Sequence record: AP029160.1
Origin: a plasmid
Length of the DNA: 64,000 nt
Reading direction: 5' to 3' (one strand)
Shown here: piece after piece, positions 1 through 64,000 of the stretch
How positions within the stretch are numbered: the stretch's first letter is position 1
Layout: each line of letters starts with the position of its first letter
Notes under the pieces: model-generated
The model's input: the letters and a program-made list of their open reading frames with translations, nothing else
What the model was told of the DNA's origin: nothing
Databases searched by the model: none
Position numbers and translations under genes: made by a program

Positions 1-1
1 C

Positions 2-517
2 GATTTAGAACATGTGGCTTTAAAATTATTAAAACATCTTTCTACTCGAATGATTATTATAGATGAACTTCATAATATACTCGCAGGTAGAATTAATGTA
101 CAAAGAGAGTTTCTTAATTTAGTTCGATTTATTGGAAATGAATTACAGATTCCAATTGTGTGTTTGGGAATTAGAGAAGCTTATCATGCTATACGAACAG
201 ATGATCAACTTGAGAATCGTTTTGAACCACATATTTTACCATTGTGGGAAGATGATAGAGAATTTTCAAGTTTACTAGTAAGTATAACATCTGCTTTACC
301 ACTAAAAAAGCCATCCTTTTTACTTGAAAAAGAAATTCGTGAATATATTTTGCGAAAAACGGAAGCCACCATTGGTGAAATCATTTCTTTGATTTCAAGA
401 ACCGCTATTTTAGCCATTGAAAGTGGTCAAGAAAATATTGATTTAAAATTATTAATGCAAGCTGATTATGACTCTCCAACTGAAAGACGGAATAAATTTG
501 AACGGGAATTAAATTAA
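2..517 (+). CDS. tniB: TniB/TnsC-family AAA+ transposition ATPase, C-terminal portion; the reading frame is open to the window edge, so the 5' end lies upstream
   Basis: Walker-B-like 'MIIIDELHNIL', and the C-terminal helical region 'ATIGEIISLISRTAILAIESGQENIDL' typical of TniB/TnsC. The frame has no stop back to position 2. It is immediately followed by a TniQ gene whose ATG overlaps the stop (ATGA overlap at 514-520). Confidence 0.55.
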   Translation, partial: DLEHVALKLLKHLSTRMIIIDELHNILAGRINVQREFLNLVRFIGNELQIPIVCLGIREAYHAIRTDDQLENRFEPHILPLWEDDREFSSLLVSITSALPLKKPSFLLEKEIREYILRKTEATIGEIISLISRTAILAIESGQENIDLKLLMQADYDSPTERRNKFERELN

Positions 518-1725
518 TGACAAAAAGATTTCCTGTTTGGCCTACACCTTATAAATTAGAATCTTTAAGTTCATGGATAATGAGAATTGCTGAATATTAT
601 AGAATTGATGTTGATACTTTATTTGAAATTGGATTTTTAATTAAAAAACCAATCTCATGGTGGGATATTGATGTTTCTCCAAGTTCTGATTTATTAAATA
701 AAATTTTAGAGAATACAGGTCTGTCTTTAAGATATTTAATCGAAATGACTATTGCAGGAATTTCTCCTTGGGTTATAGATTCAATTAAACCAATTTATGA
801 TTATGAATTTACTCAAGTCACAGCTTTATTTTGTATTATAAATCGTAATTTTCCTTATATTAATATGAATTCAAAAGCTAAAAAATCTTTTCTTCCGTGG
901 ATGCCTAATGTCCCTTGGAAATCAACTCGAATAAACCGTTTTTGCCCTATATGTGTAGAAAATAAAGATTTAGATTTACCAAGATTAATTGTTTGGAGAA
1001 CTGTATTAGTATCCTCTTGTCTTAGACATGACTGCTTACTTGTTGAGACAAGTGATACTCCTTGGGATCAACTATCTTGGAAAGAAAATATCATAAATAC
1101 AAAATATTTGCATACTTGGCTTGATCGTATCACTATTAAAGCAATTGAGACGGGTTTTGCAGAACTCGGAAATGAAAAAATTCATGTCAACATTTGGGTT
1201 CGTTTTTTAAGAAGTCTTTTCCATGAACTTACAATTGAAAGTAGGGATTATAGAGATCAAGAATGTATTAATGAAATTTGGCGATATGCAGGAATTAAAA
1301 AACCAAGGAACAAAGCATTTGAACTTTTAGAGATCAGAGAAAGAGCTAATGTCATCAAATGTGCTGCTTATTTATTACAAGATTTTCCAAATAAAATAAT
1401 CTCATTTATGCCTAGCAGAAAAATTTTAAATCAAATATTTATACCAAATTTCATTTCTAAATACTTTGGAAGACATGAAGTATATTATGATTTGTTTATA
1501 AAAGATGAAATCTATTTAGATACAATGAGAAAAAATAACGAAAATGTAGAAAATTTTTTACCTGCTGTTAAATTATTTGAGTCTATAATTAGAAAAATAA
1601 GTGATAAACAAAAAAATTCATTACTAATAAGGGAAATTAATGGGGCAGAATCATCACGTAATTATCAAAATAAAAATGAAATTTACAAGAATAAAGTAAA
1701 ATTTGGGGAATTATTAAATATCTAA
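517..1725 (+). CDS. tniQ: TniQ/TnsD-family transposon target-selection protein
   Basis: N-terminal 'WPTPYKLESLSSWIMRIAEYYRI' resembles the TniQ signature (P-x-P..ESL.S...R.A). A Cys/His cluster 'CPICVENK...CLRHDC' could be a zinc finger. It is translationally coupled to the upstream ATPase gene. Confidence 0.55.
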   Translation: MTKRFPVWPTPYKLESLSSWIMRIAEYYRIDVDTLFEIGFLIKKPISWWDIDVSPSSDLLNKILENTGLSLRYLIEMTIAGISPWVIDSIKPIYDYEFTQVTALFCIINRNFPYINMNSKAKKSFLPWMPNVPWKSTRINRFCPICVENKDLDLPRLIVWRTVLVSSCLRHDCLLVETSDTPWDQLSWKENIINTKYLHTWLDRITIKAIETGFAELGNEKIHVNIWVRFLRSLFHELTIESRDYRDQECINEIWRYAGIKKPRNKAFELLEIRERANVIKCAAYLLQDFPNKIISFMPSRKILNQIFIPNFISKYFGRHEVYYDLFIKDEIYLDTMRKNNENVENFLPAVKLFESIIRKISDKQKNSLLIREINGAESSRNYQNKNEIYKNKVKFGELLNI

Positions 1726-1781
1726 ATGTAAAATTTAATCTTAAGGAGTTTTATGCTAAATAATTTAAGTATTAAAAGAAA

Positions 1782-2111
1782 ATGATCTATTGGAATATTT
1801 TTATATTAATCTTATTTATAATAACACTAGTATACATAGGAAATGATTCGATTAATAGACTCATGGATGAGAAAAGAACTCAAATTAGAAATCTAAGTGA
1901 TGCTCTTGCTGCTGTAATATTTCAATACATAAAACTAGAAAATGAGGGTAAATTATCTCATGGAGAAGCGGTATCACGAATAAAAACAACTATAAATGCC
2001 GCAAGATATGATGGTGATAATTATTTTTTTGTTGGAGATTATGAAAGAAGACAAATTATAAACCCTAAAAGACCAAAAGATGATGGAGGTGTTCGAAATT
2101 CTTCACAATAA
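1782..2111 (+). CDS. hypothetical small protein with N-terminal transmembrane helix
   Basis: Hydrophobic N-terminus 'IYWNIFILILFIITLVYIG'. A 10-codon upstream ORF (ATG at 1754) with a strong AAGGAG RBS ends in a TGA that overlaps this ATG. Confidence 0.3.
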   Translation: MIYWNIFILILFIITLVYIGNDSINRLMDEKRTQIRNLSDALAAVIFQYIKLENEGKLSHGEAVSRIKTTINAARYDGDNYFFVGDYERRQIINPKRPKDDGGVRNSSQ

Positions 2112-2208
2112 ATTTGATTTACTTTGAAAAATGAATATTTATAATAATAAACAATCATTTTGAATATTGCTTAATTGATTAATAAAAATTTTGATTTTGG
2201 AGCTATTT

Positions 2209-3258
2209 ATGTTATTTAAAATTTTAATTTCTAATTATTTTATTTATATATTTTTTATTATTATTTATATTATAAATCCTGTTTTTGCGAATGAATGGTA
2301 TGGCCCTAAAGAAGGACCAATCGGGCAAAAATACAAAAATATCATTTATATAGCTTCTGATTTTCAAAATCAGGGAGTTACTTCAACATATAGGAGTTTT
2401 CAAAATGCGTCAGAAAAATTAAAATGGAATACCACTATTGTAAATGGCAATGGGGATATTAAACAAATTAGAAAAGAATTTTTTAACGCAGTTAAAAAAC
2501 ATCCCGATGGCATTATTTTAGGCGGATTTCAACCTGATGATTTTTTTAATGAAGTAGAACTTGCTAAAAAGTCAAAAATTGTACTTATAGGTTGGCACGC
2601 TGCATATAAGCCTGGACCAACTAAAGATCTTTTTATGAATGTAACTACAGATACTAAAGAAGTAGCTATAATGGCAACAAAATACATGATAGAACAAAGT
2701 AAGAAAAATGTAGGTGTAATTATTTTTAATGATAGTTATTTTGCTATTGCAAATGAAAAAACAAAGAGAATGTTAGAAGAAATTAAAAATTGCGCTAAAT
2801 GTAAAGTTCTTTCAGTCCAAGATATTAGCATTTCAAAAGCAGATTTTGAAATTCCAATTATTGTGCCTATTTTAGTTAAAAAATATGGAGAAAAATGGAC
2901 TCATACACTAGCAATTAATGATGTATATTTTGATAATATAAATTTACCTTTGATTAAATCAAAACGAAGAGATATATTAAATATTTCAGCTGGAGATGGA
3001 TCAAGTAAAGCCATTAGTAGAATCCAATCTGGATTATCGCAACATATTGCAACCATTGCAGAACCATTAAATATTCAAGGATGGCAGATGGTAGATGAGC
3101 TTAACCGATCATTTTCAAAAAAAAATCCAAGTAGATTTGTAACTAAACCAATTTTATTAACAAAAGAATTATTAGATAAATTTAATAGTATTGAAAATAT
3201 TGAGTTAAATACTAATTATCAGCAAGAATATTTAAAAATTTGGAAAATTGCGAGATAG
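2209..3258 (+). CDS. secreted/anchored periplasmic-binding-protein type I (sugar-binding/LacI-like fold) protein
   Basis: N-terminal hydrophobic segment followed by a two-lobe PBP-like sequence ('GVIIFNDSYFAIANEKTKRMLEEIK'). GGAG lies 7 nt before the ATG at 2209; the ORF-track start at 2191 is a TTG. Confidence 0.35.
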   Translation: MLFKILISNYFIYIFFIIIYIINPVFANEWYGPKEGPIGQKYKNIIYIASDFQNQGVTSTYRSFQNASEKLKWNTTIVNGNGDIKQIRKEFFNAVKKHPDGIILGGFQPDDFFNEVELAKKSKIVLIGWHAAYKPGPTKDLFMNVTTDTKEVAIMATKYMIEQSKKNVGVIIFNDSYFAIANEKTKRMLEEIKNCAKCKVLSVQDISISKADFEIPIIVPILVKKYGEKWTHTLAINDVYFDNINLPLIKSKRRDILNISAGDGSSKAISRIQSGLSQHIATIAEPLNIQGWQMVDELNRSFSKKNPSRFVTKPILLTKELLDKFNSIENIELNTNYQQEYLKIWKIAR

Positions 3259-3888
3259 TGCTTTATTTTTAATATTTTTTTTAGTTAATTAATTAATGTA
3301 GTTTGTTTGTAATAAATAAAAATTAACTTTCCAAATATTTTATTTGAAAGTTATATTTACGATATTGTTATTTTAATTCCGGTAGCTTCGTTTTGAAAAC
3401 ATTTTTTTAATAGTTATTCATATTTTATATAGAATTAAAATTTTAAAGATTTGGTTAAGAGAAAAGCACTAAAAAGTTCGTACAACGGGCAGAACACGGA
3501 CTTTTAACTTGATTTCAAGATAAAATTGCACATTTTGGATTCAATTTTTTTAAATACCTTTAAATTCTTATTCTGTTACTATAATGTGAACTTTTTTTCT
3601 AAAAGTTAAACTATGCATAACCAAAATTTTATAAGCTAAATTCTCTTTTTTTAAAGAGCTAAATGTCATTTTCTGGCTTCAATCAGCATCAAACCGAAGC
3701 TATCGGATTAGAACTCCAAGTTGAAAATTCGATCTTATATTTCTTACAAATGACCGTTTTTAAGAATATTTCTATACAAAAATTTAGATCGCAATTTCAT
3801 TGGAATACTTCTTTCTCAATAACCATTCTTGATTCTAAATTCTTGTTCTGATAGCTTCAGATGAGTTTTGAGAAGGAGAACCTATAAA

Positions 3889-4455
3889 ATGCTTATTGGA
3901 TATGCAAGGGTTTCAACGCTAGACCAAAATTTAGATTTGCAAGAAAAAGCATTACAAAAATCGGGTTGCAACAAAATCTTTGTAGATAAAGCAAGTGGAA
4001 GTCGTTCTGCACGACCTGGATTGGAAAAATCACTTGAGCAGTTAAGAGAAGGCGACACTTTTATCGTTTGGAAATTAGATCGTCTTGGAAGAAACATCAA
4101 AGATCTAATCGATTTTGTGAAAGATCTTGAGTCTAAAAAAATCGAATTTAAAAGCCTCACTGATAATATAGATACATCGACTCCTTCTGGACGTTTCTTC
4201 TTTCATACAATGGCTGCACTTGCTCAAATGGAACGAGAACTCATTATAGAGCGCACTAAAGCTGGTTTAAAAGCCGCAAAGGAACGTGGTAGAATTGGTG
4301 GCAGGAAAAGAAGAATGACGGCAAATAAACTTGAATCTGCAAAAAAATTACTAAGCAGTGGAACCCCTCCAAAAGATGTGGCAATGAGTTTGGGAGTTTC
4401 TATTCCTACTCTGTATCGCTGGCTGCCAGCTCATACTCACTCTGAAGCTTCATAA
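3889..4455 (+). CDS. serine recombinase (resolvase/invertase family)
   Basis: N-terminal 'MLIGYARVSTLDQNLDLQ' carries the catalytic Ser motif. 'IVWKLDRLGRN' is present, and there is a C-terminal HTH 'GTPPKDVAMSLGVSIPTLYRW'. RBS AAGGAG precedes the ATG at 3889. Confidence 0.8.
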   Translation: MLIGYARVSTLDQNLDLQEKALQKSGCNKIFVDKASGSRSARPGLEKSLEQLREGDTFIVWKLDRLGRNIKDLIDFVKDLESKKIEFKSLTDNIDTSTPSGRFFFHTMAALAQMERELIIERTKAGLKAAKERGRIGGRKRRMTANKLESAKKLLSSGTPPKDVAMSLGVSIPTLYRWLPAHTHSEAS

Positions 4456-4723
4456 AATCATTTAAACCAAAGGGCGTTGATCTTGTTCAGATATTTCAAA
4501 AATGACATCCTCTTTGGAAATTTGGACATCCACTATGGAAAATGACAGCGGATAAGAATGAGTATAGAAACTTGCATATATAATCTTCAATAATACTTAA
4601 TAATTTCAATTTATTATATAAATAAATGATATTATTATTGATATTTTTTTTTGGATCAAACCTTTATAGGAGTTTAACTAAAACAAAATATCACTAGATT
4701 TAAACTCATCCTTGTATTGCTGT

Positions 4724-4764
4724 TTCATTTTAGCTACTCTCTTATAAGGAGAGTAGCTAAAATG
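4724..4764. promoter_or_regulatory. perfect 17-bp inverted repeat (CATTTTAGCTACTCTCC / GGAGAGTAGCTAAAATG) spanning the RBS and start codon of the AbiEi gene
   Basis: Read directly: cattttagctactctc-ttataa-ggagagtagctaaaatg. Confidence 0.5.
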
Positions 4765-5628
4765 AAACAGCAAGATGATCCTAAAAGAAATATTCAAGAT
4801 TACCAGTTACTTGCGCTTGGAGAGAGAAAATCTGAAGGTAAAGAGTGGGCTCTTCTCAGTTCAACTGATGTTATGGAGTCACTGGGACTCGATTCTCAGC
4901 AAAGCTCGAGACTCTTGTCTAGAATGATGAAACAAAAAAGAATTCAACAACTTCGAAGAGGTTTATACCTCGTCCCAGGATATCTACCCCCAGGAAAGAA
5001 ATGGGCTCCATCAAGTTATGAAACTTTGTGGGCTTATATGAATTGGCTTGGGGCAAAATGGCAAATCACAGGACTTGCAGCTTTTACAAGATATGGATTT
5101 TCAACACAAGTTCCTCAAATTTTTACAGTATATAATAACAAACTCTCCGGAACATCTGAAGCCGGCGGCGGACGTTTTATTTTTATAAAACTCAAAGAAG
5201 ATCAACTTGGAAATATAAAACTATTTGAAATGCCTGGCGGTATTCAAATTCCATTCTCATCAAAAGCACGAACTATCTTTGATGCCATTCATTTATCCAA
5301 TCGTTTTGGAGCGCTCCCAGAAGCTTATACATGGATTAAACTCATTGCTAAAAATACACACGAGATAAATGAACTTATTACATGCGCCTTACTTTATGGA
5401 AATAAACAATCTATATCAAGAATTGGTTTTGTACTTGAGTCCCTTCAAATTGATGCTTCATTACTTTCTAATAAACTTTCAGAACAACCAAGCAAAACAT
5501 TTTTTTCTCTTATTCCAAATTCTAGGAAAGGGCCTATGAATAAAAAATGGAAAATCATTGAAAATAAAAAAATAAGTCAAATTTTTTCTGACATGGAGAT
5601 TCCTGATGACGACGAAACAATTGCGTGA
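4762..5628 (+). CDS. AbiEi-family antitoxin / transcriptional regulator (type IV TA)
   Basis: Sits immediately upstream of an AbiEii-like gene and overlaps it by 23 bp. ~290 aa, consistent with COG5340-type AbiEi. The call rests mainly on genomic context. Confidence 0.45.
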   Translation: MKQQDDPKRNIQDYQLLALGERKSEGKEWALLSSTDVMESLGLDSQQSSRLLSRMMKQKRIQQLRRGLYLVPGYLPPGKKWAPSSYETLWAYMNWLGAKWQITGLAAFTRYGFSTQVPQIFTVYNNKLSGTSEAGGGRFIFIKLKEDQLGNIKLFEMPGGIQIPFSSKARTIFDAIHLSNRFGALPEAYTWIKLIAKNTHEINELITCALLYGNKQSISRIGFVLESLQIDASLLSNKLSEQPSKTFFSLIPNSRKGPMNKKWKIIENKKISQIFSDMEIPDDDETIA

Positions 5629-6442
5629 AGCACTTAATTATACCTCACAAAAAACAGGATTTTCTTCATCTCTGATTGAAAAAGATTATTACTGTTCTTT
5701 GATTCTAAAACTACTTTATGAAGAAGAAAATTTGAAAAATTATCTCATTTTTAAAGGAGGCACTTTACTTGCGAAAGGATATTTTGAATTTTTTAGAATG
5801 AGCGAAGATTTAGATTTTTCCATTGATAATTCTTTTTGTAAAGAAAGAAATGATCGAAGAAAAATTGCGAGTTACCTTAGAACAACAGTTCCACATATTC
5901 TGGAAAAGCTAAATTTAAGAGAGGTTTCTGCATTTAGAGGCTTTAATGAATCCACTCAATACAATGGTATTTTCGGATATGATTCCTTAGTTGGTCCTTC
6001 TGAAACTATAAAATTTGAAGTAGGTTTTCGAGGAGATCTTTTTTTCCAACCAGAAAAAGTGAATCTTGAAACGCTCTTAGAAGATCCTTTTTCAAGAGAT
6101 AAAGTTATTAAACCATTTCCAGTGATGGCTCTTTCAAAAAATGAAACGTATGCAGAAAAATTCCGTGCGGCTCTTACAAGAAAAAACCCAGCTATTAGAG
6201 ATTTTTTTGATATCGAAAAAATCCTTGAGTCTGGTTTTAATATATTTGAAGAATCATTTATTGAGCTGGTAAAAAATAAAATCTCTTTTGATAGCCATGC
6301 AAATATTGATTTAACTCTTGAAAAAAGAAAAACTCTAGAATCTCAGATTATAACAGATCTAAGACCAGTCTTAAAATTAAATGAAGATTTTAATTTAGAA
6401 AAGACGTGGTCATCTATTCATGATTTGACAAAAAAATTATAA
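5606..6442 (+). CDS. abiEii: AbiEii/AbiGii-family nucleotidyltransferase toxin (DUF1814)
   Basis: 'LIFKGGTLLAKGYFEFFRMSEDLDFSID' matches the KGGTAL...R.S.DLDF nucleotidyltransferase motif of AbiEii. ~278 aa, the typical size. Confidence 0.65.
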   Translation: MTTKQLREALNYTSQKTGFSSSLIEKDYYCSLILKLLYEEENLKNYLIFKGGTLLAKGYFEFFRMSEDLDFSIDNSFCKERNDRRKIASYLRTTVPHILEKLNLREVSAFRGFNESTQYNGIFGYDSLVGPSETIKFEVGFRGDLFFQPEKVNLETLLEDPFSRDKVIKPFPVMALSKNETYAEKFRAALTRKNPAIRDFFDIEKILESGFNIFEESFIELVKNKISFDSHANIDLTLEKRKTLESQIITDLRPVLKLNEDFNLEKTWSSIHDLTKKL

Positions 6443-6490
6443 TAAATAATTAATTTAAAGATCTCAATTTAAGGTGGATTATTTTATCAA

Positions 6491-6535
6491 AAAAGCTTAA
6501 AGCCCCGGATAAACCGAGGCTTTTACGCCGACTGG
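6491..6535. terminator. GC-rich imperfect hairpin between convergent genes (candidate bidirectional terminator)
   Basis: aaagccccgg-ataaa-ccgaggcttt followed by a T run. It lies between the + gene ending at 6442 and the - gene ending at 6602. Confidence 0.35.
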
Positions 6536-6601
6536 GACACCCCAATCCACTTATTCATACAATCGTTAAATTTACCTAAAATGTCAATAAGAAATTACAT
6601 T

Positions 6602-6979
6602 TTAGGCATAGTTTAAGTGTCCAAGAACTATTTCAAAATCTGTTCTAATATAGTTTTGAAGCTCAAGAACAGTGATATTAGGATTTCTTGTTATATAAAA
6701 TTTTTCAGCAAGATTGCAGCATATAGATCTAATATCAGGGTCTTGAGGATTCGCCTTTAAATAATTCAAAGCACTTTCATATTCTTTGTAACATGCATAT
6801 ATTTTTTTCTGCTTCTCATATCTCAAATCACTAAAATATGAAAAACAGAAAATAATAAAACCAGTCATTATTGTAAACAAAAAAGCAACCTGTATATCAA
6901 AATTTTTAAAAAAGACAACAAAAACAAAAAGACAAATAGATAAATGGAAAACATTTCTATAAGACATAATATACCTCAT
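6602..6979 (-). CDS. small membrane protein (2 TM)
   Basis: Hydrophobic stretches 'LSICLFVFVVFF' and 'FLFTIMTGFIIFCF'. Last gene of a 3-gene minus-strand operon. Confidence 0.35.
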   Translation of the reverse strand: MRYIMSYRNVFHLSICLFVFVVFFKNFDIQVAFLFTIMTGFIIFCFSYFSDLRYEKQKKIYACYKEYESALNYLKANPQDPDIRSICCNLAEKFYITRNPNITVLELQNYIRTDFEIVLGHLNYA

Positions 6980-7834
6980 TTAATTCAAATTAACGCCAAT
7001 TAAATTATTATACATATCTGAAAATTTTAAACCAAATAGAAATGAAAATAAAAATACTACTGTCACAATCATTGCTAAATAACTATAATTTCGCCATAGG
7101 TGTTTTAGCGCCCATTTTAAAGGATTCTTCTCGGCTTTATAAATGCTATCAGTTAAATCTTTAATATACCGTTTATTTTCTTCTAGCTTAGAAAAAAGCA
7201 ATACATTTTCATTTAATTTTTCTGAAAGAAATTCATGAATGTTAAAAATATTTATTTCTTTTTTCCAACTATCTACACAATTCAAATCTTTTGCGAACAT
7301 AAGCTCAGACTTACCATCAGCACGTTCTAAAGTTTCATATTTAAATTTGATACCAAATTGTTCATAAAATCGATTCCGACGTTCTTTATTTTTCTCATCA
7401 GCTTGAGTTGAGAATAAATCAATTTGGCTAACTTCGGCATCTGGCCAGCGTTTTGCCCATAAAATGATCTCGTTCATTAAATAAGTACCAAGCTTTTTTC
7501 CTCTTAAAATTGCAGGTTCTAAAAACAATGCTCTAGCACCAAAATTATGCGAAGTTAATCCAACAGTGTTTTGATAGCTTGAATAGTATCCCTTAAATTT
7601 ATGGGACCTCCCTTCATTAATATTTTTTTTGTTCAAAATTTTATAATATAAAGTGATATTACCTCCAAATAAGCACTTATTATTTGAAGAATCTGTAATA
7701 TATTCATATTCTTCCTCACGCTCCACAATAACCCATATAGAGGAGCCCACAGCTTTATCTTTTAATTCAAGAACCTGAATTCTTGGGCTTGAATTATATT
7801 GATTAGATAAATCTTCTTCAAATGATGATACCAT
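6980..7834 (-). CDS. GNAT-fold acetyltransferase-like protein with C-terminal coiled coil and TM anchor
   Basis: 'AILRGKKLGTYLMNEIILWAK' resembles GNAT motif A (R/Q-x-x-G-x-G/A). C-terminal hydrophobic 'LAMIVTVVFLFSFLFGL'. Its stop abuts the start of 6602-6979. Confidence 0.35.
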   Translation of the reverse strand: MVSSFEEDLSNQYNSSPRIQVLELKDKAVGSSIWVIVEREEEYEYITDSSNNKCLFGGNITLYYKILNKKNINEGRSHKFKGYYSSYQNTVGLTSHNFGARALFLEPAILRGKKLGTYLMNEIILWAKRWPDAEVSQIDLFSTQADEKNKERRNRFYEQFGIKFKYETLERADGKSELMFAKDLNCVDSWKKEINIFNIHEFLSEKLNENVLLFSKLEENKRYIKDLTDSIYKAEKNPLKWALKHLWRNYSYLAMIVTVVFLFSFLFGLKFSDMYNNLIGVNLN

Positions 7835-7880
7835 ATAAATCCTTTATTTTATTTTCATAAAATATATTTTCTAATTTATA

Positions 7881-8519
7881 TTAATACAAATACTCGTGAT
7901 AATATTTATTAAGATTTTTATAGCAAATATTCAATTGTTCAGAGTTTTTTTCATGATCACTCAGACAAAAAGATTTTATAAAACCGCTAAAAAAATTGTA
8001 ATTGATTTTTTCGCTCTCAATTAAGTTCTTAAACAAGTTAATAAATTCTTTAACTGTTGAAATAAATTGAAATGCTTTATGATAATTTTCATAATTATTT
8101 GATAAAATTTTAACAAATTCATAAAAATTTAGGTCAATTTTTCTTGAAAATTTCATTATTTGTTTATAATTATTAGCATCAGGACAATCAATAAATAGTT
8201 TTAATCTTTTAATTTCTGTTAACAAGTTTAAAGAGTTTTCACTCTGTGTAACTGGATAGATAGAAAGTAAAATCTCATATGACATATTCAAAAGCACATA
8301 ATTTTTTTCAATCAATCTCATTTTATCTGATTCGATTTTAACGATATTGGTCCGATGTGCATGATTTTTACTATTGAAATCAAACGACCTAAAACCAGAA
8401 TTAAATGCATACATTTTTTCAAATATAGCGTTAATTTTAGTATAATCCGATTCATTTGATCTGATTAAGCTTTTAATGTCGAATATTTTCTCAGAAACTT
8501 TAAATCTAAATTGATGCAT
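7881..8519 (-). CDS. hypothetical protein (212 aa)
   Basis: Long ORF with coding-like composition. First gene of the operon with the GNAT-like gene. Confidence 0.4.
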   Translation of the reverse strand: MHQFRFKVSEKIFDIKSLIRSNESDYTKINAIFEKMYAFNSGFRSFDFNSKNHAHRTNIVKIESDKMRLIEKNYVLLNMSYEILLSIYPVTQSENSLNLLTEIKRLKLFIDCPDANNYKQIMKFSRKIDLNFYEFVKILSNNYENYHKAFQFISTVKEFINLFKNLIESEKINYNFFSGFIKSFCLSDHEKNSEQLNICYKNLNKYYHEYLY

Positions 8520-8590
8520 TTTGATTGCCTCATGAAATAAATGTTCAAAGTATTTATCAAATTAGCTTATTTAACATCAATAATATTGAA

Positions 8591-8866
8591 TTAATTTTCA
8601 ATCTGTTGCTCTGAATTGTGTTTCTTTGATTTCCATTCTATAAAATTATGATCATTATTAAGAGTATTTATTAATGCATCCAAAACAGAATCTTCTGAAA
8701 TTATATTTAATCCGCTAGTTTCATTTTTGTATTGAGCATATAATTTTAACGTATTTTCAGATTCCTTCATTAGAGTAAATTTTTTAGAAACCGGCTCATA
8801 TACTTTGATATCCAAAAAAGGTTTTTCTTTTTTAGCAACAGCCCCAGCACGTTTTTCTTTAGACAT
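8591..8866 (-). CDS. hypothetical protein (91 aa)
   Basis: ORF downstream of the HNH cluster on the same strand. Confidence 0.3.
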   Translation of the reverse strand: MSKEKRAGAVAKKEKPFLDIKVYEPVSKKFTLMKESENTLKLYAQYKNETSGLNIISEDSVLDALINTLNNDHNFIEWKSKKHNSEQQIEN

Positions 8867-8893
8867 ATTATTTTCTCCTTTTTAATAATATAT

Positions 8894-9208
8894 TTACTTA
8901 ATATAAACATTAGACTCTATATAATCAGTAGACAATTTTTTTAGAAATGAACCTTTAAATAAAACTTCAGTTGTACCATATTCAGTTATGCTATACTGTG
9001 GTTGATATTTTTTTTCATATATTTTTTCATATTGTCTAAGTAATACGTTTCGTATTGTCGATTTTGTTTTTTTGTAATGATTTGCTAGATCACTGACCGA
9101 ATATTCCGTCTCATCATTTTTAATGAAATGATCATTTGATATGGATAAGAACCAATCTGGCGCAGGTCTTCCAAAAAATTTTTCTGATTTTACATTATTT
9201 TTAGTCAT
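8894..9208 (-). CDS. hypothetical protein; likely start is the internal Met (MTKNN...) at 9208
   Basis: This start lies 2 nt after the HNH stop codon at 9201-9203, giving a tight-coupling arrangement. Confidence 0.35.
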   Translation of the reverse strand: MTKNNVKSEKFFGRPAPDWFLSISNDHFIKNDETEYSVSDLANHYKKTKSTIRNVLLRQYEKIYEKKYQPQYSITEYGTTEVLFKGSFLKKLSTDYIESNVYIK

Positions 9209-9761
9209 TGTTAGTGTCCGAATAAAGTTTATTATCATCCCACAGTATAGTTTGATTTCCTGATATCCCAAGAGCTACCATCCGGCGTTGGTCATGGGTA
9301 ACAACGTCATGGCACGGAACACAAAGAGTTCTCATACCTTCTAAGCTACAGCCACCCCCTCCCCTCGTTACAGGAATAATGTGATCTGCATCCCAAAGAG
9401 CAAATCCTTTCTCTTTATTTTTAATAAAGCTTTTTATCCTACGTTCTGGATAACCAAAATCTTTTAAAAACTTTACAGCATCTTCATAATTACTTTTTAA
9501 AATTTCTAGAGCATCTTTTCTGAGTTGCTCGCAATCTCTTTTGCAAAGAGAACAAACTCCATTGTCTCTTTCAAAAACAGCTTTACGCATATATCCAACA
9601 TCTGATCGCAATTTATGCTCATGAACACATGCATCTGAACAAAACGAACGCCGCCTCCCAAAAATCTCAGAGTTGCACCATCGGCATCTTGAAAGTTTTT
9701 TACCTTTAAAACTTTTTTTGCCTCGAATAGGCTCTCTCAAATCTCTACTTTTTGAAGCCAT
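9201..9761 (-). CDS. HNH endonuclease with zinc-ribbon cysteines
   Basis: 'DADHIIPVTRGGGGCSLEGMRTLCVPCH' contains the H-N-H core. Multiple CxxC pairs are present ('CRWCNSE', 'CSDAC', 'CSLCKRDC'). Confidence 0.7.
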   Translation of the reverse strand: MASKSRDLREPIRGKKSFKGKKLSRCRWCNSEIFGRRRSFCSDACVHEHKLRSDVGYMRKAVFERDNGVCSLCKRDCEQLRKDALEILKSNYEDAVKFLKDFGYPERRIKSFIKNKEKGFALWDADHIIPVTRGGGGCSLEGMRTLCVPCHDVVTHDQRRMVALGISGNQTILWDDNKLYSDTNND

Positions 9762-9902
9762 TTTCTTCTCACTCTACCAAACACACTACGCTTTTTAGCG
9801 TGTGTTAAGCATTCATAAAACTAATAAGTATAAAACTAGATTCAATAATCTGAGAATAAGATAAAGATATCATAAAGTAAAGAAAAGACTAAATTAAAAT
9901 TT

Positions 9903-10325
9903 CTAAAGCTTAGTCAGTTCTACATTACCAAGAAAATCAATGTTAACTTTTTTACTTCCGGAATAAATATCTTTAACTTCAGAAGAATTAAAATTTAGAA
10001 CTACCGATTTGCAATTATTTTTATCATCAAATTTTATGCAATGCTCATTTATAAATGAATATAGCTCTTTATTTTTTGAGTTTTTAATGTCTCTAACTTT
10101 CTCAGTATTGATATAAGCTAGCTCAAATTCCTCACAATTCGTTTTATCATTTTTTTGCTCCCAGCTTACCGCTTTACATTTTAAAATATATTTATCTATT
10201 GTAAGATTTGTTATAGAAGCATCAGAGAAGTAATAACAAATACCAAAAATAAATAGAAAAGAAACGAAAATTACTGAAAAAAGAAAAGCATTTCCAATAT
10301 CATTAGTTTTTGCCGCTTGATTCAT
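9903..10325 (-). CDS. hypothetical secreted/membrane-anchored protein
   Basis: N-terminal hydrophobic segment 'AFLFSVIFVSFLFIFGICYYF'. Confidence 0.35.
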   Translation of the reverse strand: MNQAAKTNDIGNAFLFSVIFVSFLFIFGICYYFSDASITNLTIDKYILKCKAVSWEQKNDKTNCEEFELAYINTEKVRDIKNSKNKELYSFINEHCIKFDDKNNCKSVVLNFNSSEVKDIYSGSKKVNIDFLGNVELTKL

Positions 10326-10380
10326 ACTAGCCTCTAAAAAAGTTTGTTAATGATTATAAATCTACTTTATAATATATATA

Positions 10381-11208
10381 TCATAAAGTCAAACGACTAT
10401 CTAAAAATTTATTTGCAAGAGTCCACAAATTTTTATTAAGTTCTAAATTTTTTGAAATGGAATTGACCGCACGAGTACTTTGCCTAGCTATCGGATAACC
10501 TAAGTCATTCAATTTATAAAAACTCAAGCCTCCTCTGACAAGATTTTCTTGTAAAACATTAAATGTTGTCCATAGATCTAATTCAGCATCTATTTTGCGT
10601 CTTGGTTTTAAAAGTTTTTCTATCTCAAATTCTGGACGTTCATTTTCTTTATCCCATCTTAAATTTACTGCTTCATTTGCAAAGTTCAATCTATCATTAA
10701 TCGTTAGAACCTTTTTTTTCATTTCTAAAATATTTTCAATTGCTGTTTCTCTATTTTCAAGAACTTCATACGCTGCATCAATCACATCAACGTCTTCCGC
10801 TTTAACATGTTTGATTCTAATTGTATCTAAAATTGAGCAAGGAGCTACTAATCCATTTTCACAAACCAATCTAAATAAACCTAATGAAAATTTAAAAGAT
10901 GATTTGGCATCATGGCTCGTTTCTAAAACTATTTCAGGCACTATCTCACCTAGTTCTACTTTATAATCTGTATGTCTAAATCTTATTAAATGTTTAGCGG
11001 TTTCCTTTGCTTCGTCAGATCGCGACTTTATTTGTGCTACAGCAAATGGTAAAATATTTTTTTTCTCTAATGTTTCTATAAGACTTTTTGTCGACAAAAA
11101 GCTATAATTTTTTGATACATCAGACGCAGCTTTCTCAGCAAATGCAGCTGGTGCAAATTTTATCATTTCATTTATTGTCAGCGGTCGATTAGCTCTAAAA
11201 AATTTCAT
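10381..11208 (-). CDS. conserved plasmid/phage-associated protein (resembles DUF932/DUF945-like proteins of mobile elements)
   Basis: The N-terminal region 'INEMIKFAPAAFAEKAA...YSFLSTKSLIETLEKKNILPFAVAQIKSR...HLIRFRH' resembles, from memory, a family common on ICEs and prophages. Unverified. Confidence 0.35.
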   Translation of the reverse strand: MKFFRANRPLTINEMIKFAPAAFAEKAASDVSKNYSFLSTKSLIETLEKKNILPFAVAQIKSRSDEAKETAKHLIRFRHTDYKVELGEIVPEIVLETSHDAKSSFKFSLGLFRLVCENGLVAPCSILDTIRIKHVKAEDVDVIDAAYEVLENRETAIENILEMKKKVLTINDRLNFANEAVNLRWDKENERPEFEIEKLLKPRRKIDAELDLWTTFNVLQENLVRGGLSFYKLNDLGYPIARQSTRAVNSISKNLELNKNLWTLANKFLDSRLTL

Positions 11209-11388
11209 ATTTTCCCCTTTTTAAACTTTAATTTCTAATAGTGCTTGATTGCTAATGATGTAAAAATCCCCATTTCTTCTATCGTGATGTTTAGAAAAAA
11301 ATAGCGGCATGTCTTGTAATTTTCTTATTTCTTTGAATCCAAAATTTAAATCATTCTGAAAATCTAAAAATTTTCATTACATAAAATT

Positions 11389-11733
11389 TTAATCTTCATT
11401 GATCATCAAATAAGTAAAAACTTCACCATCATGAAAAATTTGAGCCTTATCAAAAGTCCCATCAATTTTTGGAATCTCAAAATAAGATGGCCTATTTGAT
11501 TGTTTTGTTAGTTTAAAATTTTCATGTGACAGTTCATAAATTTTCTGCACTCGCTCAAATGGATTTCGACCCAATTTATATTCTTTGCTTTCAAAATCAT
11601 CTGAAATATACGAATCAAAAAATGCAGACGTGCAATATGTGGATTCTAAAAAAATCTCAGGAAAAAACTCAGACAAACATGCTAAAACACCATCATCAAC
11701 CGCATCTTCTCTCGTGTACATATGAACAAACAT
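11389..11733 (-). CDS. hypothetical acidic protein; start chosen at the internal Met (MFVHMY...) preceded by AAAGGGG
   Basis: The longer ORF-track frame extends to 11880, but only the internal ATG has a plausible RBS. Confidence 0.3.
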   Translation of the reverse strand: MFVHMYTREDAVDDGVLACLSEFFPEIFLESTYCTSAFFDSYISDDFESKEYKLGRNPFERVQKIYELSHENFKLTKQSNRPSYFEIPKIDGTFDKAQIFHDGEVFTYLMINED

Positions 11734-11939
11734 GTGAACCCCTTTCAAATTTAAGGAAACGGCACAGACAATAACCTTGACTTCAAAAATCAGTTTGCGC
11801 CGACTCAGAATCCAAACAAAAAACTCTTTAGTTGCGCTGCACGACTTGGCAGTCGTTTGCTTCCACACACTACGCCACAAGTGGCAAACGTATGAGAATA
11901 ATTTTATCCAATAAAAACAAATGCTTAAAATGATTTTAC

Positions 11940-12140
11940 TACCTGAATCAAATATGATTCACAAAGAATTTAAATTGATGAGTTGTTATTCATAATATTA
12001 ACTATCTTAGTGATTCATTTTTGAATCACTTGATGTTGATTAGAAAAATTGTGATTCATATGTGATTCACTTTTATATTTTAAATTTGTTTAATCCTTAT
12101 TTATATTATATAATTTAGTGATTCACTTTTGATTCATTGG
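11940..12140. promoter_or_regulatory. array of at least 8 TGATTCA/GTGATTCA motifs, including perfect palindromes, upstream of an RHH-type gene (candidate operator array)
   Basis: TGAATCAaataTGATTCA (11945-11962). GTGATTCAttttTGAATCAC (12010-12029). GTGATTCAtatGTGATTCAC (12050-12069). GTGATTCActtttGATTCA (12118-12136). Confidence 0.5.
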
Positions 12141-12151
12141 AGGTTTTTAAT

Positions 12152-12568
12152 ATGAAACGTGTTCCTATTAATTTTTCAAACGAATTGCATGATTTTTTAA
12201 AAAACATCGCCGAAGAAAAAGGTCAAAGCTTTAGCAAAACTTGCTCGGACATTCTCGAAAATTTTAAAAATGAAAGACAAGATTTTGAAAAAAAAGCGAT
12301 GAATGAGATCACTCAAATCAATTTACAAATTCAAAAATTGAGTCAAAAATTAGCCGAAGTTGAAAGAAATTCTACGGCATCATTGATAGTCACTAGACAA
12401 GTTTTAAATGAAAGTTCAACTTCTGGATTCTTTGTAAAACAGCAATACAATGAGGTTTATAAAGAGCATCCAAAAGCCAAAGAATTCATTTTTAATGAAC
12501 TCAATAATTACAATAATGAGAAAGAAAAAATATTTAATGAAGTTCTTAAGAAGACAGGTGTGGTTTAA
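12152..12568 (+). CDS. ribbon-helix-helix (CopG/Arc-like) DNA-binding protein with long C-terminal extension
   Basis: N-terminal 'MKRVPINFSNELHDFLKNIAEEKGQSFSKTCSDILENF' fits a beta-strand plus two helices, the RHH pattern. GGAGG lies 9 nt before the ATG at 12152. Confidence 0.4.
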   Translation: MKRVPINFSNELHDFLKNIAEEKGQSFSKTCSDILENFKNERQDFEKKAMNEITQINLQIQKLSQKLAEVERNSTASLIVTRQVLNESSTSGFFVKQQYNEVYKEHPKAKEFIFNELNNYNNEKEKIFNEVLKKTGVV

Positions 12569-12572
12569 AAAT

Positions 12573-13118
12573 TCAATCTACTTGATCAAAATATATAATT
12601 CCTGAAGGATAAAAATTCGTTTGACCGACAATGGAATTTGGAATTTGAAATGTAAATGTCATGAATCCGGGATCAGAAAATGGTGGTTTCCAATTTGAAT
12701 TTGAACGGCTATCAACAATAGTTCCTTTCAGATTTCCTGTCGTAAAATTTAGAGCCGAATCAGATTCAACTAAAGTTTTTGCACCTACAGAAAAACTAGC
12801 TAGAGCTAATTGCTGTCCTACAAAGCCGGTTAAAGTAGAATTAAAATTTATTGAAATTTTGATGTTATTAGAACTTGAAAATATTGAACCACAGTTTGAT
12901 GTTAGAGCTTGAACTGATGCATAAGAGTTTGTAATAGGAAAAATAGTTTGGTTTGGTGAAGAAGAAACTATCCAACTACTAGAATCTAATTGCAAGGAAC
13001 AGGATTGATTTGCAGAGACATCTGAACCATACTTGCTGAGGAAATTATTATTTCCACACCCACACAAAACACAAGAGGCAATTAAAATACCAATAGAAAA
13101 CGACTTCACTTCGACCAT
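12573..13118 (-). CDS. secreted protein / probable lipoprotein
   Basis: Signal-like 'FSIGILIASCVLCGCGN' has a lipobox-like Cys. The rest is Ser/Thr/Asn-rich. Confidence 0.4.
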   Translation of the reverse strand: MVEVKSFSIGILIASCVLCGCGNNNFLSKYGSDVSANQSCSLQLDSSSWIVSSSPNQTIFPITNSYASVQALTSNCGSIFSSSNNIKISINFNSTLTGFVGQQLALASFSVGAKTLVESDSALNFTTGNLKGTIVDSRSNSNWKPPFSDPGFMTFTFQIPNSIVGQTNFYPSGIIYFDQVD

Positions 13119-13158
13119 TGCAAAGACCTCCTATTAAAAATAAATTGACTAATTTAAG

Positions 13159-13515
13159 TCATGTTTTTTTAAATAATTTTGATGCATTTGTTTTATTTGA
13201 ACTTTCATTTTTTGAATTCTGATTAAAATTATGATTCTTTATTTCTTCTTGATACGTATTTTTTTCTAATTTCTGAGGAGTCGTTTTAGTCTCACTTAGA
13301 TTCACATCGATATGAGACATATTTAACTCTAGGTCATCTAAAAGCTCTTTCATTTGATCTGAGTTGTGTTTCAAATACTTCCGAGTACAAGCAACTACAA
13401 ACTTTTTTTTATATCCAAAATACATTTTTTGGAAAAAATCATACACAGCTTTGTCAAGTTTATTTGTAAGATCAAAATCAATTTTAACGTAACCTTTTTT
13501 ATTTTTATCATCCAT
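13159..13515 (-). CDS. ParR-like RHH adaptor (downstream partner of ParM)
   Basis: N-terminal 'KKGYVKIDFDLTNKLDKAVYDFFQK' is RHH-like. The gene lies immediately downstream of a ParM-like gene. Confidence 0.35.
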   Translation of the reverse strand: MDDKNKKGYVKIDFDLTNKLDKAVYDFFQKMYFGYKKKFVVACTRKYLKHNSDQMKELLDDLELNMSHIDVNLSETKTTPQKLEKNTYQEEIKNHNFNQNSKNESSNKTNASKLFKKT

Positions 13516-13552
13516 AATTGAACCCCTCAAGGAAATTTTAGAACGTTAATGA

Positions 13553-14629
13553 TTAAACTTCCTTTGAGGATTCACTTTCCTTCATACCGATGTCAAGGAG
13601 CTTTGGTAATGCATCACTACTAATTTTTTCTCCGGATTCCTCCTGAGCAATTAGAAGCGCTCCAACTAAATTTGCAAACATTCCAAGCCGAACAGTGCGT
13701 CCTTTACAGTTCCATTTGTGATCAACTAAGAAAGACTCACCACCACCATTCAACAAAACTTTTTCTGCTGAAGTCCAAGTTTTTCCTAAATCTTGCGAAA
13801 GAGTATCGGATAGTATTTCAGTAAATTCTTCTTTTGCTTTTAAAAATTCCTGTTCAAAATTAATCACTGTACTTTCATATTGAATATAAAATTCTTGGCG
13901 ATTGATTTTGTCTATGACAGATAAAAAGTCTGCATTTAATTTTCCATGCACTTTAGATTGTATTTTATCAATAATAAGAGAAACAAAATAATTGATGCAG
14001 CATTTATCCTTAAAGGATTTGCATTGAGCTTCACGATAATCATATTCTCCCGTATCAGAATCTTTAATAAGACAAATAACATCCGTTGTAGAAGAACCTA
14101 CATCAACAGAAATGACTTCATTCGGTAATGTTCCAAATTTATACTCATAAAACTTTTGAGCTGGTGTCCCTTGAGGAATAATTATGACGTGCGTTACTTC
14201 AACTTTCCGATCATTACCAAAAGCATCTTTCCATTTATAAACTTTACGTTCAGACATCTTTTTAAGCGCAGGATCATCTTCAAAATACATTGAATAGGGA
14301 ATAGAAAGAACAAGGGTATCTATCTTTTCCGGAATATCCAATTTTTGCATTGCATACATTATTTGAATGAGCTGACGATTTGAGCCATGAAAATCATTTT
14401 TAATGTCTGCTTCAGATTGGAGATCAGAAAGCTGGATGCGCGCCTTTTTACCAGCAACATACCAAGCTTCAAGACCATCGTCCCCCGTTGCCCAAATGCG
14501 TTCTTTCTGCTTTGAGTTTGGTAAAAGTTTTGCAACAAGAGAATGTTCCACATACGTCTCTAATGACTCATTGTAAATAGCCTTCATAAAACTTGACCCT
14601 GAATCGATAACAAGAATTCGCTCTTTCAT
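13553..14629 (-). CDS. parM: ParM/StbA-like actin-family partition ATPase
   Basis: 'ILVIDSGSSFMKAIY' matches the actin-fold phosphate-1 motif DxGxxxxK. ~358 aa. An upstream repeat array and a downstream small RHH gene complete a ParMRC-like layout. Confidence 0.55.
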   Translation of the reverse strand: MKERILVIDSGSSFMKAIYNESLETYVEHSLVAKLLPNSKQKERIWATGDDGLEAWYVAGKKARIQLSDLQSEADIKNDFHGSNRQLIQIMYAMQKLDIPEKIDTLVLSIPYSMYFEDDPALKKMSERKVYKWKDAFGNDRKVEVTHVIIIPQGTPAQKFYEYKFGTLPNEVISVDVGSSTTDVICLIKDSDTGEYDYREAQCKSFKDKCCINYFVSLIIDKIQSKVHGKLNADFLSVIDKINRQEFYIQYESTVINFEQEFLKAKEEFTEILSDTLSQDLGKTWTSAEKVLLNGGGESFLVDHKWNCKGRTVRLGMFANLVGALLIAQEESGEKISSDALPKLLDIGMKESESSKEV

Positions 14630-14639
14630 GTTGAATCTC

Positions 14640-14800
14640 CTGATAACGTATCCACGTTCATACGTTACAAATAAGGTTATATATTAATAACAAACGTTAT
14701 ATAAAACGTTCTATAAATAGTTATATTGTTATTTTAAACGAACGTCAATACGTTAGAACGTTATTTTAATGTTATTTTTTTTAAACGTTCGTTATAAAAT
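14640..14800. repeat. about 10 copies of the palindromic hexamer AACGTT/ACGTT in 160 bp upstream of parM (parC-like centromere/operator candidate)
   Basis: aacgtatccacgttcatacgttac...aacaaacgttatataaaacgttc...aaacgaacgtcaatacgttagaacgtta...aaacgttcgtta. Confidence 0.45.
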
Positions 14801-14932
14801 GAAAGATTTTTGACGTTAGTTTAAAAGATTTGATTAGGGGTTCATTTAGAGAAGCTTTTATAGGGCTACAAACAAATTTTGATAGGAGCTGTTTACTGAT
14901 GAAGATTTAGACGCGCTGACAAGAAAATATTC

Positions 14933-15727
14933 TTATTTTGGATAATCAACTCTCTGCCCTACTTCTAAAATCATTTCAACAGGACCAGCAAAAAATTCTG
15001 CTTCTACATAAAAGTTCTTATTTTTTGTTAAATATATAGGAAGCTCTATGATCTCAATTTCTTCAGCATGATAAGATTCTATAGGATGGAAAGCATCTTC
15101 CGGTTCAGAAGTAAGATAATTATCATCTATTAATTCCTCACAATTCTCACACGTATTCGAACCATCAGTAAAGTTTTTTGAAAGAGGTTGAATAATTTTT
15201 TCTAGCGCAGGATCTAGGCAAGTAATGTCCGTTAAGATACAAGGAAATTTATAAATTTCGTCATCAAAACTCCTAATATGTTCTTCTATAGCTAACATAG
15301 ATACGGAAGTCGGTTTTCTACAATTGGGGCAAACCGCATGGGTTTTTAAAATATAAATTGGACTTGATATTTTAATTTTCTGACTTTCTATATCACAAAT
15401 ATCTTCATAAGAATCGCCACTAAAAAAATCAGAATCATCTTCTTTTTCATCGTAATCGTGTACTACTGCTAATCTTTTATTATAAAACTTCTGATCTAAA
15501 AGTAATCTAGCTAAATCAACAGATATTTTAGTATAAGGAGACAGCTCACTAACAAATTTAAAAATATTACTAAACCTATTAAAAGACTCAGAACCTATAA
15601 TTTTCACAGGAACATCATTTTTATCCTTATACACTTTTGCAAAAAAACAAGTATTTTTTGAATCCCAACCTAATTCCACGCTCTTATAATCTGTGAATTT
15701 GCCTTTTGAAATTTTATAGCTTTCCAT
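14933..15727 (-). CDS. hypothetical Cys-rich protein (possible zinc-binding)
   Basis: 'CPNCRKPTS' and 'CENCEEL' CxxC pairs. Last gene of the relaxase-helicase operon. Confidence 0.4.
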   Translation of the reverse strand: MESYKISKGKFTDYKSVELGWDSKNTCFFAKVYKDKNDVPVKIIGSESFNRFSNIFKFVSELSPYTKISVDLARLLLDQKFYNKRLAVVHDYDEKEDDSDFFSGDSYEDICDIESQKIKISSPIYILKTHAVCPNCRKPTSVSMLAIEEHIRSFDDEIYKFPCILTDITCLDPALEKIIQPLSKNFTDGSNTCENCEELIDDNYLTSEPEDAFHPIESYHAEEIEIIELPIYLTKNKNFYVEAEFFAGPVEMILEVGQRVDYPK

Positions 15728-15757
15728 TTTTTTCTCGCTTTATAAAAAATGATTTAT

Positions 15758-16135
15758 TTATTTTTGCCAACCAGAAATCCCATCCCAAGCGCTATTTAAT
15801 ACTGAGCATACTAAAGAACAATTACTAGGATTATTACGATACTTAGGAGTATTTGTTATAGAATAGTAGATGTCTTGCATGTTTTCTAAAGTTTCTGGAT
15901 AAATTTGCATTCCATAATTTACTATTATTTTATCTGCTCTTGCTATAAGATCACTATTTACTTTGCAATTAGATTTATATTCTTCATCAGCAGTGGGTGA
16001 TGATTGATTTACTGGTTCTAATGAAATAAATAAATCTAATGCTCTTTCGAGTAATTTTCTACTTACATATCCTCCATCCCATTTCTCAATATCTGGACAA
16101 TTTACTTTTTTTCCCTGTATATTTGAAATATTCAT
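15758..16135 (-). CDS. hypothetical protein (125 aa)
   Basis: ORF between the helicase gene and the Cys-rich gene on the same strand. Confidence 0.3.
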   Translation of the reverse strand: MNISNIQGKKVNCPDIEKWDGGYVSRKLLERALDLFISLEPVNQSSPTADEEYKSNCKVNSDLIARADKIIVNYGMQIYPETLENMQDIYYSITNTPKYRNNPSNCSLVCSVLNSAWDGISGWQK

Positions 16136-16213
16136 GACACTCCCTTTATCTATAACTTAACAATCAATAATGATTAAAAATTATATTAGTTCTTAAAATT
16201 AAGCAAAGTTTTT

Positions 16214-17626
16214 CTACATTTTAATTTTTAAATTTTTTCTAAACTTATCAGACAATTTAAGGATTTCTCTGGCTCTTGTACAAGCCACATAAACTAAATT
16301 TAACTCATCTTCTTCTTTAAAAGAATAATCTCCACCGAGACAAACTTGATCCCATTCTAACCCTTTGCTTTTGTGCGCTGTACAAAGCAATACATCTGCC
16401 TCATGATCTTTAACAAGAAATGATTCAAATTTATCAAGGAAAGATAAGATATTGTGCTCATATTTTTTTATAATTTTGCAAACAGAATTAGACTCAGCAT
16501 TAAATCGAGCTACTTCAACGAATTCATTCCAATTCTGAAATTTTTTATATTCATAAAATTCTATTAGATGATTTTTTCCAGCAAATAAATAATATGCTGA
16601 CTTACAACGCAAAATAAAGTCCCCAATTCCACCACAAATTGAAATTTTCTTTCCTTCACTTGAATAATGAATTGCTAATGAAAAGACTTCTGCATTTGTT
16701 CTACACACGCAAGTAAACGGCTTTGATTCATCTAAATCTTGAACCTTAGAATCAATCTTTTCAAACCCTAATAGTTTTCTATTTTCCCCTTTCATAGCCA
16801 ATATTTTATTTGCTATCTCAGCAACAGCAGGTCCAAATCTAAAACTTTGCGTTAAACTTAGTTCACTGGCTTCAATTTCTTGCATAGCGTTTACCGCTCC
16901 ACGCCATGCATAAATCTTTTGATGATGGTCACCAACATATATTTTTCTTGTTTTTTGTTGACTTATTATGTCAAGAACAACTGGATTTGCATCTTGTGCT
17001 TCATCAAAAAGTATACAGTCTACTTCAATTTTAGCTCCTGATAATTGCCACATTTTAACATACGTATCATGATCAATCGGAAAATTAGATTCTTGACTCA
17101 CTTCCAATTGCCAAAGTTTTTTTGATTTTTCAACGATAAATTCAATTAATAATTTCTGCTCAGATGGCACAGAGGAAATATTCATAATTTCATCGATATC
17201 AACATGGCTAGTACCTATTTTTATATCACTAGAAATTTTAAAATTATTCACAGTTTTTTTGATACATGGAAGAAGTTGATAAGGATTAATAGATCTATTT
17301 GAATTTAGTCCAAGTAATTTTATTACCTCACTTTGCTTTATTTTATTCATTAATTTATCTTTATATTTGCATCTATCTATTTGCATCGCTCTTCTAGCAA
17401 GCGCGTGATATGTTATACAGTAAACATTTTTTGGAAAAGATTTGACTGCTGAAACTTGAATATCTTTATTATAAGCCAAATACAAAAAACTTTTACTTAA
17501 ATTGCTGTTTGCAATCATTTTTAATGTACTGGTCTTTCCTGTCCCAGCGAAAGCTGAAATTTTTAAATCTTCTTTTCTCGTATTGATAAAATCAATTATT
17601 TTTTCTTGCTCAATAGTAGGTTTCAT
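16214..17626 (-). CDS. superfamily-1 DNA helicase (UvrD/RecD-like, short form)
   Basis: Walker A 'AFAGTGKTSTL' and Walker B 'ILFDEAQD'. C-terminal 'LLCTAHKSKGLEWDQV...VACTRAREIL' is the typical SF1 motif V/VI region. Confidence 0.65.
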   Translation of the reverse strand: MKPTIEQEKIIDFINTRKEDLKISAFAGTGKTSTLKMIANSNLSKSFLYLAYNKDIQVSAVKSFPKNVYCITYHALARRAMQIDRCKYKDKLMNKIKQSEVIKLLGLNSNRSINPYQLLPCIKKTVNNFKISSDIKIGTSHVDIDEIMNISSVPSEQKLLIEFIVEKSKKLWQLEVSQESNFPIDHDTYVKMWQLSGAKIEVDCILFDEAQDANPVVLDIISQQKTRKIYVGDHHQKIYAWRGAVNAMQEIEASELSLTQSFRFGPAVAEIANKILAMKGENRKLLGFEKIDSKVQDLDESKPFTCVCRTNAEVFSLAIHYSSEGKKISICGGIGDFILRCKSAYYLFAGKNHLIEFYEYKKFQNWNEFVEVARFNAESNSVCKIIKKYEHNILSFLDKFESFLVKDHEADVLLCTAHKSKGLEWDQVCLGGDYSFKEEDELNLVYVACTRAREILKLSDKFRKNLKIKM

Positions 17627-17634
17627 ATGGATTC

Positions 17635-20600
17635 CTATAAATCTAAAGAAATATTTTGTTTTCTTTCTATTTTTAATTCCTTACCTTTCTCAAACTCAAT
17701 ATCATCTATTTCAAATGAAATATTCCTTGAAGAAGTGATTTCATTTTCAAATATATTATTTGAAAATTCTTCAGAAATATCGAATTTATTTTCTTTATAA
17801 TCATCTATATTCATATCTTTAAATCTGTATTCACTTTTTATGATCTCATTTTCAATTCCTATTTTATTACAGAGGATATCTATTGGTTTATAGCTCTGAT
17901 TAAATTCATTTTTAGAAGTCAGATCACATTCTGGACCATTTTCGACTTTAATTTCATTTTTGCTTAGTTCAGTTCCCAAACTTGGCTTCATTTTTGGCAA
18001 GTCAATATCTTTGAGAATATGCTCAACCGTTTTATTCTCATTTTTACGCGCAAACGAAAAATAGGATTCATAATCATTTTGCTGATTCCTTTCAATAAAT
18101 TTAGATTCTTTGATCAGTAATTTTCTTGCATCCTTAAATATTTCATTGACTTTACTCATATCTCCAATCTTTTGGTAGAGACAATTTTTAACATCTTTCT
18201 CAAAATGTTTTGTCTCTAGCCTTAAATCGAGATGAGATTTAATTGATTTATTATTTCTTTCGATATTTAATTGCATTTTCTCATCATATTCATACTTGTA
18301 TTTTACAAATTTTTGTTCAATAGATTTTGCAATTTCACTTCTAAATTCCTTATTGTTTTCTAAGTTTTTTGTAAATTCAAGAAATTTTGACTCTATCAGT
18401 TTTATATTCTCTTCCTCAGAAAAACTTTTATTCACTGTATTATTTGCTAAATTATCTATAATTTCAGTCAATAATTTTTCTCTTTGATACGGAAGTATAT
18501 TCTCTAATTTTTCAAATCCTGATTTTATTTCTAAATCCGTATTTTGTAATTCTCTAATTTTTTGAGATAATTCAAATTTTTTAGTTCCTTCATATTCGTA
18601 CGCTTTAGAAAGTCTATTATTTAGCAAATATGATTCAAATTTTTCTAAGCTAATCGTATCTAGTAAAATATTTTCTTTCTTGTCTAGTGCACTTATATTT
18701 TTATGCTCTTTTAAATTTGCAAATTCACTGTTTATAAATTTATATAATTCAAAATTTCTCTTCCCTTTTTCAAGGCTAAAAATCTCTATAAAATTATCTT
18801 TCGATACACTTTCACACTCATTTTTTAGTTTTTCATAATGGATGAATGCAGAATTTTCTGTCCCCCTTGCCTTTTCTTCAATTTGTTTAGAAAGAATTTC
18901 GTTTATTTTCTGTGGAGTATTATTTATAAATTCACTGCACATTTTTTTATACATTTGAATTAAATTAGAATCTTTTCCTTCAACAAATTGATAATACTGT
19001 TTTGCATATTCTATATTATAGCCAATCATAGTTTCTAAAGACTGAACCAAATCTTTATTTTCAGAAATAAATTTCAATATTTCTTCCTCTGTAAAATTTT
19101 CTTTTGAATACTTGTTCTTCATTTCAACTAGAATAGCTTTTCTCAACTCTGATTTTTCTATCAAGTTTGTAACTCTTGATTTAGAAATTTTATTATTTTC
19201 AAATTTCTTTTTCTCTTTAATTTCTGAATTCACATTTAAAATTTTGTTTTTCAATTTTTTTTCCTCATCATTTAAAAAATAGTCAGGAACAAATTTCAAT
19301 TGTTTTTCAGTGAGTAAATACGAGATAGGTACTTTTAATGCTTGGCTCCCCGTTTTAATTGCTAAATTCCGTTCAAATGGATCTTTATTCAGCATGATTT
19401 TAGGCAAGACTTCCTTTTTCCAATTTTCAATGTTTTGAAAATTTACTTCATCTGTTTCATAGGTAAATGACACAAAATGATCTAAAGGAACTTTATTTTT
19501 ACTTAATTCTGACTTTAATTCATCAATGCTATGACTTCTCAAATATTCATCAGGATCTTTAGTTGAAATATTTGTATAATTTAACTCTATATCATTCCCA
19601 CTAGCTAAAAAGAAACTTCTCTTTGCTGCATTCTTTCCAGCATTATCTGTATCAAATAGCAATGTAACTTCATTTGTATAGCTCTTTAGTTCATTTAAAT
19701 GCTCTTTTGTCAGTGCTGTGCCTAGAACAGCAACAACATTTTTTACTCCTGACTTGTGCAAAGCAATTTGGTCAAGATATCCTTCTACTACAATTGCTTC
19801 ACCAGCACTTTGAATGGATTCTTTAGCTTTGTCTAATCCAAATAAAATTGTTGATTTATTAAATATCTGCGTAGTTTTTGGATTTATATATTTTGAAACA
19901 CCTTTCTTTATTTCGATATCTCTATATATTCTTCCACCAAATCCGACACATTTTCCATCTGAATTATTGATAGGAATCATAATTCGATTGCGATAAAAAT
20001 CATACGATGAATTATTTTGGTTAAGTGATACTAACGAAAGCTTGATTAAATCTTTTTGGGAAATACCATTTTTCTTTGCAAATTGTTCTAACCCATAAGA
20101 ATGCGACAATCCAAATTTATATTCCCTTATTTCATCAAGAGTTAGACCCCTTTGTAAAAGATATTCAAGTGCTTCTTTCCCATTTTCTGAAAACAAATTT
20201 TCAACATAGAATTCTTGAACCTTTTCCATAATATTTAAAAGTCTTTCCTTCTCAATATTATCTTCACTCAATTTATTTATGGTTATGTTTTCTTCCGTTG
20301 GCAAATGTTCAAATAAATCAGGAGGAGGAAGTTCAAATTCATTACTAAACCCCTCCTCCATATCAAAATGAAATTCATTTGGAATCTCTTGCCCTTCTTC
20401 ATGCGTATTTATAATTATTGATTCTTCTATACTTTGAGAAGAAGATAATGTTGTTTCTTCTTCTATAGAATTGACAATCTCTGGGTCACGATTGAGTTTG
20501 ATTTCATATTTTTGATAAACAGCTCTCTGTTTTTCATATCCTTTGTATCTTGCTTTTAGATTCACTCCAGATGTTCGTTTTAAATCTTTCAGAAACCGTT

Positions 20601-23600
20601 TAGATTCTTTATCTGAAAAATCATCTTCATTTGCAATACAAATTACTTTTGCACCAGACTTTTCAGCCAATTCAAATAATCTTGATGATGTAGAAGATAT
20701 ATTTTTCCCTAAATCTTTTAAGATAATGATTGTATCTTTTGATAATTTAGTTCTTTTCTCTTCAATGCTTTCAACAAGCTTGCGAACATGTAACTCTTTT
20801 CCATCATTCAATTTAAAACCATTAACTCGTCCTGCATAACTATGGATTACCTGGTATGCACTATTTTCATATAAATCTTTTGTATGATTTAAAACAATAG
20901 ATAGGTCATCGTAAGCAAGATTTGATATAAATTTTACTCCCCCTTCATCACAGGTAAAATGAAGCAATGCAGCAGCTTGATTATTTGATAGATTTTCGCT
21001 TTCAATTCTCCTCATCACTCGCTCAAAACTTAAAATACTCTCCTTTTCATTTTTTCTTAAAATGGAATGTTGTAAAATATTCGCTTCTTCATTGTCTAAA
21101 TTCTGATAACAAAACAGCATTTTTCCATAACGATCATAAGTTAAAAACTTTAAATCCTCATGAACTAAAAGCTTTGTCATTAATGTATCTATTTTAGATA
21201 ATTCTATATTTCCTTTTGCTTCACTCAATAATGACTGATATAAAATAGTCTCATCAAATATCTGCAAATCATGTGAACTTTTAAATAGAGCATTTTGGAC
21301 AATTTCTTCATCTGATAGACAATTCTTAATTTCTTTAGTTTCATTGGGAATATCTGTTACAATATGTTCAAAATTTAGAATGTGTTCCTTTTCATTTTTA
21401 GAAATGAAAGTAGATTTTTCTAAAAATTGCTTTAATTCGAATGGAGATAAAAATTTATCACATTTTAATTTTGAAATATTTTTTTCGAAATGCTCTGCAA
21501 ATAAAGCATGGACATGATCATTACGTTCATGGATGCGTAAAATTTCAGATTCATTGGAAATACTAACTTTGAGCTCTTTTGTAAGTGATTCAGCCAATAT
21601 AGTTTCATAAAGATTTTTAATTATCTTTTGATTTTCAATAAATGAAAACTGATTCAAAGAAACTTCAGTTTTATCATTTAAGACAATATTCTTAAAACTC
21701 AAATCTGAATGAATATATTGAATTTGTGACAACTCTGGATTTTTTTCAAATATTGTATCTTTTGAATTTAAATCAAATTGAAATTGTCCATCTATCTTTA
21801 GATAGTTCTTAAAATGTTCTAAAGCTTGTCTAATCGAATCCTCATGAATTTTTAAAATTTTATCTCTTATTTCTTTCGTGGAAGTAAAATAATAAGCTGA
21901 GACATCACTTGGGGCTGCAATAGATAAAACCATTTGATTTCCATCTTTTGCTAAGACAAGATTTTTTTGATGTTTATCGTAAAAATCCATTTTATTGCTT
22001 TTTTGTATATACTTTCTTTCTTTTTGCTCCTTTATTATTTCTGTTGCTGTTAAATTTGATTTGCTTTTAAGGAGGGATTTTTCAATCGCATCTTTTGATT
22101 CGGCAAATATTTTTAACGAATGTGTGGAACGGGTAAAAACAGTGTAAATTTCCTCATGACCACAATAACTTTCAATCAGTCCAATCGTATTCTTCTTTGT
22201 AGCCCCCTGACTTGCATTAAAAGTCACCGCCCATGAATGAGACATAAAATTTAAACTGTCTAAATGAATCGTGTCTTCTGTGCCTCGTTCATACTTGATT
22301 TTAGCCGTTCTTGCTTCGTGATTAATTTCAGTAATTTTAAACATTTGTTTATTTAAACGCCCTCTATCTTTGCTATTTTTCCTCCATGACATCCAGTCAT
22401 TTTCTGCAATATTTATTTTTTGCGCTTTGAATTGAAAAATATCTTTCACATGCTCTGGTTTAACAGTAAATTTATTGCCATTTGAATCACTAACTGTAAT
22501 CGTATTGTTTATCGTATCTCTCTCTTGAATAAGATAACTCTCATTTGCTCTTAATGCTGTATTTGGATTTTCAGTGACGACAATATTTCCAATTTCGTAA
22601 TTTAGAGCATATTTTAGTTGTTTTTTACTAACTGAAACAGGAATATAAGTAGTAACTTCAGTCTGATTTTTTAAATATCCTCTTTCTAATAATCCACTTC
22701 GAATTCCATTTGTGATTTCATGAATAGAATTGTGTGTTTTAGCGACTATCAATGACTTATTCATTTCACTTTCGCTAAGAGACAAAAAATATTTGACTGC
22801 ATTTTGAATACGCCCTTCTTCTGTCTTAAATTCTTCAATTGAATTTTTAAAATGAAATACTGCTTTTTGTGCTAATTCTTTTGCCGTATTTTTATAATAA
22901 ACTGAATCTAGTTTTTGCAGATCAAACGCATTTAAATATTTAACCCCTTGAGCTAAATTTCTATTCTTTTGCCGTACGGATTCATCAAGACGAACTGTTT
23001 TGATATTCGTATAACGACTCACAAATTTTAAAAAGTGACCGGACGAAGGAGCTGATAATTGAGATATTCCTCCTACAATTATCATCCTAGCATTTTCAGC
23101 ATCAGCTCTTTTTGCAAGCTCATACCCTAATTTTGCATTGATTAAACCTGACTCATCAATTATCCATAACTTTTTAGAGTTTTGGGGGTTATCTTCTTTA
23201 ATTTTTGAAAGTACGAGACTATCAATGGTCTGAGCATTGATTCCTGTTTCGGAAGATAAAATAGATGCTGCATCCCCATTTTGAGCAAATCCGCGAACAT
23301 CATAACCAACTTTTTTTGCTTCATCGATGACAGTTTTGAGCGAGTAGGTCTTCCCTGCTCCTGCCACACCTTCCCAAATTAAATGTCTATCCTCAGATAA
23401 AAGAGTTTCTTCAATTGCATTTTTTTGTCCATTATTAAGTCCAGAAGATCTGCTGATACTTGCAATAAGATCGGTGATCAAAGCGTCTTTCTCAATTTTT
23501 TTCAGTTTTAAGTTTGAAACAATATCGAAGACCTCCTCATTCAATGATTGGATTTCATAAGAGGACAATCGAATATGAGGAGGAATTTTTTCTTCAATCA

Positions 23601-25200
23601 ATGATATGATGTTTTCTTTATTAGAAAGTTCATATTTACCTAAAATATCTTTTACTTCATGTAAAATTTTATTTTTATCTTCTAAACTAAATTTATTTTT
23701 TTCTTCAAACAATTCTTTAATTTTATCTTTATCAAGAATTCTTTCAAAGTTACCGCCTTTTTGCAAAATTTCTGCTGTTTTTTCTTCAATTTCTAATGAC
23801 TCCTTTGTAAGGTATTTCACCCCTTTTTCAACTTTAACAGTAATAAGATCTTTTTCAATTTGACTATTCAATGGATTCATCAATTCATCAAAACCATATT
23901 TCCCAAAATTATTTTGAATGTGATTCATCTTTGCGGTTTCAACATGAAATAGGACATTTCTATCGCTGGCTTGACTAAAAGAATCTTGAACAGATTCCAT
24001 TAATTTTTTATTTTTATATTCTTCTGTATAATTTAACTCCTTATCATTTGTATTAACTTTATGATTTCTATCATATTCAAAAGCTGATTCTTCTCTTATC
24101 CATCTTTTTTTCTCTTCAGCGTGATCTATTTTTTCACTTTTTTTTGCACGCTCGACTTTGACAAGATTCCTGGCAGATTTTTGATCGGTTACTCCTAATT
24201 CATTGACGAGTTGATTCCTACGCTTAGAAAAATGTTGTTTCAATTCTTCTGGAATCCCTTTTATTTCAAATGTACCATTTGTATTAACTTCAATTTCATA
24301 GCCTAACTTTTGAATCTTATGCGCTAGTTCATTTTGATAAATCATTCCAAAATATTTAGAATAAGTTCTCAAGTCATCTGCATGCAAAGCGCGCCATTCT
24401 CCATCACCACGATTGATTAAATTAAAAATAACACAATGTGTATGAAGATGAGGATCGACTTCTCTACTCATATCATGTTCAAACGTCGCTATAATTAATT
24501 TTTTTGCATTTTCAATTTCTCTTTTTGTGTTATCACCAATTCTAGTATTAGCATATTCACTTTCAATAACATCTAACGTTTTTAAAACAGCGTCTCTGTG
24601 TGCTTGTAATATTTCTCCATCCTCACGAACTAATGCCATAATAGATACAGATTTAGGCGCATTAAAGGTAAGATCATAGCCTCCCCGTCTTTCAACAGGA
24701 CGAGTGACTTTATCTAAAGCCTGAGAAAGTAAATCAATAACCTCCTCTTTTTTCTGGCCTTTTAAATCAGAGTTTTTTAACGTATTTTTGAATGCTGCTA
24801 TACATTCATTATAATCTTTTCTTTTTAATTTTGTTGGATATCTGGTGTAATGACTTACAATTTTAAATAATTTTTCCTTTTGTTCTTTTTCTATTTCATA
24901 TTTTTCAGCAATTTTTAATATACTAAATTCCAGTACGCCACGTTCCGTTTTTGTAAGAAGGGGCTCTTGATATTTTTTTGGATCAACCGCATTTGTAGCT
25001 AATATTTTTTGCCCATCAGGAGTATATCCAAAAAGTAAATTATCAAATTGCTTAAAATCTATTTTTCCATTTAATTGTAATTCCTGCGCGGATTTTCCAT
25101 GCCATTTAGAATACTCGCAGGATTCCTCATTTGTGTAGTAATTATCTTTTTTATAGTAACTTCTTCCCATACTTAGAGAAACATTTTCAATTGAGAGCAT
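17635..25200 (-). CDS. giant multidomain conjugative relaxase: MobF/TrwC-type relaxase + SF1 helicase + DnaG-like primase + ~650-aa K/E-rich C-terminal tail
   Basis: N-terminal 'MLSIENVSLSMGRSYYKKDNYYTNE...WHGKSAQELQLNGKIDFKQFDNLLFG' parallels the TrwC N-terminus with the paired catalytic Tyr (SYY, NYY). The 3-His motif 'HDMSREVDPHLHTHCVIFN' lies near 24430-24465. Helicase Walker A 'GVAGAGKTY' lies near 23345-23371. Primase/Toprim residues 'VVEGYLDQIALHKSG' and 'LLFDTDNAGKNAAKRS' lie near 19600-20220. Confidence 0.8.
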   Translation of the reverse strand: MLSIENVSLSMGRSYYKKDNYYTNEESCEYSKWHGKSAQELQLNGKIDFKQFDNLLFGYTPDGQKILATNAVDPKKYQEPLLTKTERGVLEFSILKIAEKYEIEKEQKEKLFKIVSHYTRYPTKLKRKDYNECIAAFKNTLKNSDLKGQKKEEVIDLLSQALDKVTRPVERRGGYDLTFNAPKSVSIMALVREDGEILQAHRDAVLKTLDVIESEYANTRIGDNTKREIENAKKLIIATFEHDMSREVDPHLHTHCVIFNLINRGDGEWRALHADDLRTYSKYFGMIYQNELAHKIQKLGYEIEVNTNGTFEIKGIPEELKQHFSKRRNQLVNELGVTDQKSARNLVKVERAKKSEKIDHAEEKKRWIREESAFEYDRNHKVNTNDKELNYTEEYKNKKLMESVQDSFSQASDRNVLFHVETAKMNHIQNNFGKYGFDELMNPLNSQIEKDLITVKVEKGVKYLTKESLEIEEKTAEILQKGGNFERILDKDKIKELFEEKNKFSLEDKNKILHEVKDILGKYELSNKENIISLIEEKIPPHIRLSSYEIQSLNEEVFDIVSNLKLKKIEKDALITDLIASISRSSGLNNGQKNAIEETLLSEDRHLIWEGVAGAGKTYSLKTVIDEAKKVGYDVRGFAQNGDAASILSSETGINAQTIDSLVLSKIKEDNPQNSKKLWIIDESGLINAKLGYELAKRADAENARMIIVGGISQLSAPSSGHFLKFVSRYTNIKTVRLDESVRQKNRNLAQGVKYLNAFDLQKLDSVYYKNTAKELAQKAVFHFKNSIEEFKTEEGRIQNAVKYFLSLSESEMNKSLIVAKTHNSIHEITNGIRSGLLERGYLKNQTEVTTYIPVSVSKKQLKYALNYEIGNIVVTENPNTALRANESYLIQERDTINNTITVSDSNGNKFTVKPEHVKDIFQFKAQKINIAENDWMSWRKNSKDRGRLNKQMFKITEINHEARTAKIKYERGTEDTIHLDSLNFMSHSWAVTFNASQGATKKNTIGLIESYCGHEEIYTVFTRSTHSLKIFAESKDAIEKSLLKSKSNLTATEIIKEQKERKYIQKSNKMDFYDKHQKNLVLAKDGNQMVLSIAAPSDVSAYYFTSTKEIRDKILKIHEDSIRQALEHFKNYLKIDGQFQFDLNSKDTIFEKNPELSQIQYIHSDLSFKNIVLNDKTEVSLNQFSFIENQKIIKNLYETILAESLTKELKVSISNESEILRIHERNDHVHALFAEHFEKNISKLKCDKFLSPFELKQFLEKSTFISKNEKEHILNFEHIVTDIPNETKEIKNCLSDEEIVQNALFKSSHDLQIFDETILYQSLLSEAKGNIELSKIDTLMTKLLVHEDLKFLTYDRYGKMLFCYQNLDNEEANILQHSILRKNEKESILSFERVMRRIESENLSNNQAAALLHFTCDEGGVKFISNLAYDDLSIVLNHTKDLYENSAYQVIHSYAGRVNGFKLNDGKELHVRKLVESIEEKRTKLSKDTIIILKDLGKNISSTSSRLFELAEKSGAKVICIANEDDFSDKESKRFLKDLKRTSGVNLKARYKGYEKQRAVYQKYEIKLNRDPEIVNSIEEETTLSSSQSIEESIIINTHEEGQEIPNEFHFDMEEGFSNEFELPPPDLFEHLPTEENITINKLSEDNIEKERLLNIMEKVQEFYVENLFSENGKEALEYLLQRGLTLDEIREYKFGLSHSYGLEQFAKKNGISQKDLIKLSLVSLNQNNSSYDFYRNRIMIPINNSDGKCVGFGGRIYRDIEIKKGVSKYINPKTTQIFNKSTILFGLDKAKESIQSAGEAIVVEGYLDQIALHKSGVKNVVAVLGTALTKEHLNELKSYTNEVTLLFDTDNAGKNAAKRSFFLASGNDIELNYTNISTKDPDEYLRSHSIDELKSELSKNKVPLDHFVSFTYETDEVNFQNIENWKKEVLPKIMLNKDPFERNLAIKTGSQALKVPISYLLTEKQLKFVPDYFLNDEEKKLKNKILNVNSEIKEKKKFENNKISKSRVTNLIEKSELRKAILVEMKNKYSKENFTEEEILKFISENKDLVQSLETMIGYNIEYAKQYYQFVEGKDSNLIQMYKKMCSEFINNTPQKINEILSKQIEEKARGTENSAFIHYEKLKNECESVSKDNFIEIFSLEKGKRNFELYKFINSEFANLKEHKNISALDKKENILLDTISLEKFESYLLNNRLSKAYEYEGTKKFELSQKIRELQNTDLEIKSGFEKLENILPYQREKLLTEIIDNLANNTVNKSFSEEENIKLIESKFLEFTKNLENNKEFRSEIAKSIEQKFVKYKYEYDEKMQLNIERNNKSIKSHLDLRLETKHFEKDVKNCLYQKIGDMSKVNEIFKDARKLLIKESKFIERNQQNDYESYFSFARKNENKTVEHILKDIDLPKMKPSLGTELSKNEIKVENGPECDLTSKNEFNQSYKPIDILCNKIGIENEIIKSEYRFKDMNIDDYKENKFDISEEFSNNIFENEITSSRNISFEIDDIEFEKGKELKIERKQNISLDL

Positions 25201-25261
25201 ATTTAAAACCCTTTATCATAACTAATTTTTGTATTTTAATTTTTGTAGTAAATAAAAAAGT

Positions 25262-25282
25262 AGGTGCTAAAAGGATTTTAGC
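25262..25282 (-). terminator. perfect hairpin GTGCTAAAA-gga-TTTTAGCAC followed on the minus strand by a T run; terminator after the coupling-protein gene, or alternatively an oriT-associated inverted repeat
   Basis: Read directly from the sequence between the T4CP stop (25288) and the relaxase start (25200). Confidence 0.4.
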
Positions 25283-25287
25283 ACTTT

Positions 25288-27669
25288 TTAATGCAAATTA
25301 ATGGTATTCTCATTTTCTTCTTGAGTGTGAATTTGTTCTTTCTCGTCTTTGCCTATATCTTGTAGAGGAGATTTAAAATAAATTGGAATGGATTTAAACT
25401 GTATTTCTTCCTCTTCTTTAGGTTGATGAATCTCATTGTTTAGTTCTTCTTTTGAATTTTGGTTACTTATCCTCAAATTTGGATTTCCTAATCCTCCTTC
25501 CTTTTCTTCATTTGTTTTATTCTGATTTTTTAAACTATATTGAACAATATCCTTCTTATCATTTTTTGAATTTGATTCGATTTCATCCATACTAATTTTT
25601 GGAAATTGAATCGTAAATTCAATAGAATCATAGTTTACGTGAATTAACTTTGTTTTTTCGTTAATATACAAAGCATATAATGTTTCGCTAATTTTTGTTT
25701 TGATTGATTTTGTCGCTCCAAACTTTTCTAATATTTCTTTTGCAACTAGATCAAGATTTTCTTTATCGATAGGCTTTTTCAAATAAATTTTTACAGCACT
25801 ATCAATTAAAGACTTTAATGAAGCTGAAAACTCTTGTAGTTGAGATTTTTGAAGTTCATTTTCAAGGTTAGATATCTTTTCTTGTTTTTCCTTTTCCTTG
25901 TTTGCTATCATCTCTTTTGACTCATAGGGTTTTAAATCAACAAAATCTAACCATGTTTTTTCAGTCACGAATGAAATGCAGCCTTCGTTTTTCTTTTGTA
26001 GGGAAGCATATTTGAAGATAACTTTAGTAGGGTTAAAGCGCGCTAGCTTAAGAAATGCATGATTGTCTTTTAGAGCTTGAATTTGAGAAGGAGTCACACT
26101 GTCTACTTGTCTAATTCGCTGTGATAAATTTGTATGCGCATGCCCTCCTACTGAAGTGGATGAGTCTAGCTCTATAATTTCAGATCGTCCCATCCGTTCG
26201 CTAAATATCTCAGCTTCTTTTCTACTATTTGACGCAAACACGATAATGTTTTGCAATCCCTGGAAAATGCTTTGAGCCATCTCACGGCCATAAATAATTT
26301 CAAGCTGATGGTACGATTGAAAACCGATAACCATTTTTGTTTTAAATCTTCTTCCTTTATCAAATACAAGTGGAAGAGTTGGAAGGTTACCAACCGTTGA
26401 AATTTCATCGCAATAAAGGCTAATCCTCTTTAAATTTTCTTTATTAATATCACGATTAAAACTCGCTGACGTAACTATATCGAACCATAGTCTATGCAAT
26501 GGCTTTGCATCTTCCAAATTAATGGAATCATCAATTATAAAAATCCACGAATCATCATCATTATTATTTACCCAGTTTGTGAGAGAAAATTCTTCTAATT
26601 TTATATTCTCTTCTTTTTCTCTTTCATAGACATGATGATTGAGATATTTTATAAAATTAACATTCATGAAAGCTGAAGCAATTACACCAGCGCTTTGTCC
26701 ACTGGCTTTTTTTCCTAGATACTGTTTTGAAAGTTCTTTATTATCAAGTAATAAATTATATAAATCTTCTTCTGAATAGTTAACAATTTGCCAGAGCTCT
26801 TCTTGCGTTTTTGCAATGCGAAGAGCTGCTGCCATCACTTCACGGCCAGTTTTATCAAAGAATTTGTTACTATTTGAGGATTCTTTAATTTCAATTAATG
26901 CATTAGCTAGAAATTTTGGGGGCAGATTTTCACACCAAAAAGACCATTTTTCTGCTCTCTTATCGTAGAGGGACATAATATGATCCCCTTTTTTGCCATG
27001 CTTTGCAAAAAATTCACCTCTTGGATCAATAATTAAAACTTTATTCCCAAATTTACGTTCTTGCACTAATTGCTCATCCATTGCATTTGTTTTACCTGTC
27101 GCAGAAGCGCCGCACATCCCAAAATGTAAACTTGCTATTTTATCAGGAATTTGAATTTTAGAAGTTGAGATTTTTAGATCATGATCTGTAAATTCTATAT
27201 CATTTCCCTTATTTCTTACATCTGCTTTAATTTCATTTTTTAACTCATCAGGATCTACATATTTTAACTCATCATTTCGTTCTGTTTTTCCTTGTTTAAA
27301 CTCAAATCCAATTTTTTTTGTAATATAAATTGCTCCAATTAAGCATAAAGTAAATCCTATGAAAAAATTTAAGATAAACAAATCTGTTTTATTTTTATTT
27401 TGCTCCCAATATTCAGAAATGATTAAATATTTATTCTTATCTTCAATTGTTGGGTTCAAAAAATCAATTTGAGAATTTAAGTAAAACGTTATCTTTTTCC
27501 AAACCAAATCTAAATACCATGATATTCCACCCTCAAAATTTAAATGAATCATTAAAAATGTAAGTAAAAATCCACCAATGATCGCAATTAATAAATATGT
27601 AAGAAATTCTTTAAAAAATTTATTCATGAAATTAGAAGTAATTTGTAATCCATAATTAGAACTTTTCAT
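25288..27669 (-). CDS. virD4: type IV coupling protein (VirD4/TraD/TraG family)
   Basis: Two N-terminal TM helices. Walker A 'GMCGASATGKTNAMD'. 793 aa. Sits directly upstream of the relaxase. Confidence 0.7.
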   Translation of the reverse strand: MKSSNYGLQITSNFMNKFFKEFLTYLLIAIIGGFLLTFLMIHLNFEGGISWYLDLVWKKITFYLNSQIDFLNPTIEDKNKYLIISEYWEQNKNKTDLFILNFFIGFTLCLIGAIYITKKIGFEFKQGKTERNDELKYVDPDELKNEIKADVRNKGNDIEFTDHDLKISTSKIQIPDKIASLHFGMCGASATGKTNAMDEQLVQERKFGNKVLIIDPRGEFFAKHGKKGDHIMSLYDKRAEKWSFWCENLPPKFLANALIEIKESSNSNKFFDKTGREVMAAALRIAKTQEELWQIVNYSEEDLYNLLLDNKELSKQYLGKKASGQSAGVIASAFMNVNFIKYLNHHVYEREKEENIKLEEFSLTNWVNNNDDDSWIFIIDDSINLEDAKPLHRLWFDIVTSASFNRDINKENLKRISLYCDEISTVGNLPTLPLVFDKGRRFKTKMVIGFQSYHQLEIIYGREMAQSIFQGLQNIIVFASNSRKEAEIFSERMGRSEIIELDSSTSVGGHAHTNLSQRIRQVDSVTPSQIQALKDNHAFLKLARFNPTKVIFKYASLQKKNEGCISFVTEKTWLDFVDLKPYESKEMIANKEKEKQEKISNLENELQKSQLQEFSASLKSLIDSAVKIYLKKPIDKENLDLVAKEILEKFGATKSIKTKISETLYALYINEKTKLIHVNYDSIEFTIQFPKISMDEIESNSKNDKKDIVQYSLKNQNKTNEEKEGGLGNPNLRISNQNSKEELNNEIHQPKEEEEIQFKSIPIYFKSPLQDIGKDEKEQIHTQEENENTINLH

Positions 27670-27737
27670 TTATTTTCCTTTCTATAAAGCCCTTTGATAA
27701 ATATCAAAGGGGATATTTTTTTAAAACTAAATCATAT

Positions 27738-28049
27738 TTAAAAATGTTTTCTTAAATATTTAGTTCCTAATAATGATATAAAAAAACAAAATAATAACTT
27801 TGGAGTCGTATTTAACAATGCAGAAAGGTCTAACTTTGGTAAGAAATTAGGATTATTATAGTGATTAACGGTTATATAAAAAATACATAGAGAAATCACT
27901 CCAATAAATATATATAGTAACACTTCTAATATCTCTAATGAAATATGAAATACTGATCTTATGAATTTTTCTGACTCCGTATTTATTTTATTGAATATTT
28001 CAAAAATTATTTTACGCTTTTGAGATGATTTTTCTAAATTTGTATACAT
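27738..28049 (-). CDS. small membrane protein
   Basis: Hydrophobic 'VLLYIFIGVISLCIFYITV'. Between the VirB1-like gene and the T4CP gene. Confidence 0.3.
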   Translation of the reverse strand: MYTNLEKSSQKRKIIFEIFNKINTESEKFIRSVFHISLEILEVLLYIFIGVISLCIFYITVNHYNNPNFLPKLDLSALLNTTPKLLFCFFISLLGTKYLRKHF

Positions 28050-28143
28050 GCTCTTATATCCTTTATATTTAGATTTTTTATTAAATATTTTAGATTTTAA
28101 AATGTGAGATAATTCTTTTAATATTAAATTTTACTTATAACTA

Positions 28144-28359
28144 TCAATGTTGTGAATATTTACAAATTAGTGACGCTATAATTCCTTGTGTCATCATATT
28201 TGGCAAAGGAGGAAAATTACATTTTTTTAGTATTTCTATTTGAAAATTATTATCCTTCATAAACTTATCTATGATTTTTTCTTTTTCATTCGAAGACTCT
28301 ATTGATAATTCTTTTTCAATCAACAAAACACACGAATCATAAAATTTTGAAGCAGTCAT
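28144..28359 (-). CDS. small hypothetical protein (71 aa)
   Basis: ORF only. Confidence 0.2.
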   Translation of the reverse strand: MTASKFYDSCVLLIEKELSIESSNEKEKIIDKFMKDNNFQIEILKKCNFPPLPNMMTQGIIASLICKYSQH

Positions 28360-28383
28360 TTATATCTCCATATTGAATTAATA

Positions 28384-29172
28384 TTATGAACATCTATGTG
28401 GATAGAATTGTTTATACGTTGTCCAAGCAGTAAATCCCTGTCGATAAAGCACGAGCCTTGCACATTTTGCGTTATTTCTTACGTCAAATAAGTCCTTCCG
28501 ACTCATTTGACATTGTTTCAGCCAAATATCATTTATTTGAAAAATACCTGTATCAAATGTTTTATTCCTATTAAAATTCTGAGCTCTAGGATTAAAAGAG
28601 GATTCGAGCTTAGCAATGCAATACATCACTGGAATTTCTCTTTCAGAAAATCCATGTAACTGCATAAAAGCTGAAAAAGATTTAAATAACTCAGAATTCA
28701 CTCTGATTTTCTTAACAGTATTTTTCTTGATATAATTTTCTGAATCGTATGCATTCCCTAAAAGATCTCTAACCTCAAACTTTAAATTTCCATCAATTCC
28801 TCCTATTTTTTGACCCATAAATACCTTACTATTTCTCCCAACATAAAACTTATGAATTCCTTTATAAACAGTAAAAAATCCTTCTGATTGAATTACAATA
28901 ACTCCTTCTTTTTCTAGGTAACCCGAAACAATTACTTTTCCATTAGCAGCGGCATAAACCGTTTTATCTTTAGATGAAATTAATGTATAACTTTTGAAAT
29001 CATCAGAATTAAATTTTTTCCAACCATATTTTTCTATGATTTTACCTGATATTATAGGATAAATTATATTAGGATTAAATTCAGTTCCATGTTTATAATT
29101 ATTAACAGCTAATGCTGTATTAAAATCTAATAAAAAAATTAAAATAAAAAACAAGTTTATATTTAATTTCAT
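28384..29172 (-). CDS. secreted lytic transglycosylase-like (VirB1-like) protein with an N-terminal beta-rich module
   Basis: Signal peptide 'NINLFFILIFLLDFNTALA'. The C-terminal 'FDTGIFQINDIWLKQC' resembles the SLT/lysozyme-like catalytic region. The N-terminal half ('VYAAANGKVIVSGY...VIVIQSEGFFTVYKGI') resembles an M23/lipoyl-type barrel. Confidence 0.45.
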   Translation of the reverse strand: MKLNINLFFILIFLLDFNTALAVNNYKHGTEFNPNIIYPIISGKIIEKYGWKKFNSDDFKSYTLISSKDKTVYAAANGKVIVSGYLEKEGVIVIQSEGFFTVYKGIHKFYVGRNSKVFMGQKIGGIDGNLKFEVRDLLGNAYDSENYIKKNTVKKIRVNSELFKSFSAFMQLHGFSEREIPVMYCIAKLESSFNPRAQNFNRNKTFDTGIFQINDIWLKQCQMSRKDLFDVRNNAKCARLVLYRQGFTAWTTYKQFYPHRCS

Positions 29173-29196
29173 TTTAATTTCCTAAAATTATTTTCT

Positions 29197-30429
29197 TTAA
29201 TTTGTTAGTAAATTCCAAGTTGTAGATGTGTCAACAAAAAATATTTGTACGATAGCGCCTGGTGAAATTGTTATTTCCGTTCCACTCCGATTTATACTGT
29301 CACTTAATCTTGTCGCTATTGAATTTACTGAACTCGCAAGGGCTTGCCGTACTTGATTTGCAACTGTGGGATCAACGGTAATTCCTGTTTGTGCAACTGT
29401 TGTTGTTAAAGTTCCGAGGACATATGTTGATAGAAATGTTCCTGCTGTAGCAATAAGGAGTTGCCAATTTGCTGGATCGTATATTTTACCTGAAAGTCCA
29501 TTGTCTCCCAAAATGTCTTTTACTATTGCTTTGCAAGGGACAGGTGGGGAATCATCTCTTGTATTGACGCATTTATCTATTAAAATTTCGACTCTTCTAT
29601 TGGATTTATTTAATTGAGCTTGACCTACAAACGTTACATTATTTGGAAATTTTTGTTCTGTAGATCCAAAAGCAATTAAACTTGTATCTAGTTTTTCACC
29701 ATTCGTAACTGTTAATTTGTCTGGCAGAAGTGCGTAAACTCTTGTTCCTGCTTTAAACATTTGCCCAAGCCCTGCTATTTGTTCTTTTCCTGATAAAGTC
29801 GAAAGACTTTCGGCGCTCATAGAAGCTAACCGTGCCAATTTGCTTTTTGGAATTCCTTTATTTTGAGTCTCTGTTGATACGGTTGGAATATGCGACGAAG
29901 ATGGTCCAAATTCAGCTTTTGATGGAGCATCAACTTTTCTTACAACAGCATCTTTGATTATTCCTGGAGATGAAACATAATTCACAAAATTCTGAGCATC
30001 CTTTATCTTAGAAGAATCAGTATGATTTTTTTCCCCAACTTCCCCTGCTGCTACAGGTAAATTATTTTGCTCTTCTTCAGGTGCTTTACCAGCCAAAGCG
30101 ATATCCCATGGAGATTTAGAAGATGAAGAGGGGTCTCTTCGATTCGTTGGAGTCTGTAATTGTTTATCTTTAGACTCTTTGTTTCTTGCTTCAAGCATTT
30201 GTGTTTGTGCATCTGCTACTTTAGCTTCACTTAATTCTACTGGCTTTAACGCAGAAGCCCTTAATTTTTGAGACAAAGAAGCACTCTCAGCTTCTTTATT
30301 TATTTTTTCATGTGTTTCATTTTTATCGTCTTTAGACATATTTATGATAAATGCAGAGCCAAAGACAAACACCCCTAAAGCTAATCCCATTATCTGAAAT
30401 GTATTTTTTTTATTTAGAGCCATTATCAA
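29197..30429 (-). CDS. VirB10/TrbI-like inner-membrane-to-outer-membrane bridging protein
   Basis: N-terminal TM 'IMGLALGVFVFGSAFIINM', a Pro/Ser-rich linker, then a C-terminal beta-rich domain. The position after the VirB9-like gene supports the call. Confidence 0.45.
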   Translation of the reverse strand: MIMALNKKNTFQIMGLALGVFVFGSAFIINMSKDDKNETHEKINKEAESASLSQKLRASALKPVELSEAKVADAQTQMLEARNKESKDKQLQTPTNRRDPSSSSKSPWDIALAGKAPEEEQNNLPVAAGEVGEKNHTDSSKIKDAQNFVNYVSSPGIIKDAVVRKVDAPSKAEFGPSSSHIPTVSTETQNKGIPKSKLARLASMSAESLSTLSGKEQIAGLGQMFKAGTRVYALLPDKLTVTNGEKLDTSLIAFGSTEQKFPNNVTFVGQAQLNKSNRRVEILIDKCVNTRDDSPPVPCKAIVKDILGDNGLSGKIYDPANWQLLIATAGTFLSTYVLGTLTTTVAQTGITVDPTVANQVRQALASSVNSIATRLSDSINRSGTEITISPGAIVQIFFVDTSTTWNLLTN

Positions 30430-31309
30430 CCCCTTTTATCCTTTTGTATCCCTTTTTATCCAATAGTTCTGCAATTGAATTAACACTATTTTTATTGTTT
30501 AGATCATTATTAAGTTCATTCTTTTCTTTTAGCGAATTTTCTAGTTTAATTTCACTTTGAAAACTGTTTGAAAGTGTTTTAATATCTTGATCCTTATTCT
30601 TAACAATCATGGTATCTTTTTTAAGCGGCTTAAATTTTTTTCTCATCAATTCATCTAGATCTTTTTTTTCACTTTCTTCTCCTTTATTTAATATTTTGTC
30701 CATACTTTTTGAATCATTAATATTTTCAATAAACTCCTTTTTTATTTTTTTATTCTTTTTTTCAATCGAATTTTTCTGTCCAATTCTCTTTGGAGAAAAG
30801 GAACTCATATCATATGCATAATTTATTTCTTCAGGTGGGCTTTCAATTAATTTAACAACACTATAGGGATTAATATCAGTAAATGTTACAGCAATTGTAT
30901 AATAATTTGAATCAATCAACTGACAAACTACTGTTGTTTGATCGATATCCTCAAAATCCTTTAAATTTGCCCCTATGACTTTTAAAACGACTGAATAAAA
31001 ATTTACTTCTTTTTGATCAGCATTTATTTTAACTGAACTAGCTTTTTCTGTTTTTAAAGCAGCATGATCACTAAAGCAACTACTCACTTGTCTTGGAAAA
31101 ATTAGAATTGTTGGTCTTGATGGGGTAATTCTAACCACAGGCGCTCGATTTTTATCGAGCATCATTGTAACTGTAGGCAGTTTGCTATCATATTTTCCCT
31201 GTGGAATAAAAACTCCTTCAATTTCATCACAAAACCCATTATTTGAACAAAAGAAATACAAAATTGAAAGTAATATGATATTCCAATAAAATATTTTACT
31301 TATTTTCAT
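30410..31309 (-). CDS. VirB9-like secreted protein with K/E-rich C-terminus
   Basis: Signal peptide, then a beta-rich N-domain. The position between the VirB8-like and VirB10-like genes supports the call. Confidence 0.4.
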   Translation of the reverse strand: MKISKIFYWNIILLSILYFFCSNNGFCDEIEGVFIPQGKYDSKLPTVTMMLDKNRAPVVRITPSRPTILIFPRQVSSCFSDHAALKTEKASSVKINADQKEVNFYSVVLKVIGANLKDFEDIDQTTVVCQLIDSNYYTIAVTFTDINPYSVVKLIESPPEEINYAYDMSSFSPKRIGQKNSIEKKNKKIKKEFIENINDSKSMDKILNKGEESEKKDLDELMRKKFKPLKKDTMIVKNKDQDIKTLSNSFQSEIKLENSLKEKNELNNDLNNKNSVNSIAELLDKKGYKRIKGVDNGSK

Positions 31310-31937
31310 TTTCTTTAACCTTTATCTTTGTAATTTCTAAAAGTATGTCGTCATACTTCATTCTATTTTCTGAAGATTTTTTTAAATAAACATCAATACT
31401 AATTTTTTTAGATGTTTTAGCATCGTTTTTTAAAATTGTCTGATATCCATCAACTACAACAACATATTCGCTGCTATTTGAATCATAATCAGCAGCAATT
31501 CCTGTGATTTCAAAAGAAGACTCACTATATTGAGACTCTATTAAAAGTTTGTTTGTCTGCAAGTCTAAGAATGATTGTGCTTGATTATTTTTATTTTGTG
31601 TAAAATATTTAGAAAATGTTGCCATTCTTGCCGAAGTTTCAGATTTATTTTGTGGCCAAGAAAAAAATGATTTTGTTAAATCTACTACAGTTTTTTTAGC
31701 TAGTGGTAATAAATCATTCCCAGTATTTTTATCGCAACTCAATTTTTTCGCATTTCCAATGGAATCAACAAGCATAACTGGCATCACTTGAACTGGTGGA
31801 GGAGTTGGCTGTTTATAAAAGCTTCCCCAAATAAAAGGAGATATTAAAATATATGGAACGCCCAAAACCCAAAAATATTTCTGAACAAATACTGAATATA
31901 ATCCTAAATTATTCAAAAAATGATTTTCATTTTTCAT
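31296..31937 (-). CDS. VirB8-like bitopic protein
   Basis: Short cytoplasmic N-terminus, one TM ('YFWVLGVPYILISPFIWGSF'), and a ~170-aa periplasmic domain. The size (213 aa) and the position fit VirB8. Confidence 0.4.
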   Translation of the reverse strand: MKNENHFLNNLGLYSVFVQKYFWVLGVPYILISPFIWGSFYKQPTPPPVQVMPVMLVDSIGNAKKLSCDKNTGNDLLPLAKKTVVDLTKSFFSWPQNKSETSARMATFSKYFTQNKNNQAQSFLDLQTNKLLIESQYSESSFEITGIAADYDSNSSEYVVVVDGYQTILKNDAKTSKKISIDVYLKKSSENRMKYDDILLEITKIKVKENENK

Positions 31938-31938
31938 A

Positions 31939-33063
31939 CTATTTCCTTAAAATATTTATTACATTTTTTGCTTGACTAGCCATGGGTATGAATTGATTTG
32001 TAAATATTACGTTTACCATTTTTCCTAATACTACTTTTGAAAACATCACTACAATTAAAGTTGAACATATTACAGCTATTGCTACTTTAAGAATAAGTAA
32101 TAAATTATCAGCAGCAAGCGAAAGTCCAAAGTCTAAATTTGTAGATGCAGAGCTGTAAGAAAAAATATCGTTGTTTGAAAAAGAAGAAAAAAGCATATTT
32201 AAGACTATAACTTGTGTTTTAGCAAGTAGAGACATAATTGCAAATGCACCGCATAGTTTTAAAGGCTTAGTTGGATCTAAGCCTGAAAAAAATGTAACTG
32301 CCATTACAAAAATAGGAAGGAACATTAATCCTAAATATTGTAGGGTATAAAGTAATAAATTCATTAAATCTAAAATAATCAATAACATCATGGTAATACC
32401 ACCAAGAATCATTGAAACAATATTCCCAATAGAACCTGCAAAATTGAATGAGATTAAATTCTTTGTAAAATCTAAATTTGCTTGAAAGATTGGATTCATT
32501 GATTCCGAATAACGTTCATAAATATTATATTCAAATAAGGAGTTTATTGAAGAATCTAAAAATAACGTAATAGAATCATAAAATACATCAAAATATGCCA
32601 TTGAAACATATGCAATTATTCCAAACACAAACGCTTCAAAAACTTCCGAGGGACCTCTCCAAGCATTTAATGCAAGCCTTGAGTGTAGTGCTATACCTGA
32701 AAAAAGAACTGCTAATATACTCGTTGCAGTTCCCATTGCCCCAGCTGAAATTAATGAACTTATTGATTGTGCTATTTGCGCAACCCAATTAAAGCTAAAT
32801 ACCCAGACACCTACTACTGTAATATTTTGATAAGTTGATATTTTACTGCTTGTAAATGATATCGTGTGTTTTGAATCAATAAATCCTTTTAGTAGAAAAT
32901 ATCCAGCAGCGAAAGCAAAGCAGTATTTAATAACATTTAAAAAGTTTTCTTTTTTATATGCTCCTGTCCATAAATTATAAGCTAAAAAACAAACCATTCC
33001 CAAAGCAGTAATAGATGTTATAGATTGAATAATAGGTTTAAGAGACAAGATATCTAGTGACAT
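31939..33063 (-). CDS. VirB6/TrbL-like polytopic membrane protein
   Basis: At least 6 hydrophobic helices across 374 aa. The position fits VirB6. Confidence 0.45.
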   Translation of the reverse strand: MSLDILSLKPIIQSITSITALGMVCFLAYNLWTGAYKKENFLNVIKYCFAFAAGYFLLKGFIDSKHTISFTSSKISTYQNITVVGVWVFSFNWVAQIAQSISSLISAGAMGTATSILAVLFSGIALHSRLALNAWRGPSEVFEAFVFGIIAYVSMAYFDVFYDSITLFLDSSINSLFEYNIYERYSESMNPIFQANLDFTKNLISFNFAGSIGNIVSMILGGITMMLLIILDLMNLLLYTLQYLGLMFLPIFVMAVTFFSGLDPTKPLKLCGAFAIMSLLAKTQVIVLNMLFSSFSNNDIFSYSSASTNLDFGLSLAADNLLLILKVAIAVICSTLIVVMFSKVVLGKMVNVIFTNQFIPMASQAKNVINILRK

Positions 33064-33086
33064 TTTCCCCTCATTTTTATTTATTA

Positions 33087-34082
33087 CTAATTTTCTTTAT
33101 TGGTTCCAGGATAGTTTTCCCCTTCACTTGCTGCATTAAAAACACTCATGTAGTCTTTTGCCTTTGGGACTTTCATGTTTTTTGGAATGACAAACGCTTG
33201 CGGATTCATCGCAAAAATTAAAGCATTTATCGAATTTAAGATTTCAACTTGAACAGCATATTGATTGATTTGTAATTGAAGCATCATTTGCTTACTAAGC
33301 TCATGCACAACATCTGCTTCACTTTTATCTTTTGGAAGCTTATTGGCTGCTTTATCTTTAGCTACTTTTTTTCTTATGTCTTTTAGTTGATTGTTAAAAG
33401 AAAAAGCGCGTACTTCATGATAAATTGCCTTCAAATTTTGATTTGAAGCATAGATGAAACATTTTTCGATAAATGGTCTTTTTGAATTTGGAGTTTTTGA
33501 AGCGCTATCCCAAGCTGCATACATATCTTGGTATTGTGAAGCAATATCATTAATTGTTTTCACTAATATTTGTGAATACCAATCAAAACGTTTTAATCTA
33601 ACCTTTGCCCAATCTGAATTTTCAGATACAAGTCCTGTTATATATTCAGAAAGTTGTTTAGCTTGAATATAAAATATATTTTGATCTGTACTGATTAATG
33701 ATTGCAAAAAGTCTCTTGATTTTTCTGTAGCAAGCATGACTTTATTAATTTGATCAATCAATTGGTTCCAAGTATCAGAAACAGTTTTTATATTATTATA
33801 GGTCTTCATGAACGGATCCATGAATTTATTAAAATTTTCCAATTCTTGTTTAATCATTTCTGCTACAGAAGCTATCTGCGAAGTCATTGCAACTAAAGTA
33901 GCGTCAATTTTCGATAAAATTGGCGTATCCGAAGAAACTATACCATGCGCTGATTTTTCTTTTGAAAGTGCAACTGCACCGATTAAGGCACCTAAAATTA
34001 CTTTTCCAACAGCTCTTCTTTTTATATTTTCACTTTCTTTATTTTCTTTAATAGTGTCTCCTGAAAAATCATTTTCTTTCAT
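33087..34082 (-). CDS. secreted alpha-helical protein, possible VirB5-like minor pilus subunit
   Basis: N-terminal hydrophobic 'VILGALIGAVALS', then a predicted all-helical region. Sits between the VirB4-like and VirB6-like genes. The call is by position only. Confidence 0.3.
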   Translation of the reverse strand: MKENDFSGDTIKENKESENIKRRAVGKVILGALIGAVALSKEKSAHGIVSSDTPILSKIDATLVAMTSQIASVAEMIKQELENFNKFMDPFMKTYNNIKTVSDTWNQLIDQINKVMLATEKSRDFLQSLISTDQNIFYIQAKQLSEYITGLVSENSDWAKVRLKRFDWYSQILVKTINDIASQYQDMYAAWDSASKTPNSKRPFIEKCFIYASNQNLKAIYHEVRAFSFNNQLKDIRKKVAKDKAANKLPKDKSEADVVHELSKQMMLQLQINQYAVQVEILNSINALIFAMNPQAFVIPKNMKVPKAKDYMSVFNAASEGENYPGTNKEN

Positions 34083-34145
34083 AATTTTCCTTCTTTTCTA
34101 ATTTATTATTTAATTTTAAATCTTATTTTTTAATGATTGAATCAG

Positions 34146-36875
34146 CTAAAAATTAGCATGATCTACTTTAAAGATTGTTCTAATAATATCTTGCTCTAAT
34201 TTTTCATGTACCTGATTTTCAGGAATAGCTTCTTCCCATTTTGCAAGTTTCTCACAGACTTCAAATATTTTTAACCCTGAATATTTCATTGCTTTTTTAC
34301 GAATTGCTCTACCGCCATTGTGTGTGGTAGAGGCCCATAAAAAACTACTTTCGTATTCTGCATAAAGAGAAATCATATTATTTAAATGGTCACAGTATCC
34401 TACTATACGATCAACAACTTTATTTTTTGCCGCATATTTAGCCGCCATTTGAATGGATTTTTCAATTTCAAGCATTTTTTTAATGCGCCCATTTGGAATG
34501 GCTGAACCTAAATCTGTTAAGGGTTCACGTGCTAAAATACTTAAAACTTTTAAATTTTGAGGCAATGTAAAGAAAAAACAACGTTGCATTGCTTCCAATA
34601 AGCTGTACTCACTTGCCATTCGATCTTCTTCTAATACAATTTTAGGGATTAAGAGGTCGCAAGCATCTTGTGTTAAAAGCCAGAGCGAAGCCCCAAATTT
34701 ACGGTTTTGACTTGCTCGCTCTCTTAACCATGAATGAGGAATATAATCACGCCACCATTGTAATTCGTCTATGCAATAGAAAAAATTTGAGGGTTCATTT
34801 TCACCACCTGACTTAAAGCGTTCTTCTAGCAAATTTCCAAATTCCAGAACTAAGGAAGCAAAAGCAGCAATTAAGGTTTTATCATCTTTCGTTTGAGTAT
34901 TTTTACAGGCATAAAAAAAGTGAATATCATATATATCATTTTCATTGTATTTAGGTTGCTCAGGATCAAATATGTCACCATTAATGCCTCCTTTGCAAAA
35001 ACAATCTAAACGAGCCTTATATTCATCCCAATTTGATCGTTTTAATTCTTTATTTGAAATTGTTTCAAAGTAACTTGATAAATTTTTTTCTAATATTGTT
35101 CTAAATTCTGACAAGCGATTTAAATTTTCTCGATAGAATTCATTCAAAGAACTTGTTACAACATTACCATCTGAAGCTGTTTGAGATTTGGGTTCTTCCG
35201 GGTCAAAACCCATTAATTGGCATAAGAATTTCTTTGCATATTTTACTTTATCTCCAAAAGGTTTGAATAAATTTAATGGATGAATATCAATAGGTTTATA
35301 TTTTCCTATACTATTATCGTAATTTAGTTTCAAAACAAAATCTGCAAGACCATCTTCTAAAAATGAAAATGAATCACCTAAATCTAAAATAAATCCTGAA
35401 GCTTTAAATCCTTTTCTTCGCATTTCAATATGATGTGCAAATAATCTACCAGCAATCAAACTTTTTCCATTTCCTGGCAAGCCCACAATTACAGTAGATT
35501 TAGGATCAAAATATGGGAATGACCATATTGTATTTTCAGTTGTTCTAAAATTAAAAGAACGCATATCTGAAAATTCACCTTTAATTGCAGGGAATGGAAC
35601 ATAACAAAACGCTTCTAAAGTTGAATAGATATTTTGTGTTCTAAATTTATTAAAGCTTCTGCTACCAGGTAGAATTGAAAATAAAGCATCTTTTAAATAT
35701 GCATTTTCGCGAGAAAAAAATGGTCTATAATCCGAATCAGGATATTCATCTGCTTTGAATTCTAGCTCAGTTAACGCTTTATTTACTTCATGCTTATCAC
35801 CAAATACTACTAAATTAATTGACATGGATAATTTAACCGAACGACCTTCTTCTGCATCAATTGTTTGTTGTTCTAAAGATTCAATCTTCTTTGCATTTGA
35901 TTTTTTATCCGTTAATTTTTCTTGCTGAAGGATGCCCACTAGTTCTTTGATCTTAGCGGATACACCATCTTGCCCTCGAAAAGTTGCACAAATAATGTTA
36001 TTAAGTTTATCCAGTGGTTTATAAAATAAATTAAAATCTGAGGACACCAAGTGCGGTAAAGAAGCTAGACTTGATGCTCCGTGCACTAAATCTCCATTAT
36101 AGGCATTCACTTCTTTATCCCCAAAAAAATACGTTAAAGGATAAATCGGTTTCTCAACATCAATCTGAGGATTTAAAGGGGCAAAGACGAATTGAGAATA
36201 CTTGCTTATTTCTTTACGCGTCATTTTTTTACCAAGAAATTCCAATCTTTCTTTAATTTTATCTTTATATTTTTTGTGACTCCCATTAAATAAAGATAAG
36301 AAAATGAAATATCTTTGATCTTTTATTTTCTTTTTCCTTAAAATCTCTCTTTCATAAATGATTTGTTCATCTTTTATATCACTATTCATTCGAATGAATT
36401 GAACCTGATCTAATGCTGGTAATTCTTTTAGTATATTTTCAACAGCACTTTTAAATGAATTTTCAAAGTCAGGATCATCTGTTCTAATAATTTCAAATCC
36501 AATTATTTCATTTCCTTCCATATCATATAAGGTTTCATCTTTAATTTCATTTTTTGTATCAAATTTTGCTGTTTTTTCACTACTCAATCTTAACTTTCTT
36601 CTTTTTATTTTATTTATAATATATGCATAAATATTTTCTTTTTTCTCTAGATCATAGCGACCACCCAAATACCATTCACCAAAAAGGATGCCGCCAATTG
36701 TCCCAAATATTGGAAGAATCGCACCTAAATATGGAATTACATGTGAAAATATATTTCCAAAAAATATTCCAAGTAAAAACCCTAAAAAACCATATGTAAA
36801 CGATTTCTTTTTCACAGTATTAAAAAATTTTGGTCGATTCCTTAATAAACTTGTAACCGTTTTAACTTTCTCCAC
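34146..36875 (-). CDS. virB4: VirB3-VirB4 fusion: N-terminal two-TM VirB3-like segment plus VirB4/TraC/CagE-family ATPase
   Basis: N-terminus 'GFLGFLLGIFFGNIFSHVIPYLGAILPIFGTIGGILFGEW' is a VirB3-like hydrophobic hairpin. Walker A 'GLPGNGKSLIAGRL'. Walker B-like 'FFYCIDELQWW'. 909 aa. Confidence 0.7.
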   Translation of the reverse strand: MEKVKTVTSLLRNRPKFFNTVKKKSFTYGFLGFLLGIFFGNIFSHVIPYLGAILPIFGTIGGILFGEWYLGGRYDLEKKENIYAYIINKIKRRKLRLSSEKTAKFDTKNEIKDETLYDMEGNEIIGFEIIRTDDPDFENSFKSAVENILKELPALDQVQFIRMNSDIKDEQIIYEREILRKKKIKDQRYFIFLSLFNGSHKKYKDKIKERLEFLGKKMTRKEISKYSQFVFAPLNPQIDVEKPIYPLTYFFGDKEVNAYNGDLVHGASSLASLPHLVSSDFNLFYKPLDKLNNIICATFRGQDGVSAKIKELVGILQQEKLTDKKSNAKKIESLEQQTIDAEEGRSVKLSMSINLVVFGDKHEVNKALTELEFKADEYPDSDYRPFFSRENAYLKDALFSILPGSRSFNKFRTQNIYSTLEAFCYVPFPAIKGEFSDMRSFNFRTTENTIWSFPYFDPKSTVIVGLPGNGKSLIAGRLFAHHIEMRRKGFKASGFILDLGDSFSFLEDGLADFVLKLNYDNSIGKYKPIDIHPLNLFKPFGDKVKYAKKFLCQLMGFDPEEPKSQTASDGNVVTSSLNEFYRENLNRLSEFRTILEKNLSSYFETISNKELKRSNWDEYKARLDCFCKGGINGDIFDPEQPKYNENDIYDIHFFYACKNTQTKDDKTLIAAFASLVLEFGNLLEERFKSGGENEPSNFFYCIDELQWWRDYIPHSWLRERASQNRKFGASLWLLTQDACDLLIPKIVLEEDRMASEYSLLEAMQRCFFFTLPQNLKVLSILAREPLTDLGSAIPNGRIKKMLEIEKSIQMAAKYAAKNKVVDRIVGYCDHLNNMISLYAEYESSFLWASTTHNGGRAIRKKAMKYSGLKIFEVCEKLAKWEEAIPENQVHEKLEQDIIRTIFKVDHANF

Positions 36876-36913
36876 AAGTTATTTCCTCTCAATTTTAATT
36901 GTTAATTTTTGCC

Positions 36914-37288
36914 TTAAGAACCGGAAGGATTAACCCATTTAATGGGATCAAGAACAGCTGAAAAAGTGGCTCGAAGAGGTTCTGAATAGAATGTTCCTAC
37001 AAAATAAATAAGTATAATTATTGCAAATGATCCCCATACCCATCCCGTAATAGTTCTACTTTTTGGAATCCATATCCACAATCCTGCACTAGCTAATAAA
37101 AAAACAAGTCCTAAAAGAAATACCACAGGGGACATGGAACGAATTGCTGAAGTTAAATTTGTTGTAGCAGTTATATATCCGCTAACTCCAGCATCTTGTG
37201 CATAAGATAAATGAAACGCTGTGAATTTAAAGATAAGTAAAATTTTAAATATAAAGTTTAAATTTTTTAATAGCATTTTATTTCTCAT
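36914..37288 (-). CDS. VirB2/TrbC-like pilin
   Basis: Signal peptide plus two hydrophobic segments in a 124-aa protein ('PVVFLLGLVFLLASAGLWIWI', 'GWVWGSFAIIILIYFVGTF'). Sits immediately upstream of the VirB3-B4 gene. Confidence 0.45.
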   Translation of the reverse strand: MRNKMLLKNLNFIFKILLIFKFTAFHLSYAQDAGVSGYITATTNLTSAIRSMSPVVFLLGLVFLLASAGLWIWIPKSRTITGWVWGSFAIIILIYFVGTFYSEPLRATFSAVLDPIKWVNPSGS

Positions 37289-37325
37289 AATTATCCTTAT
37301 TTTATTATTAAATTTTATCTTTTAA

Positions 37326-38075
37326 TTATTCTTTTTTATCTACATTAATTCCAAGTGTATACTCTAGATGTGTTTTTAAATTTCTTGTTAAACCTGGCAT
37401 AACACTTTCAAAATAACCATAGCGCGTATCCTTTTCAAAACAGCCATCTTTTGAGTAATAAAATTGCCATACTTTTATTGCAAAATTTGGAGATACAGGT
37501 ATCCATGAGTCTTCTTCTTTCATGCTCTCGCTTTGTGAATTTACAAATCCATCTTTTCCCATCCAAAGTGGATAAATAATATCACATTTTTTTAATCCAT
37601 TTTGGATGTTTCCTAATCCACCAATTTTAGATGGATCAATTTGAGCTATTTTCATATTTTCTAATATTGAATTTATATTTGATTGATTGCCGCTTGGAAT
37701 TGATCCATTCATTTTCTTTAGTTGATTTGAATTAACAATTGTTTGAAGTTGCAATTGCAATTGATCATTTACATGCTGAAGTTGCTCGTTTCTTTGTGTT
37801 AGATCTTTTGATGGTTCATCATAGAAAAAATATGAAAAAAGAGCTCCAGTAAGACAACCGGTTACCCCACCCATATAGGTCATAATTTGTTTTGGTTGTG
37901 AGTCATATCCTCCATAATTTCCAATCATATAACCACTTGCAAGACCAGCTGCACAACCTCCTGCTGTAGTAGCGAGAAATTTACCTGCATAACTCCACTC
38001 TGCTTTTGCTGTATTAGTAGTAATAACTAATGATAAAAATAATAAAATAACTTTAGAAAATAGTTTATTTTTCAT
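37326..38075 (-). CDS. secreted glycine-zipper / coiled-coil protein
   Basis: Signal peptide 'ILLFLSLVITTNTAKA'. Gly-rich 'AGGCAAGLASGYMIGNYGG...GGVTGCLTGALF'. Q/L-rich coiled coil. Confidence 0.35.
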   Translation of the reverse strand: MKNKLFSKVILLFLSLVITTNTAKAEWSYAGKFLATTAGGCAAGLASGYMIGNYGGYDSQPKQIMTYMGGVTGCLTGALFSYFFYDEPSKDLTQRNEQLQHVNDQLQLQLQTIVNSNQLKKMNGSIPSGNQSNINSILENMKIAQIDPSKIGGLGNIQNGLKKCDIIYPLWMGKDGFVNSQSESMKEEDSWIPVSPNFAIKVWQFYYSKDGCFEKDTRYGYFESVMPGLTRNLKTHLEYTLGINVDKKE

Positions 38076-38331
38076 TTAATAGTTTTTCCTTCCTTAGTAT
38101 ATAATCGATTTCACCATATTTTTTATTTAAATCTTTCAAACCTTTAGCTATCAAATATTTTAAAAGTCCTGGACCAGATAATGTTTGTCGCTCATTTATT
38201 TTAAGCTCATATCGTTTTCTATTTATTAAAATTACTTTTAATTCATCAAAATCTTTAAATGAAAAACTCAGATTTATCCTCTCCCTTTCTTTTCTATTTT
38301 CTATTTGTTTATTCTTCCTAGGAGTAACCAT
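38065..38331 (-). CDS. small basic protein (88 aa), first gene of the T4SS operon; possible regulator
   Basis: K/R-rich. Overlaps the next gene by 11 bp. Confidence 0.3.
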   Translation of the reverse strand: MVTPRKNKQIENRKERERINLSFSFKDFDELKVILINRKRYELKINERQTLSGPGLLKYLIAKGLKDLNKKYGEIDYILRKEKLLNEK

Positions 38332-38830
38332 ATATTGTTACCTTTTTGGTTCTTTTCATTTTAAAAAAACTGTGAAAGATCATCTATCACAGCAATATAT
38401 TTGATTAATAATTTATCTTTATTTTATTTTTAAAATTAATGTGATTTTGGATTGAATATTAGATTCATATAATCTTAATAATATACTAATAGATTCCTCC
38501 TTCTTTTTATTTCTGCTTTCATTATATTAAGAATAAGTTTTAATTTTTTCATATCTTTTATAAATCTCTTGTCATTTAGTTGCTCAAACAATTCAAACGA
38601 GCTTAGAAACAACAATTCTTGTTTAAAATAACGATAAAAGTAAAATATTTTTTTTGAATTTAATTTCCTAATGACGGGTAATGGATTTATATAAATTTTT
38701 ATTAAATAATCTTCCATAATCATTCTTATCCTTGGTATCAAATAAAAAGTGATTATAGATTTATTTAATCTATAATCACTTTAATTTTTTTTATGCTATA
38801 TTTGATTAATTATTTACAATTCACTTTTAT

Positions 38831-41296
38831 TTATAGTGATTCAAAATAGATTTTAATAAATCCATCTTGCCCTGCGCTACCACTTGATCCAGCGGCACCT
38901 ACATGAGACCCATAATAATAGCCACCATTTTGTTTTGTTCCACCAGATCCTCCAGCGCCTCCATTACCACCTGAACCAACATTAATTTGTATGGTTTGCC
39001 CAGGGACAACAGGAACTGTGTACGTTTCTATTCTTGTAGACCATCCAAAAGAATAAGCAGGAGTTCCACCATTTCCTCCAGGTCCTCCGATATTATTTTG
39101 CTCGACAGCGAAATTTGTTGAGTAGTTTGTACCGCCAGCTCCTCCTGAGCCTGAAACACCACCTAGACATGAAAGAGAAGGATCACGCGTTGCATATCTA
39201 TCAGGAGCAGAAAAACTTTGATTTCCAAAACTTGTCGCTACACCGATTCCACCATTCCCACCACTTCCACCATGTTGCCATGCATCAAAGTGACGGTTGT
39301 CAGTTGGAGTACATGTAGTTCCATCATTATTTTGAGAGTAACAAAATTGTCCATACTTACCTGAAGTACCGCCAACTACACCAGCATCGTTTACGGCTCC
39401 GCCTGAACCACCATTTCCGCCAAGTGAGCTTGTTCCCCACGACCCATTAAATAAAGCTCCGGCAGCGCCACCACCGCCTCCGCCAGCTCCCCCATTTGCT
39501 CCAGAACATCCGACAATTTTGACTGATGTTACGTTAGCAGGAACAGTCCAATTTTGAATTCCTGGAGTTCTAAATTCAATCGATTTTTCAGATCCATCAG
39601 CAAGAGAGTTGCAAGCTTTTTGGCTTTGGCCGAGAACCTCTTTACAACGATTTTTTGTTACTAAGATGGCATTTTCAGGTGTAAAAAGCCCCTTATCATT
39701 TACTTCATTTAATATGAGATTTTGAATATTTAAGTTTTTAATTCCATCAAGATCTGAAACTGCTGTGTTTGCTATATTTAATGTTGCCAATTTTCCCATA
39801 TTTTTAAAAATATTTGTTGATGTTAATCCTTGGTAATTACCATTTGATAATTTGCAACCATTGCCACTTAAATCCAAATACTCTAAATTAGTTAAATTTT
39901 GAATATTAATTGCAGTAATAAAGTCATTATATTTGTTACAATTTCCAATAGAGCTACGATTAAAACTATTCCTATCAATAAAAGAAATGAGGCGACTAGC
40001 AGAAAGTGATCCAAAATAACTGTTTAGTGCGCTATCTGGAAAAGCTGAATTTGATATATCTAGAGCTGTTAATTTATAAAGGTTAACCAAAATATTTGCT
40101 TCTTCGTTTTTTATTTTTGAAAAATCATTTCCCGAAATATCTAAGGTAGAAATTTGGGTTAAATTTTCCAATTGTTTTAAACTTTTTAAACCAATACTTT
40201 TAGCCTTCAATACTCTTAAGTTTTTAAGATTTTTAATATTATCTAAATTCTCAATTTTAACATTTTCAGAAATATCTAATTCTTCAAGATTTGACAAATA
40301 TTTAGTGATAATAGAAATATCTTTTATATCTAAATCACGTACAGAAAGTTTTTTCAGATGAGATAATTTAGAAAGCAGTCTTAAATCTTTAGGGTCTACT
40401 TTTGTACCTGAAATATCTAGAGAAACAAGATTTGGAAGATTGATAATTGCATTTAAATTATTTAAATTCGTATTTGCCAAATGAAGTGAAGTCAGAGACT
40501 GTACAGCAGTAATCGCGTCAAAACTTGTAAATTTTTCATCTACTGAAATCAAATTGGGATTATAATTTAAATTTAAATCCTGATTAGATTTATCCTTTAA
40601 ATATTGGGAAACACGTAAAATAGAATCATCTGCATCTGAACTTTGAATGCCTGAGTATTTCTTAATATATAGAGCACCTTTATCATTCAATTTGTAATAT
40701 CCAGCAAATGTTAAATTTAATACAACTTCAAAACTTGTTGCGGCAGTATAAACTTTATTATCTTCAGCAGAATTTGCATTAATCGTCACTTTACAGATAG
40801 TTAATGCTGTAATGTATTTTGTATTAATTGCAATAACATTTTCAGTTTTATTATAGCTAAATATATTAGGACAAGCTTCATCATTAGCAGATCCAACAAC
40901 ACCTAATGCTGAGATATTTATAGTTGGGTCACCTGTTAGCTCTTTCTTTTCAATTTTTATTGGAATTCCTGCGTATGGAACTAATTTATTCTCGGAATCA
41001 AAGTCCGCTCCTAAACCACCATTTTTAATTGCTGTAAAAAGAGCACCTCCTTCGCTATAAACAATGTCAGAATTTGAATTTACATTAGCAGCAAGGCTTT
41101 TATTAGAAACTGTCTGTTTTGGTGATGAATAAATAGGATCTTGTGGAATGGAAGCAGACATATTTAAATTAGGAGTTTTAAGAACAGTAACATCCTTAGT
41201 ATTTGTATCATTTTTTGGATCAATTCCGCATCCATAAAATAAAGCTGTTATTGTTACTGAAACCACAGAGAAATGCAAACAAGCGTTCTTAACCAT
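38831..41296 (-). CDS. leucine-rich-repeat lipoprotein with glycine-rich (GGxGG) C-terminal region
   Basis: Lipobox 'ALFYGC'. LRR units with the LxxLxLxxN pattern ('LVSLDISGTKV', 'LEELDISENVKI', 'LEYLDLSGNGC'). The C-terminal ~250 aa is dominated by GGNGGSGG-type repeats. Confidence 0.6.
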   Translation of the reverse strand: MVKNACLHFSVVSVTITALFYGCGIDPKNDTNTKDVTVLKTPNLNMSASIPQDPIYSSPKQTVSNKSLAANVNSNSDIVYSEGGALFTAIKNGGLGADFDSENKLVPYAGIPIKIEKKELTGDPTINISALGVVGSANDEACPNIFSYNKTENVIAINTKYITALTICKVTINANSAEDNKVYTAATSFEVVLNLTFAGYYKLNDKGALYIKKYSGIQSSDADDSILRVSQYLKDKSNQDLNLNYNPNLISVDEKFTSFDAITAVQSLTSLHLANTNLNNLNAIINLPNLVSLDISGTKVDPKDLRLLSKLSHLKKLSVRDLDIKDISIITKYLSNLEELDISENVKIENLDNIKNLKNLRVLKAKSIGLKSLKQLENLTQISTLDISGNDFSKIKNEEANILVNLYKLTALDISNSAFPDSALNSYFGSLSASRLISFIDRNSFNRSSIGNCNKYNDFITAINIQNLTNLEYLDLSGNGCKLSNGNYQGLTSTNIFKNMGKLATLNIANTAVSDLDGIKNLNIQNLILNEVNDKGLFTPENAILVTKNRCKEVLGQSQKACNSLADGSEKSIEFRTPGIQNWTVPANVTSVKIVGCSGANGGAGGGGGGAAGALFNGSWGTSSLGGNGGSGGAVNDAGVVGGTSGKYGQFCYSQNNDGTTCTPTDNRHFDAWQHGGSGGNGGIGVATSFGNQSFSAPDRYATRDPSLSCLGGVSGSGGAGGTNYSTNFAVEQNNIGGPGGNGGTPAYSFGWSTRIETYTVPVVPGQTIQINVGSGGNGGAGGSGGTKQNGGYYYGSHVGAAGSSGSAGQDGFIKIYFESL

Positions 41297-41384
41297 TTTT
41301 CCTCCTTAGAAAAAGAAACACTATTTGTACAAAAAAATTTTATTTAATTTTAAAATTAGGTACTAAATTATATGATTATAAAAA

Positions 41385-43031
41385 TTAATTACTTCTTAAA
41401 TTTGGATCTAGCCCATTGCACTGCAAGCGATTTTTATTTCCTTCTGGAAATGTTGAAAGACAATTTTCTCTAGTCATGAACACTCCGGTATCATAATTCC
41501 AAGGAGTTTCATTAAAAATAAACGTTATATTAGGGTTCCGCCAATCGATAGAACTTAAAAATGATCTTGCTGGCGTATCTGAAATATTCAAATACTTTAA
41601 ATTACTATAATTCATAAGTGGAAGCTGTATTAATCCAGAAAACATACCCACTCCCCAACTGGTATCAACACAGCCATTTCCATGAAGATCTAAATATTCA
41701 ATTTTTTCTAAAACGGCAATTGAAGAAATATTTTCTTTAAAATTATTTATCATATTACAATCTTTAGATTTCTTTTCCCAACGATTTCTGGCTACAAATT
41801 TTTTGAGTTTTTGGGGAAACTGTCTTCCTACAGAAAAAAAATAATCAGATAATACATTATCTGTAATAGGTGTAGAATTTGGATTATCTCGATCCACTGA
41901 AACATTTAAAACTTCTAAATTTATTAGACTAGTTAAATATCGTGTATCTGCATCTGTAAATTTTCTTAAAGGATTTTCTGAAATATCTAGGTCCTTAATT
42001 TGCGTTACATTATTTAATGGAAGCAACGTTGTGAGATTCATATTTCTCAATACTATTGTATTTAGTTTAGCTAGAGCTTTAATTTCTGATAAATTTTGAA
42101 TTTGATTACCTGAAATATCAAGTGAAATCAAATTAGGTTGCGTATCAATGATTGTTCTTAAACTAGTTATTTGATTATCACGAATTGATAATCTATCAAG
42201 CATTGGTAGCATCTCAAGTATTTTTTTTGCTCTTGAATCATTCAGATTTAATTTATTTAAAGTCATATCTTTTAAATTTTTAAACTCTTTTAAAAGATTA
42301 TAGTCACCTAAATCTGAATTCTTTATTTCAAATGTATCAACTAAACCTTTGGCTCCTTCTAAAAAATTAAGATTTTCTAAACTGAGATTTGCTATTGATA
42401 TTTTTTTACTTGACTTAATTTGATTGAATATTTCAATAATCTTTGAATCATCGGGATATTGTTGTCCTGAAAATTTCAAATAGTTCTTATCACTAATTTG
42501 CATATAAGCTTTCATTGTAAGATTGAAACGAACTTTAATTTTATTTGTTGATGAGATATCAATTACTCTTGTTTTTATATTTCTTGCACTTAAATTTAAA
42601 CTTAAATAGCAAGTTAATGGTTTTACGAAATTTGGAAGATTTATAGTAATTTGAGAACTATTTTTTGTGTAAGAAAATATATTTTGACATTCAGGATCTG
42701 ATTTATCAATTACATCTATTATAATTTCTGTATCATTATTAGGATTCACTTGAACAGGTATCCCAGAATACAATTCTAGTTTATCTTCGTTGCTTTCTAC
42801 CCCTAGCCCCCCAAAATTTGTTGCCTTATAAAATACGTTTCCAGCAGGACTTTTTTTATAAAGTGTTATGGTATTCGCAGACGGCAAAATAATTTGAGGT
42901 GGTGTTGCTATGTTAGTACTTCCATTGTCAGAATCATTACTACTTGTTTCACCCTTTTTACTACAACCTGTATTTGCAAGTAAGAAACAAAGGCTTGAAA
43001 TAAAAAATTTCTTTTTACTACTTAGATCCAC
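41385..43031 (-). CDS. leucine-rich-repeat lipoprotein, paralog of 38831-41296 in its N-terminal module
   Basis: Lipobox 'LANTGC'. The N-terminal ~110 aa align with the neighbour ('IFSYTKNSSQITIN' vs 'IFSYNKTENVIAIN'). LRR units 'LISLDISGNQI', 'LDISENPL', 'LDLHGNGC'. Confidence 0.6.
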   Translation of the reverse strand: MDLSSKKKFFISSLCFLLANTGCSKKGETSSNDSDNGSTNIATPPQIILPSANTITLYKKSPAGNVFYKATNFGGLGVESNEDKLELYSGIPVQVNPNNDTEIIIDVIDKSDPECQNIFSYTKNSSQITINLPNFVKPLTCYLSLNLSARNIKTRVIDISSTNKIKVRFNLTMKAYMQISDKNYLKFSGQQYPDDSKIIEIFNQIKSSKKISIANLSLENLNFLEGAKGLVDTFEIKNSDLGDYNLLKEFKNLKDMTLNKLNLNDSRAKKILEMLPMLDRLSIRDNQITSLRTIIDTQPNLISLDISGNQIQNLSEIKALAKLNTIVLRNMNLTTLLPLNNVTQIKDLDISENPLRKFTDADTRYLTSLINLEVLNVSVDRDNPNSTPITDNVLSDYFFSVGRQFPQKLKKFVARNRWEKKSKDCNMINNFKENISSIAVLEKIEYLDLHGNGCVDTSWGVGMFSGLIQLPLMNYSNLKYLNISDTPARSFLSSIDWRNPNITFIFNETPWNYDTGVFMTRENCLSTFPEGNKNRLQCNGLDPNLRSN

Positions 43032-43766
43032 AATTCTTCCCCTTCGTTTTAAATTTTCTTCTCTCTTAATTAACTTAATTTAAAGTTAAAGTCTAAAAAA
43101 ATCTTCTATTGATATGTCATAAATAAAAATAACATATTAATAGATGATCTTAATTTAAATGAGTTTTATACTTTACATTTAAAATAATATCTCTATATAA
43201 ATTTACACTTAATACAGCAAATTAATGCTATATTAAATAACTATTTATTTTATTCGTACGCCTCGACTCTTGATATTTATATCTGTAGTGCAACGCAGCT
43301 TGTTTTCAAATAACGAAAGTTAGTATTTTTAATTTCAGCAAAAAAAATTCAATCAATTACAGATTTCTTTAAATTTTCTGCAATTAATATCTAAAAAATT
43401 TATTTTTTCTGACAAAAAAAACTTTAATTTATAAAATTAGTGTTCATATCTATATGTAATATAAATACGATTCTAATAATTTTAATTAAATACCAACACG
43501 AATTCATATGTAGATTATCATGCACATATTTTTTTGTCAAGGGTTTAAAAATCCCTACTCGGATTAATTTTAGATGATAAATATATAATAATTTCAAGAT
43601 ATTAAAAAATTTTTAATCTCATATAATATTTTAATTTCAATAATTTTAATATGTTATAAATATAAATTAATTATCAGTGTGCATTTTTTTCTACACTGTT
43701 GGTCAAATGTAGCTAAATAGTATATAAAATAGTAATAAGTTACTAATCCGCTTATTTGAGAGAATT

Positions 43767-44342
43767 ATGACTGAAATAAATATAAAAGAAGAAGAAGAAA
43801 AACATACAAAAGCACTTTCACATTATCTTGAAAAATATCACAATAAAACTGGCTATTCTAATAGGGAAGTTTCAATGATATTAGATATAGATAGGAGCTA
43901 TTATAATAAAATACGCTTGCAAAAAATTACCCCATTAACTAGCGGTATTATTATGCTCAAAAAATTTGCTGCTCTAACAAACGAATCTGTTTTTAATTTT
44001 CTCTATGAAATGGAAGGAGTCCCGAAAGAGATTAAAGATAAAGATAATCAGTGGCTTGATATTTTAAAAAAACTTTTTGTAGAGTGCGGACCCATTCTCA
44101 GAAGAGCTTTAATTCACAAAAGAATTAAAAGTATTTTAAACGAAAGCAAAGAAAATAATAAAGAAAAAATAACTAAAATTTTTACATTAGTTACAATTCT
44201 TATAGATCTTGCTCATTTTGATGAATGGCTCGATTTAATATACCAATTATGTTTAAAATTACATACTGATTTAAATTTAGAAAAAGAGCCTGATCTTAAA
44301 GATTTAATTAAGTTCATTGAAGTTATTAAAAATAAGAAATAA
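43767..44342 (+). CDS. XRE-family helix-turn-helix regulator
   Basis: 'TGYSNREVSMILDIDRSYYNKIRLQK' fits an HTH_XRE pattern. Confidence 0.4.
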   Translation: MTEINIKEEEEKHTKALSHYLEKYHNKTGYSNREVSMILDIDRSYYNKIRLQKITPLTSGIIMLKKFAALTNESVFNFLYEMEGVPKEIKDKDNQWLDILKKLFVECGPILRRALIHKRIKSILNESKENNKEKITKIFTLVTILIDLAHFDEWLDLIYQLCLKLHTDLNLEKEPDLKDLIKFIEVIKNKK

Positions 44343-46049
44343 ATCATTTTTATCAAAGAAATCATTTTTGCTTTGAAATACATAATCATAATTCATTTTA
44401 TCATCAACGAAACCACTTAGGCTTGTATGTAAAAATATTTTACCATCATATCCTAGCACATCTCTTAAAAATGTGAAATCAATTAACTTATTCAGAGGGA
44501 CATTATTAAAATAGTAATCAAAAATTACTAACTTTGTTTTAGATACATCAATATTATCTTTATATTCAATAATAAAATCATCAGGGTCATCAAAATAATA
44601 AACATTTTTATCACCTAGAATTAATTTCCATTTACTTAAGACAGATGTGTCATCATCTATAATAGTAATTACAAAATCATCTGGAATAATTGTTTCTATT
44701 TTAGCTTCTGATATTTTATCAACATGTTCAATTTTAAATGCAGGAATTTGCAACTTTACTTGAAAATATGAATTACTAGTTCCCTGCCCTTTTTTTGATT
44801 CACAAGTAATTAAACCGGAATAACTTTCAATAATTTTTTTACAGTAATATAAACCAGAACCATGTATCTTTACTTTATTACTATTAGAAGTAAATGTTTT
44901 CTCTAAAATTAAATTTATATTATCACTTTCAACGAATGAGCCTGTGTTTTTTACAATACAAACATAATACATTGTAGTATCGATTTTCTCTAATTCTGTA
45001 TTTACATAAACTCTTACCCAAGAAGAATTTAATGAGTGCTCAACTATATTTGAAAAAATATTAATAAATACTTGAATCATAGATTTTTCATTACCAAAAA
45101 ATATATGACTTTTAACTTTTGATATGTCAAAAGATATTTTATTATATGATAAAATATCTGATGCTGAAATTATACAGTTTTTTATATCATACTCTCCTTT
45201 TTTCGTATAATTTTGATTTATTAAGTTCCTAATATTAATGACAATCTTTTTCAATTGATCAAAATTTACATCATCTTTATCCAAATTATGAGGTAAACAT
45301 TCAATCATTTTTGAAAGATCATGTATAATAATTGATTTTTTAGTTGATTCTTTCGATGCCATTCTTATTTTCTTATTAAAACTTATGATCTGAACAACTG
45401 CATTATATAATTCAGTAATTTTTACTTTCTTCAATATTTCATTACATTTATTATATTCTTCTTTTTGAATTAGATTGAGGCAAATTTCAAATCTTTTTGT
45501 ATCTTTTTCAATATCTGATAAAATTTTATTTCTTCTTAGTAATATTATTGTTAATAATACTGATATAAATAAAAGAATTATAAACAGCAATATGAATTGT
45601 AAATATAAAAAATAATTACTATTATACTTCTTTTTTATTATATATGTAAACTGTTCTTTTGAATAAGTAACTTTTTTTACGAGACATATATAATTTTTAT
45701 TTAAAAATATATTAAAATTATTATAATCAATACAATCTTTTTTAAAGGATGATATTTCATCATCCTTTGAAGAAGTAAGAATTAAAACATTATTATTTTT
45801 TTCAATTTGAAACAAAGCTTGTCTGTGATTTTCTTGATTATTATAAGAAACAATGATAGAATTTTCATATATTCTTGAAAAGATTTCTAAATTTATCAAA
45901 TCCATTCTTATTTTATTATTATTGTTATATATAAAAATTATATAATGAAAAAATACTGATACAAATCCAATTATAAGTGAAGAAATAAATATTGACCTGA
46001 AAAGAATATTTTCTACAACTTTATTTATATTATATTTATTTTTATTCAA
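44304..46049 (-). CDS. hybrid sensor histidine kinase (2 TM, kinase core, C-terminal receiver)
   Basis: HATPase G2-like 'GSGLYYCKKIIE'. N-box-like 'NIFSNIVEHS'. H-box candidate 'IIHDLSKMIE'. Receiver-like 'VITIIDDDTSV...LVIFDYYF'. Confidence 0.55.
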   Translation of the reverse strand: MNKNKYNINKVVENILFRSIFISSLIIGFVSVFFHYIIFIYNNNNKIRMDLINLEIFSRIYENSIIVSYNNQENHRQALFQIEKNNNVLILTSSKDDEISSFKKDCIDYNNFNIFLNKNYICLVKKVTYSKEQFTYIIKKKYNSNYFLYLQFILLFIILLFISVLLTIILLRRNKILSDIEKDTKRFEICLNLIQKEEYNKCNEILKKVKITELYNAVVQIISFNKKIRMASKESTKKSIIIHDLSKMIECLPHNLDKDDVNFDQLKKIVINIRNLINQNYTKKGEYDIKNCIISASDILSYNKISFDISKVKSHIFFGNEKSMIQVFINIFSNIVEHSLNSSWVRVYVNTELEKIDTTMYYVCIVKNTGSFVESDNINLILEKTFTSNSNKVKIHGSGLYYCKKIIESYSGLITCESKKGQGTSNSYFQVKLQIPAFKIEHVDKISEAKIETIIPDDFVITIIDDDTSVLSKWKLILGDKNVYYFDDPDDFIIEYKDNIDVSKTKLVIFDYYFNNVPLNKLIDFTFLRDVLGYDGKIFLHTSLSGFVDDKMNYDYVFQSKNDFFDKNDLFLIFNNFNELN

Positions 46050-46053
46050 AATT

Positions 46054-47169
46054 TTAATAACTATTCTCTTTAATTAAAAAAGTGTTTTCTAGTTTCAAAA
46101 CACCTTCTTTTAATACATATGTTGCAAACTTAAATTTATCTCTGGAAAATATTTTTTTTGTTTTAATTAATTTTTCAAATTCATACTTATCATTAGGTCT
46201 ATATTTACAAAGGCTTTCCGTTAATTTTGATACAAAATATTTCATATAATATGGATTATCCATAAGTCTTCTAGATATCTGATCATTATCAACAATTTGT
46301 AATTTAATCGAATCATAGTCTGCCGGTGGAAGGGGTCTTACAGTAAAACCATTAGCTCTCTTTAAATTATAGTTTAAAGTTAAATCACTGCTAACGTCAG
46401 TCCCCCAGATTTTCGCTCCAATAAATATAAATTGATTTAATTCTGTTTTAGCTATAAATAATCCGGAATCTGTTCCATCTAGGTTTAATAATATAAAATC
46501 AGGATTAATTGATAATATATTCGATTTAATTTCATTAAAATCATTTTTATTAAAAATAATTTCACCTTTTAAATTAAATCCTTTGTTTTGAAAAAGTTTT
46601 CGTGCTGAATTTTTGTATATTTGACACATGTCACATGTATTATCTGTGATCATCAAATAATTTCTTCCAAGATTTTTATCTTCTACTACTTTAATAAGAG
46701 CACTTATTTCAGCATCAACACTTGGTGACATGGTTATGGAATTATCTTGATCTCTTAATAAAGTAAAAGAAGTAATATGTGGGATCCTGCTATTTAATAA
46801 TTGGTGAGCTAAAAAGTAGCTGGTATTCATTTCTGGTCCATAAACAATCCATGAATTATTTAAATTAATTTGATCTACTATATTTTTCAATGAAATTCTG
46901 TTTCGCATATTAAAACCATTAAATTTATAACTAAAATAATATCCACATTTCTCGGCTTGATTTTGATATAAAGTTAAAGCCATCGGTAATCCAGAAATAA
47001 TTTGTAACCTTTCACTTGTTGTATATGTTGCATTATTTACGGTTGAATCATCGTTTGTTTCAAAAGGAAACAAACCCGATATTCTTACTTCTTTCAAATG
47101 TAAAGAATATGCAAATTGACTTAATAAAGGAATTGTTAAAATAAATAATATTTTCTCTATTTTATTCAT
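46054..47169 (-). CDS. periplasmic ligand-binding protein (PBP type I / LivJ-ANF-receptor-like), upstream partner of the kinase
   Basis: Signal peptide, 'ISGLFPFE' start of the PBP fold, two-lobe length. Its stop is 5 bp before the kinase start. Confidence 0.4.
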   Translation of the reverse strand: MNKIEKILFILTIPLLSQFAYSLHLKEVRISGLFPFETNDDSTVNNATYTTSERLQIISGLPMALTLYQNQAEKCGYYFSYKFNGFNMRNRISLKNIVDQINLNNSWIVYGPEMNTSYFLAHQLLNSRIPHITSFTLLRDQDNSITMSPSVDAEISALIKVVEDKNLGRNYLMITDNTCDMCQIYKNSARKLFQNKGFNLKGEIIFNKNDFNEIKSNILSINPDFILLNLDGTDSGLFIAKTELNQFIFIGAKIWGTDVSSDLTLNYNLKRANGFTVRPLPPADYDSIKLQIVDNDQISRRLMDNPYYMKYFVSKLTESLCKYRPNDKYEFEKLIKTKKIFSRDKFKFATYVLKEGVLKLENTFLIKENSY

Positions 47170-47402
47170 TACTTATCCTAAATATAAATTTATATGATAA
47201 CTTCCACTTATATCCTAGTAGAATAAAATTTATAACATTTTATTCTAAATAATAAAATTTATAACTATAATAAAAATAATCTTTACCACTAATTATAGTT
47301 ATATCTAAAATATATTATAGATAAATATAGTCAATATAATATAAGTATTAATTTTATTTGAAATAATTAAAGCAATATTATATAAAGAGAAAATCTATTC
47401 TG

Positions 47403-48119
47403 ATGAAGAGGAATTCTATGAAAATAAAATTACTTTTTAGTTTAATAATCATTCACCATCAAACTATATATGCTTATATAGACAGTCCTCCAATCTCAAT
47501 AGTAAATTCGGAATCTTGCAAAAAAGAATGTGAAACACCATTTGGAGAAGTTTTAGGAGTTAACAATAATGTAAAAGCTTTTTCAAATTGCAATTCAAAC
47601 TGTATAAACAGGCCTGGATTTAAATTTAAAAAAGAAAACACAGGATTAGTTAAAGATGTTTGGATAGGTTTACCTTGGCAATGTGTTGAATATGTTCGAA
47701 GATGGGTTCTACAAAATCAAAAAATTGAATTTGAAGATGTTGATTTTGCGTATGAAATTTGGGAAAGAAAAATCGCAACAAATTTAACAAATGGTGCTTC
47801 AATTAAATATACTAACTTTGAAAATGGAAGTAGTTCTTATCCTAAAAAAGGAGATCTCCTTATATATAGAAAAAGTACTTCATTCCCATATGGACATGTT
47901 GCAGTAATTGTTAATGTTAATCTTATAAAAAGTTATGTTGATGTTGCTGAAGAAAATTTCCAAAATAAGAAATGGGAAGATGTGAGTTCATATTCTAGAA
48001 GAATAGAATTAAAAAAAGTTAACAATAATTATATCATTACTGACATAAGTTTTAAATCAAAAAAAAGATATACAAACTCTGATACAAAAATAATTGGTTG
48101 GAAACATCTTGAAGGATAA
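47403..48119 (+). CDS. secreted CHAP-domain amidase/peptidase
   Basis: Signal peptide. Catalytic Cys context 'PWQCVEYVRRW' and His context 'YGHVAVIVNV'. Confidence 0.55.
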   Translation: MKRNSMKIKLLFSLIIIHHQTIYAYIDSPPISIVNSESCKKECETPFGEVLGVNNNVKAFSNCNSNCINRPGFKFKKENTGLVKDVWIGLPWQCVEYVRRWVLQNQKIEFEDVDFAYEIWERKIATNLTNGASIKYTNFENGSSSYPKKGDLLIYRKSTSFPYGHVAVIVNVNLIKSYVDVAEENFQNKKWEDVSSYSRRIELKKVNNNYIITDISFKSKKRYTNSDTKIIGWKHLEG

Positions 48120-48131
48120 AGGATAAAGGAT

Positions 48132-48893
48132 ATGACATTTTCAATAATTGCATTCAATAATGATAAATCTGAATATGGGATAGCAATTTGTTCAGCAATT
48201 CCTTTTATTGGTAAGTATAGCGCTTTTGTATATCCTAATTTATGTGTGATAGCTGCTCAAGGAAAAGTGGACCCCTGCACAGCAATTACAATAAGAAATT
48301 GCTTGAAAGATAATTTATCTGAAATCCAAATTTTATCTATATTAGAAGAAAAAGATCCTTCTTTTAATAGAAAGCAGCTTAGTTTTTTAAATTTAAATAA
48401 TTACAAATTTACTAGCTATACAGGTAAAGATCTTGTTCATAGTAAAAACGAATATTCCGAAATACATGGAAAAATTATAACAGGGGAAAACTACATTATT
48501 TCTGGAAATTGTTTAGTTTCTTTGGAAACACTGGAAATAATGGAAGAAACATTTACTGCAAATAATCATATGAATCTTGATCTCCGAATTCTTGAAAGTT
48601 TAAAAGCTGGAAATAAAACTAAGGGTGATTTTAGAGGAAGACAATCTGCTGCACTTTATTGCTATAGATCAAAAGATGAATTTCCATATAGAACAATTGA
48701 TATTGATGAAAATCTTGCTCCAGTTGAAGAACTTGAAAGAATTTTTAACTATGCATCTACTCATTGGCAAAATGTTGTAGATTACTGTTTTTTTGATATG
48801 AAATTTGAGAGAAAGTATATGAAGGGCTCTGATTTTCCTACAGATATAATGAATTCAATTAACACATTAAGTTTACCTGTAAACAAAAGATAG
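48132..48893 (+). CDS. DUF1028-family (Ntn-hydrolase-like) protein
   Basis: N-terminus 'MTFSIIAFNNDKSEYGIAICSAIPFIGKYSAFVYPNLCVIAAQG' matches, from memory, the family pattern MTFSI(V/I)A...G.GVAV.S...VG...V...GAVATQ, with Thr2 as the putative nucleophile. Confidence 0.45.
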   Translation: MTFSIIAFNNDKSEYGIAICSAIPFIGKYSAFVYPNLCVIAAQGKVDPCTAITIRNCLKDNLSEIQILSILEEKDPSFNRKQLSFLNLNNYKFTSYTGKDLVHSKNEYSEIHGKIITGENYIISGNCLVSLETLEIMEETFTANNHMNLDLRILESLKAGNKTKGDFRGRQSAALYCYRSKDEFPYRTIDIDENLAPVEELERIFNYASTHWQNVVDYCFFDMKFERKYMKGSDFPTDIMNSINTLSLPVNKR

Positions 48894-49312
48894 ATATCTG
48901 AACTATGTCAGATCCCAAAGACCTTTAGACTCAGAGATCAATCATATCAATCACATTCCAAAAGTGAACGAGACTAAAATTGCTCAATAGACATAAGGAC
49001 TGTATGCTAAAAGTTCTATACACCTAGAGACTGGATAGCATACATGGATAGCCTTGGAAGAGACAAAACAAACACTTCAGAACCTCCAATGACTGAAATA
49101 AGATTCAAAGGTCGGTTCTGAATTTTTGATCATTATATGCACTTTTACCCCCCAATTTAGCATTCTGTAAGAAAGTACATATAACGTACAAAAATTAAGG
49201 AAAAAAATACGTATAATGAGATTTATATGTACTTTTTATACTAATTAAATTCAACTTCTAAAAATCTTAATATATAATCAAATTAATAAATTTTATTTTT
49301 AAGGAGATAATA

Positions 49313-49732
49313 TTGCAAAAATTATCATTGAAAAAAAAACTCACTCAATTATTAGTAGATAGAAAATTTTTAAGTACTTTACAATTAACTCTATCAGTAT
49401 TCATCTCTATGTGTATTTCATTTATCGGAACTGCGAATAATTCTTTATGTGAAAAGATTTTAATAATTTTCATGAATATAGTTCTTTTTATAATTTTATA
49501 TGGAATAAACCAGAAAATATTATTACCTCTTAACAATTCTATTTTTGCAAAAAGAATTTATAAGTACGACAAAGAAAATAATTATTGCGTATCTCCAACT
49601 TCAATTAGATTTATTGAAAATTTAAACGAAAAAGAGCAGTATATTGTTGAAAGAGGTTTAGGGTTTATATATTTGGATACTTATCCAGAGTCTCTAAATG
49701 ATTCTGAATTTTTGGAAAAGTATCAAGTATAA
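49313..49732 (+). CDS. small membrane protein (2 TM)
   Basis: 'LTLSVFISMCISFIG' and 'ILIIFMNIVLFIILYGI'. Confidence 0.35.
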   Translation: MQKLSLKKKLTQLLVDRKFLSTLQLTLSVFISMCISFIGTANNSLCEKILIIFMNIVLFIILYGINQKILLPLNNSIFAKRIYKYDKENNYCVSPTSIRFIENLNEKEQYIVERGLGFIYLDTYPESLNDSEFLEKYQV

Positions 49733-49887
49733 ATGGTTATTTATTATGGTTTGGAAGAAGCCCTTTTCATAATCTTTTTTTTGACAATGAATCAGAGATT
49801 GAAAGCTTAATTGAGCTTCGTTTATTACATCCTAATAAACTTATTTATTATTGTAAAAAAACAAATGATAGAAATTTTAGTAATCAT

Positions 49888-50154
49888 ATGCCTCTTGAAT
49901 TATTTGATTTAGATTCATCTATTAAAATAACTCCAAATTCTCCAAGAAAATTTGAATGCTATAAAGCAACAAAACTTGTCATTGAATTAATATTATCCTC
50001 AGGAAAAAATAATTACAGAGATACTTCAAGAGTTGTAATTTCATCAAAACTTCAAAATAATTGCACTGTTGAATATTGTAATTACATTGAAAGTGATGCT
50101 TCTCGAAATTTAAATTGCAAATTATACTCAATAGTACCAAATCACATAAAATAA
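49888..50154 (+). CDS. hypothetical protein (88 aa)
   Basis: ORF only. Confidence 0.2.
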   Translation: MPLELFDLDSSIKITPNSPRKFECYKATKLVIELILSSGKNNYRDTSRVVISSKLQNNCTVEYCNYIESDASRNLNCKLYSIVPNHIK

Positions 50155-50196
50155 AAAATGAAAATATATTAATGAAATAATAGGATAAAATATCTT

Positions 50197-51093
50197 ATGG
50201 CGTTATTAAATAGTATAATTGGTAATGAAACTAACTATTCAGAAGCTAGCTTTGAAAAAGTAGTTTTTTGTTATCTGGATATTTTAGGATTTAAAGATAA
50301 GTTAAATAAATTTGGTACAAATTTTATTAAAATGATAGCCAATTCTTTTAAAAAATCCATAAATGAATTGAATTTAATATGCCAAAAAAATAACCAAAAT
50401 ATCGGGAATGATTACGGATCAATTTCATTCAAAATATTAAGTGATTCAGTATTGATATGGAATTCTGATATTTCTGAAATAGGTATATGGAATCTCATAA
50501 ATGTAATCCAGTTAATTAGAAGTAATTTTCATAATGATGGTTTTTTGATTCGAGGAGCGATTGATATTGGTGAACATTTTTATGACCAAGATATATTAGT
50601 TAGCCCTGTACTTATTAAGACATATAGTGTTGAATCAAAATTAGCAATTTTTCCAAGAATTATTATTTCAAGTGAAACAAAAGATTTTGCAATGAAAATT
50701 AAATTCAGTGATTGTGGAAAAAGTGGGGTATTATCGTCTGATGAAAAAAAGTTTCGTTTTGTAAGACCATTAGAAATTGAACAGGATAAGACTGATGGAT
50801 TTTTTATTATAAACCAATTTTTATCAACACCTGAAACATATTTTTTAAGATTTAATAGTAATAATCTTGATGACATTCAACCTGATTCAATTAATCGCCA
50901 GAGAATTATTGATGAAGGATATAATTGGTATGATGAATATAGAAAATCAATTATAAATGAATTTAATAAATGTAGTGATCAGACTATTCGCAGAAAAATT
51001 TACTATCTTTCACAAAAGATGAATGAAGCTGTTCTTTTTTGTGAAGGCAGATTAACCAATCAACAAATCCAAAAACTCATACTTAATTTATAA
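50197..51093 (+). CDS. nucleotidyl-cyclase / GGDEF-like palm-domain protein (possibly degenerate)
   Basis: 'VVFCYLDILGFKDKLNKFG' matches the metal-binding start of class III cyclases (F.DI.GF) and of GGDEF (D.D.FK..N). 'KILSDSVLIW' sits where the second metal Asp would be. 'LIRGAIDIGEHFYD...SPVLIKTYSVESKLA...IIISSET' parallels 'LRIGIHTGxVV...GDTVNLAARLE...ILVSEAT'. Confidence 0.35.
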   Translation: MALLNSIIGNETNYSEASFEKVVFCYLDILGFKDKLNKFGTNFIKMIANSFKKSINELNLICQKNNQNIGNDYGSISFKILSDSVLIWNSDISEIGIWNLINVIQLIRSNFHNDGFLIRGAIDIGEHFYDQDILVSPVLIKTYSVESKLAIFPRIIISSETKDFAMKIKFSDCGKSGVLSSDEKKFRFVRPLEIEQDKTDGFFIINQFLSTPETYFLRFNSNNLDDIQPDSINRQRIIDEGYNWYDEYRKSIINEFNKCSDQTIRRKIYYLSQKMNEAVLFCEGRLTNQQIQKLILNL

Positions 51094-51230
51094 AAATATC
51101 ATTTTTGATTCGTTGTCAGTCTCAATGACTTTGGAAACTGACATTGTCACAAATTTAATCTTGTTAATCTATTGCAAATTAAAATATTTTTATTACAGTC
51201 AATTGACTGTTAAATTTTGGAGATAATTTT

Positions 51231-51659
51231 ATGAAACTTGAAGGCAAATATTATTCCAGTAATGGAAGATGGTGTGCAAAGATTGATCTGCTTGATGTTA
51301 TAGAACTTTCTTCAAAAGATCTTGAAGATCTATTCATTAAACTAAATAATCGTTTAATGCTTATGTTTAATAAAAATTCAAAAGAAAAATTTAATGATAA
51401 TGATTTTATAATTGAAATTGTTGATGAAGTTAGATTTTACATTAAGTTCAAAAACTTCAAACTCGCAACATCTTCAATATTTAAAAGCATAAGAAACAAA
51501 GAACGTTTTTCTCAAGCTAAAATTGCTGACAAATTAAATTGTGCAACTTCAAGTTACTCTCAGTACGAAGAAGCTAAAAGAGAGCCTTCTATTTCTACAT
51601 TTAATAAAGTCCTTGATGGATTTGGATATGAATGGGAATTAGTATTAAAGAAACGCTAA
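51231..51659 (+). CDS. HicB-like N-terminal domain fused to XRE-type HTH; paralog of 57189-57638
   Basis: C-terminal 'SQAKIADKLNCATSSYSQYEEAKREPSISTFNKVLDGFGYE' is an HTH. The N-terminus 'MKLEGKYYSSNGRWCAKIDLLDV' is shared with the paralog ('MKLVGKYRESNG'). Confidence 0.4.
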   Translation: MKLEGKYYSSNGRWCAKIDLLDVIELSSKDLEDLFIKLNNRLMLMFNKNSKEKFNDNDFIIEIVDEVRFYIKFKNFKLATSSIFKSIRNKERFSQAKIADKLNCATSSYSQYEEAKREPSISTFNKVLDGFGYEWELVLKKR

Positions 51660-51928
51660 ATGCACAAAAATTAAACAAAATCATTTAAAAGCGTTTTAAG
51701 GCTCATAAAAAAAATTTAATGAAGGTTACTATTCATTTTAGAAAAAAATTCAGCAGAATCATTTTAAAACGACATTTGAAGTTATTTTTTTCCTAGTGTC
51801 ATAATCCAATAACATTTAAAGAAATAAAAATTTAATTCTTGTGCTAACAAAGTGCTAACATGTTAGTACAAGTAATATTTGCTGGAACATTTATAGAATT
51901 TGAGTGTTGCTTTAAAAACGTCAATGAA

Positions 51929-51995
51929 TCTTCTACGGATCTTCTACGGATCTTCTACGGATCTTCTACGGATCTTCTACGGATCTTCTACGAAT
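51929..51995. repeat. six tandem copies of the 11-bp unit ATCTTCTACGG (iteron-like)
   Basis: aatcttctacgg atcttctacgg x5, last copy degenerate (atcttctacgaatc). Confidence 0.85.
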
Positions 51996-52199
51996 CAAAC
52001 AATCGCTCATAGACTAATGTTTTGAATGATTTTGCAATATCAAAAGAAATCCTGAAAAAAAGTTTTTTTCAGGATTTAAACAACGAAGCCTGTGGCGAGG
52101 CGTTAGTTAGTAAGCCTCAACGGCGTTTGAGTTGGCAAGTAGTTATTAAGATCAAAGATACTAATGTAAGGTAAAGTTGGAAAAAAGATTTCCTTATTT

Positions 52200-52460
52200 T
52201 TCAATAATTTTAGCATCAAAACTCTCACATCTCACTCACATCTCACTCACACAAACTCTCACATTTTTCTCACAAAACTCTCACACGATAATCAATAATT
52301 TCAATAAGTTATAAGAGACCTTTTTTTTAACTCTCACATGTGAGACTCACAAAACTCTCACATGTGAGACTAATGCTTCAGCAATTGAAAAGCTTAATGC
52401 TTTTATTATTTGCAATTTAAATATTTCAAATTTCTCACATTTTAAAAATTTGACTTAAAA
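52200..52460. promoter_or_regulatory. array of about 10 (A)CTCTCACA/CTCACTCACA direct repeats plus two copies of the 14-bp perfect palindrome TCTCACATGTGAGA, immediately upstream of 52513-53166
   Basis: aaactctcacat ctcactcacat ctcactcacac aaactctcacat...ctctcacatgtgagactcacaaaactctcacatgtgagac...tttctcacatttt...ctttcactcacatt. Confidence 0.75.
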
Positions 52461-52512
52461 ACCTTGTTAATTTAAGATAAACTTTCACTCACATTAAATT
52501 GGGAGATACATC

Positions 52513-53166
52513 ATGGAAGAAATTATAGAAATATCTGAAACAAAGAATTACCACGCATTTGGTGTTTACTTAGGCAGGAGAAAACTATCAAATGCTCATA
52601 AATTATCGAGACTGTTGATTGAAAAATTTGCATTAACTAAAAAATATAAAGACTGGCAAAACATTTCTGCGGATGAACTAAAAGAAAAAGGAATACTTCC
52701 TTGTAAAAGACACTCTACTTTCTCTCAATGGCGTGATGCTGTTCTAAAAGCAGGAATACTTATATGTATGGCAACTAAAGAAGAGCTTAAAGAAGAAGCT
52801 CCTAATTATAAAGGAAATATGTTTAAGATTGGCGATAAAGCAAGAAAATATATTGACATTGCCATTCAAGAAAATCTACCAAGAAAAGTTGATGAGATAG
52901 GTGATAAAGTTGATTTAATCGGTAGTGATGTAGAAAAATTAAAATCTGAACTCGAACAAACTAAATTAGCACTAAAAGAAACTAACAAAAAAATAGAAAA
53001 AGTTGCGGAATACGTCTTACATCAAAATCCGCCAGATACTCCAGAACGCAAACAAATTGTTGTTGACAATATAGATAATCTTCCAAAAGCTTTAGAGCTT
53101 CTTGCAGAACAAAGAAAATTAGTGGATGAAAATATAAGAAATACTGGTAGGATGTGGGCTAACTAA
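52513..53166 (+). CDS. hypothetical protein; candidate iteron-binding replication initiator or regulator, by position only
   Basis: 217-aa ORF directly downstream of the direct- and inverted-repeat array. The C-terminal half is coiled-coil-like. Confidence 0.35.
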   Translation: MEEIIEISETKNYHAFGVYLGRRKLSNAHKLSRLLIEKFALTKKYKDWQNISADELKEKGILPCKRHSTFSQWRDAVLKAGILICMATKEELKEEAPNYKGNMFKIGDKARKYIDIAIQENLPRKVDEIGDKVDLIGSDVEKLKSELEQTKLALKETNKKIEKVAEYVLHQNPPDTPERKQIVVDNIDNLPKALELLAEQRKLVDENIRNTGRMWAN

Positions 53167-53193
53167 TCTTTATAAATAATAGATATAATTATA

Positions 53194-53796
53194 TTATCTA
53201 TTCCAAAATGAATCATATCCGTCATCATAATTTTCAGATTCTTCGTTATCATTAGGGTAATCAGGTGGCATTTCTTCTATTTCTTCTGATTTTATTTTAA
53301 AATTATCTCTTGTTTTATAAATATTATTTTCTGGATTTTTAAAATTATTTTCTATTTTAGATAATATTTTTAAATAATCTGAAATGTTTGATTCATTATT
53401 ATAAATTGCCATATTTTTATGAACAGTTCCTATTTTTACATTATTTATTTTACACAAACTTTCTATCTGATTACAAATAGATTTGTTTTCTAATAGTTTA
53501 TAACCAAGCATTAATTTTTTAGGCTTTAAAATTTCACCTGTTTTGTGTTCATTGATGTGGTTATCATTACAATTAAGTATAAGTCTAAATTCAGATTCAT
53601 AAAACCAATGAAAGTATTTCTTAGTAAGGTAATCCATTGGTTCTGCTAAATTTTCTGGAAATCTAACTATGTATTCAACTGGATAAAAACTAACATAATA
53701 TCCGTTTAAACGATTGTCATTAATAAATGAATTAATATCTTCGATACTGTACTCAGCACTAACACCATTAAAAGAATTAGTATAGTGAATCCACAT
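53194..53796 (-). CDS. hypothetical protein with acidic C-terminus; probably the 3' part of a frameshifted gene whose 5' part is the ORF at 53706-53957
   Basis: The upstream ORF reads like real protein ('MANFFHKFKAFNNNFEHIESLIKGEIYFSNIHSLNDPHELKY') and then becomes nonsense. The frames meet near 53800-53830. Confidence 0.35.
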   Translation of the reverse strand: MWIHYTNSFNGVSAEYSIEDINSFINDNRLNGYYVSFYPVEYIVRFPENLAEPMDYLTKKYFHWFYESEFRLILNCNDNHINEHKTGEILKPKKLMLGYKLLENKSICNQIESLCKINNVKIGTVHKNMAIYNNESNISDYLKILSKIENNFKNPENNIYKTRDNFKIKSEEIEEMPPDYPNDNEESENYDDGYDSFWNR

Positions 53797-54024
53797 GAGA
53801 TAATTAGAATTAGAACCATGCGAAAGAGAGTATATTTTAATTCATGAGGATCGTTAAGACTATGAATATTAGAAAAATAGATCTCACCTTTAATTAGGCT
53901 TTCAATATGCTCAAAATTATTATTAAAGGCTTTAAACTTATGAAAAAAATTTGCCATATTATTCTACCTCAATTTCAACTTGCATCTAATTTAGACAGTC
54001 CGTTCTGTTATTGCTTTAGTAGCT

Positions 54025-54228
54025 TTGGGGGTAACAATGCGAAAGTTATCAAAACAAAATCAAAAAACAAAATCTTCAGGTCGTAAAAAATTATTTAATC
54101 AGAAGTACCAACGACTAATTATTGAATCAATGAAGAAAGGTCAAGGAATCTCTTATTTTGCAGCTAAAATAGGAGTTTCAAAACAAACCATCTACAACTG
54201 GATTAACGAAAAGTTGGGGATTAAGTAA
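54025..54228 (+). CDS. small HTH DNA-binding protein (67 aa)
   Basis: 'GQGISYFAAKIGVSKQTIYNWINEK' is an HTH. Confidence 0.4.
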   Translation: MGVTMRKLSKQNQKTKSSGRKKLFNQKYQRLIIESMKKGQGISYFAAKIGVSKQTIYNWINEKLGIK

Positions 54229-54229
54229 A

Positions 54230-54733
54230 TTAGTTAATACAAATTAGAGATTTGAAAATAATTATTAAAAAACTAAAAACAAACATTATCATTACAAAAG
54301 AAATAAATAATTTAGAAAAAAACAAAAATGGGAGAAATTTTTCATAAATAAAAATAGATGTACAATCTAATTCAAATATTTTTTCAGTATCATCAAGTTC
54401 CTTTTTATATTCTAACAATTTAGATGAGTCTTCTGATTTATATAATTTCTTATTTATATGTACTATTGATAAAATGAAATTATGAAATGATGATACTGTA
54501 TATTGAAGAATATCAATTAATATAAAAATAATACACAATATTAATAATAGTTTTAATTGAGTACTTGAAAGTAAAATATCGTCACCGATTTTAAACTCAA
54601 TTCCTTTACTTATAATTATTGATGCAATAAAAAAGTAGCTAAAATAACGAAGTGCTTCAGTTAAATTTTTTGATTGATTTCCGTATCTAGTTTGAATTCC
54701 CTGATAATGAATCCAATTTCTAAATTCTCCCAT
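54230..54733 (-). CDS. membrane protein (3-4 TM)
   Basis: Hydrophobic segments 'YFSYFFIASIIISKGI', 'LLLILCIIFILIDIL', 'FISFVMIMFVFSFLIIIF'. Confidence 0.4.
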   Translation of the reverse strand: MGEFRNWIHYQGIQTRYGNQSKNLTEALRYFSYFFIASIIISKGIEFKIGDDILLSSTQLKLLLILCIIFILIDILQYTVSSFHNFILSIVHINKKLYKSEDSSKLLEYKKELDDTEKIFELDCTSIFIYEKFLPFLFFSKLFISFVMIMFVFSFLIIIFKSLICIN

Positions 54734-54739
54734 TTTACA

Positions 54740-55126
54740 CTACTTTCTTCTACTTCTAGAATTTTGAGGATTATTTGGATCAGGTCCATTTCCATTAGAA
54801 ACGTTTTGTGGAGTATTCGGATCTGTTCCTATATTTTTCCTACTTCTTATTTTTTTTAACTTATCTGACTTATTAGGACGACCGCGTTTCTTAGCTGTTT
54901 TAGTTCCTGCTTTTTTTGGACGGCCACGTTTTGCAGTTTTTTTCTTAGCTGTCGTTTTTTTTGCAGTCTTCTTTTTTGTTGTTGTTTTTTTACGAACAGT
55001 TTTTTTAGCTGCTGGCTTCTTCGCTTTTGTTTTTCTTTTCTTAGTTGATTTCTTTATAGTTCTCTTTTTAGATATTCTCTTTGTTCTTTTTTTAATTGAA
55101 GATTTTCTTGTTCTTTTTATAACCAT
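54740..55126 (-). CDS. histone H1-like lysine-rich nucleoid protein with two AT-hook motifs
   Basis: 'KKTAKRGRPKKAGTKTAKKRGRPNKSDK' contains two RGRP AT-hook cores. More than 50% of residues are K/R/T/A. Confidence 0.55.
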   Translation of the reverse strand: MVIKRTRKSSIKKRTKRISKKRTIKKSTKKRKTKAKKPAAKKTVRKKTTTKKKTAKKTTAKKKTAKRGRPKKAGTKTAKKRGRPNKSDKLKKIRSRKNIGTDPNTPQNVSNGNGPDPNNPQNSRSRRK

Positions 55127-55605
55127 AATATTCTCCTATTTATAAAATATTCTATTAAATATAATATTTTATAAATAGGAAATATTTTCAGTGTTGATTT
55201 TTATTTAGATAATCTTCTAAATTATCTTTTATCAAAATAAATCCTTTCAACCATATAATTAATTTGTTCATAATTATAATCACCATTTCTTTCTGCAATT
55301 CTCTCATAACATCATTTAGATCTCAAAATATTGTTTTGGAGGATAGCAAAATATTGTGATTTATTAAGAATAATTTAAGAATATCTTGTAAGCTTTACTT
55401 TCTGCTTTTTCTAATGTTTTTTCATGTGGACTTTAAAAATAAGAATAAGGATTATTAGAATATATTTCTAAATAATATTTATCACGTAAGTATTTATCTA
55501 ATTTTTTATCGTATTTTTCAGTACTTTGAGATATTAAAAATGTTCCATCAGGCCATGCACTAATTTTAGAAGAATATTGGTAAGAATTGTCAAAAATAAA
55601 TGCGC

Positions 55606-55863
55606 TCATGACAATTTATCATTATCAGTAAATATATCGACTTGAATCTCTCCTTTATTTCCAAATAAAGGCTCATTATTTTTATTAATTATTTTATTCA
55701 CAATATTTTGCCAATCCAATGGAAATCTACTTTTAAGAAAGAATCTTAAAGCTTTTGAATATTGCTGTTTTTCAGCCCAGATTCTAGCTTGATCATCACT
55801 TAGGTGTAACGGTGCGCTCTTATCGGAGTATTGTCGCACGCTTATCCAAAAATTTGGGCGCAA
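55606..55863 (-). CDS. ORF whose 5' end lies inside the left arm of a 165-bp inverted repeat; shares 18 aa (RPNFWISVRQYSDKSAPL) with 56368-56955
   Basis: Direct comparison of the two translations. Confidence 0.25.
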   Translation of the reverse strand: MRPNFWISVRQYSDKSAPLHLSDDQARIWAEKQQYSKALRFFLKSRFPLDWQNIVNKIINKNNEPLFGNKGEIQVDIFTDNDKLS

Positions 55864-55960
55864 ATTAATTGAAATTATCGTTTTGTTTCGGTGCTCATTA
55901 AATGAAATCGAGAGAATCCCGACGCACGCTATTTGAAATCGGGCGCGCGATAATTGAATT
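55795..55960. repeat. left arm of a ~165-bp inverted repeat (partner at 56385-56550, about 2 mismatches)
   Basis: The reverse complement of 56385-56540 is tgtaacggtgcgctcttatcggagtattgtcgcacgcttatccaaaaatttgggcgcaaattaattgaaattatcgttttgtttcggtgctcattaaatgaaat(t/c)gagagaatcccgacgcacgctatttgaaatcgggcg(c/a)cgataattgaat, which equals 55806-55960. Confidence 0.85.
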
Positions 55961-56367
55961 TATAAATTTTAGATTTCTATTATTTTTACTTCATCTTGAG
56001 TTAAGAAGTTTTCCTTATTTTTTGCAAAGAATTTGGATTCTTTTAAATCGTCAGATTCAAAGGATTTATAATAATCGTTTTTAACTTCCACTTTTTCTTG
56101 CTGAGGATAAATCACGGAATAAGTACCATTTGGTAATTTACTAACTTTTATTTATTCATTTTCTGGATTATTTTTGGCGATCACAATAAATTTTCCCATA
56201 TTTATTACCTCAATGTATATTCGATAAAAACCTTTAAAACATGTTTTTATTGTAATATTTGCTATATAAATATAAATGATATTCATTTAACTTTTAATAT
56301 TCTAAAAACGATTGTTTTCTTCGAATTGCAAAATAACTAAGCATACATTTTTAAAGATTTTTAGGAT

Positions 56368-56955
56368 TTGATGAGGGGTTTAGAAATTCAATTATCGTGC
56401 GCCCGATTTCAAATAGCGTGCGTCGGGATTCTCTCAATTTCATTTAATGAGCACCGAAACAAAACGATAATTTCAATTAATTTGCGCCCAAATTTTTGGA
56501 TAAGCGTGCGACAATACTCCGATAAGAGCGCACCGTTACAACTAGTGATAACACTTGCAAACGTGCTTCGTCTTCTAAGTAAATTATTCAACAAAAACAT
56601 CATATCTACTAAAAATCAATATAGTTATAATTTTGGACCGTTGATTGGAGATGTAAGGTGGGTTGACGTGGTTATTGCATCTTCAAATTACATACGCCAT
56701 AAAGATGAATGGGTAGAGAAGTCAAACAAAAAAGATTCGAAAATTAGAAATATTGAAAAATACAACGTAGATACACTTGAAAAATCAGGACTTATTCATC
56801 CCAGGGAAGGAAAGTATTCATCTTTAGATTTAGTGAAACATCTAAAAATCGAAAGATGGGAAACCTTATTTCAAAATATTTCAAATTGGTTAAATGATTG
56901 TTTACCTAATCATCCTGGGTTTCGTCAGAATGATATAGTGCTTCCTGAAAACTAG
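56368..56955 (+). CDS. hypothetical protein (195 aa) starting inside the right IR arm
   Basis: ORF. The N-terminal 40 aa are encoded by the repeat. Confidence 0.3.
   Translation: MMRGLEIQLSCARFQIACVGILSISFNEHRNKTIISINLRPNFWISVRQYSDKSAPLQLVITLANVLRLLSKLFNKNIISTKNQYSYNFGPLIGDVRWVDVVIASSNYIRHKDEWVEKSNKKDSKIRNIEKYNVDTLEKSGLIHPREGKYSSLDLVKHLKIERWETLFQNISNWLNDCLPNHPGFRQNDIVLPEN
56385..56550. repeat. right arm of the ~165-bp inverted repeat
   Basis: See left arm. The arms are separated by a 424-bp AT-rich spacer. Confidence 0.85.
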
Positions 56956-57188
56956 ACTTGTTGGAGTTTTTGGCAAACAAAGTGTTTTTAAACAAAGCCA
57001 AGAAATATTTTGCTCTTTTTAAAGAACTGCTCTCATTACACTATTGTCTCAGTCTCCACATCTTTGGGAATAGTCCAATTGTCTTTGGGAACTGACATTG
57101 GGATACGACAGTCTTTGCCCTTTTAAATTTCAAAATGTTAAATTATATTTATTGCAGTCTATAGACTGCTAAAATTTAGAGTATAGAG

Positions 57189-57638
57189 GTGTATATGAAA
57201 TTGGTGGGGAAATACAGAGAATCTAATGGCACTTTGATTGGTGGCATTTCCGAAATTGGAATTATTCAAATTGGAAAATCCAAAGATGATTTTTTTAAAA
57301 ATATCAAAAACGAAATAAACTCAATTATCAGTTCTGACGAAGATAGTTCTAAAAGAGATTATAAAATATCTAATTTTGATAATTATACTTTCACAATCGA
57401 ATTTTCAGAACTTAAATCATTTTCGGCTTTCATTTTCAAGGCCATCCGTAAAAATGAAAAAATGTCTCAAGCAAAGATTGCTTCAAAATTAGATATTGTT
57501 CGAGCGTCCTACTCTCAATATGAAGAAGAAAAGAAGGAGCCAACACTGGGAAAATTTTCTGAAGTTTTAAAAGCCTTCGGTTATGATTGTGAGATTAATA
57601 TTAAAAAAATTAGCCGTCTAAAGACGGCTAATTTTTAA
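57189..57638 (+). CDS. HicB-like N-terminal domain fused to XRE-type HTH; paralog of 51231-51659
   Basis: 'SQAKIASKLDIVRASYSQYEEEKKEPTLGKFSEVLKAFGYD' parallels the paralog nearly residue for residue. Confidence 0.4.
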   Translation: MYMKLVGKYRESNGTLIGGISEIGIIQIGKSKDDFFKNIKNEINSIISSDEDSSKRDYKISNFDNYTFTIEFSELKSFSAFIFKAIRKNEKMSQAKIASKLDIVRASYSQYEEEKKEPTLGKFSEVLKAFGYDCEINIKKISRLKTANF

Positions 57639-57755
57639 AAAATAACTCCTATAAAAAGTTTTACTTTATTATCGATGGAAATTAGAAAAATTGTTTTAAA
57701 GCCTTTTAAGAAGACTTTTTTGAAAAAACGATCTAAACTATACCCCTAACCAAAT

Positions 57756-59753
57756 TTAAAATGGGATATCTCTATCGTTATTGACATTAGATTTGTAAAA
57801 ATTTGAAACTTGAGTTCGATTTAAATATTCTTGTAAAGATACACCAAGTATCTTTGCTCGTTTTACAAAGTAAGCGTGCATATTCTCACTTCTTGTAAAT
57901 TTCTTACCACAAATATGTTGGGCATTTAATGCAAAAACATTTTCATCATAAAGTTGTCCAGCTAAAGAACTATACGATTTTGTATTTTTCCTAATGTGAA
58001 TAATTGAACTTGCAGATATTTCTTTACCTAATATCTGTCTCAATTTTGGCAAAAGTAATGTTAACTTATAATGCTGATTTTTTACCACACAAAGAATTAA
58101 TTTGTTTTGATAAAAAAATCCTACTCTGTGATGAAATGATACTGCATCTATTCTAAGCTTTGTATCCTTACTCTGAACTGGAAAACTCAATAAATTCTTA
58201 AGTAGACCCTGGAAAAGATAGCACTTCAAATTTTCCAACCCCGAGATCAGATACGCTTTCTGTTCATTTTCTATTGGTGAGAAAGAACCTCTCTCACTCT
58301 CCGCTGCTATCGCGAACGGAGCTATGCTCCTACTAGAAATAAAAGGCCCCAAAAAAGAGCAAAAAGGAGTTACGTTAAAGTTACTTTCATGTTTACTTTT
58401 TAATTTTTCTGGACTCGACTTAAACACTCCCTTAAGAAAATATTTATCATCTTCCATCCAGTTTGGAAGATGTAACTTTCCGATTCCAAATAACTCTTTT
58501 CTATTTTGATATATCGAATGAACTGTAGACTTTATTTGATTCTCTTTACAAGTTCTTGAAGTTTCATTTCCCATAATAAACTTTGTTCGCATTTTTATTT
58601 TTTCAAAAGTCTCTTGTTCTGAATACCCATTCCATTTATATGCTATTATCCAATTTACGATTGCATAATTTCTTTCTCCATCAACAATTCTGAATGGCTC
58701 TATTATTTTTAACTTAACACTTGTTTGAGAAATATTAGATGCCATTACTTTTTGTGCTCTATCTATTTGTTTCAGAACTTTTTTTGATGGTTTGCATCCA
58801 AGCTTTATAGCCCCTTCAATTGTCTCTTTAATAAAGAATATTTCTTGAAACCTATCGCTTCTTATATACATATTTGCAGTCCTTAAATTTACTTGCATGA
58901 TATTTGCTAACTCAAATTTGCTAAGCTCAACCATTTTATAAGCAGAAACATAAGGCACCTCTAAATCTATTAATTTCTTTTCTCCATTTAAAAATGATTT
59001 AGCGTCGATTTGTTTAGGAGTATATAATCCCATAAGATATAAAAAAAGTTTTGAATAGGATTTTTCAACCCGTATGTCGGGATAAAATCGATAGTTAATT
59101 TCTAATTCTTTTACTAAATATTCTACATATTTTAATAAATTGGTTATAAATGGTTCTTGCTTCAAAATTACTTCTTGTTCGTTTGTAACTCTAACTCTTG
59201 ATTTTTTAGCTTCTCTCTCAATTCGTTTTGTTAATAATTCATTATGATAAACTAAATTACTTCTTTTGTTATATGTACAAAAATCTTGTTTTAAACCTAA
59301 TCCCGATGGGTCTGCTCCAATACCTAGTTCATTAAAAATTTGTATTAATTGATATTGTAATTGTCTTGCACTGATCTGGGCGCCTTGGGTTCTTTCATAC
59401 AAAGGTAAAGGAGATACTCCAAATAGGATATGCAAACCTCTTCCCGATGTGCTACGCGTCACATATTCTATACCTTCTAATATTTTTGAATACTGTCCTA
59501 AAGAATTTTGAATTAACTCCCAGCACAATTTATTATCTTTTTTAAACTCATCATTTGATTTTTCAAAATCAACGTCTAGTCGGATATACCTTAATACTTC
59601 ATTTCCATCTGTATTTGTAAAATACGTTGACTGTAAATCTGGATTTGAAGATTTTTTGCACTTAACTGGTATACGATAGTTATCTTTTGCTATTTGCCAC
59701 TTTTTAAAAATATACTTTCCTGATTCATATTTAAAAAATGCTGGAGCAGACAT
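57756..59753 (-). CDS. archaeo-eukaryotic-primase (PrimPol/RepB'-like) domain protein; candidate plasmid replicase/primase
   Basis: AEP motif I 'YIRLDVDFEK' (D-x-D) and motif II 'RSTSGRGLHILFG' (sGxGxH) near the N-terminus. 665 aa. Confidence 0.45.
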   Translation of the reverse strand: MSAPAFFKYESGKYIFKKWQIAKDNYRIPVKCKKSSNPDLQSTYFTNTDGNEVLRYIRLDVDFEKSNDEFKKDNKLCWELIQNSLGQYSKILEGIEYVTRSTSGRGLHILFGVSPLPLYERTQGAQISARQLQYQLIQIFNELGIGADPSGLGLKQDFCTYNKRSNLVYHNELLTKRIEREAKKSRVRVTNEQEVILKQEPFITNLLKYVEYLVKELEINYRFYPDIRVEKSYSKLFLYLMGLYTPKQIDAKSFLNGEKKLIDLEVPYVSAYKMVELSKFELANIMQVNLRTANMYIRSDRFQEIFFIKETIEGAIKLGCKPSKKVLKQIDRAQKVMASNISQTSVKLKIIEPFRIVDGERNYAIVNWIIAYKWNGYSEQETFEKIKMRTKFIMGNETSRTCKENQIKSTVHSIYQNRKELFGIGKLHLPNWMEDDKYFLKGVFKSSPEKLKSKHESNFNVTPFCSFLGPFISSRSIAPFAIAAESERGSFSPIENEQKAYLISGLENLKCYLFQGLLKNLLSFPVQSKDTKLRIDAVSFHHRVGFFYQNKLILCVVKNQHYKLTLLLPKLRQILGKEISASSIIHIRKNTKSYSSLAGQLYDENVFALNAQHICGKKFTRSENMHAYFVKRAKILGVSLQEYLNRTQVSNFYKSNVNNDRDIPF

Positions 59754-59978
59754 TAGATTGTGCTCCTAGCAAAAATGAAAAATAAATTATTGATTTTTTT
59801 AGAAAGTTTAGGTTGATGGTCAAAATTATAATAAAAAAATAGAGTCATTAGCAAATCTCTCTTGATTTCCTATCGACTCCTCGCTATGCTCGAGATATGA
59901 CTTTCTGTGAGCGCAGTTTTGGTTAGTCGATTAGCGATTAATTAAAACTGTTTTTTATTTTATAAATAAAAACAAACT

Positions 59979-60644
59979 TCACATTCCTTTTTCTTCTTTT
60001 TGTTTCCTTTTTCTTTCTCTTTTAGCTTCTACTATGCTTAATTCATATTTCTTTATTTCATTGTAAACTCTATTTCTTTCATTCTCAGATTCTTTGAATA
60101 AATCAGAATTAATAATAAATTCATAAAGATTTTCTTTTAAAGATATTATTTGAACTACTTTCTTAATACCTGTTTTATGTAAAGCGGCTGCAAATTGAAT
60201 CGCCCAAAATGAATGAATAGCATTAGTATCATTCAAAATAGACATAGCTTGCAACGTCCAAGTTCCATAATTTTTTTTAATTGCAAATAAAGCAGTTCTT
60301 TTTATATTTGGAAATGTAGTAGAAGCATTTTCAAATTTCGGCAATTTAGAAAGAAATTCATTGAACTCTTTTATTCTTTCTTCTTTAGAATTATTTTGTT
60401 GTGACTTAACTTCTCTAGATACTATTTGATTATTGAGTTTTTTTTCAACTTTTTTTTGCTGAGCGATAAGTGCTTGTTCATGAACTTTTTGAGCATTATT
60501 CAGCATCTTCTTAACCCATTTCGAATCATTTAATTTTGAGGTCTCAGAGCCAATTTTTATAATATTTTTTAAGAAATGCTCTGGAAGACCTTTTGCTTCA
60601 GGCATAGCACACAGTAAATTCATTAATTCCTCTAAGTTTGACAT
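59979..60644 (-). CDS. hypothetical K/E-rich protein
   Basis: ORF only. Confidence 0.35.
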   Translation of the reverse strand: MSNLEELMNLLCAMPEAKGLPEHFLKNIIKIGSETSKLNDSKWVKKMLNNAQKVHEQALIAQQKKVEKKLNNQIVSREVKSQQNNSKEERIKEFNEFLSKLPKFENASTTFPNIKRTALFAIKKNYGTWTLQAMSILNDTNAIHSFWAIQFAAALHKTGIKKVVQIISLKENLYEFIINSDLFKESENERNRVYNEIKKYELSIVEAKRERKRKQKEEKGM

Positions 60645-60727
60645 AGTTCACTCCATTCAAGAATGAACTCTTTAGCCAAAAAATATAAATAGTCAATCAA
60701 ATACTTAACTGAGTGCATAGCATGCAC

Positions 60728-61504
60728 TCAGTTAAGGTAACAAGAAATATTATTATCAATATTAGATAAAATTGATTTTATCTTATCTTGTACGGAAGAA
60801 ATATCATAAAGTTGCTTCTCTGTTAATTTTTTATCTTTATTTTCAATAAAAATACTGTTTACTTGTTTCTCTAATGTCAAAGCAGTCAAAGTTAGTTGTC
60901 CTATTTTCATGGAAATATTAATTTTACTAACCTTTTGTGTAGGTGCTTTAAAAGAAAGTATCTCCTTTACTTCTAATCTATCTGCTTGATTATGTAATTG
61001 TGATAAATCAAAACCACTTCTAGAAACAGAAAGCAAGGCTCTTAACTTTTCCATAGGAAGTTTTTTATTCTTAAAAAGACTTAGCTCTTTAGAAATTGCC
61101 ATGAAATCATAAGCTAAACGAATTGAAAAAGGAATTTTTGTCTCCAGATAACTTTTAAAGTTTTTTTCCTCTGTTTCAAAAAATCTTTTCCTACAAGAAT
61201 TCAATATGTCACCGGCAATAAAAGCAAAAGAAGCATCCATATTAACTTTTATTTTTTGATATGTTTCCCAGTACTCGTGAATTAAATTGCCATAATCCTC
61301 AGGTGCTTGTAATTCTTGTTCTCTAGACTCTAAAGTTCTATCCCAATTAGTCATAAGTCTGTGTAAACTTGTGACAGCAGCTTCTTCAATATTATCTGAA
61401 TTTAAGGAAATTAATTGATTTGTGGTAGGAATAAAGTTTTTTGTCTTTATTTCTTCTTTATCAACTCCCTTTTTTTGTAATATATCTTTAACCGAGGAAC
61501 TCAT
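60728..61504 (-). CDS. hypothetical protein in the ParB position (downstream of parA, 4-bp overlap); no recognisable ParB motif
   Basis: Position and coupling only; no GERRxRA-like motif seen. Confidence 0.3.
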   Translation of the reverse strand: MSSSVKDILQKKGVDKEEIKTKNFIPTTNQLISLNSDNIEEAAVTSLHRLMTNWDRTLESREQELQAPEDYGNLIHEYWETYQKIKVNMDASFAFIAGDILNSCRKRFFETEEKNFKSYLETKIPFSIRLAYDFMAISKELSLFKNKKLPMEKLRALLSVSRSGFDLSQLHNQADRLEVKEILSFKAPTQKVSKINISMKIGQLTLTALTLEKQVNSIFIENKDKKLTEKQLYDISSVQDKIKSILSNIDNNISCYLN

Positions 61505-62496
61505 AATATAGCCTCTTCGTCTTTATTAGATTCAACTTTTTTCTTATTACTAGAAACTTCATATAAATTTAAAATATGCTTTACTACAACATCTAAATCT
61601 TCACCAGCTTGAGTCGATCTTTTAGTCCAAAGATGCTCTCCATCTTCCATTGATGAAATAAATTCTGAAGACTGCTTTATCAAATTTGGAATCATAAACG
61701 TTGAATACTGAGCATAAAACTGTTGTAAATAGGATGTACTAGCCTTTATTCTTGGATCATACATATTCACTAAAATATTTATTTCAGGTTTTTTCTTATA
61801 AGACTTTGAAATTTCATTCCATTGATTAAAAACTTGTTCTAATCCCAATTTTGAATATATATCTGGTTTAACTGGAGCAATAATTCTATCAACGGCTAGA
61901 TAAATAGCGTGTGTTAAATGAGTTAATGCCGGTGGACAATCACAAATTATTAAATCATATTCTTCTAATAACTGATTCATTGGACTAGCAATTAAACTAG
62001 AAAGATTCTCAGCTCCCAAGATTATTTCTTTATCAAGTAAACAGTTTTTTGGAGCTGAAGGGATTATACTTAAAAATTCATTAATAGGTTTTACTAGATC
62101 AAAAATATTTGTTGTTTTTTTTCTTAAGTAATCGAGCCAAACTAAATTTTGTTCATCAAATATATTCATTGAAACAGTCAAATTTAATTGATGATCGAAA
62201 TCAATTAGAAGGGTTTTATAACCATACATTGAAGCTCTAATTGCAAAATTTTTTGATAAAGAAGATTTTCCAACTCCTCCCTTAACGATTTGGAATGCTA
62301 TAGATTGCTTTTTATAATTATAACCTCGTGAAGTTTGGAGAAATTCTCGAACACTTTGTGGAGGTACAGTAGAAAATTTCTTGTTACTTTTTGCAGCTCC
62401 TGCTCTATTTTTAAACAATTGCGGTACAGCTTGTCTTGTTACATCAAGAAGATTCGCAATATCAACAACGCTTAACTCATACTGATTATTTTGCAT
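61501..62496 (-). CDS. parA: ParA/SopA-type partition ATPase (long form with N-terminal extension)
   Basis: Deviant Walker A 'KGGVGKSS'. ~100-aa N-terminal extension with an HTH-like 'VVDIANLLDVTRQAV', as in type Ia ParA. Confidence 0.7.
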   Translation of the reverse strand: MQNNQYELSVVDIANLLDVTRQAVPQLFKNRAGAAKSNKKFSTVPPQSVREFLQTSRGYNYKKQSIAFQIVKGGVGKSSLSKNFAIRASMYGYKTLLIDFDHQLNLTVSMNIFDEQNLVWLDYLRKKTTNIFDLVKPINEFLSIIPSAPKNCLLDKEIILGAENLSSLIASPMNQLLEEYDLIICDCPPALTHLTHAIYLAVDRIIAPVKPDIYSKLGLEQVFNQWNEISKSYKKKPEINILVNMYDPRIKASTSYLQQFYAQYSTFMIPNLIKQSSEFISSMEDGEHLWTKRSTQAGEDLDVVVKHILNLYEVSSNKKKVESNKDEEAIL

Positions 62497-62805
62497 AGGG
62501 CATCACTTTCTAAAAAGTGTAAAGACGGCATCCATCAGATAATATACTAAATTTAAAAAAGGCAAATAGCAAAACCAAAATTTTGATGATCTAAATTGTA
62601 AGTTACTATGTTAACTTAAAAATTTCAGTGAATTGTTTTGGTAATCTTTAAATTAATCTTCCAATGAGAATATTTAATTGTTATTTGAAGCTATTTTAGG
62701 ATTTACTAAATATGCTCTTCAAATAAGCTAAATGCTTCTATCTCACTTTCTAACTCTATTCAGGATAAGCTCTATTATCCTGCTAATTATCTTAATCACC
62801 TGTTT

Positions 62806-62975
62806 CTGTATCCAAATCGTTTTGAAATTATTTTGAATCGTTTTGAAATCACTTTGAATCGTTTTGAAATCATTTTGAATCGTTTTGAAATCATTTTGAA
62901 TCGTTTTGAAATCATTTTGAATCGTTTTGAAATCATTTTGAATCGTTTTGAAATCATTTTGAATCGTTTCAAAAT
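62806..62975. repeat. eight tandem copies of a 21-bp unit (GAATCGTTTTGAAATCATTTT) about 300 bp upstream of parA; candidate partition centromere/operator
   Basis: aatcgttttgaaattattttg / aatcgttttgaaatcactttg / aatcgttttgaaatcattttg x5 / aatcgtttcaaaataattttt. Confidence 0.85.
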
Positions 62976-63152
62976 AATTTTTAGATAGTTTTTAGATAGT
63001 TTTTTAAATATTCTGCGAATAATTTTCTAATTTAAAACTTGAAAAATTCATTAATATTTGCAATTCATTTATTCTAAAATCTCGCTCTTTAAAAGAAATA
63101 ATAGAGATTTTATACTAACTTTTTTTCAATTATAAAAAATAAAAGGCGTATT

Positions 63153-63782
63153 ATGACAAGACAATTATTTAAAAATACATATATACAACTCGCTAGTTAT
63201 TTATCACGAAAAGGTATTTCAAATCCGTCGCCATCAACAAATTTAATTCTAAATAAATTTGTTTTAGACCAATGGAATAATATTGATGGATATCATAAAG
63301 TGACTTCCGAAGATTTAAAAAAGTTCAATATTATCAATATATCATTTGATAATTGGTGTATAAATATGTTTGAAAATTCAATACTATTATTTAAAAACAT
63401 AAAAAACACGGAAGATTTCAAAAATTTTAAACAAAAAGAATACTTAATTAAATATTCAAATATAATTTCTCAATATCTAAATAGAGCATTTGATGAGTAT
63501 AGTAAGAATAGTAAAGGTAATATATTTTCACAAGAAAATATTGTACCTAATTTATCAACTTTTAAAATAGATCCTGAACTATGTATTTATGATAATAACT
63601 ACCAAAAAAAGCATGGAAAAGATATTAAACAAAATATTTATAAATTAAACAAGAACAAAGAATCAATTCAAAATAAAATGAATGAATTAAAATCACAATT
63701 AAAATCTCTAGAGGATTATCTTTATGCCATTCATAAAGAAATTGAATATAATGAGTTTTTTGATAAAAATATTATAAAATAA
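63153..63782 (+). CDS. hypothetical protein (209 aa)
   Basis: ORF only. Confidence 0.35.
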   Translation: MTRQLFKNTYIQLASYLSRKGISNPSPSTNLILNKFVLDQWNNIDGYHKVTSEDLKKFNIINISFDNWCINMFENSILLFKNIKNTEDFKNFKQKEYLIKYSNIISQYLNRAFDEYSKNSKGNIFSQENIVPNLSTFKIDPELCIYDNNYQKKHGKDIKQNIYKLNKNKESIQNKMNELKSQLKSLEDYLYAIHKEIEYNEFFDKNIIK

Positions 63783-64000
63783 GGTAGTGTTTAAAGAACT
63801 GTAATAGATATTTATTTTCCTGAAATTGAGCACTTATATTTGTGTTTACTCCATTTGAAAAATTCTCAAAATATAAAGATCTTAATAATCCCTAGTTTCA
63901 TCAGAATCTTTCACATCACGGAAATATACCACGGCAAGACGCCACTGAAAAAATGCAAGAGCTCTATAAGTTAATCTTAAAAACGGATTTAATTTTAAGG

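Follow-up and report, generated by a model that had tools for sequence, protein, structure and literature searches.

A conserved relaxase-helicase-primase fusion with an apparently dead second relaxase/helicase module in Silvanigrellaceae bacteria

Why would a plasmid-like element encode the nicking, unwinding and priming of DNA in one very long polypeptide? The question is raised by an ORF of Pigmentibacter ruber (Silvanigrellaceae), located on a plasmid-like replicon of 29% G+C (sequence record AP029160.1), of which a stretch of 64,000 nucleotides, here called the window, was analysed. The original prediction, made from the DNA letters, had proposed a single ORF of 2521 aa combining a MobF nickase, an SF1 helicase, a DnaG-type primase with Toprim and a long tail. 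The ORF is indeed uninterrupted on the minus strand, and the three enzymatic parts were recovered as TrwC, AAA_30, DNAG_N and Toprim_2 matches. From N- to C-terminus, the protein is predicted to comprise relaxase, helicase, pseudo-relaxase/pseudo-helicase, primase and tail:

17635..25200, minus strand: whole ORF, ATG start, 2521 aa, ~292 kDa, no interruption
24091..25200, minus strand: MOBF (TrwC-type) relaxase domain, aa 1-370 (Pfam TrwC, NCBIfam MobF, PDB TrwC 1OMH)
25135..25161, minus strand: catalytic tyrosine motif SYYKKDNYY (Y15/Y16, Y21/Y22), aligned with TrwC SYYEDGADDYY (Y18, Y26)
24436..24477, minus strand: metal-binding histidine triad HDMSREVDPHLHTH (H242, H253, H255), invariant in the family
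22051..23439, minus strand: SF1B (RecD/TraI-type) helicase, aa 588-1050 (AAA_30, TraI_hel_assoc_N, TraI_2B, motifs)
23347-23370, minus strand: helicase Walker A, GVAGAGKT (motif position, invariant residues)
23146-23166, minus strand: helicase Walker B, WIIDESG (motif position, invariant residues)
20476..22023, minus strand: apparently catalytically dead second relaxase/helicase copy, aa 1060-1575 (hhalign, HMMER, AlphaFold, Foldseek)
20281..20475, minus strand: acidic linker of variable length, aa 1576-1640 (16 Glu in 65 residues)
19351..20280, minus strand: DnaG-type RNA-polymerase core and Toprim, aa 1641-1950 (DNAG_N, Toprim_2, TIGR01391, 4E2K), containing the primase motifs YRNRIMIPI, GFGGR and KYINPK
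19771-19791, minus strand: Toprim motif VVEGYLD, aligned with S. aureus and Aquifex DnaG
19636-19656, minus strand: Toprim motif FDTDNAG, aligned with the same two proteins
19543-19560, minus strand: Toprim motif KDPDEY, likewise aligned
17986..19350, minus strand: lineage-specific all-helical tail, aa 1951-2405 (AlphaFold model, alignment)
18097-18126, minus strand: conserved island of the tail, F..x.RK[IL]L[IVM]KESKF, aa ~2355-2368
17638..17985, minus strand: predicted disordered acidic C-terminal segment, aa 2406-2521 (pI 4.5, pLDDT 25-40)

A database search retrieved 8 further full-length homologues (2424-2535 aa) from independent assemblies, two of them on separate records of one Fluviispira assembly, and every one is a single ORF. 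With a close Silvanigrella relative the named genera are three (Pigmentibacter, Fluviispira and Silvanigrella), a taxon range that rests on source names only. Although overall identity within the family is as low as 28-46%, domain order is the same in 9/9 full-length proteins, and the family alignment keeps sequence across all junctions. Unusual length is the one thing that speaks for an assembly or frameshift error joining separate relaxase and primase genes; since the single-ORF state is common to all the other full-length proteins, and conservation runs through the junctions of nine independent ones, such an artefact is excluded for practical purposes, and the proposal of one gene rather than two or more holds. 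Each segment is under purifying selection in the P0008/P0009 pair, with dN/dS of 0.10 for the relaxase, 0.15 for each of the helicase, the dead module and the primase, and 0.34 for the tail. In PLSDB the gene had no megablast match, and by tblastn no plasmid covered at least 80% of the protein. Judged by its sequence, the ORF is a genuine conserved plasmid-transfer protein of Silvanigrellaceae bacteria.

The N-terminal half is readily assigned. The relaxase domain matches Pfam TrwC (aa 12-370, E 2e-77, 260.8 bits, cut-off 25), NCBIfam MobF NF041492 (251.5 bits, cut-off 100), TIGR02686 (231.8 bits, cut-off 145.5) and the PDB structure of TrwC, 1OMH (E 2e-47), relative to which it carries a helical insertion of ~100 aa (aa ~70-170). 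The four tyrosines Y15, Y16, Y21 and Y22 are invariant in the family (4/4), and the histidine triad HDMSREVDPHLHTH aligns with HETSRERDPQLHTH of TrwC. In the helicase, AAA_30 covers aa 588-758 (E 7e-41), TraI_hel_assoc_N is matched and TraI_2B weakly so (aa 854-930; Pfam); motif III (VGGISQL) and motifs V/VI (NASQGAT and FTRSTH) accompany the Walker motifs. By these signatures the MOBF relaxase looks active, with its nicking domain intact, as does the SF1B helicase. The equivalog cut-offs of F-type TraI were missed (TIGR02760, 305.7 vs 929.85; PRK13709, 267.8 vs 2212), and by profile score the protein is a relative, not an orthologue, of F TraI.

The stretch between helicase and primase (aa 1050-1640) had been left unaccounted for in the original prediction; it contains a degenerate second relaxase/helicase module. 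Profile-profile comparison by hhalign of aa 1051-1640 against aa 1-1050 gave a probability of 97.6% and E 3e-12 over 468 collinear columns, with cross-controls at E 0.1-0.6. A HMMER profile of the module aligns collinearly with the N-terminal ends of further MOBF relaxases (E 1e-9 to 1e-10), and its AlphaFold model (pLDDT 86.9, pTM 0.81) retrieves, by Foldseek, F TraI 5N8O (E 6e-6), RecD2 (E 9e-6) and the TrwC relaxase (E 2e-4 to 6e-4). The homology is visible by these three approaches only: a profile search of PDB sequences gave a chance match, and pattern scans of genome contigs, with the module alignment or with a single sequence, confirmed no relatives. Within the module, a relaxase-fold domain (~1070-1290) is joined through a connector to a RecD-like 1A domain (~1400-1560). 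The tyrosine segment is missing, the position of the histidine triad reads KNPELSQIQYIHSD, and the Walker A and B positions have become SNLAYDDLS and IILKDLG, respectively. Alignment and model together identify aa 1060-1575 as a predicted relaxase-fold plus RecD-1A duplicate that has lost all catalytic residues; in the P0008/P0009 pair its dN/dS equals that of the primase. In F TraI, a vestigial helicase domain without activity binds single-stranded DNA; by comparison, the dead module would most likely be an extra single-strand DNA-binding platform, and it may substitute for the zinc ribbon of DnaG, which is missing here (see below). We know of no description of a dead relaxase fold following the active helicase in a relaxase. 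The acidic linker that comes next shows 23-38% gaps in homologues.

Primase identity is supported by DNAG_N (aa 1664-1793, E 2e-31, 108.9 bits, cut-off 26), Toprim_2 (aa 1803-1887, E 9e-20, 71.3 bits, cut-off 22.1), dnaG TIGR01391 (aa 1642-1950, model positions 95-409 of 414) and the DnaG core of S. aureus, 4E2K (E 2e-42). Both motifs quoted in the original prediction were located in the translation, VVEGYLDQ at aa 1804-1811 and LFDTDNAGKN at aa 1848-1857. All acidic Toprim residues (E1806, D1810, D1850, D1852, D1882 and D1884) are kept and family-invariant, as are the basic-ridge motifs RNRIM.P, GFGGR and KY.N. A Toprim nuclease or topoisomerase was considered as an identity and rejected on account of the DNAG_N subdomain and 35-41% identity to DnaG. 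The flanking domains of DnaG are another matter: there is no zf-CHC2 match and no cysteine in aa 1576-1660, CHC2 is absent from the Pfam lists of all family members, and neither DnaB_bind nor DnaG_DnaB_bind was matched by Pfam in the P. ruber protein (one homologue has a DnaB_bind match, E 3.5e-5). To our knowledge, DnaG and T7 gp4 without the zinc-binding domain are unable to start primers alone. The nearest relatives of the core are cellular DnaG proteins (35-42% identity), including products of chromosomal dnaG genes, one of which adjoins rpoD. In a comparison with the MOBF-fused primase modules of databases, the latter are only 27-31% identical to the core (53-86 bits) and cellular DnaG proteins 35-41% (157-173 bits), which suggests that a dnaG core was captured independently. 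A tblastn search of 72,556 plasmids (PLSDB) with the core gave 259 records, and the matches listed were mostly annotated dnaG; Escherichia, in which IncI/IncP plasmids abound, was absent among the top organisms listed. By this indirect comparison, an origin from Sog/TraC-type primases seems unlikely.

The C-terminal tail had been described as ~650 aa long, K/E-rich, low in complexity and coiled-coil-like, and as new to the TrwC/TraI family. Its length is nearer ~570 aa, since the DnaG core reaches ~aa 1950, and K/E enrichment is real but mild (K+E 28.7% vs 22.7% for the whole protein, in a 29% G+C replicon). The helical character stands, the AlphaFold model showing many short helices and one of 62 residues (helices pLDDT ~70-90, overall pTM 0.38); low complexity for the most part does not, sequence entropy being mostly normal. 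The chain ends in a disordered acidic segment, within which a small island, A.K.G[IL] (aa ~2443-2449), is conserved. Novelty is borne out: only family members were found among 1.84 billion (1.84e9) representatives searched, Pfam gave no match, and Foldseek found no PDB fold below E = 3.8, a result whose weight the model pTM of 0.38 limits. Self-BLAST detected no internal repeats. The tail evolves faster than the other segments, with 12-49% identity among homologues, and our best guess for its role is the docking of partner proteins.

The surroundings of the gene are those of a putative conjugative system, by gene content and by the presence of a candidate oriT:

25288..27669, minus strand: type IV coupling protein (TrwB/TraD family; TrwB_AAD_bind E 1e-52), immediately upstream, same orientation
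28384..38075, minus strand: upstream transfer-apparatus genes (M23/lysozyme, TrbI/VirB10-like, large proteins without family match)
16214..17626, minus strand: UvrD/PcrA-like helicase gene, 470 aa, start 8 nt past the relaxase stop codon
11836..12140, minus strand: candidate oriT, ~5.8 kb downstream of the relaxase gene
11944-12139, minus strand: operator array of the candidate oriT, 4-5 palindromes GTGAATCA-N4-TGATTCAC (repeat search)
11836-11893, minus strand: G+C-rich core of the candidate oriT, with hairpin GCCAC-TT-GTGGC, then GTAGTGTGT/GG (the slash marking the putative nick), then AAGCAAACG and a second hairpin
11863..11875, minus strand: nick-region motif GCGTAGTGTGTGG, 13/13 bases equal to the R100 oriT nick region
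9781..9789, minus strand: second GTAGTGTGT site, in the hairpin ACACACGCT-AAAA-AGCGTAGTGTGT

The order of coupling protein and relaxase recurs in Fluviispira and metagenomic relatives. The upstream genes, among whose large products without family match is a 909-aa putative VirB4-like ATPase, are syntenic in L001, L002 and L007, and synteny is kept on two separate Fluviispira records (68.8-kb and 79.5-kb) as well as on metagenomic contigs. The UvrD/PcrA-like gene, probably co-translated with the relaxase, adjoins it also in L001, L007 and the P0007 contig.

The candidate oriT and Fluviispira record AP019370 share 79% identity across 266 nt. In a three-way alignment, a 23-nt block is invariant and both hairpin stems show compensatory changes, and the three plasmid lineages that share this block have relaxases only 52-67% identical. 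It is on the compensatory changes, not on folding energy, that the hairpins are proposed, energies at the nick-like sites being only modestly better than those of shuffles (z -1.4 to -2.7). The nick-region motif is unique in the window and was matched in 0/100 shuffles, even with one mismatch; the R100 sequence was checked in NC_002134.1, literature searches for this precise string having given no result. If cleavage follows the pattern of F and R100, the nick would fall between T11865 and G11864 of the minus strand. In F, cleavage by TraI leaves GGT on the enzyme (PMC3074121). The nick-region sequence GCCACTTGTGGCGTAGTGTGTGGAAGC is the predicted cleavage substrate of the relaxase domain, and in an oligonucleotide of the oriT site, TTTGCCACTTGTGGCGTAGTGTGTGGAAGC, cleavage is predicted after GTGT. 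On the same strand, the second GTAGTGTGT site (hairpin oligonucleotide sequence ACACACGCTAAAAAGCGTAGTGTGTTTGG) is found ~2.08 kb to the 3' side of the putative nick, or ~2 kb inside the leading region, and the Fluviispira record has a syntenic counterpart (L001 25231-25243).

We consider it reasonably probable that the ORF encodes the conjugative relaxase of this plasmid-like element and that its tethered primase primes the transferred strand in the recipient. The N-terminal domain would nick the minus strand at the candidate oriT (GTAGTGTGT/GG, ~11864/11865) and stay linked to the 5' end via Tyr15/16; the adjacent coupling protein would then pass the relaxase-DNA complex to the type IV secretion system. 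With its helicase unwinding 5'->3', the protein would, in the manner of TrwC and F TraI, pilot the strand into the recipient, where the tethered primase would make the first RNA primers for complementary-strand synthesis. Recipient priming is important in this replicon: nearly all genes between 6602 and 43031 have the transferred strand as their sense strand, and until its complement has been made no plasmid gene can be transcribed. Delivery of the primase into the recipient, which the original prediction had put forward as covalent, is plausible by analogy, and as an idea it has precedents in MOBQ relaxase-primases, in Rickettsia TraA(Ti) and in the many MOBF-Toprim fusions of databases. Several observations count against the mechanism: a 292-kDa substrate would need unfolding and passage through the secretion channel, the primase core comes without a CHC2 domain and a recognisable DnaB-binding domain and scores below the TIGR01391 cut-off, the nick position is assigned only from F and R100, and the transfer-apparatus proteins have diverged so far that the majority of them fit no family.

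Why a primase should be attached to a relaxase may be explained otherwise. It could serve mainly the vegetative replication of the plasmid in the donor or host, its fusion to the relaxase being an accident of gene organisation and a separate primase product possibly being made. In RSF1010, the MobA-linked primase RepB' also primes at oriV. This precedent (RSF1010/R1162; review PMC12857230) speaks for such an account. In addition, none of the window's ORFs was recognised as a replication initiator, and a helicase and a primase in one chain resemble replicative primase-helicases. We find this account unlikely, however: ahead of the primase no ATG, GTG or TTG was found at a suitable distance from a Shine-Dalgarno sequence, the one in-frame ATG that has an AGGA is spaced 16 nt from it and encodes a Met also conserved in cellular DnaG, and shorter MOBF-DnaG fusions reside in transfer operons beside coupling proteins and a NikA-like accessory protein. 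Moreover, the linked primase of R1162 is the very form needed for conjugal mobilisation, according to the same review (PMC12857230, citing Henderson & Meyer 1999).

A different doubt is whether the DnaG-like module primes at all or has become a DNA-binding or structural domain, or a Toprim nuclease. The zinc ribbon missing from every family member and a dnaG equivalog score under the threshold (TIGR01391, 251.5 bits vs a cut-off of 283.6) would fit such a change of function, but we judge it improbable, as catalytic acidic residues and basic-ridge motifs are all retained, primase dN/dS is 0.15, the DNAG_N RNA-polymerase subdomain is specific to primases and not to nucleases or topoisomerases, and at the low overall identity seen in the family the active site of a decayed domain would have been lost. 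The dead module, the tail or both might also be recipient-directed effector or anti-defence domains, which would make the protein 'polyvalent' as Iyer et al. 2017 use the term, and more than a DNA-processing enzyme. According to that work, polyvalent proteins of conjugative elements frequently combine a Toprim primase with effector domains (PMC5512222); as a class they bring together, in a single polypeptide that is transferred, unrelated domains for effector or early functions, a processing peptidase often being among them. The P. ruber protein is multidomain and carries a Toprim primase, and the fast evolution of its tail is of a kind often seen in conflict-related domains. Yet searches of tail and middle segment revealed no domain of effector, peptidase, methylase or anti-restriction type, and the middle segment clearly derives from a relaxase/helicase; an effector function seems very improbable to us. 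Returning to recipient priming by the tethered primase, a bolder elaboration, to which we give a rather small chance, is that the dead relaxase/RecD-1A module reads single-stranded DNA sequence-specifically, replaces the zinc ribbon and places the primase at the second hairpin and GTAGTGTGT site (9781-9789). If so, the first 2 kb of the incoming strand would be duplex and transcribable at once, a point of importance when it is the sense strand that is transferred; the relaxase would have its own site-directed priming device, and a pseudo-enzyme domain would act as a primase specificity factor.

How does this protein compare with known systems? With TrwC (R388; 165 bits) and TraI (F/R1/R100; 154 bits for F TraI) it shares the HUH relaxase with YY-x-YY and histidine triad, the SF1B helicase with a 2B-like subdomain and the adjacent coupling-protein gene, and with R100 the candidate nick sequence over 13 nt; it is longer by 770-1550 aa, having in addition the DnaG primase core and an orphan tail of 570 aa. 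Its vestigial part, unlike that of F TraI, comes after the active helicase, and a dead relaxase fold forms part of it. MobA-RepB' of RSF1010/R1162 likewise unites relaxase and primase in one polypeptide and follows the functional logic proposed for the P. ruber protein, but it is MOBQ, not MOBF, and has no helicase, dead duplicate or tail; RepB' is not known to be a DnaG/Toprim enzyme. On some MOBQ relaxases the primase domain is required for transfer (review PMC12857230). TraA(Ti) of Rickettsia bellii comprises relaxase, helicase and C-terminal Toprim primase in one protein, for which the same two primase roles were proposed and whose primase domain was called unique to rickettsial relaxases (PMC4564193). 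It differs in having a MobA/MobL-type rather than TrwC-type nickase and in being much shorter, and a second relaxase fold or long tail was not reported. Its uniqueness is contradicted by the Pigmentibacter-type family and by MOBF-Toprim fusions in databases, as recognised from their domain matches. MOBF relaxases with Toprim_2, DUF3991 or DNAG_N are common there: metagenomic TrwC + AAA_30 + DNAG_N/Toprim_2 proteins of 1400-1530 aa, cyanobacterial MobF with DUF3991/Toprim_2 and DUF3854 of up to ~2440 aa, and a Legionella TraI with Toprim_3. As some reach 2300-2440 aa, the 900-1750 aa originally given for TrwC/TraI relaxase-helicases is no true ceiling. These fusions share the order relaxase, helicase, Toprim primase and the location in transfer operons, but none has the dead duplicate or the tail, and our literature searches found no paper describing them. 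Sog (IncI1) and TraC1 (RP4) are also Toprim primases, yet separate proteins unlinked to the relaxase; according to part of PMC5512222, they are transferred and prime in the recipient, and Toprim primases have been fused many times into proteins of conjugative elements, although relaxase-primase fusions of the Pigmentibacter type are not listed in that part. TraI and other relaxases are known to enter the recipient (PMC3074121). Compared with bacterial DnaG, the P. ruber module has the RNA-polymerase core and Toprim with all catalytic residues but neither a zinc-binding nor a recognisable DnaB-binding domain, and is embedded in a relaxase.

The conversion of single strand to double strand in the recipient is among the less well-understood steps of conjugation, and complementary-strand synthesis sets the speed at which a plasmid is expressed in its new host. 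MOBF relaxase-primase fusions are widespread in databases and were not found in the conjugation literature searched; the Pigmentibacter-type family would unite nicking, unwinding and priming in one piloted polypeptide. With the incoming strand being the sense strand of nearly all replicon genes, the element would offer a clean system in which to ask whether donor-supplied priming is needed. The dead relaxase fold, maintained as strongly as the primase, would be a concrete case of a pseudo-enzyme domain kept within a relaxase, and it may reveal the way in which DnaG cores lacking a zinc ribbon, which relaxase fusions commonly contain, locate their template.

We find on the minus strand, at 17635-25200 of an A+T-rich replicon (G+C ~29%), a single unbroken ORF with an ATG start, encoding a protein of 2521 aa (~292 kDa). 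An entry from Pigmentibacter ruber is identical to it, and eight more full-length relatives (2424-2535 aa, 28-68% identity) share its Pfam content. Two of the eight belong to the Fluviispira sanaruensis assembly, on separate records of 68.8 and 79.5 kb, and Silvanigrella paludirubra has a protein close to P0007, a Silvanigrella-like homologue (shared 90% cluster); all named sources of family members are Silvanigrellaceae. Given such relatives, including those on the two Fluviispira records, the reading of the ORF as a frameshift or assembly artefact, last of the four rivals weighed here, is excluded for practical purposes and its probability negligible.

Pfam and NCBIfam searches recovered the MobF nickase, SF1 helicase and DnaG-like primase of the original prediction. 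The Pfam matches are:

aa 12-370: TrwC, E 2e-77
aa 588-758: AAA_30, E 7e-41, overlapped by TraI_hel_assoc_N
aa 854-930: TraI_2B, a weak match after AAA_30
aa 1664-1793: DNAG_N, E 2e-31
aa 1803-1887: Toprim_2, E 9e-20

NCBIfam assigns aa 1-370 to MobF (251.5 bits, cut-off 100), and the best solved-structure alignments of the N-terminus are with TrwC (165 bits) and F TraI (154 bits). SYYKKDNYY aligns with SYYEDGADDYY of TrwC (Y18 and Y26), and HDMSREVDPHLHTH with the TrwC histidine triad; relative to TrwC, ~100 aa are inserted between the tyrosine and histidine blocks. The helicase retains both Walker motifs (A, GVAGAGKT; B, WIIDESG) as well as the later SF1 motifs, with motif residues invariant across the family alignment. 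In the primase, aa 1642-1950 align with positions 95-409 of the NCBIfam dnaG model (414 positions), and the segment matches the RNA-polymerase domain of S. aureus DnaG (E 2e-42). All motifs are conserved: RNRIM.P, GFGGR, KY.N, the Toprim glutamate (VVEGYLD), DxD (FDTDNAG) and DPDE. There is no zinc ribbon: Pfam gives no zf-CHC2 match, the preceding linker is devoid of cysteines and the dnaG model is joined only at position 95. The closest database relatives of the core are ordinary cellular primases (35-42% identity), the one examined being chromosomal and adjoining rpoD. Since the primases of shorter MOBF-primase fusions (27-31% identity, 53-86 bits) are far more distant than cellular DnaG (157-173 bits), this family seems to have taken up a dnaG core independently of them. 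A Sog/TraC-type primase seems unlikely from a tblastn comparison of the core with 72,556 plasmids, which matched only 259 records, those listed being mostly annotated dnaG.

The domain list first proposed was incomplete, for it missed a second relaxase/helicase copy at aa ~1050-1640. This segment has no family match in Pfam or NCBIfam searches and is 40-84% conserved among close family members. Profile-profile comparison of its family alignment with aa 1-1050 gave a single collinear alignment of 468 columns, pairing aa 1070-1546 with aa 151-733 (probability 97.6%, E 3e-12); crosswise controls were negative (E 0.1-0.6). Its HMMER profile collinearly matches MOBF relaxases, cyanobacterial ones among them, over their N-terminal relaxase-helicase part (E ~1e-9 to 1e-10, within the small set searched), and none of these foreign proteins was found to carry a second copy. 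A confident AlphaFold model built from eight sequences (pLDDT 86.9, pTM 0.81) was matched by Foldseek to F TraI 5N8O (E 6e-6), to RecD2 (E 9e-6) and, at E 2e-4 to 3e-3, to several structures of TrwC and pKM101 relaxase domains. The catalytic motifs of the two copies compare as follows:

His triad: active copy HDMSREVDPHLHTH; second copy KNPELSQIQYIHSD
Walker A: active copy GVAGAGKT; second copy SNLAYDDLS
Walker B: active copy IIDESG; second copy IILKDLG

With the tyrosine-bearing N-terminal segment absent and the other catalytic motifs all replaced, the segment is a dead relaxase fold followed by a dead RecD-like 1A domain. It is nonetheless kept by selection: in the close pair P0008/P0009, two full-length homologues, its dN/dS is 0.15, the same as in primase and helicase. 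By HMMER, foreign relaxases score slightly higher against its profile than does the N-terminus of the protein itself, and it would have arisen either by internal duplication or through the capture of a second relaxase gene. Along the P0009 and P0008 genes (L002, Fluviispira record AP019369, 10001-17275, and L006 3001-10275) synonymous divergence varies strongly, with dS 1.45 in the linker and helicase part and 0.2-0.6 elsewhere, which suggests a recombination mosaic inside the relaxase gene.

Because the DnaG core reaches ~aa 1950, the tail measures ~570 aa, not ~650 aa as first estimated. Its description as K/E-rich, low-complexity and coiled-coil-like stands in part: K+E amount to 28.7% (22.7% in the whole protein) and the model is all-helical up to ~aa 2405, with one helix of 62 residues (local confidence moderate, global poor; pLDDT 68, pTM 0.38), but sequence entropy is near normal, no internal repeats were found and the final ~116 residues are predicted to be disordered (acidic, pI 4.5). 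Identity among relatives is low (12-49%), with conserved islands at aa ~2355-2368 (F..x.RK[IL]L[IVM]KESKF) and ~2443-2449 (A.K.G[IL]). That such a tail was undescribed is confirmed, with no Pfam family, no Foldseek match for the model of pTM 0.38, and only family members and fragments in a profile search of 1.84 billion representatives. Its evolution is relaxed yet constrained (dN/dS 0.34, P0008/P0009).

The surroundings of the gene include the following features:

14-4455, plus: Tn-type module (TniB fragment, TniQ, Cache-domain fragment, periplasmic binding protein, serine resolvase) at the window start
4717-6442, plus: AbiEi/AbiEii toxin-antitoxin (abortive infection) pair
9781-9789, minus: second GTAGTGTGT site, inside a hairpin, 2.08 kb 3' of the putative nick
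11836-12140, minus: candidate oriT, operators and G+C-rich core (L001, Fluviispira record AP019370, 23135-23486; L007, third lineage, 25203-25557)
16214-17626, minus: short UvrD/PcrA-like helicase gene (470 aa), starting 8 nt past the relaxase stop codon
38831-43031, minus: genes for two large proteins with leucine-rich repeats (821 aa and 548 aa), close to the transfer genes on their upstream side

A TrwB/TraD-type coupling-protein gene directly precedes the relaxase gene; the DNA further upstream encodes an M23/lysozyme protein, a TrbI/VirB10-like protein and several large products with no family match. The UvrD/PcrA-like gene adjoins the relaxase in three relatives and is missing in the P0008/P0009 lineage. 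Gene order is kept in Fluviispira records and metagenomic contigs, and the other plasmid-like genes in the window are ParM-like, ParA-like, DUF932, AbiE and Tn-type (TniB/TniQ/resolvase). Putative mating-pair genes (29197-38075, minus, especially 34146-36875) are extremely divergent; the 909-, 331-, 374- and 299-aa products match nothing in Pfam, NCBIfam or PDB sequences, yet the 909-aa one shows a hydrophobic segment at its N-terminus together with Walker motifs A (GLPGNGKS) and B (FFYCIDE), as expected of a VirB4-like ATPase. In AP019369, a resolvase, transposase, TniB, TniQ and Cache/MCP set resembling the Tn-type module adjoins the relaxase. The replicon carries together an actin-like (ParM/Alp) gene and a ParA-type ATPase gene (13553-14629 and 60728-62496, minus), and none of the genes in the window was recognised as a replication initiator. 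The leucine-rich-repeat cargo, unusual for a bacterial plasmid, hints at interaction with eukaryotic hosts.

The candidate oriT emerged from comparing intergenic DNA of the window with the Fluviispira locus: a 256-nt spacer of the window (11881-12136) is 79% identical over its full length. It carries four to five palindromic operators, GTGAATCA-N4-TGATTCAC, and is bordered by a G+C-rich core, which on the minus strand reads CGTTTGCCAC-TT-GTGGCGTAGTGTGTGGAAGCAAACG and then a second hairpin. GCGTAGTGTGTGG agrees with the R100 nick region at 13/13 positions (a 50-mer spanning that region matches NC_002134.1 at 100% identity, next to the SLT gene); this 13-mer is single in the window and absent from 100 shuffles even allowing one mismatch. 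The third lineage, with a relaxase 52% identical, keeps the 23-nt block GGCGTAGTGTGTGGAAGCAAACG intact, so that it is invariant in three plasmid lineages; there the upstream stem shifts from GCCAC/GTGGC to GCCGC/GCGGC, the downstream stem change is likewise compensatory and the operator repeats are entirely different. Such a pattern would be expected for a relaxase recognition hairpin and nick site flanked by accessory-protein sites. Cleavage by F TraI leaves GGT on the enzyme, that is GTGT/GG (PMC3074121); by analogy, the nick would fall on the minus strand between T11865 and G11864, so the DUF932 region would enter first and the transfer genes last, and almost every gene in 6602-43031 would have its sense strand transferred. 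The second GTAGTGTGT site has a Fluviispira counterpart by position (L001 25231-25243), after the DUF932 gene, with diverged flanks; possible roles are a further site of nicking or termination, or a signal for initiation on single-stranded DNA. On the P0007 contig the 'leading' block with DUF932 is in divergent orientation, upstream of a small gene, coupling protein and relaxase, an R388-like layout, so family members differ in where the Dtr operon stands with respect to oriT.

Sequence comparison establishes the domain architecture and active-site conservation. From MOBF biology, the relaxase would nick at oriT and attach covalently via a tyrosine (as TrwC/TraI), the coupling protein would recruit the relaxase-DNA complex, the helicase would unwind 5'->3' and the relaxase would enter the recipient (relaxase entry, PMC3074121), where the fused primase would start complementary-strand synthesis. 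Priming of this kind has been shown for Sog and TraC1 (PMC5512222) and for the MobA-linked primase of R1162 (PMC12857230). A fused primase would be especially useful here because an incoming sense strand cannot be transcribed. Foremost among the rivals, a role of the primase in vegetative replication is unlikely. The weak point of priming in the recipient is the missing zinc ribbon, in place of which the dead relaxase/helicase module may supply template binding; that the primase is inactive, the second rival, we consider doubtful, and that the extra segments are effector domains, the third, slightly more doubtful still.

Relaxase-primase fusion is already known from RSF1010/R1162 (MOBQ), and a relaxase-helicase-Toprim arrangement has been described in Rickettsia TraA(Ti) (PMC4564193). 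MOBF relaxases with Toprim modules are numerous in databases; among them are metagenomic proteins of ~1500 aa that combine TrwC, AAA_30 and DNAG_N and lie in transfer operons, and cyanobacterial MOBF-Toprim proteins of up to ~2440 aa. A 2025 review names a helicase under MOBF and a primase under MOBQ alone (PMC12857230), and our literature searches found nothing on MOBF-DnaG fusions. What is particular to the present family is a primase core that, judged by its closest relatives, is freshly derived from cellular-type DnaG, together with a dead relaxase/helicase duplicate kept by selection, an orphan tail and a very divergent transfer apparatus.

Follow-up and report, generated by a model that had tools for sequence, protein, structure and literature searches.

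Organization of the Locus

The locus lies in a 64-kb window, the term used here for the whole stretch of plasmid DNA that was analyzed, and is marked by two arms in inverted orientation. The arms occupy 55801–55966 and 56379–56544, are 166 nt long each with a shared identity of 97.6%, and have 412 nt between them; their four mismatches fall at 55804, 55909, 55947, and 55962. An earlier note on this DNA had described the repeat, and a repeat search with gap-allowed extension agrees with its outer coordinates of 55795 and 56550, which are reached once one 1-nt gap is allowed, while its inner ends fell 6 nt short and its spacer of 424 nt and approximately two mismatches are corrected to 412 nt and four. 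A 166-nt repeat at 97.6% identity far exceeds chance expectation, and these two arms are the only copies in the window by BLAST and by an nhmmer profile. They are also GC-richer than their surroundings, as the earlier note had observed, with 40.4% GC in the arms against 23.8% in the spacer and 25%–31% in the flanks; the whole window has 28.4%.

The features of the locus are listed in Table 1. The interior of 412 nt contains a 76-codon open reading frame (ORF) only and is without transposition genes, and the element is bordered by the truncated backbone gene, a hypothetical gene of 95 aa, and a gene for an XRE regulator.

Table 1. Features of the element and its borders; the arms are named as the terminal inverted repeats (TIRs) that they very likely represent.
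Feature	Coordinates	Strand	Remarks
Left TIR	55805–55966	minus	Terminus 5'-TGTAACGG at 55805; six ~21-bp direct repeats
Right TIR	56379–56540	plus	Terminus ...CCGTTACA-3' (GTTACA) ending at 56540
Conserved subterminal region	56219–56378	minus	Common to full-length transposons
Passenger gene, 76 codons, pseudogene here	55969–56199	minus	TAA at codon 16
Left flanking hexamer CTTAGG	55799–55804	none	Fits NYTARN, differs from right hexamer
Right flanking hexamer ACTAGT	56541–56546	none	Fits NYTARN, no direct repeat of CTTAGG
Backbone-gene remnant, 5'-truncated	55606–55804	minus	Homolog of pGTC16762-2 BFD33629.1
Independent right-hand gene	56668–56955	plus	GTG start, AAGGTGG Shine-Dalgarno

Two outward ORFs, at 55606–55863 on the minus strand and 56368–56955 on the plus strand, had been described as sharing an arm-encoded segment; both frames exist and share RPNFWISVRQYSDKSAPL, but the proposal that the arms supply genuine gene 5' ends does not hold. 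The left ORF is a truncated gene that keeps residues 43–107 of the 107-aa BFD33629.1, its first 42 codons being gone, and its arm-encoded N-terminus is fortuitous. The right gene shares 99% identity with Pigmentibacter ruber GTC16762_31360 (95 aa) and starts 128 nt outside the element, and the ORF of 195 aa read through the right arm is an over-extension of it. Six-frame translation of nine arm copies found no frame that stays open through the arm in every copy; the outward ORFs with their 18 shared residues owe their existence to an open frame within the arms.

Arm Copies and the Parent Transposon Family

The earlier note had proposed a search for other copies of the arm. Such copies turned up in one Silvanigrella MAG and in six metagenome contigs, where the arm forms a discrete unit of 166 bp, sharply bounded and differently flanked (77%–89% identity). 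The arms of the window are 77%–89% identical both to single arms (loci L003–L009) and to the paired arms of a full-length element, L010; the arm is thus known from the ends of 3.7–6-kb transposons and as single copies in other loci. In L004, 160 nt separate the arm from a downstream operon for a recombinase, an rve transposase (548 aa), and an AAA_22 ATPase, and the right TIR with its inner flank matches L004 4851–5177 at 83%. L007 overlaps L004 for 562 nt at 100% identity and adds the opposite, inverted arm. L010 holds the whole arrangement on one contig, where two inverted arms surround a recombinase, a transposase with 66% identity to that of L004, an ATPase, a YhcG nuclease, and a beta-lactamase.

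The family module is composed of a serine recombinase, an IS481-like DDE (rve) transposase of approximately 550 aa, and a 322-aa AAA+ (AAA_22, "ExeA-like") ATPase, and the three genes sit just inside one end of the autonomous members. More distant members (L011–L015 and L022) have TIRs of 115–180 bp that likewise begin with TGTA(A/G)CGG; the family termini, 5'-TGTA(A/G)CGG...ACA-3', are present in the window element, L010–L016, and L022. Homologs of the family number more than 2,800, among them plasmid copies in Salmonella, Klebsiella, and Enterobacter, as well as Legionella. L005 has the arm near a different rve transposase (27% identity), so the pairing of arm and transposase is not clean at every locus.

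Both ends of the window element are homologous to TIRs of autonomous elements (L004 together with L007, and L010). On the basis of this homology of arms and ends, the shared termini, the recurrence of the element, the 6-bp duplication of its relatives, and the selection on its small gene, 55805–56540 is very likely a 736-bp non-autonomous ("miniature") transposon, the arms of which are TIRs of the three-gene family. It is a true mobile element, ordinary in kind. Among the three origins offered by the earlier note, "MITE or IS remnant" was right in kind, the arms being TIRs of the recombinase/DDE transposase/ATPase family; neither the invertible segment nor the recent inverted duplication is supported by the comparisons described below.

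Several observations count against the mini-transposon reading. In the window, the recombinase, transposase, and ATPase proteins of L004 gave no tblastn match, i.e., an autonomous partner is absent from it, and with only one copy of the element there, current mobility in the host would be conjecture. The arm had no copy in any PLSDB plasmid, two sister Pigmentibacter plasmids included, and no match in a phage collection or in viral contigs.

Recurrence of the Complete Element

The complete mini-element is also known from other contigs. L016 300–1041 matches window positions 55805–56544 at 85.6%, and L017–L021 likewise carry the element; the window, L016, L017/L018, and L021 have four different outer flanks and represent different genomic sites. 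The presence of a two-armed element with the same interior in other metagenomes indicates that the architecture is older than the window copy. Between elements, the arms differ by approximately 14%, whereas within L016 they are 97.7% identical, and the two arms appear homogenized against each other. The L016 value points to ongoing homogenization and not to one single duplication.

A recent local inverted duplication of approximately 170 bp, produced by faulty replication or repair and independent of any mobile element, would fit the 97.6% identity of the window arms when copies in other elements differ by approximately 14%, as well as the continuation of the inverted repeat approximately 10 nt past the transposon termini into flanking DNA. 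As an origin, it is nevertheless very unlikely, since the two-armed element with the same interior recurs at approximately 86% identity in differently flanked contigs of other metagenomes, and the arms of L016 are equally alike.

Passenger Gene and Subterminal Region

The spacer reading frame with an in-frame TAA, reported in the earlier note, is present on the minus strand; the TAA lies at 56152–56154, where homologs have Ser (TCA). Intact homologs of the 76-aa product (P0122–P0124) share 78%–81% identity with it, and with a dN/dS of 0.19–0.31, the gene is, as judged from sequence comparison, under purifying selection in the mini-elements. The protein belongs to no Pfam family and has just two relatives among 1.84 billion representative proteins; its AlphaFold model, made from a single sequence, has a mean pLDDT of 67.

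The subterminal region is 83% identical to L004 4851–5011 and 92% identical to L005 9232–9311, and its columns are nearly invariant in the mini-element alignment. It includes a sigma-70-like promoter at 56276–56249 on the minus strand (TTGATA-N16-TACAAT in relatives), for which the scan alone was not above shuffled expectation, and a 14-bp palindrome at 56305–56318, which reads AAAACGATTGTTTT in the window and AAAACGATCGTTTT in relatives. The region is a candidate promoter/operator or res site. In the mini-element, the 76-codon gene takes the place of the three-gene module behind the same conserved subterminal promoter region.

Inverted repeats around a promoter-like site, with a resolvase gene present in the window, also suggest an invertible switch, in which a recombinase flips the 412-bp segment and redirects the promoter to either outward gene; in addition, the best NCBIfam match of the family recombinase is the Mpi master-invertase model, although below its cut-off (164 vs. 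272 bits), and RecA-mediated inversion between the 166-bp repeats is physically possible. The probability of such a switch is nonetheless judged very low. The same arm ends 3.7–6-kb transposons and stands single in other loci, in many unrelated contexts, and no dedicated invertase adjoins the repeat. The only recombinase in the window (3868–4455) is a resolvase 52 kb off in a Tn5053-like TniB-TniQ module, with 26% identity to the family recombinase. Of the supposed target genes, the left is a truncated pseudogene, and the right starts outside the segment. Moreover, the promoter region and the 76-codon gene are conserved together in all copies, and as both are inside the segment, flipping would leave the pair unchanged.

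Direct Repeats of the Arms

Each arm of the putative mini-transposon contains six direct repeats of approximately 21 bp that end in GCGCC (rATTTCAAwTAnnGTGCGCC type), some of them degenerate in the window copy. GCGCC occurs six times in the 166-nt arm consensus with spacings of 21, 31, 33, 24, and 22 nt, while GCGCC and GGCGC jointly occur just 20 times across the whole window; comparison of the arm copies showed that the conserved positions are the repeat boxes. By analogy with Tn7, Mu, and Tn552, in whose group multi-site ends are usual, the repeats are putative transposase-binding sites, and a family transposase supplied from another locus would then mobilize the element in trans.

Six phased direct repeats would also fit a plasmid cis site, such as replication iterons or a partition centromere, where the GCGCC boxes would bind the neighboring 665-aa protein or a ParB-like protein. 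The locus lies amid plasmid maintenance genes with a ParA at 61501–62496, and in L003, approximately 300 nt separate a single arm from a gene for a protein homologous to the 665-aa one. This explanation is highly improbable, as arms are also found beside chromosomal-type genes (L008, L009, and L006) and bound units with a transposase on either side, and a DDE transposon accounts for their termini and target hexamers; furthermore, the arm is 86% conserved, whereas the neighboring 665-aa gene is conserved at 66% at the nucleotide level, unlike the way in which iterons track their Rep protein. The least probable explanation is that the arms are a duplicated gene for a small structured RNA or a short peptide, for which the GC content of 40% in a 28% GC window and a 20-codon ORF start (MKSRESRRTLFEIGR...) open in every arm copy could speak, but Rfam (gathering and relaxed thresholds) and tRNA searches gave no matches, folding of both arm strands gave nothing, with fold-energy z-scores of +0.72 and +0.14 that are no better than shuffled sequence, and the short ORF enters non-homologous sequence past the arm, with no frame open throughout all copies.

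Target Site and Probable Post-Insertion History

Among the full-length relatives, L014 and L015 are flanked by perfect target duplications of 6 bp, GCTAAT and CCTAAC, respectively, and TA is central in the flanking hexamer at every end examined, giving the target consensus NYTARN. Both duplications and termini agree with those of IS481, which has NCTAGN duplications and TGT...ACA ends (PMC6794481; PMC10045372). Perfect duplications are confined to L014 and L015 among the elements examined. The window copy has no matching 6-bp direct duplication, though both of its hexamers fit the consensus, and neither does the complete mini-element of L016 (ATTACT and AGTAAT); both absences count against the mini-transposon reading.

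Three earlier models assumed a 5-bp duplication adjacent to TG, a 2-bp duplication of TA only, or a terminus including CTA; they were dropped because of the perfect 6-bp duplications in L014 and L015 and because L011 and L012, copies of one element, differ in the two bases beside TG. The P0016 contigs sample one insertion site repeatedly and add no independent duplication.

On the left, homology to the uninterrupted pGTC16762-2 site passes through CTTAGG and ends exactly at the terminus at 55805. A simple insertion into a gene of the pGTC16762-2 type was rejected, since the gene does not resume to the right of the element. The missing duplication, together with a left gene devoid of its first 42 codons, suggests that the site was rearranged after insertion. 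Such a rearrangement, probably through repair of a break or a template switch from one arm to the other nearby, would have cost the site its target duplication and the left gene its 5' end.

Comparison With Known Systems

IS481 elements and TnRErm46 resemble the parents of the window element in their rve-type DDE transposase and in their ends, 5'-TGTnnCGG...ACA-3' (PMC6794481; PMC10045372), and the 6-bp duplication of the intact relatives has the central (C)TA(G/A) of IS481. The best NCBIfam match of the L004 transposase is IS481 (E 1.6e-23), and PGAP labels its homologs "IS481 family transposase." However, the L004 transposase scores 83.6 bits, below the NF033577 cut-off of 224, and the parent transposase is approximately 550 aa long against approximately 330 aa. 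It is always accompanied by an AAA+ ATPase and a serine recombinase and is not a single-gene IS, the parent TIRs of 115–180 bp with internal repeats exceed the typical 20–50 bp, and the window element carries no transposase.

A DDE transposase together with an AAA+ ATPase is shared with Tn552 of Staphylococcus aureus, Tn5053/Tn402, Tn7, and Mu. Like Tn552, the parents L004, L010, L011, and L014 have a DDE transposase, an ATPase, a serine recombinase, and long TIRs starting with TGT; in pMW2, the Tn552 TIRs were measured at approximately 116 bp, with TGTCAC... ends and a 7-bp duplication. The proteins, on the other hand, lack useful similarity in sequence: the family transposase has 27% identity over 86 aa to p480 (one-to-one tblastn, E 0.003), the family ATPase gave no significant match to p271 (tblastn, pMW2), and the recombinases are alike at the general family level only. 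Against PDB sequences, the transposase and the ATPase yielded nothing beyond one weak match of the IS21 type and P-loop matches of a generic kind. The parents also differ from this group in gene order, in having no TniQ, and in their 6-bp duplication with a TA center.

The window element resembles MITEs in its length of 736 bp, its TIRs of an autonomous family, its lack of a transposase, and its several flanking contexts. It differs from them in being coding, with a conserved 76-codon gene that is under purifying selection behind the subterminal promoter of the parent, in its two 162-bp TIRs that constitute 44% of its length, and in its one copy in this window.

A literature search found no paper describing a transposon with an IS481-like transposase, an ExeA-like ATPase, and a resolvase. 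A more ambitious reading, which is tentative and rather unlikely, is that the parents are a widespread undescribed family, defined by the recombinase, the approximately 550-aa transposase, the ATPase, multi-repeat TIRs of 115–180 bp, and 6-bp NYTARN duplications, and that the 736-bp element is its first recognized, doubly unusual non-autonomous derivative. The first oddity would be a selected 76-aa gene behind the parent promoter in place of the transposition genes; the second would be arms kept near-identical by repair that also copied the flank and erased the target duplication. If the family is uncharacterized, the TIRs, the 6-bp NYTARN duplication, and the mini-derivative offer a first basis on which to define it.

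With the locus read as a mini-transposon, a false lead is removed, as there is no phase-variation switch, and the protein N-termini called "IR-encoded" are not real. A mobile element is correctly annotated on a conjugative plasmid of the Pigmentibacter ruber type, from a human-associated bacterium, and it accounts for two decayed genes beside the insertion. For a three-gene transposon family, the comparisons also delimit the termini, the preferred target, and the multi-repeat organization of the TIRs; annotation pipelines label this family piecemeal, enterobacterial plasmids included, as "IS481 family transposase," "ExeA family protein," and "recombinase family protein."

The arm as a transposon end

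A repeat search and a direct comparison of the arms agree on the inverted repeat described in the earlier note, which is real. The arms are 166 nt long, 98% complementary and 412 nt apart, mismatch at four positions (55804, 55909, 55947, and 55962), and match out to 55795/56550 when a one-base gap is allowed. Their GC content is 40%, against 24% in the spacer and 28% in the whole window. The search for other copies was run, and BLAST and an nhmmer profile found none elsewhere in the window; the arm was also not found in PLSDB plasmids. Exact-word scans identified single copies with 77-89% identity in a Silvanigrella MAG (L003) and in six metagenome contigs (L004-L009), all having sharp edges at the same nucleotides and different flanks.

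In L004, an operon of recombinase, transposase, and ATPase genes lies 160 nt downstream of the arm, and these 160 nt share 83% identity with the right part of the window spacer (56219-56378). The distal end of L004 is continued in L007 (overlap of 562 nt, 100% identity), where the opposite arm stands inverted; joined, the two contigs give an element of ~5.65 kb. More than 2,800 homologs of the L004 transposase were found. For instance, L010, a contig whose transposase is 66% identical to that of L004, has two inverted arms enclosing a recombinase, a transposase, an ATPase, a YhcG nuclease, and a beta-lactamase; in L011-L013 (52% identical), TIRs of 115 bp (91-94%) surround the recombinase, transposase, and ATPase. 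The same three-gene module was found in Enterobacter plasmid pEh25_4 (L014) and a Megaera plasmid (L015), both with perfect 6-bp target duplications (GCTAAT and CCTAAC). All ends start 5' with TGTA(A/G)CGG, and TA is central in the flanking hexamer at every end examined. The paired arms, common termini, and 6-bp duplications identify the arm as the terminal inverted repeat (TIR) of a transposon family encoding a recombinase, an rve transposase, and an ATPase. In L010, a 25-nt palindromic sequence, TAGTGTATTCTGCAGTATACACTAA, also occurs on either side of the full-length transposon (12-36 and 6545-6569), at distances of ~15 and ~430 nt from the two ends.

The arm consensus comprises six direct repeats of ~21 bp, of the form rATTTCAAwTAnnGTGCGCC, laid out as two half-units of ~83 bp each. 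GCGCC stands at consensus positions 21, 42, 73, 106, 130, and 152 (spacing 21-33 nt); only 20 instances of GCGCC or GGCGC are present in the whole window. When 13 arms were aligned, distant copies included, conservation fell on the repeat boxes and variation on the columns between them. By analogy with the multi-site ends of Tn7, Mu, and Tn552, the repeats of the arm are putative transposase-binding sites. The arm was also considered as a structured RNA and rejected, with no match to Rfam families or tRNA and neither strand folding better than shuffled sequence (z = +0.72 and +0.14).

Features of the window and of the L004 operon
Feature	Sequence	Coordinates	Strand	Remarks
TniB C-terminus	window	2-517		Tn5053/Tn402-like module (2-4455), cut by window start
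TniQ	window	517-1725		same module
Cache-domain fragment	window	1782-2111		same module
Periplasmic binding protein	window	2191-3258		same module
Resolvase with HTH_7	window	3868-4455		same module
AbiEi antitoxin/AbiEii nucleotidyltransferase toxin	window	4717-6442		directly past resolvase
TrwC fusion, then type IV coupling protein	window	17635-27669		fusion of 2521 aa
Lysine-rich protein	window	54740-55126		128 aa
58-aa ORF	window	55433-55609		next gene downstream of left ORF
Left ORF	window	55606-55863
Left arm	window	55801-55966
76-codon ORF	window	55969-56199	minus	TAA at codon 16
Right arm	window	56379-56544
665-aa protein	window	57756-59753
Serine recombinase	L004			Pfam Resolvase, E 2e-28
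rve DDE transposase	L004			548 aa; best NCBIfam match IS481, E 1.6e-23, below cut-off
AAA_22 ATPase	L004			322 aa

A conserved mini-element

The spacer reading frame interrupted by an in-frame TAA, as previously noted, is present and corresponds to the 76-codon ORF. Intact homologs of its product (P0122-P0124) are 78-81% identical and have Ser at codon 16, and the contigs encoding them carry the complete mini-element. L016 300-1041 matches window 55805-56544 at 85.6%, covering both arms, the subterminal region, and the ORF; the mini-element is likewise present in L017-L021, and four different outer flanks were seen. The ORF is under purifying selection (dN/dS 0.19-0.31), and its product matches no Pfam family; of 1.84 billion representative proteins, only two are related to it. 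Recurrence of the mini-element and selection on its ORF identify the 736-bp unit as a conserved non-autonomous transposon, genuine and well-delimited and of a familiar kind. No autonomous partner was found within the window.

In the mini-element, a small gene replaces the recombinase-transposase-ATPase module behind the parent subterminal promoter region, and homology with L004 stops ~20 nt short of the start codon of the ORF. This region contains a putative promoter (TTGATA-N16-TACAAT) and a nearly invariant 14-bp palindrome, AAAACGATCGTTTT (window copy 56305-56318, one mismatch), and it may double as a resolution site because the recombinase gene comes next in full-length elements. In L005 (6484-10437), the TIR and a conserved 85-nt subterminal segment are 2.6 kb apart, separated by genes for a substrate-binding protein and a methyl-accepting chemotaxis protein; after the segment comes another rve transposase, which shares 27% identity with that of L004 over 66 aa. 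Insertion of a second transposon beside a res-like site may account for this arrangement.

An invertible segment switched by a recombinase, as suggested in the earlier note, is unlikely: the promoter and the gene it drives are both enclosed, no recombinase adjoins the repeat, and the sole recombinase of the window lies 52 kb off in the Tn5053-like module, sharing 26% identity with the recombinase of the family. A recent, one-off inverted duplication is contradicted by the complete mini-element in L016-L021. A replication origin or centromere is contradicted by where arms are found, both in chromosomal-type settings and bounding transposase-bearing units on either side, and by arm conservation (86%) exceeding that of the adjacent 665-aa gene (66% nt).

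Flanks and apparent arm homogenisation

The left ORF matches residues 43-107 of BFD33629.1, encoded by Pigmentibacter ruber plasmid pGTC16762-2 (L001), with 64 of 65 residues identical; the first 20 residues of the ORF are arm-derived and unrelated. Homology to the uninterrupted pGTC16762-2 site ends at 55805, the transposon terminus. The 58-aa ORF is the remnant of a 189-aa pGTC16762-2 gene (L001 5922-6491) that has lost 181 bp (L001 6070-6250) in a clean internal deletion. Both genes to the left of the mini-element are decayed. The annotated gene on the right starts with GTG at 56668, 128 nt outside the mini-element and preceded by an AAGGTGG Shine-Dalgarno sequence, and its product is 99% identical to P. 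ruber GTC16762_31360. The outward ORFs reported earlier do exist as mechanical ORFs. Their shared 18-aa segment is a by-product, since the left ORF start is arm-derived and the right gene starts outside the element; one frame happens to be open in the window arm copy and has stop codons in L003, L004, and L007. A coding arm was rejected, as none of the six frames stays open through the arm in all nine copies translated.

Some features do not fit a simple insertion. The window flanking hexamers, CTTAGG and ACTAGT, each fit the target consensus and are not identical; the interrupted left gene does not resume in the right flank, and no direct duplication flanks the L016 element. In both mini-elements, the inverted repeat runs ~10 nt into the flanks (ATCACT(T)AGG vs ACTAGTGAT in the window; CATAGATTACT vs AGTAATCCATG, 10/11, in L016), and arm identity is 97.6-97.7% within one element and ~86% between elements. 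The best guess is repair or template switching between the closely spaced arms, which could copy one arm and a few flank bases across; such copying would make the arms nearly identical, destroy the target duplication, and remove neighbouring sequence, among it the missing 42 codons.

Relation to known families

By transposase similarity, termini, and duplication, IS481 is the closest sequence family to the parent elements, whose termini and duplications match its pattern of NCTAGN duplications and TGT...ACA ends; that pattern is documented for TnRErm46 (PMC6794481) and in a family overview (PMC10045372). The parent elements fail the curated IS481 threshold (84 vs 224 bits) and differ from IS481 in transposase length, the accessory ATPase and recombinase, and very long multi-repeat TIRs. 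Tn552 is similar in architecture with negligible sequence similarity; in pMW2, it was measured to have TIRs of ~116 bp, ends of TGTCAC..., and a 7-bp duplication. No named transposon with the recombinase, IS481-like transposase, and ATPase gene set was found in the literature, which does not prove the family undescribed; the parent family of the mini-element is under-annotated. Of minor interest are the passenger gene under selection and the apparent homogenisation of arms together with adjoining flank.

Plasmid context

The window looks like a conjugative plasmid from its gene content, with genes for a TrwC relaxase-primase, a coupling protein, and ParA, and with the Tn5053-like TniB-TniQ-resolvase module at its start. 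The TrwC fusion combines relaxase, helicase, and DnaG-type primase/Toprim domains. The left flank (55219-55808) shares 89-96% identity with pGTC16762-2. The resolvase named in the earlier note belongs to the Tn5053/Tn402-like module. The 128-aa lysine-rich protein is histone H1/HC2-like and encoded by imperfect 30-nt tandem repeats. The 665-aa protein has no Pfam or PHROG match and is a candidate plasmid replication protein; its homolog at L003 1449-2648 (66% nt identity) adjoins the single TIR in the Silvanigrella MAG. Two short islands, 48906-49033 (90% identity) and 57062-57098 (97% identity), match 190-316 and 352-388 (the latter without an annotated feature) of the otherwise unrelated plasmid pGTC16762-3 (L002).
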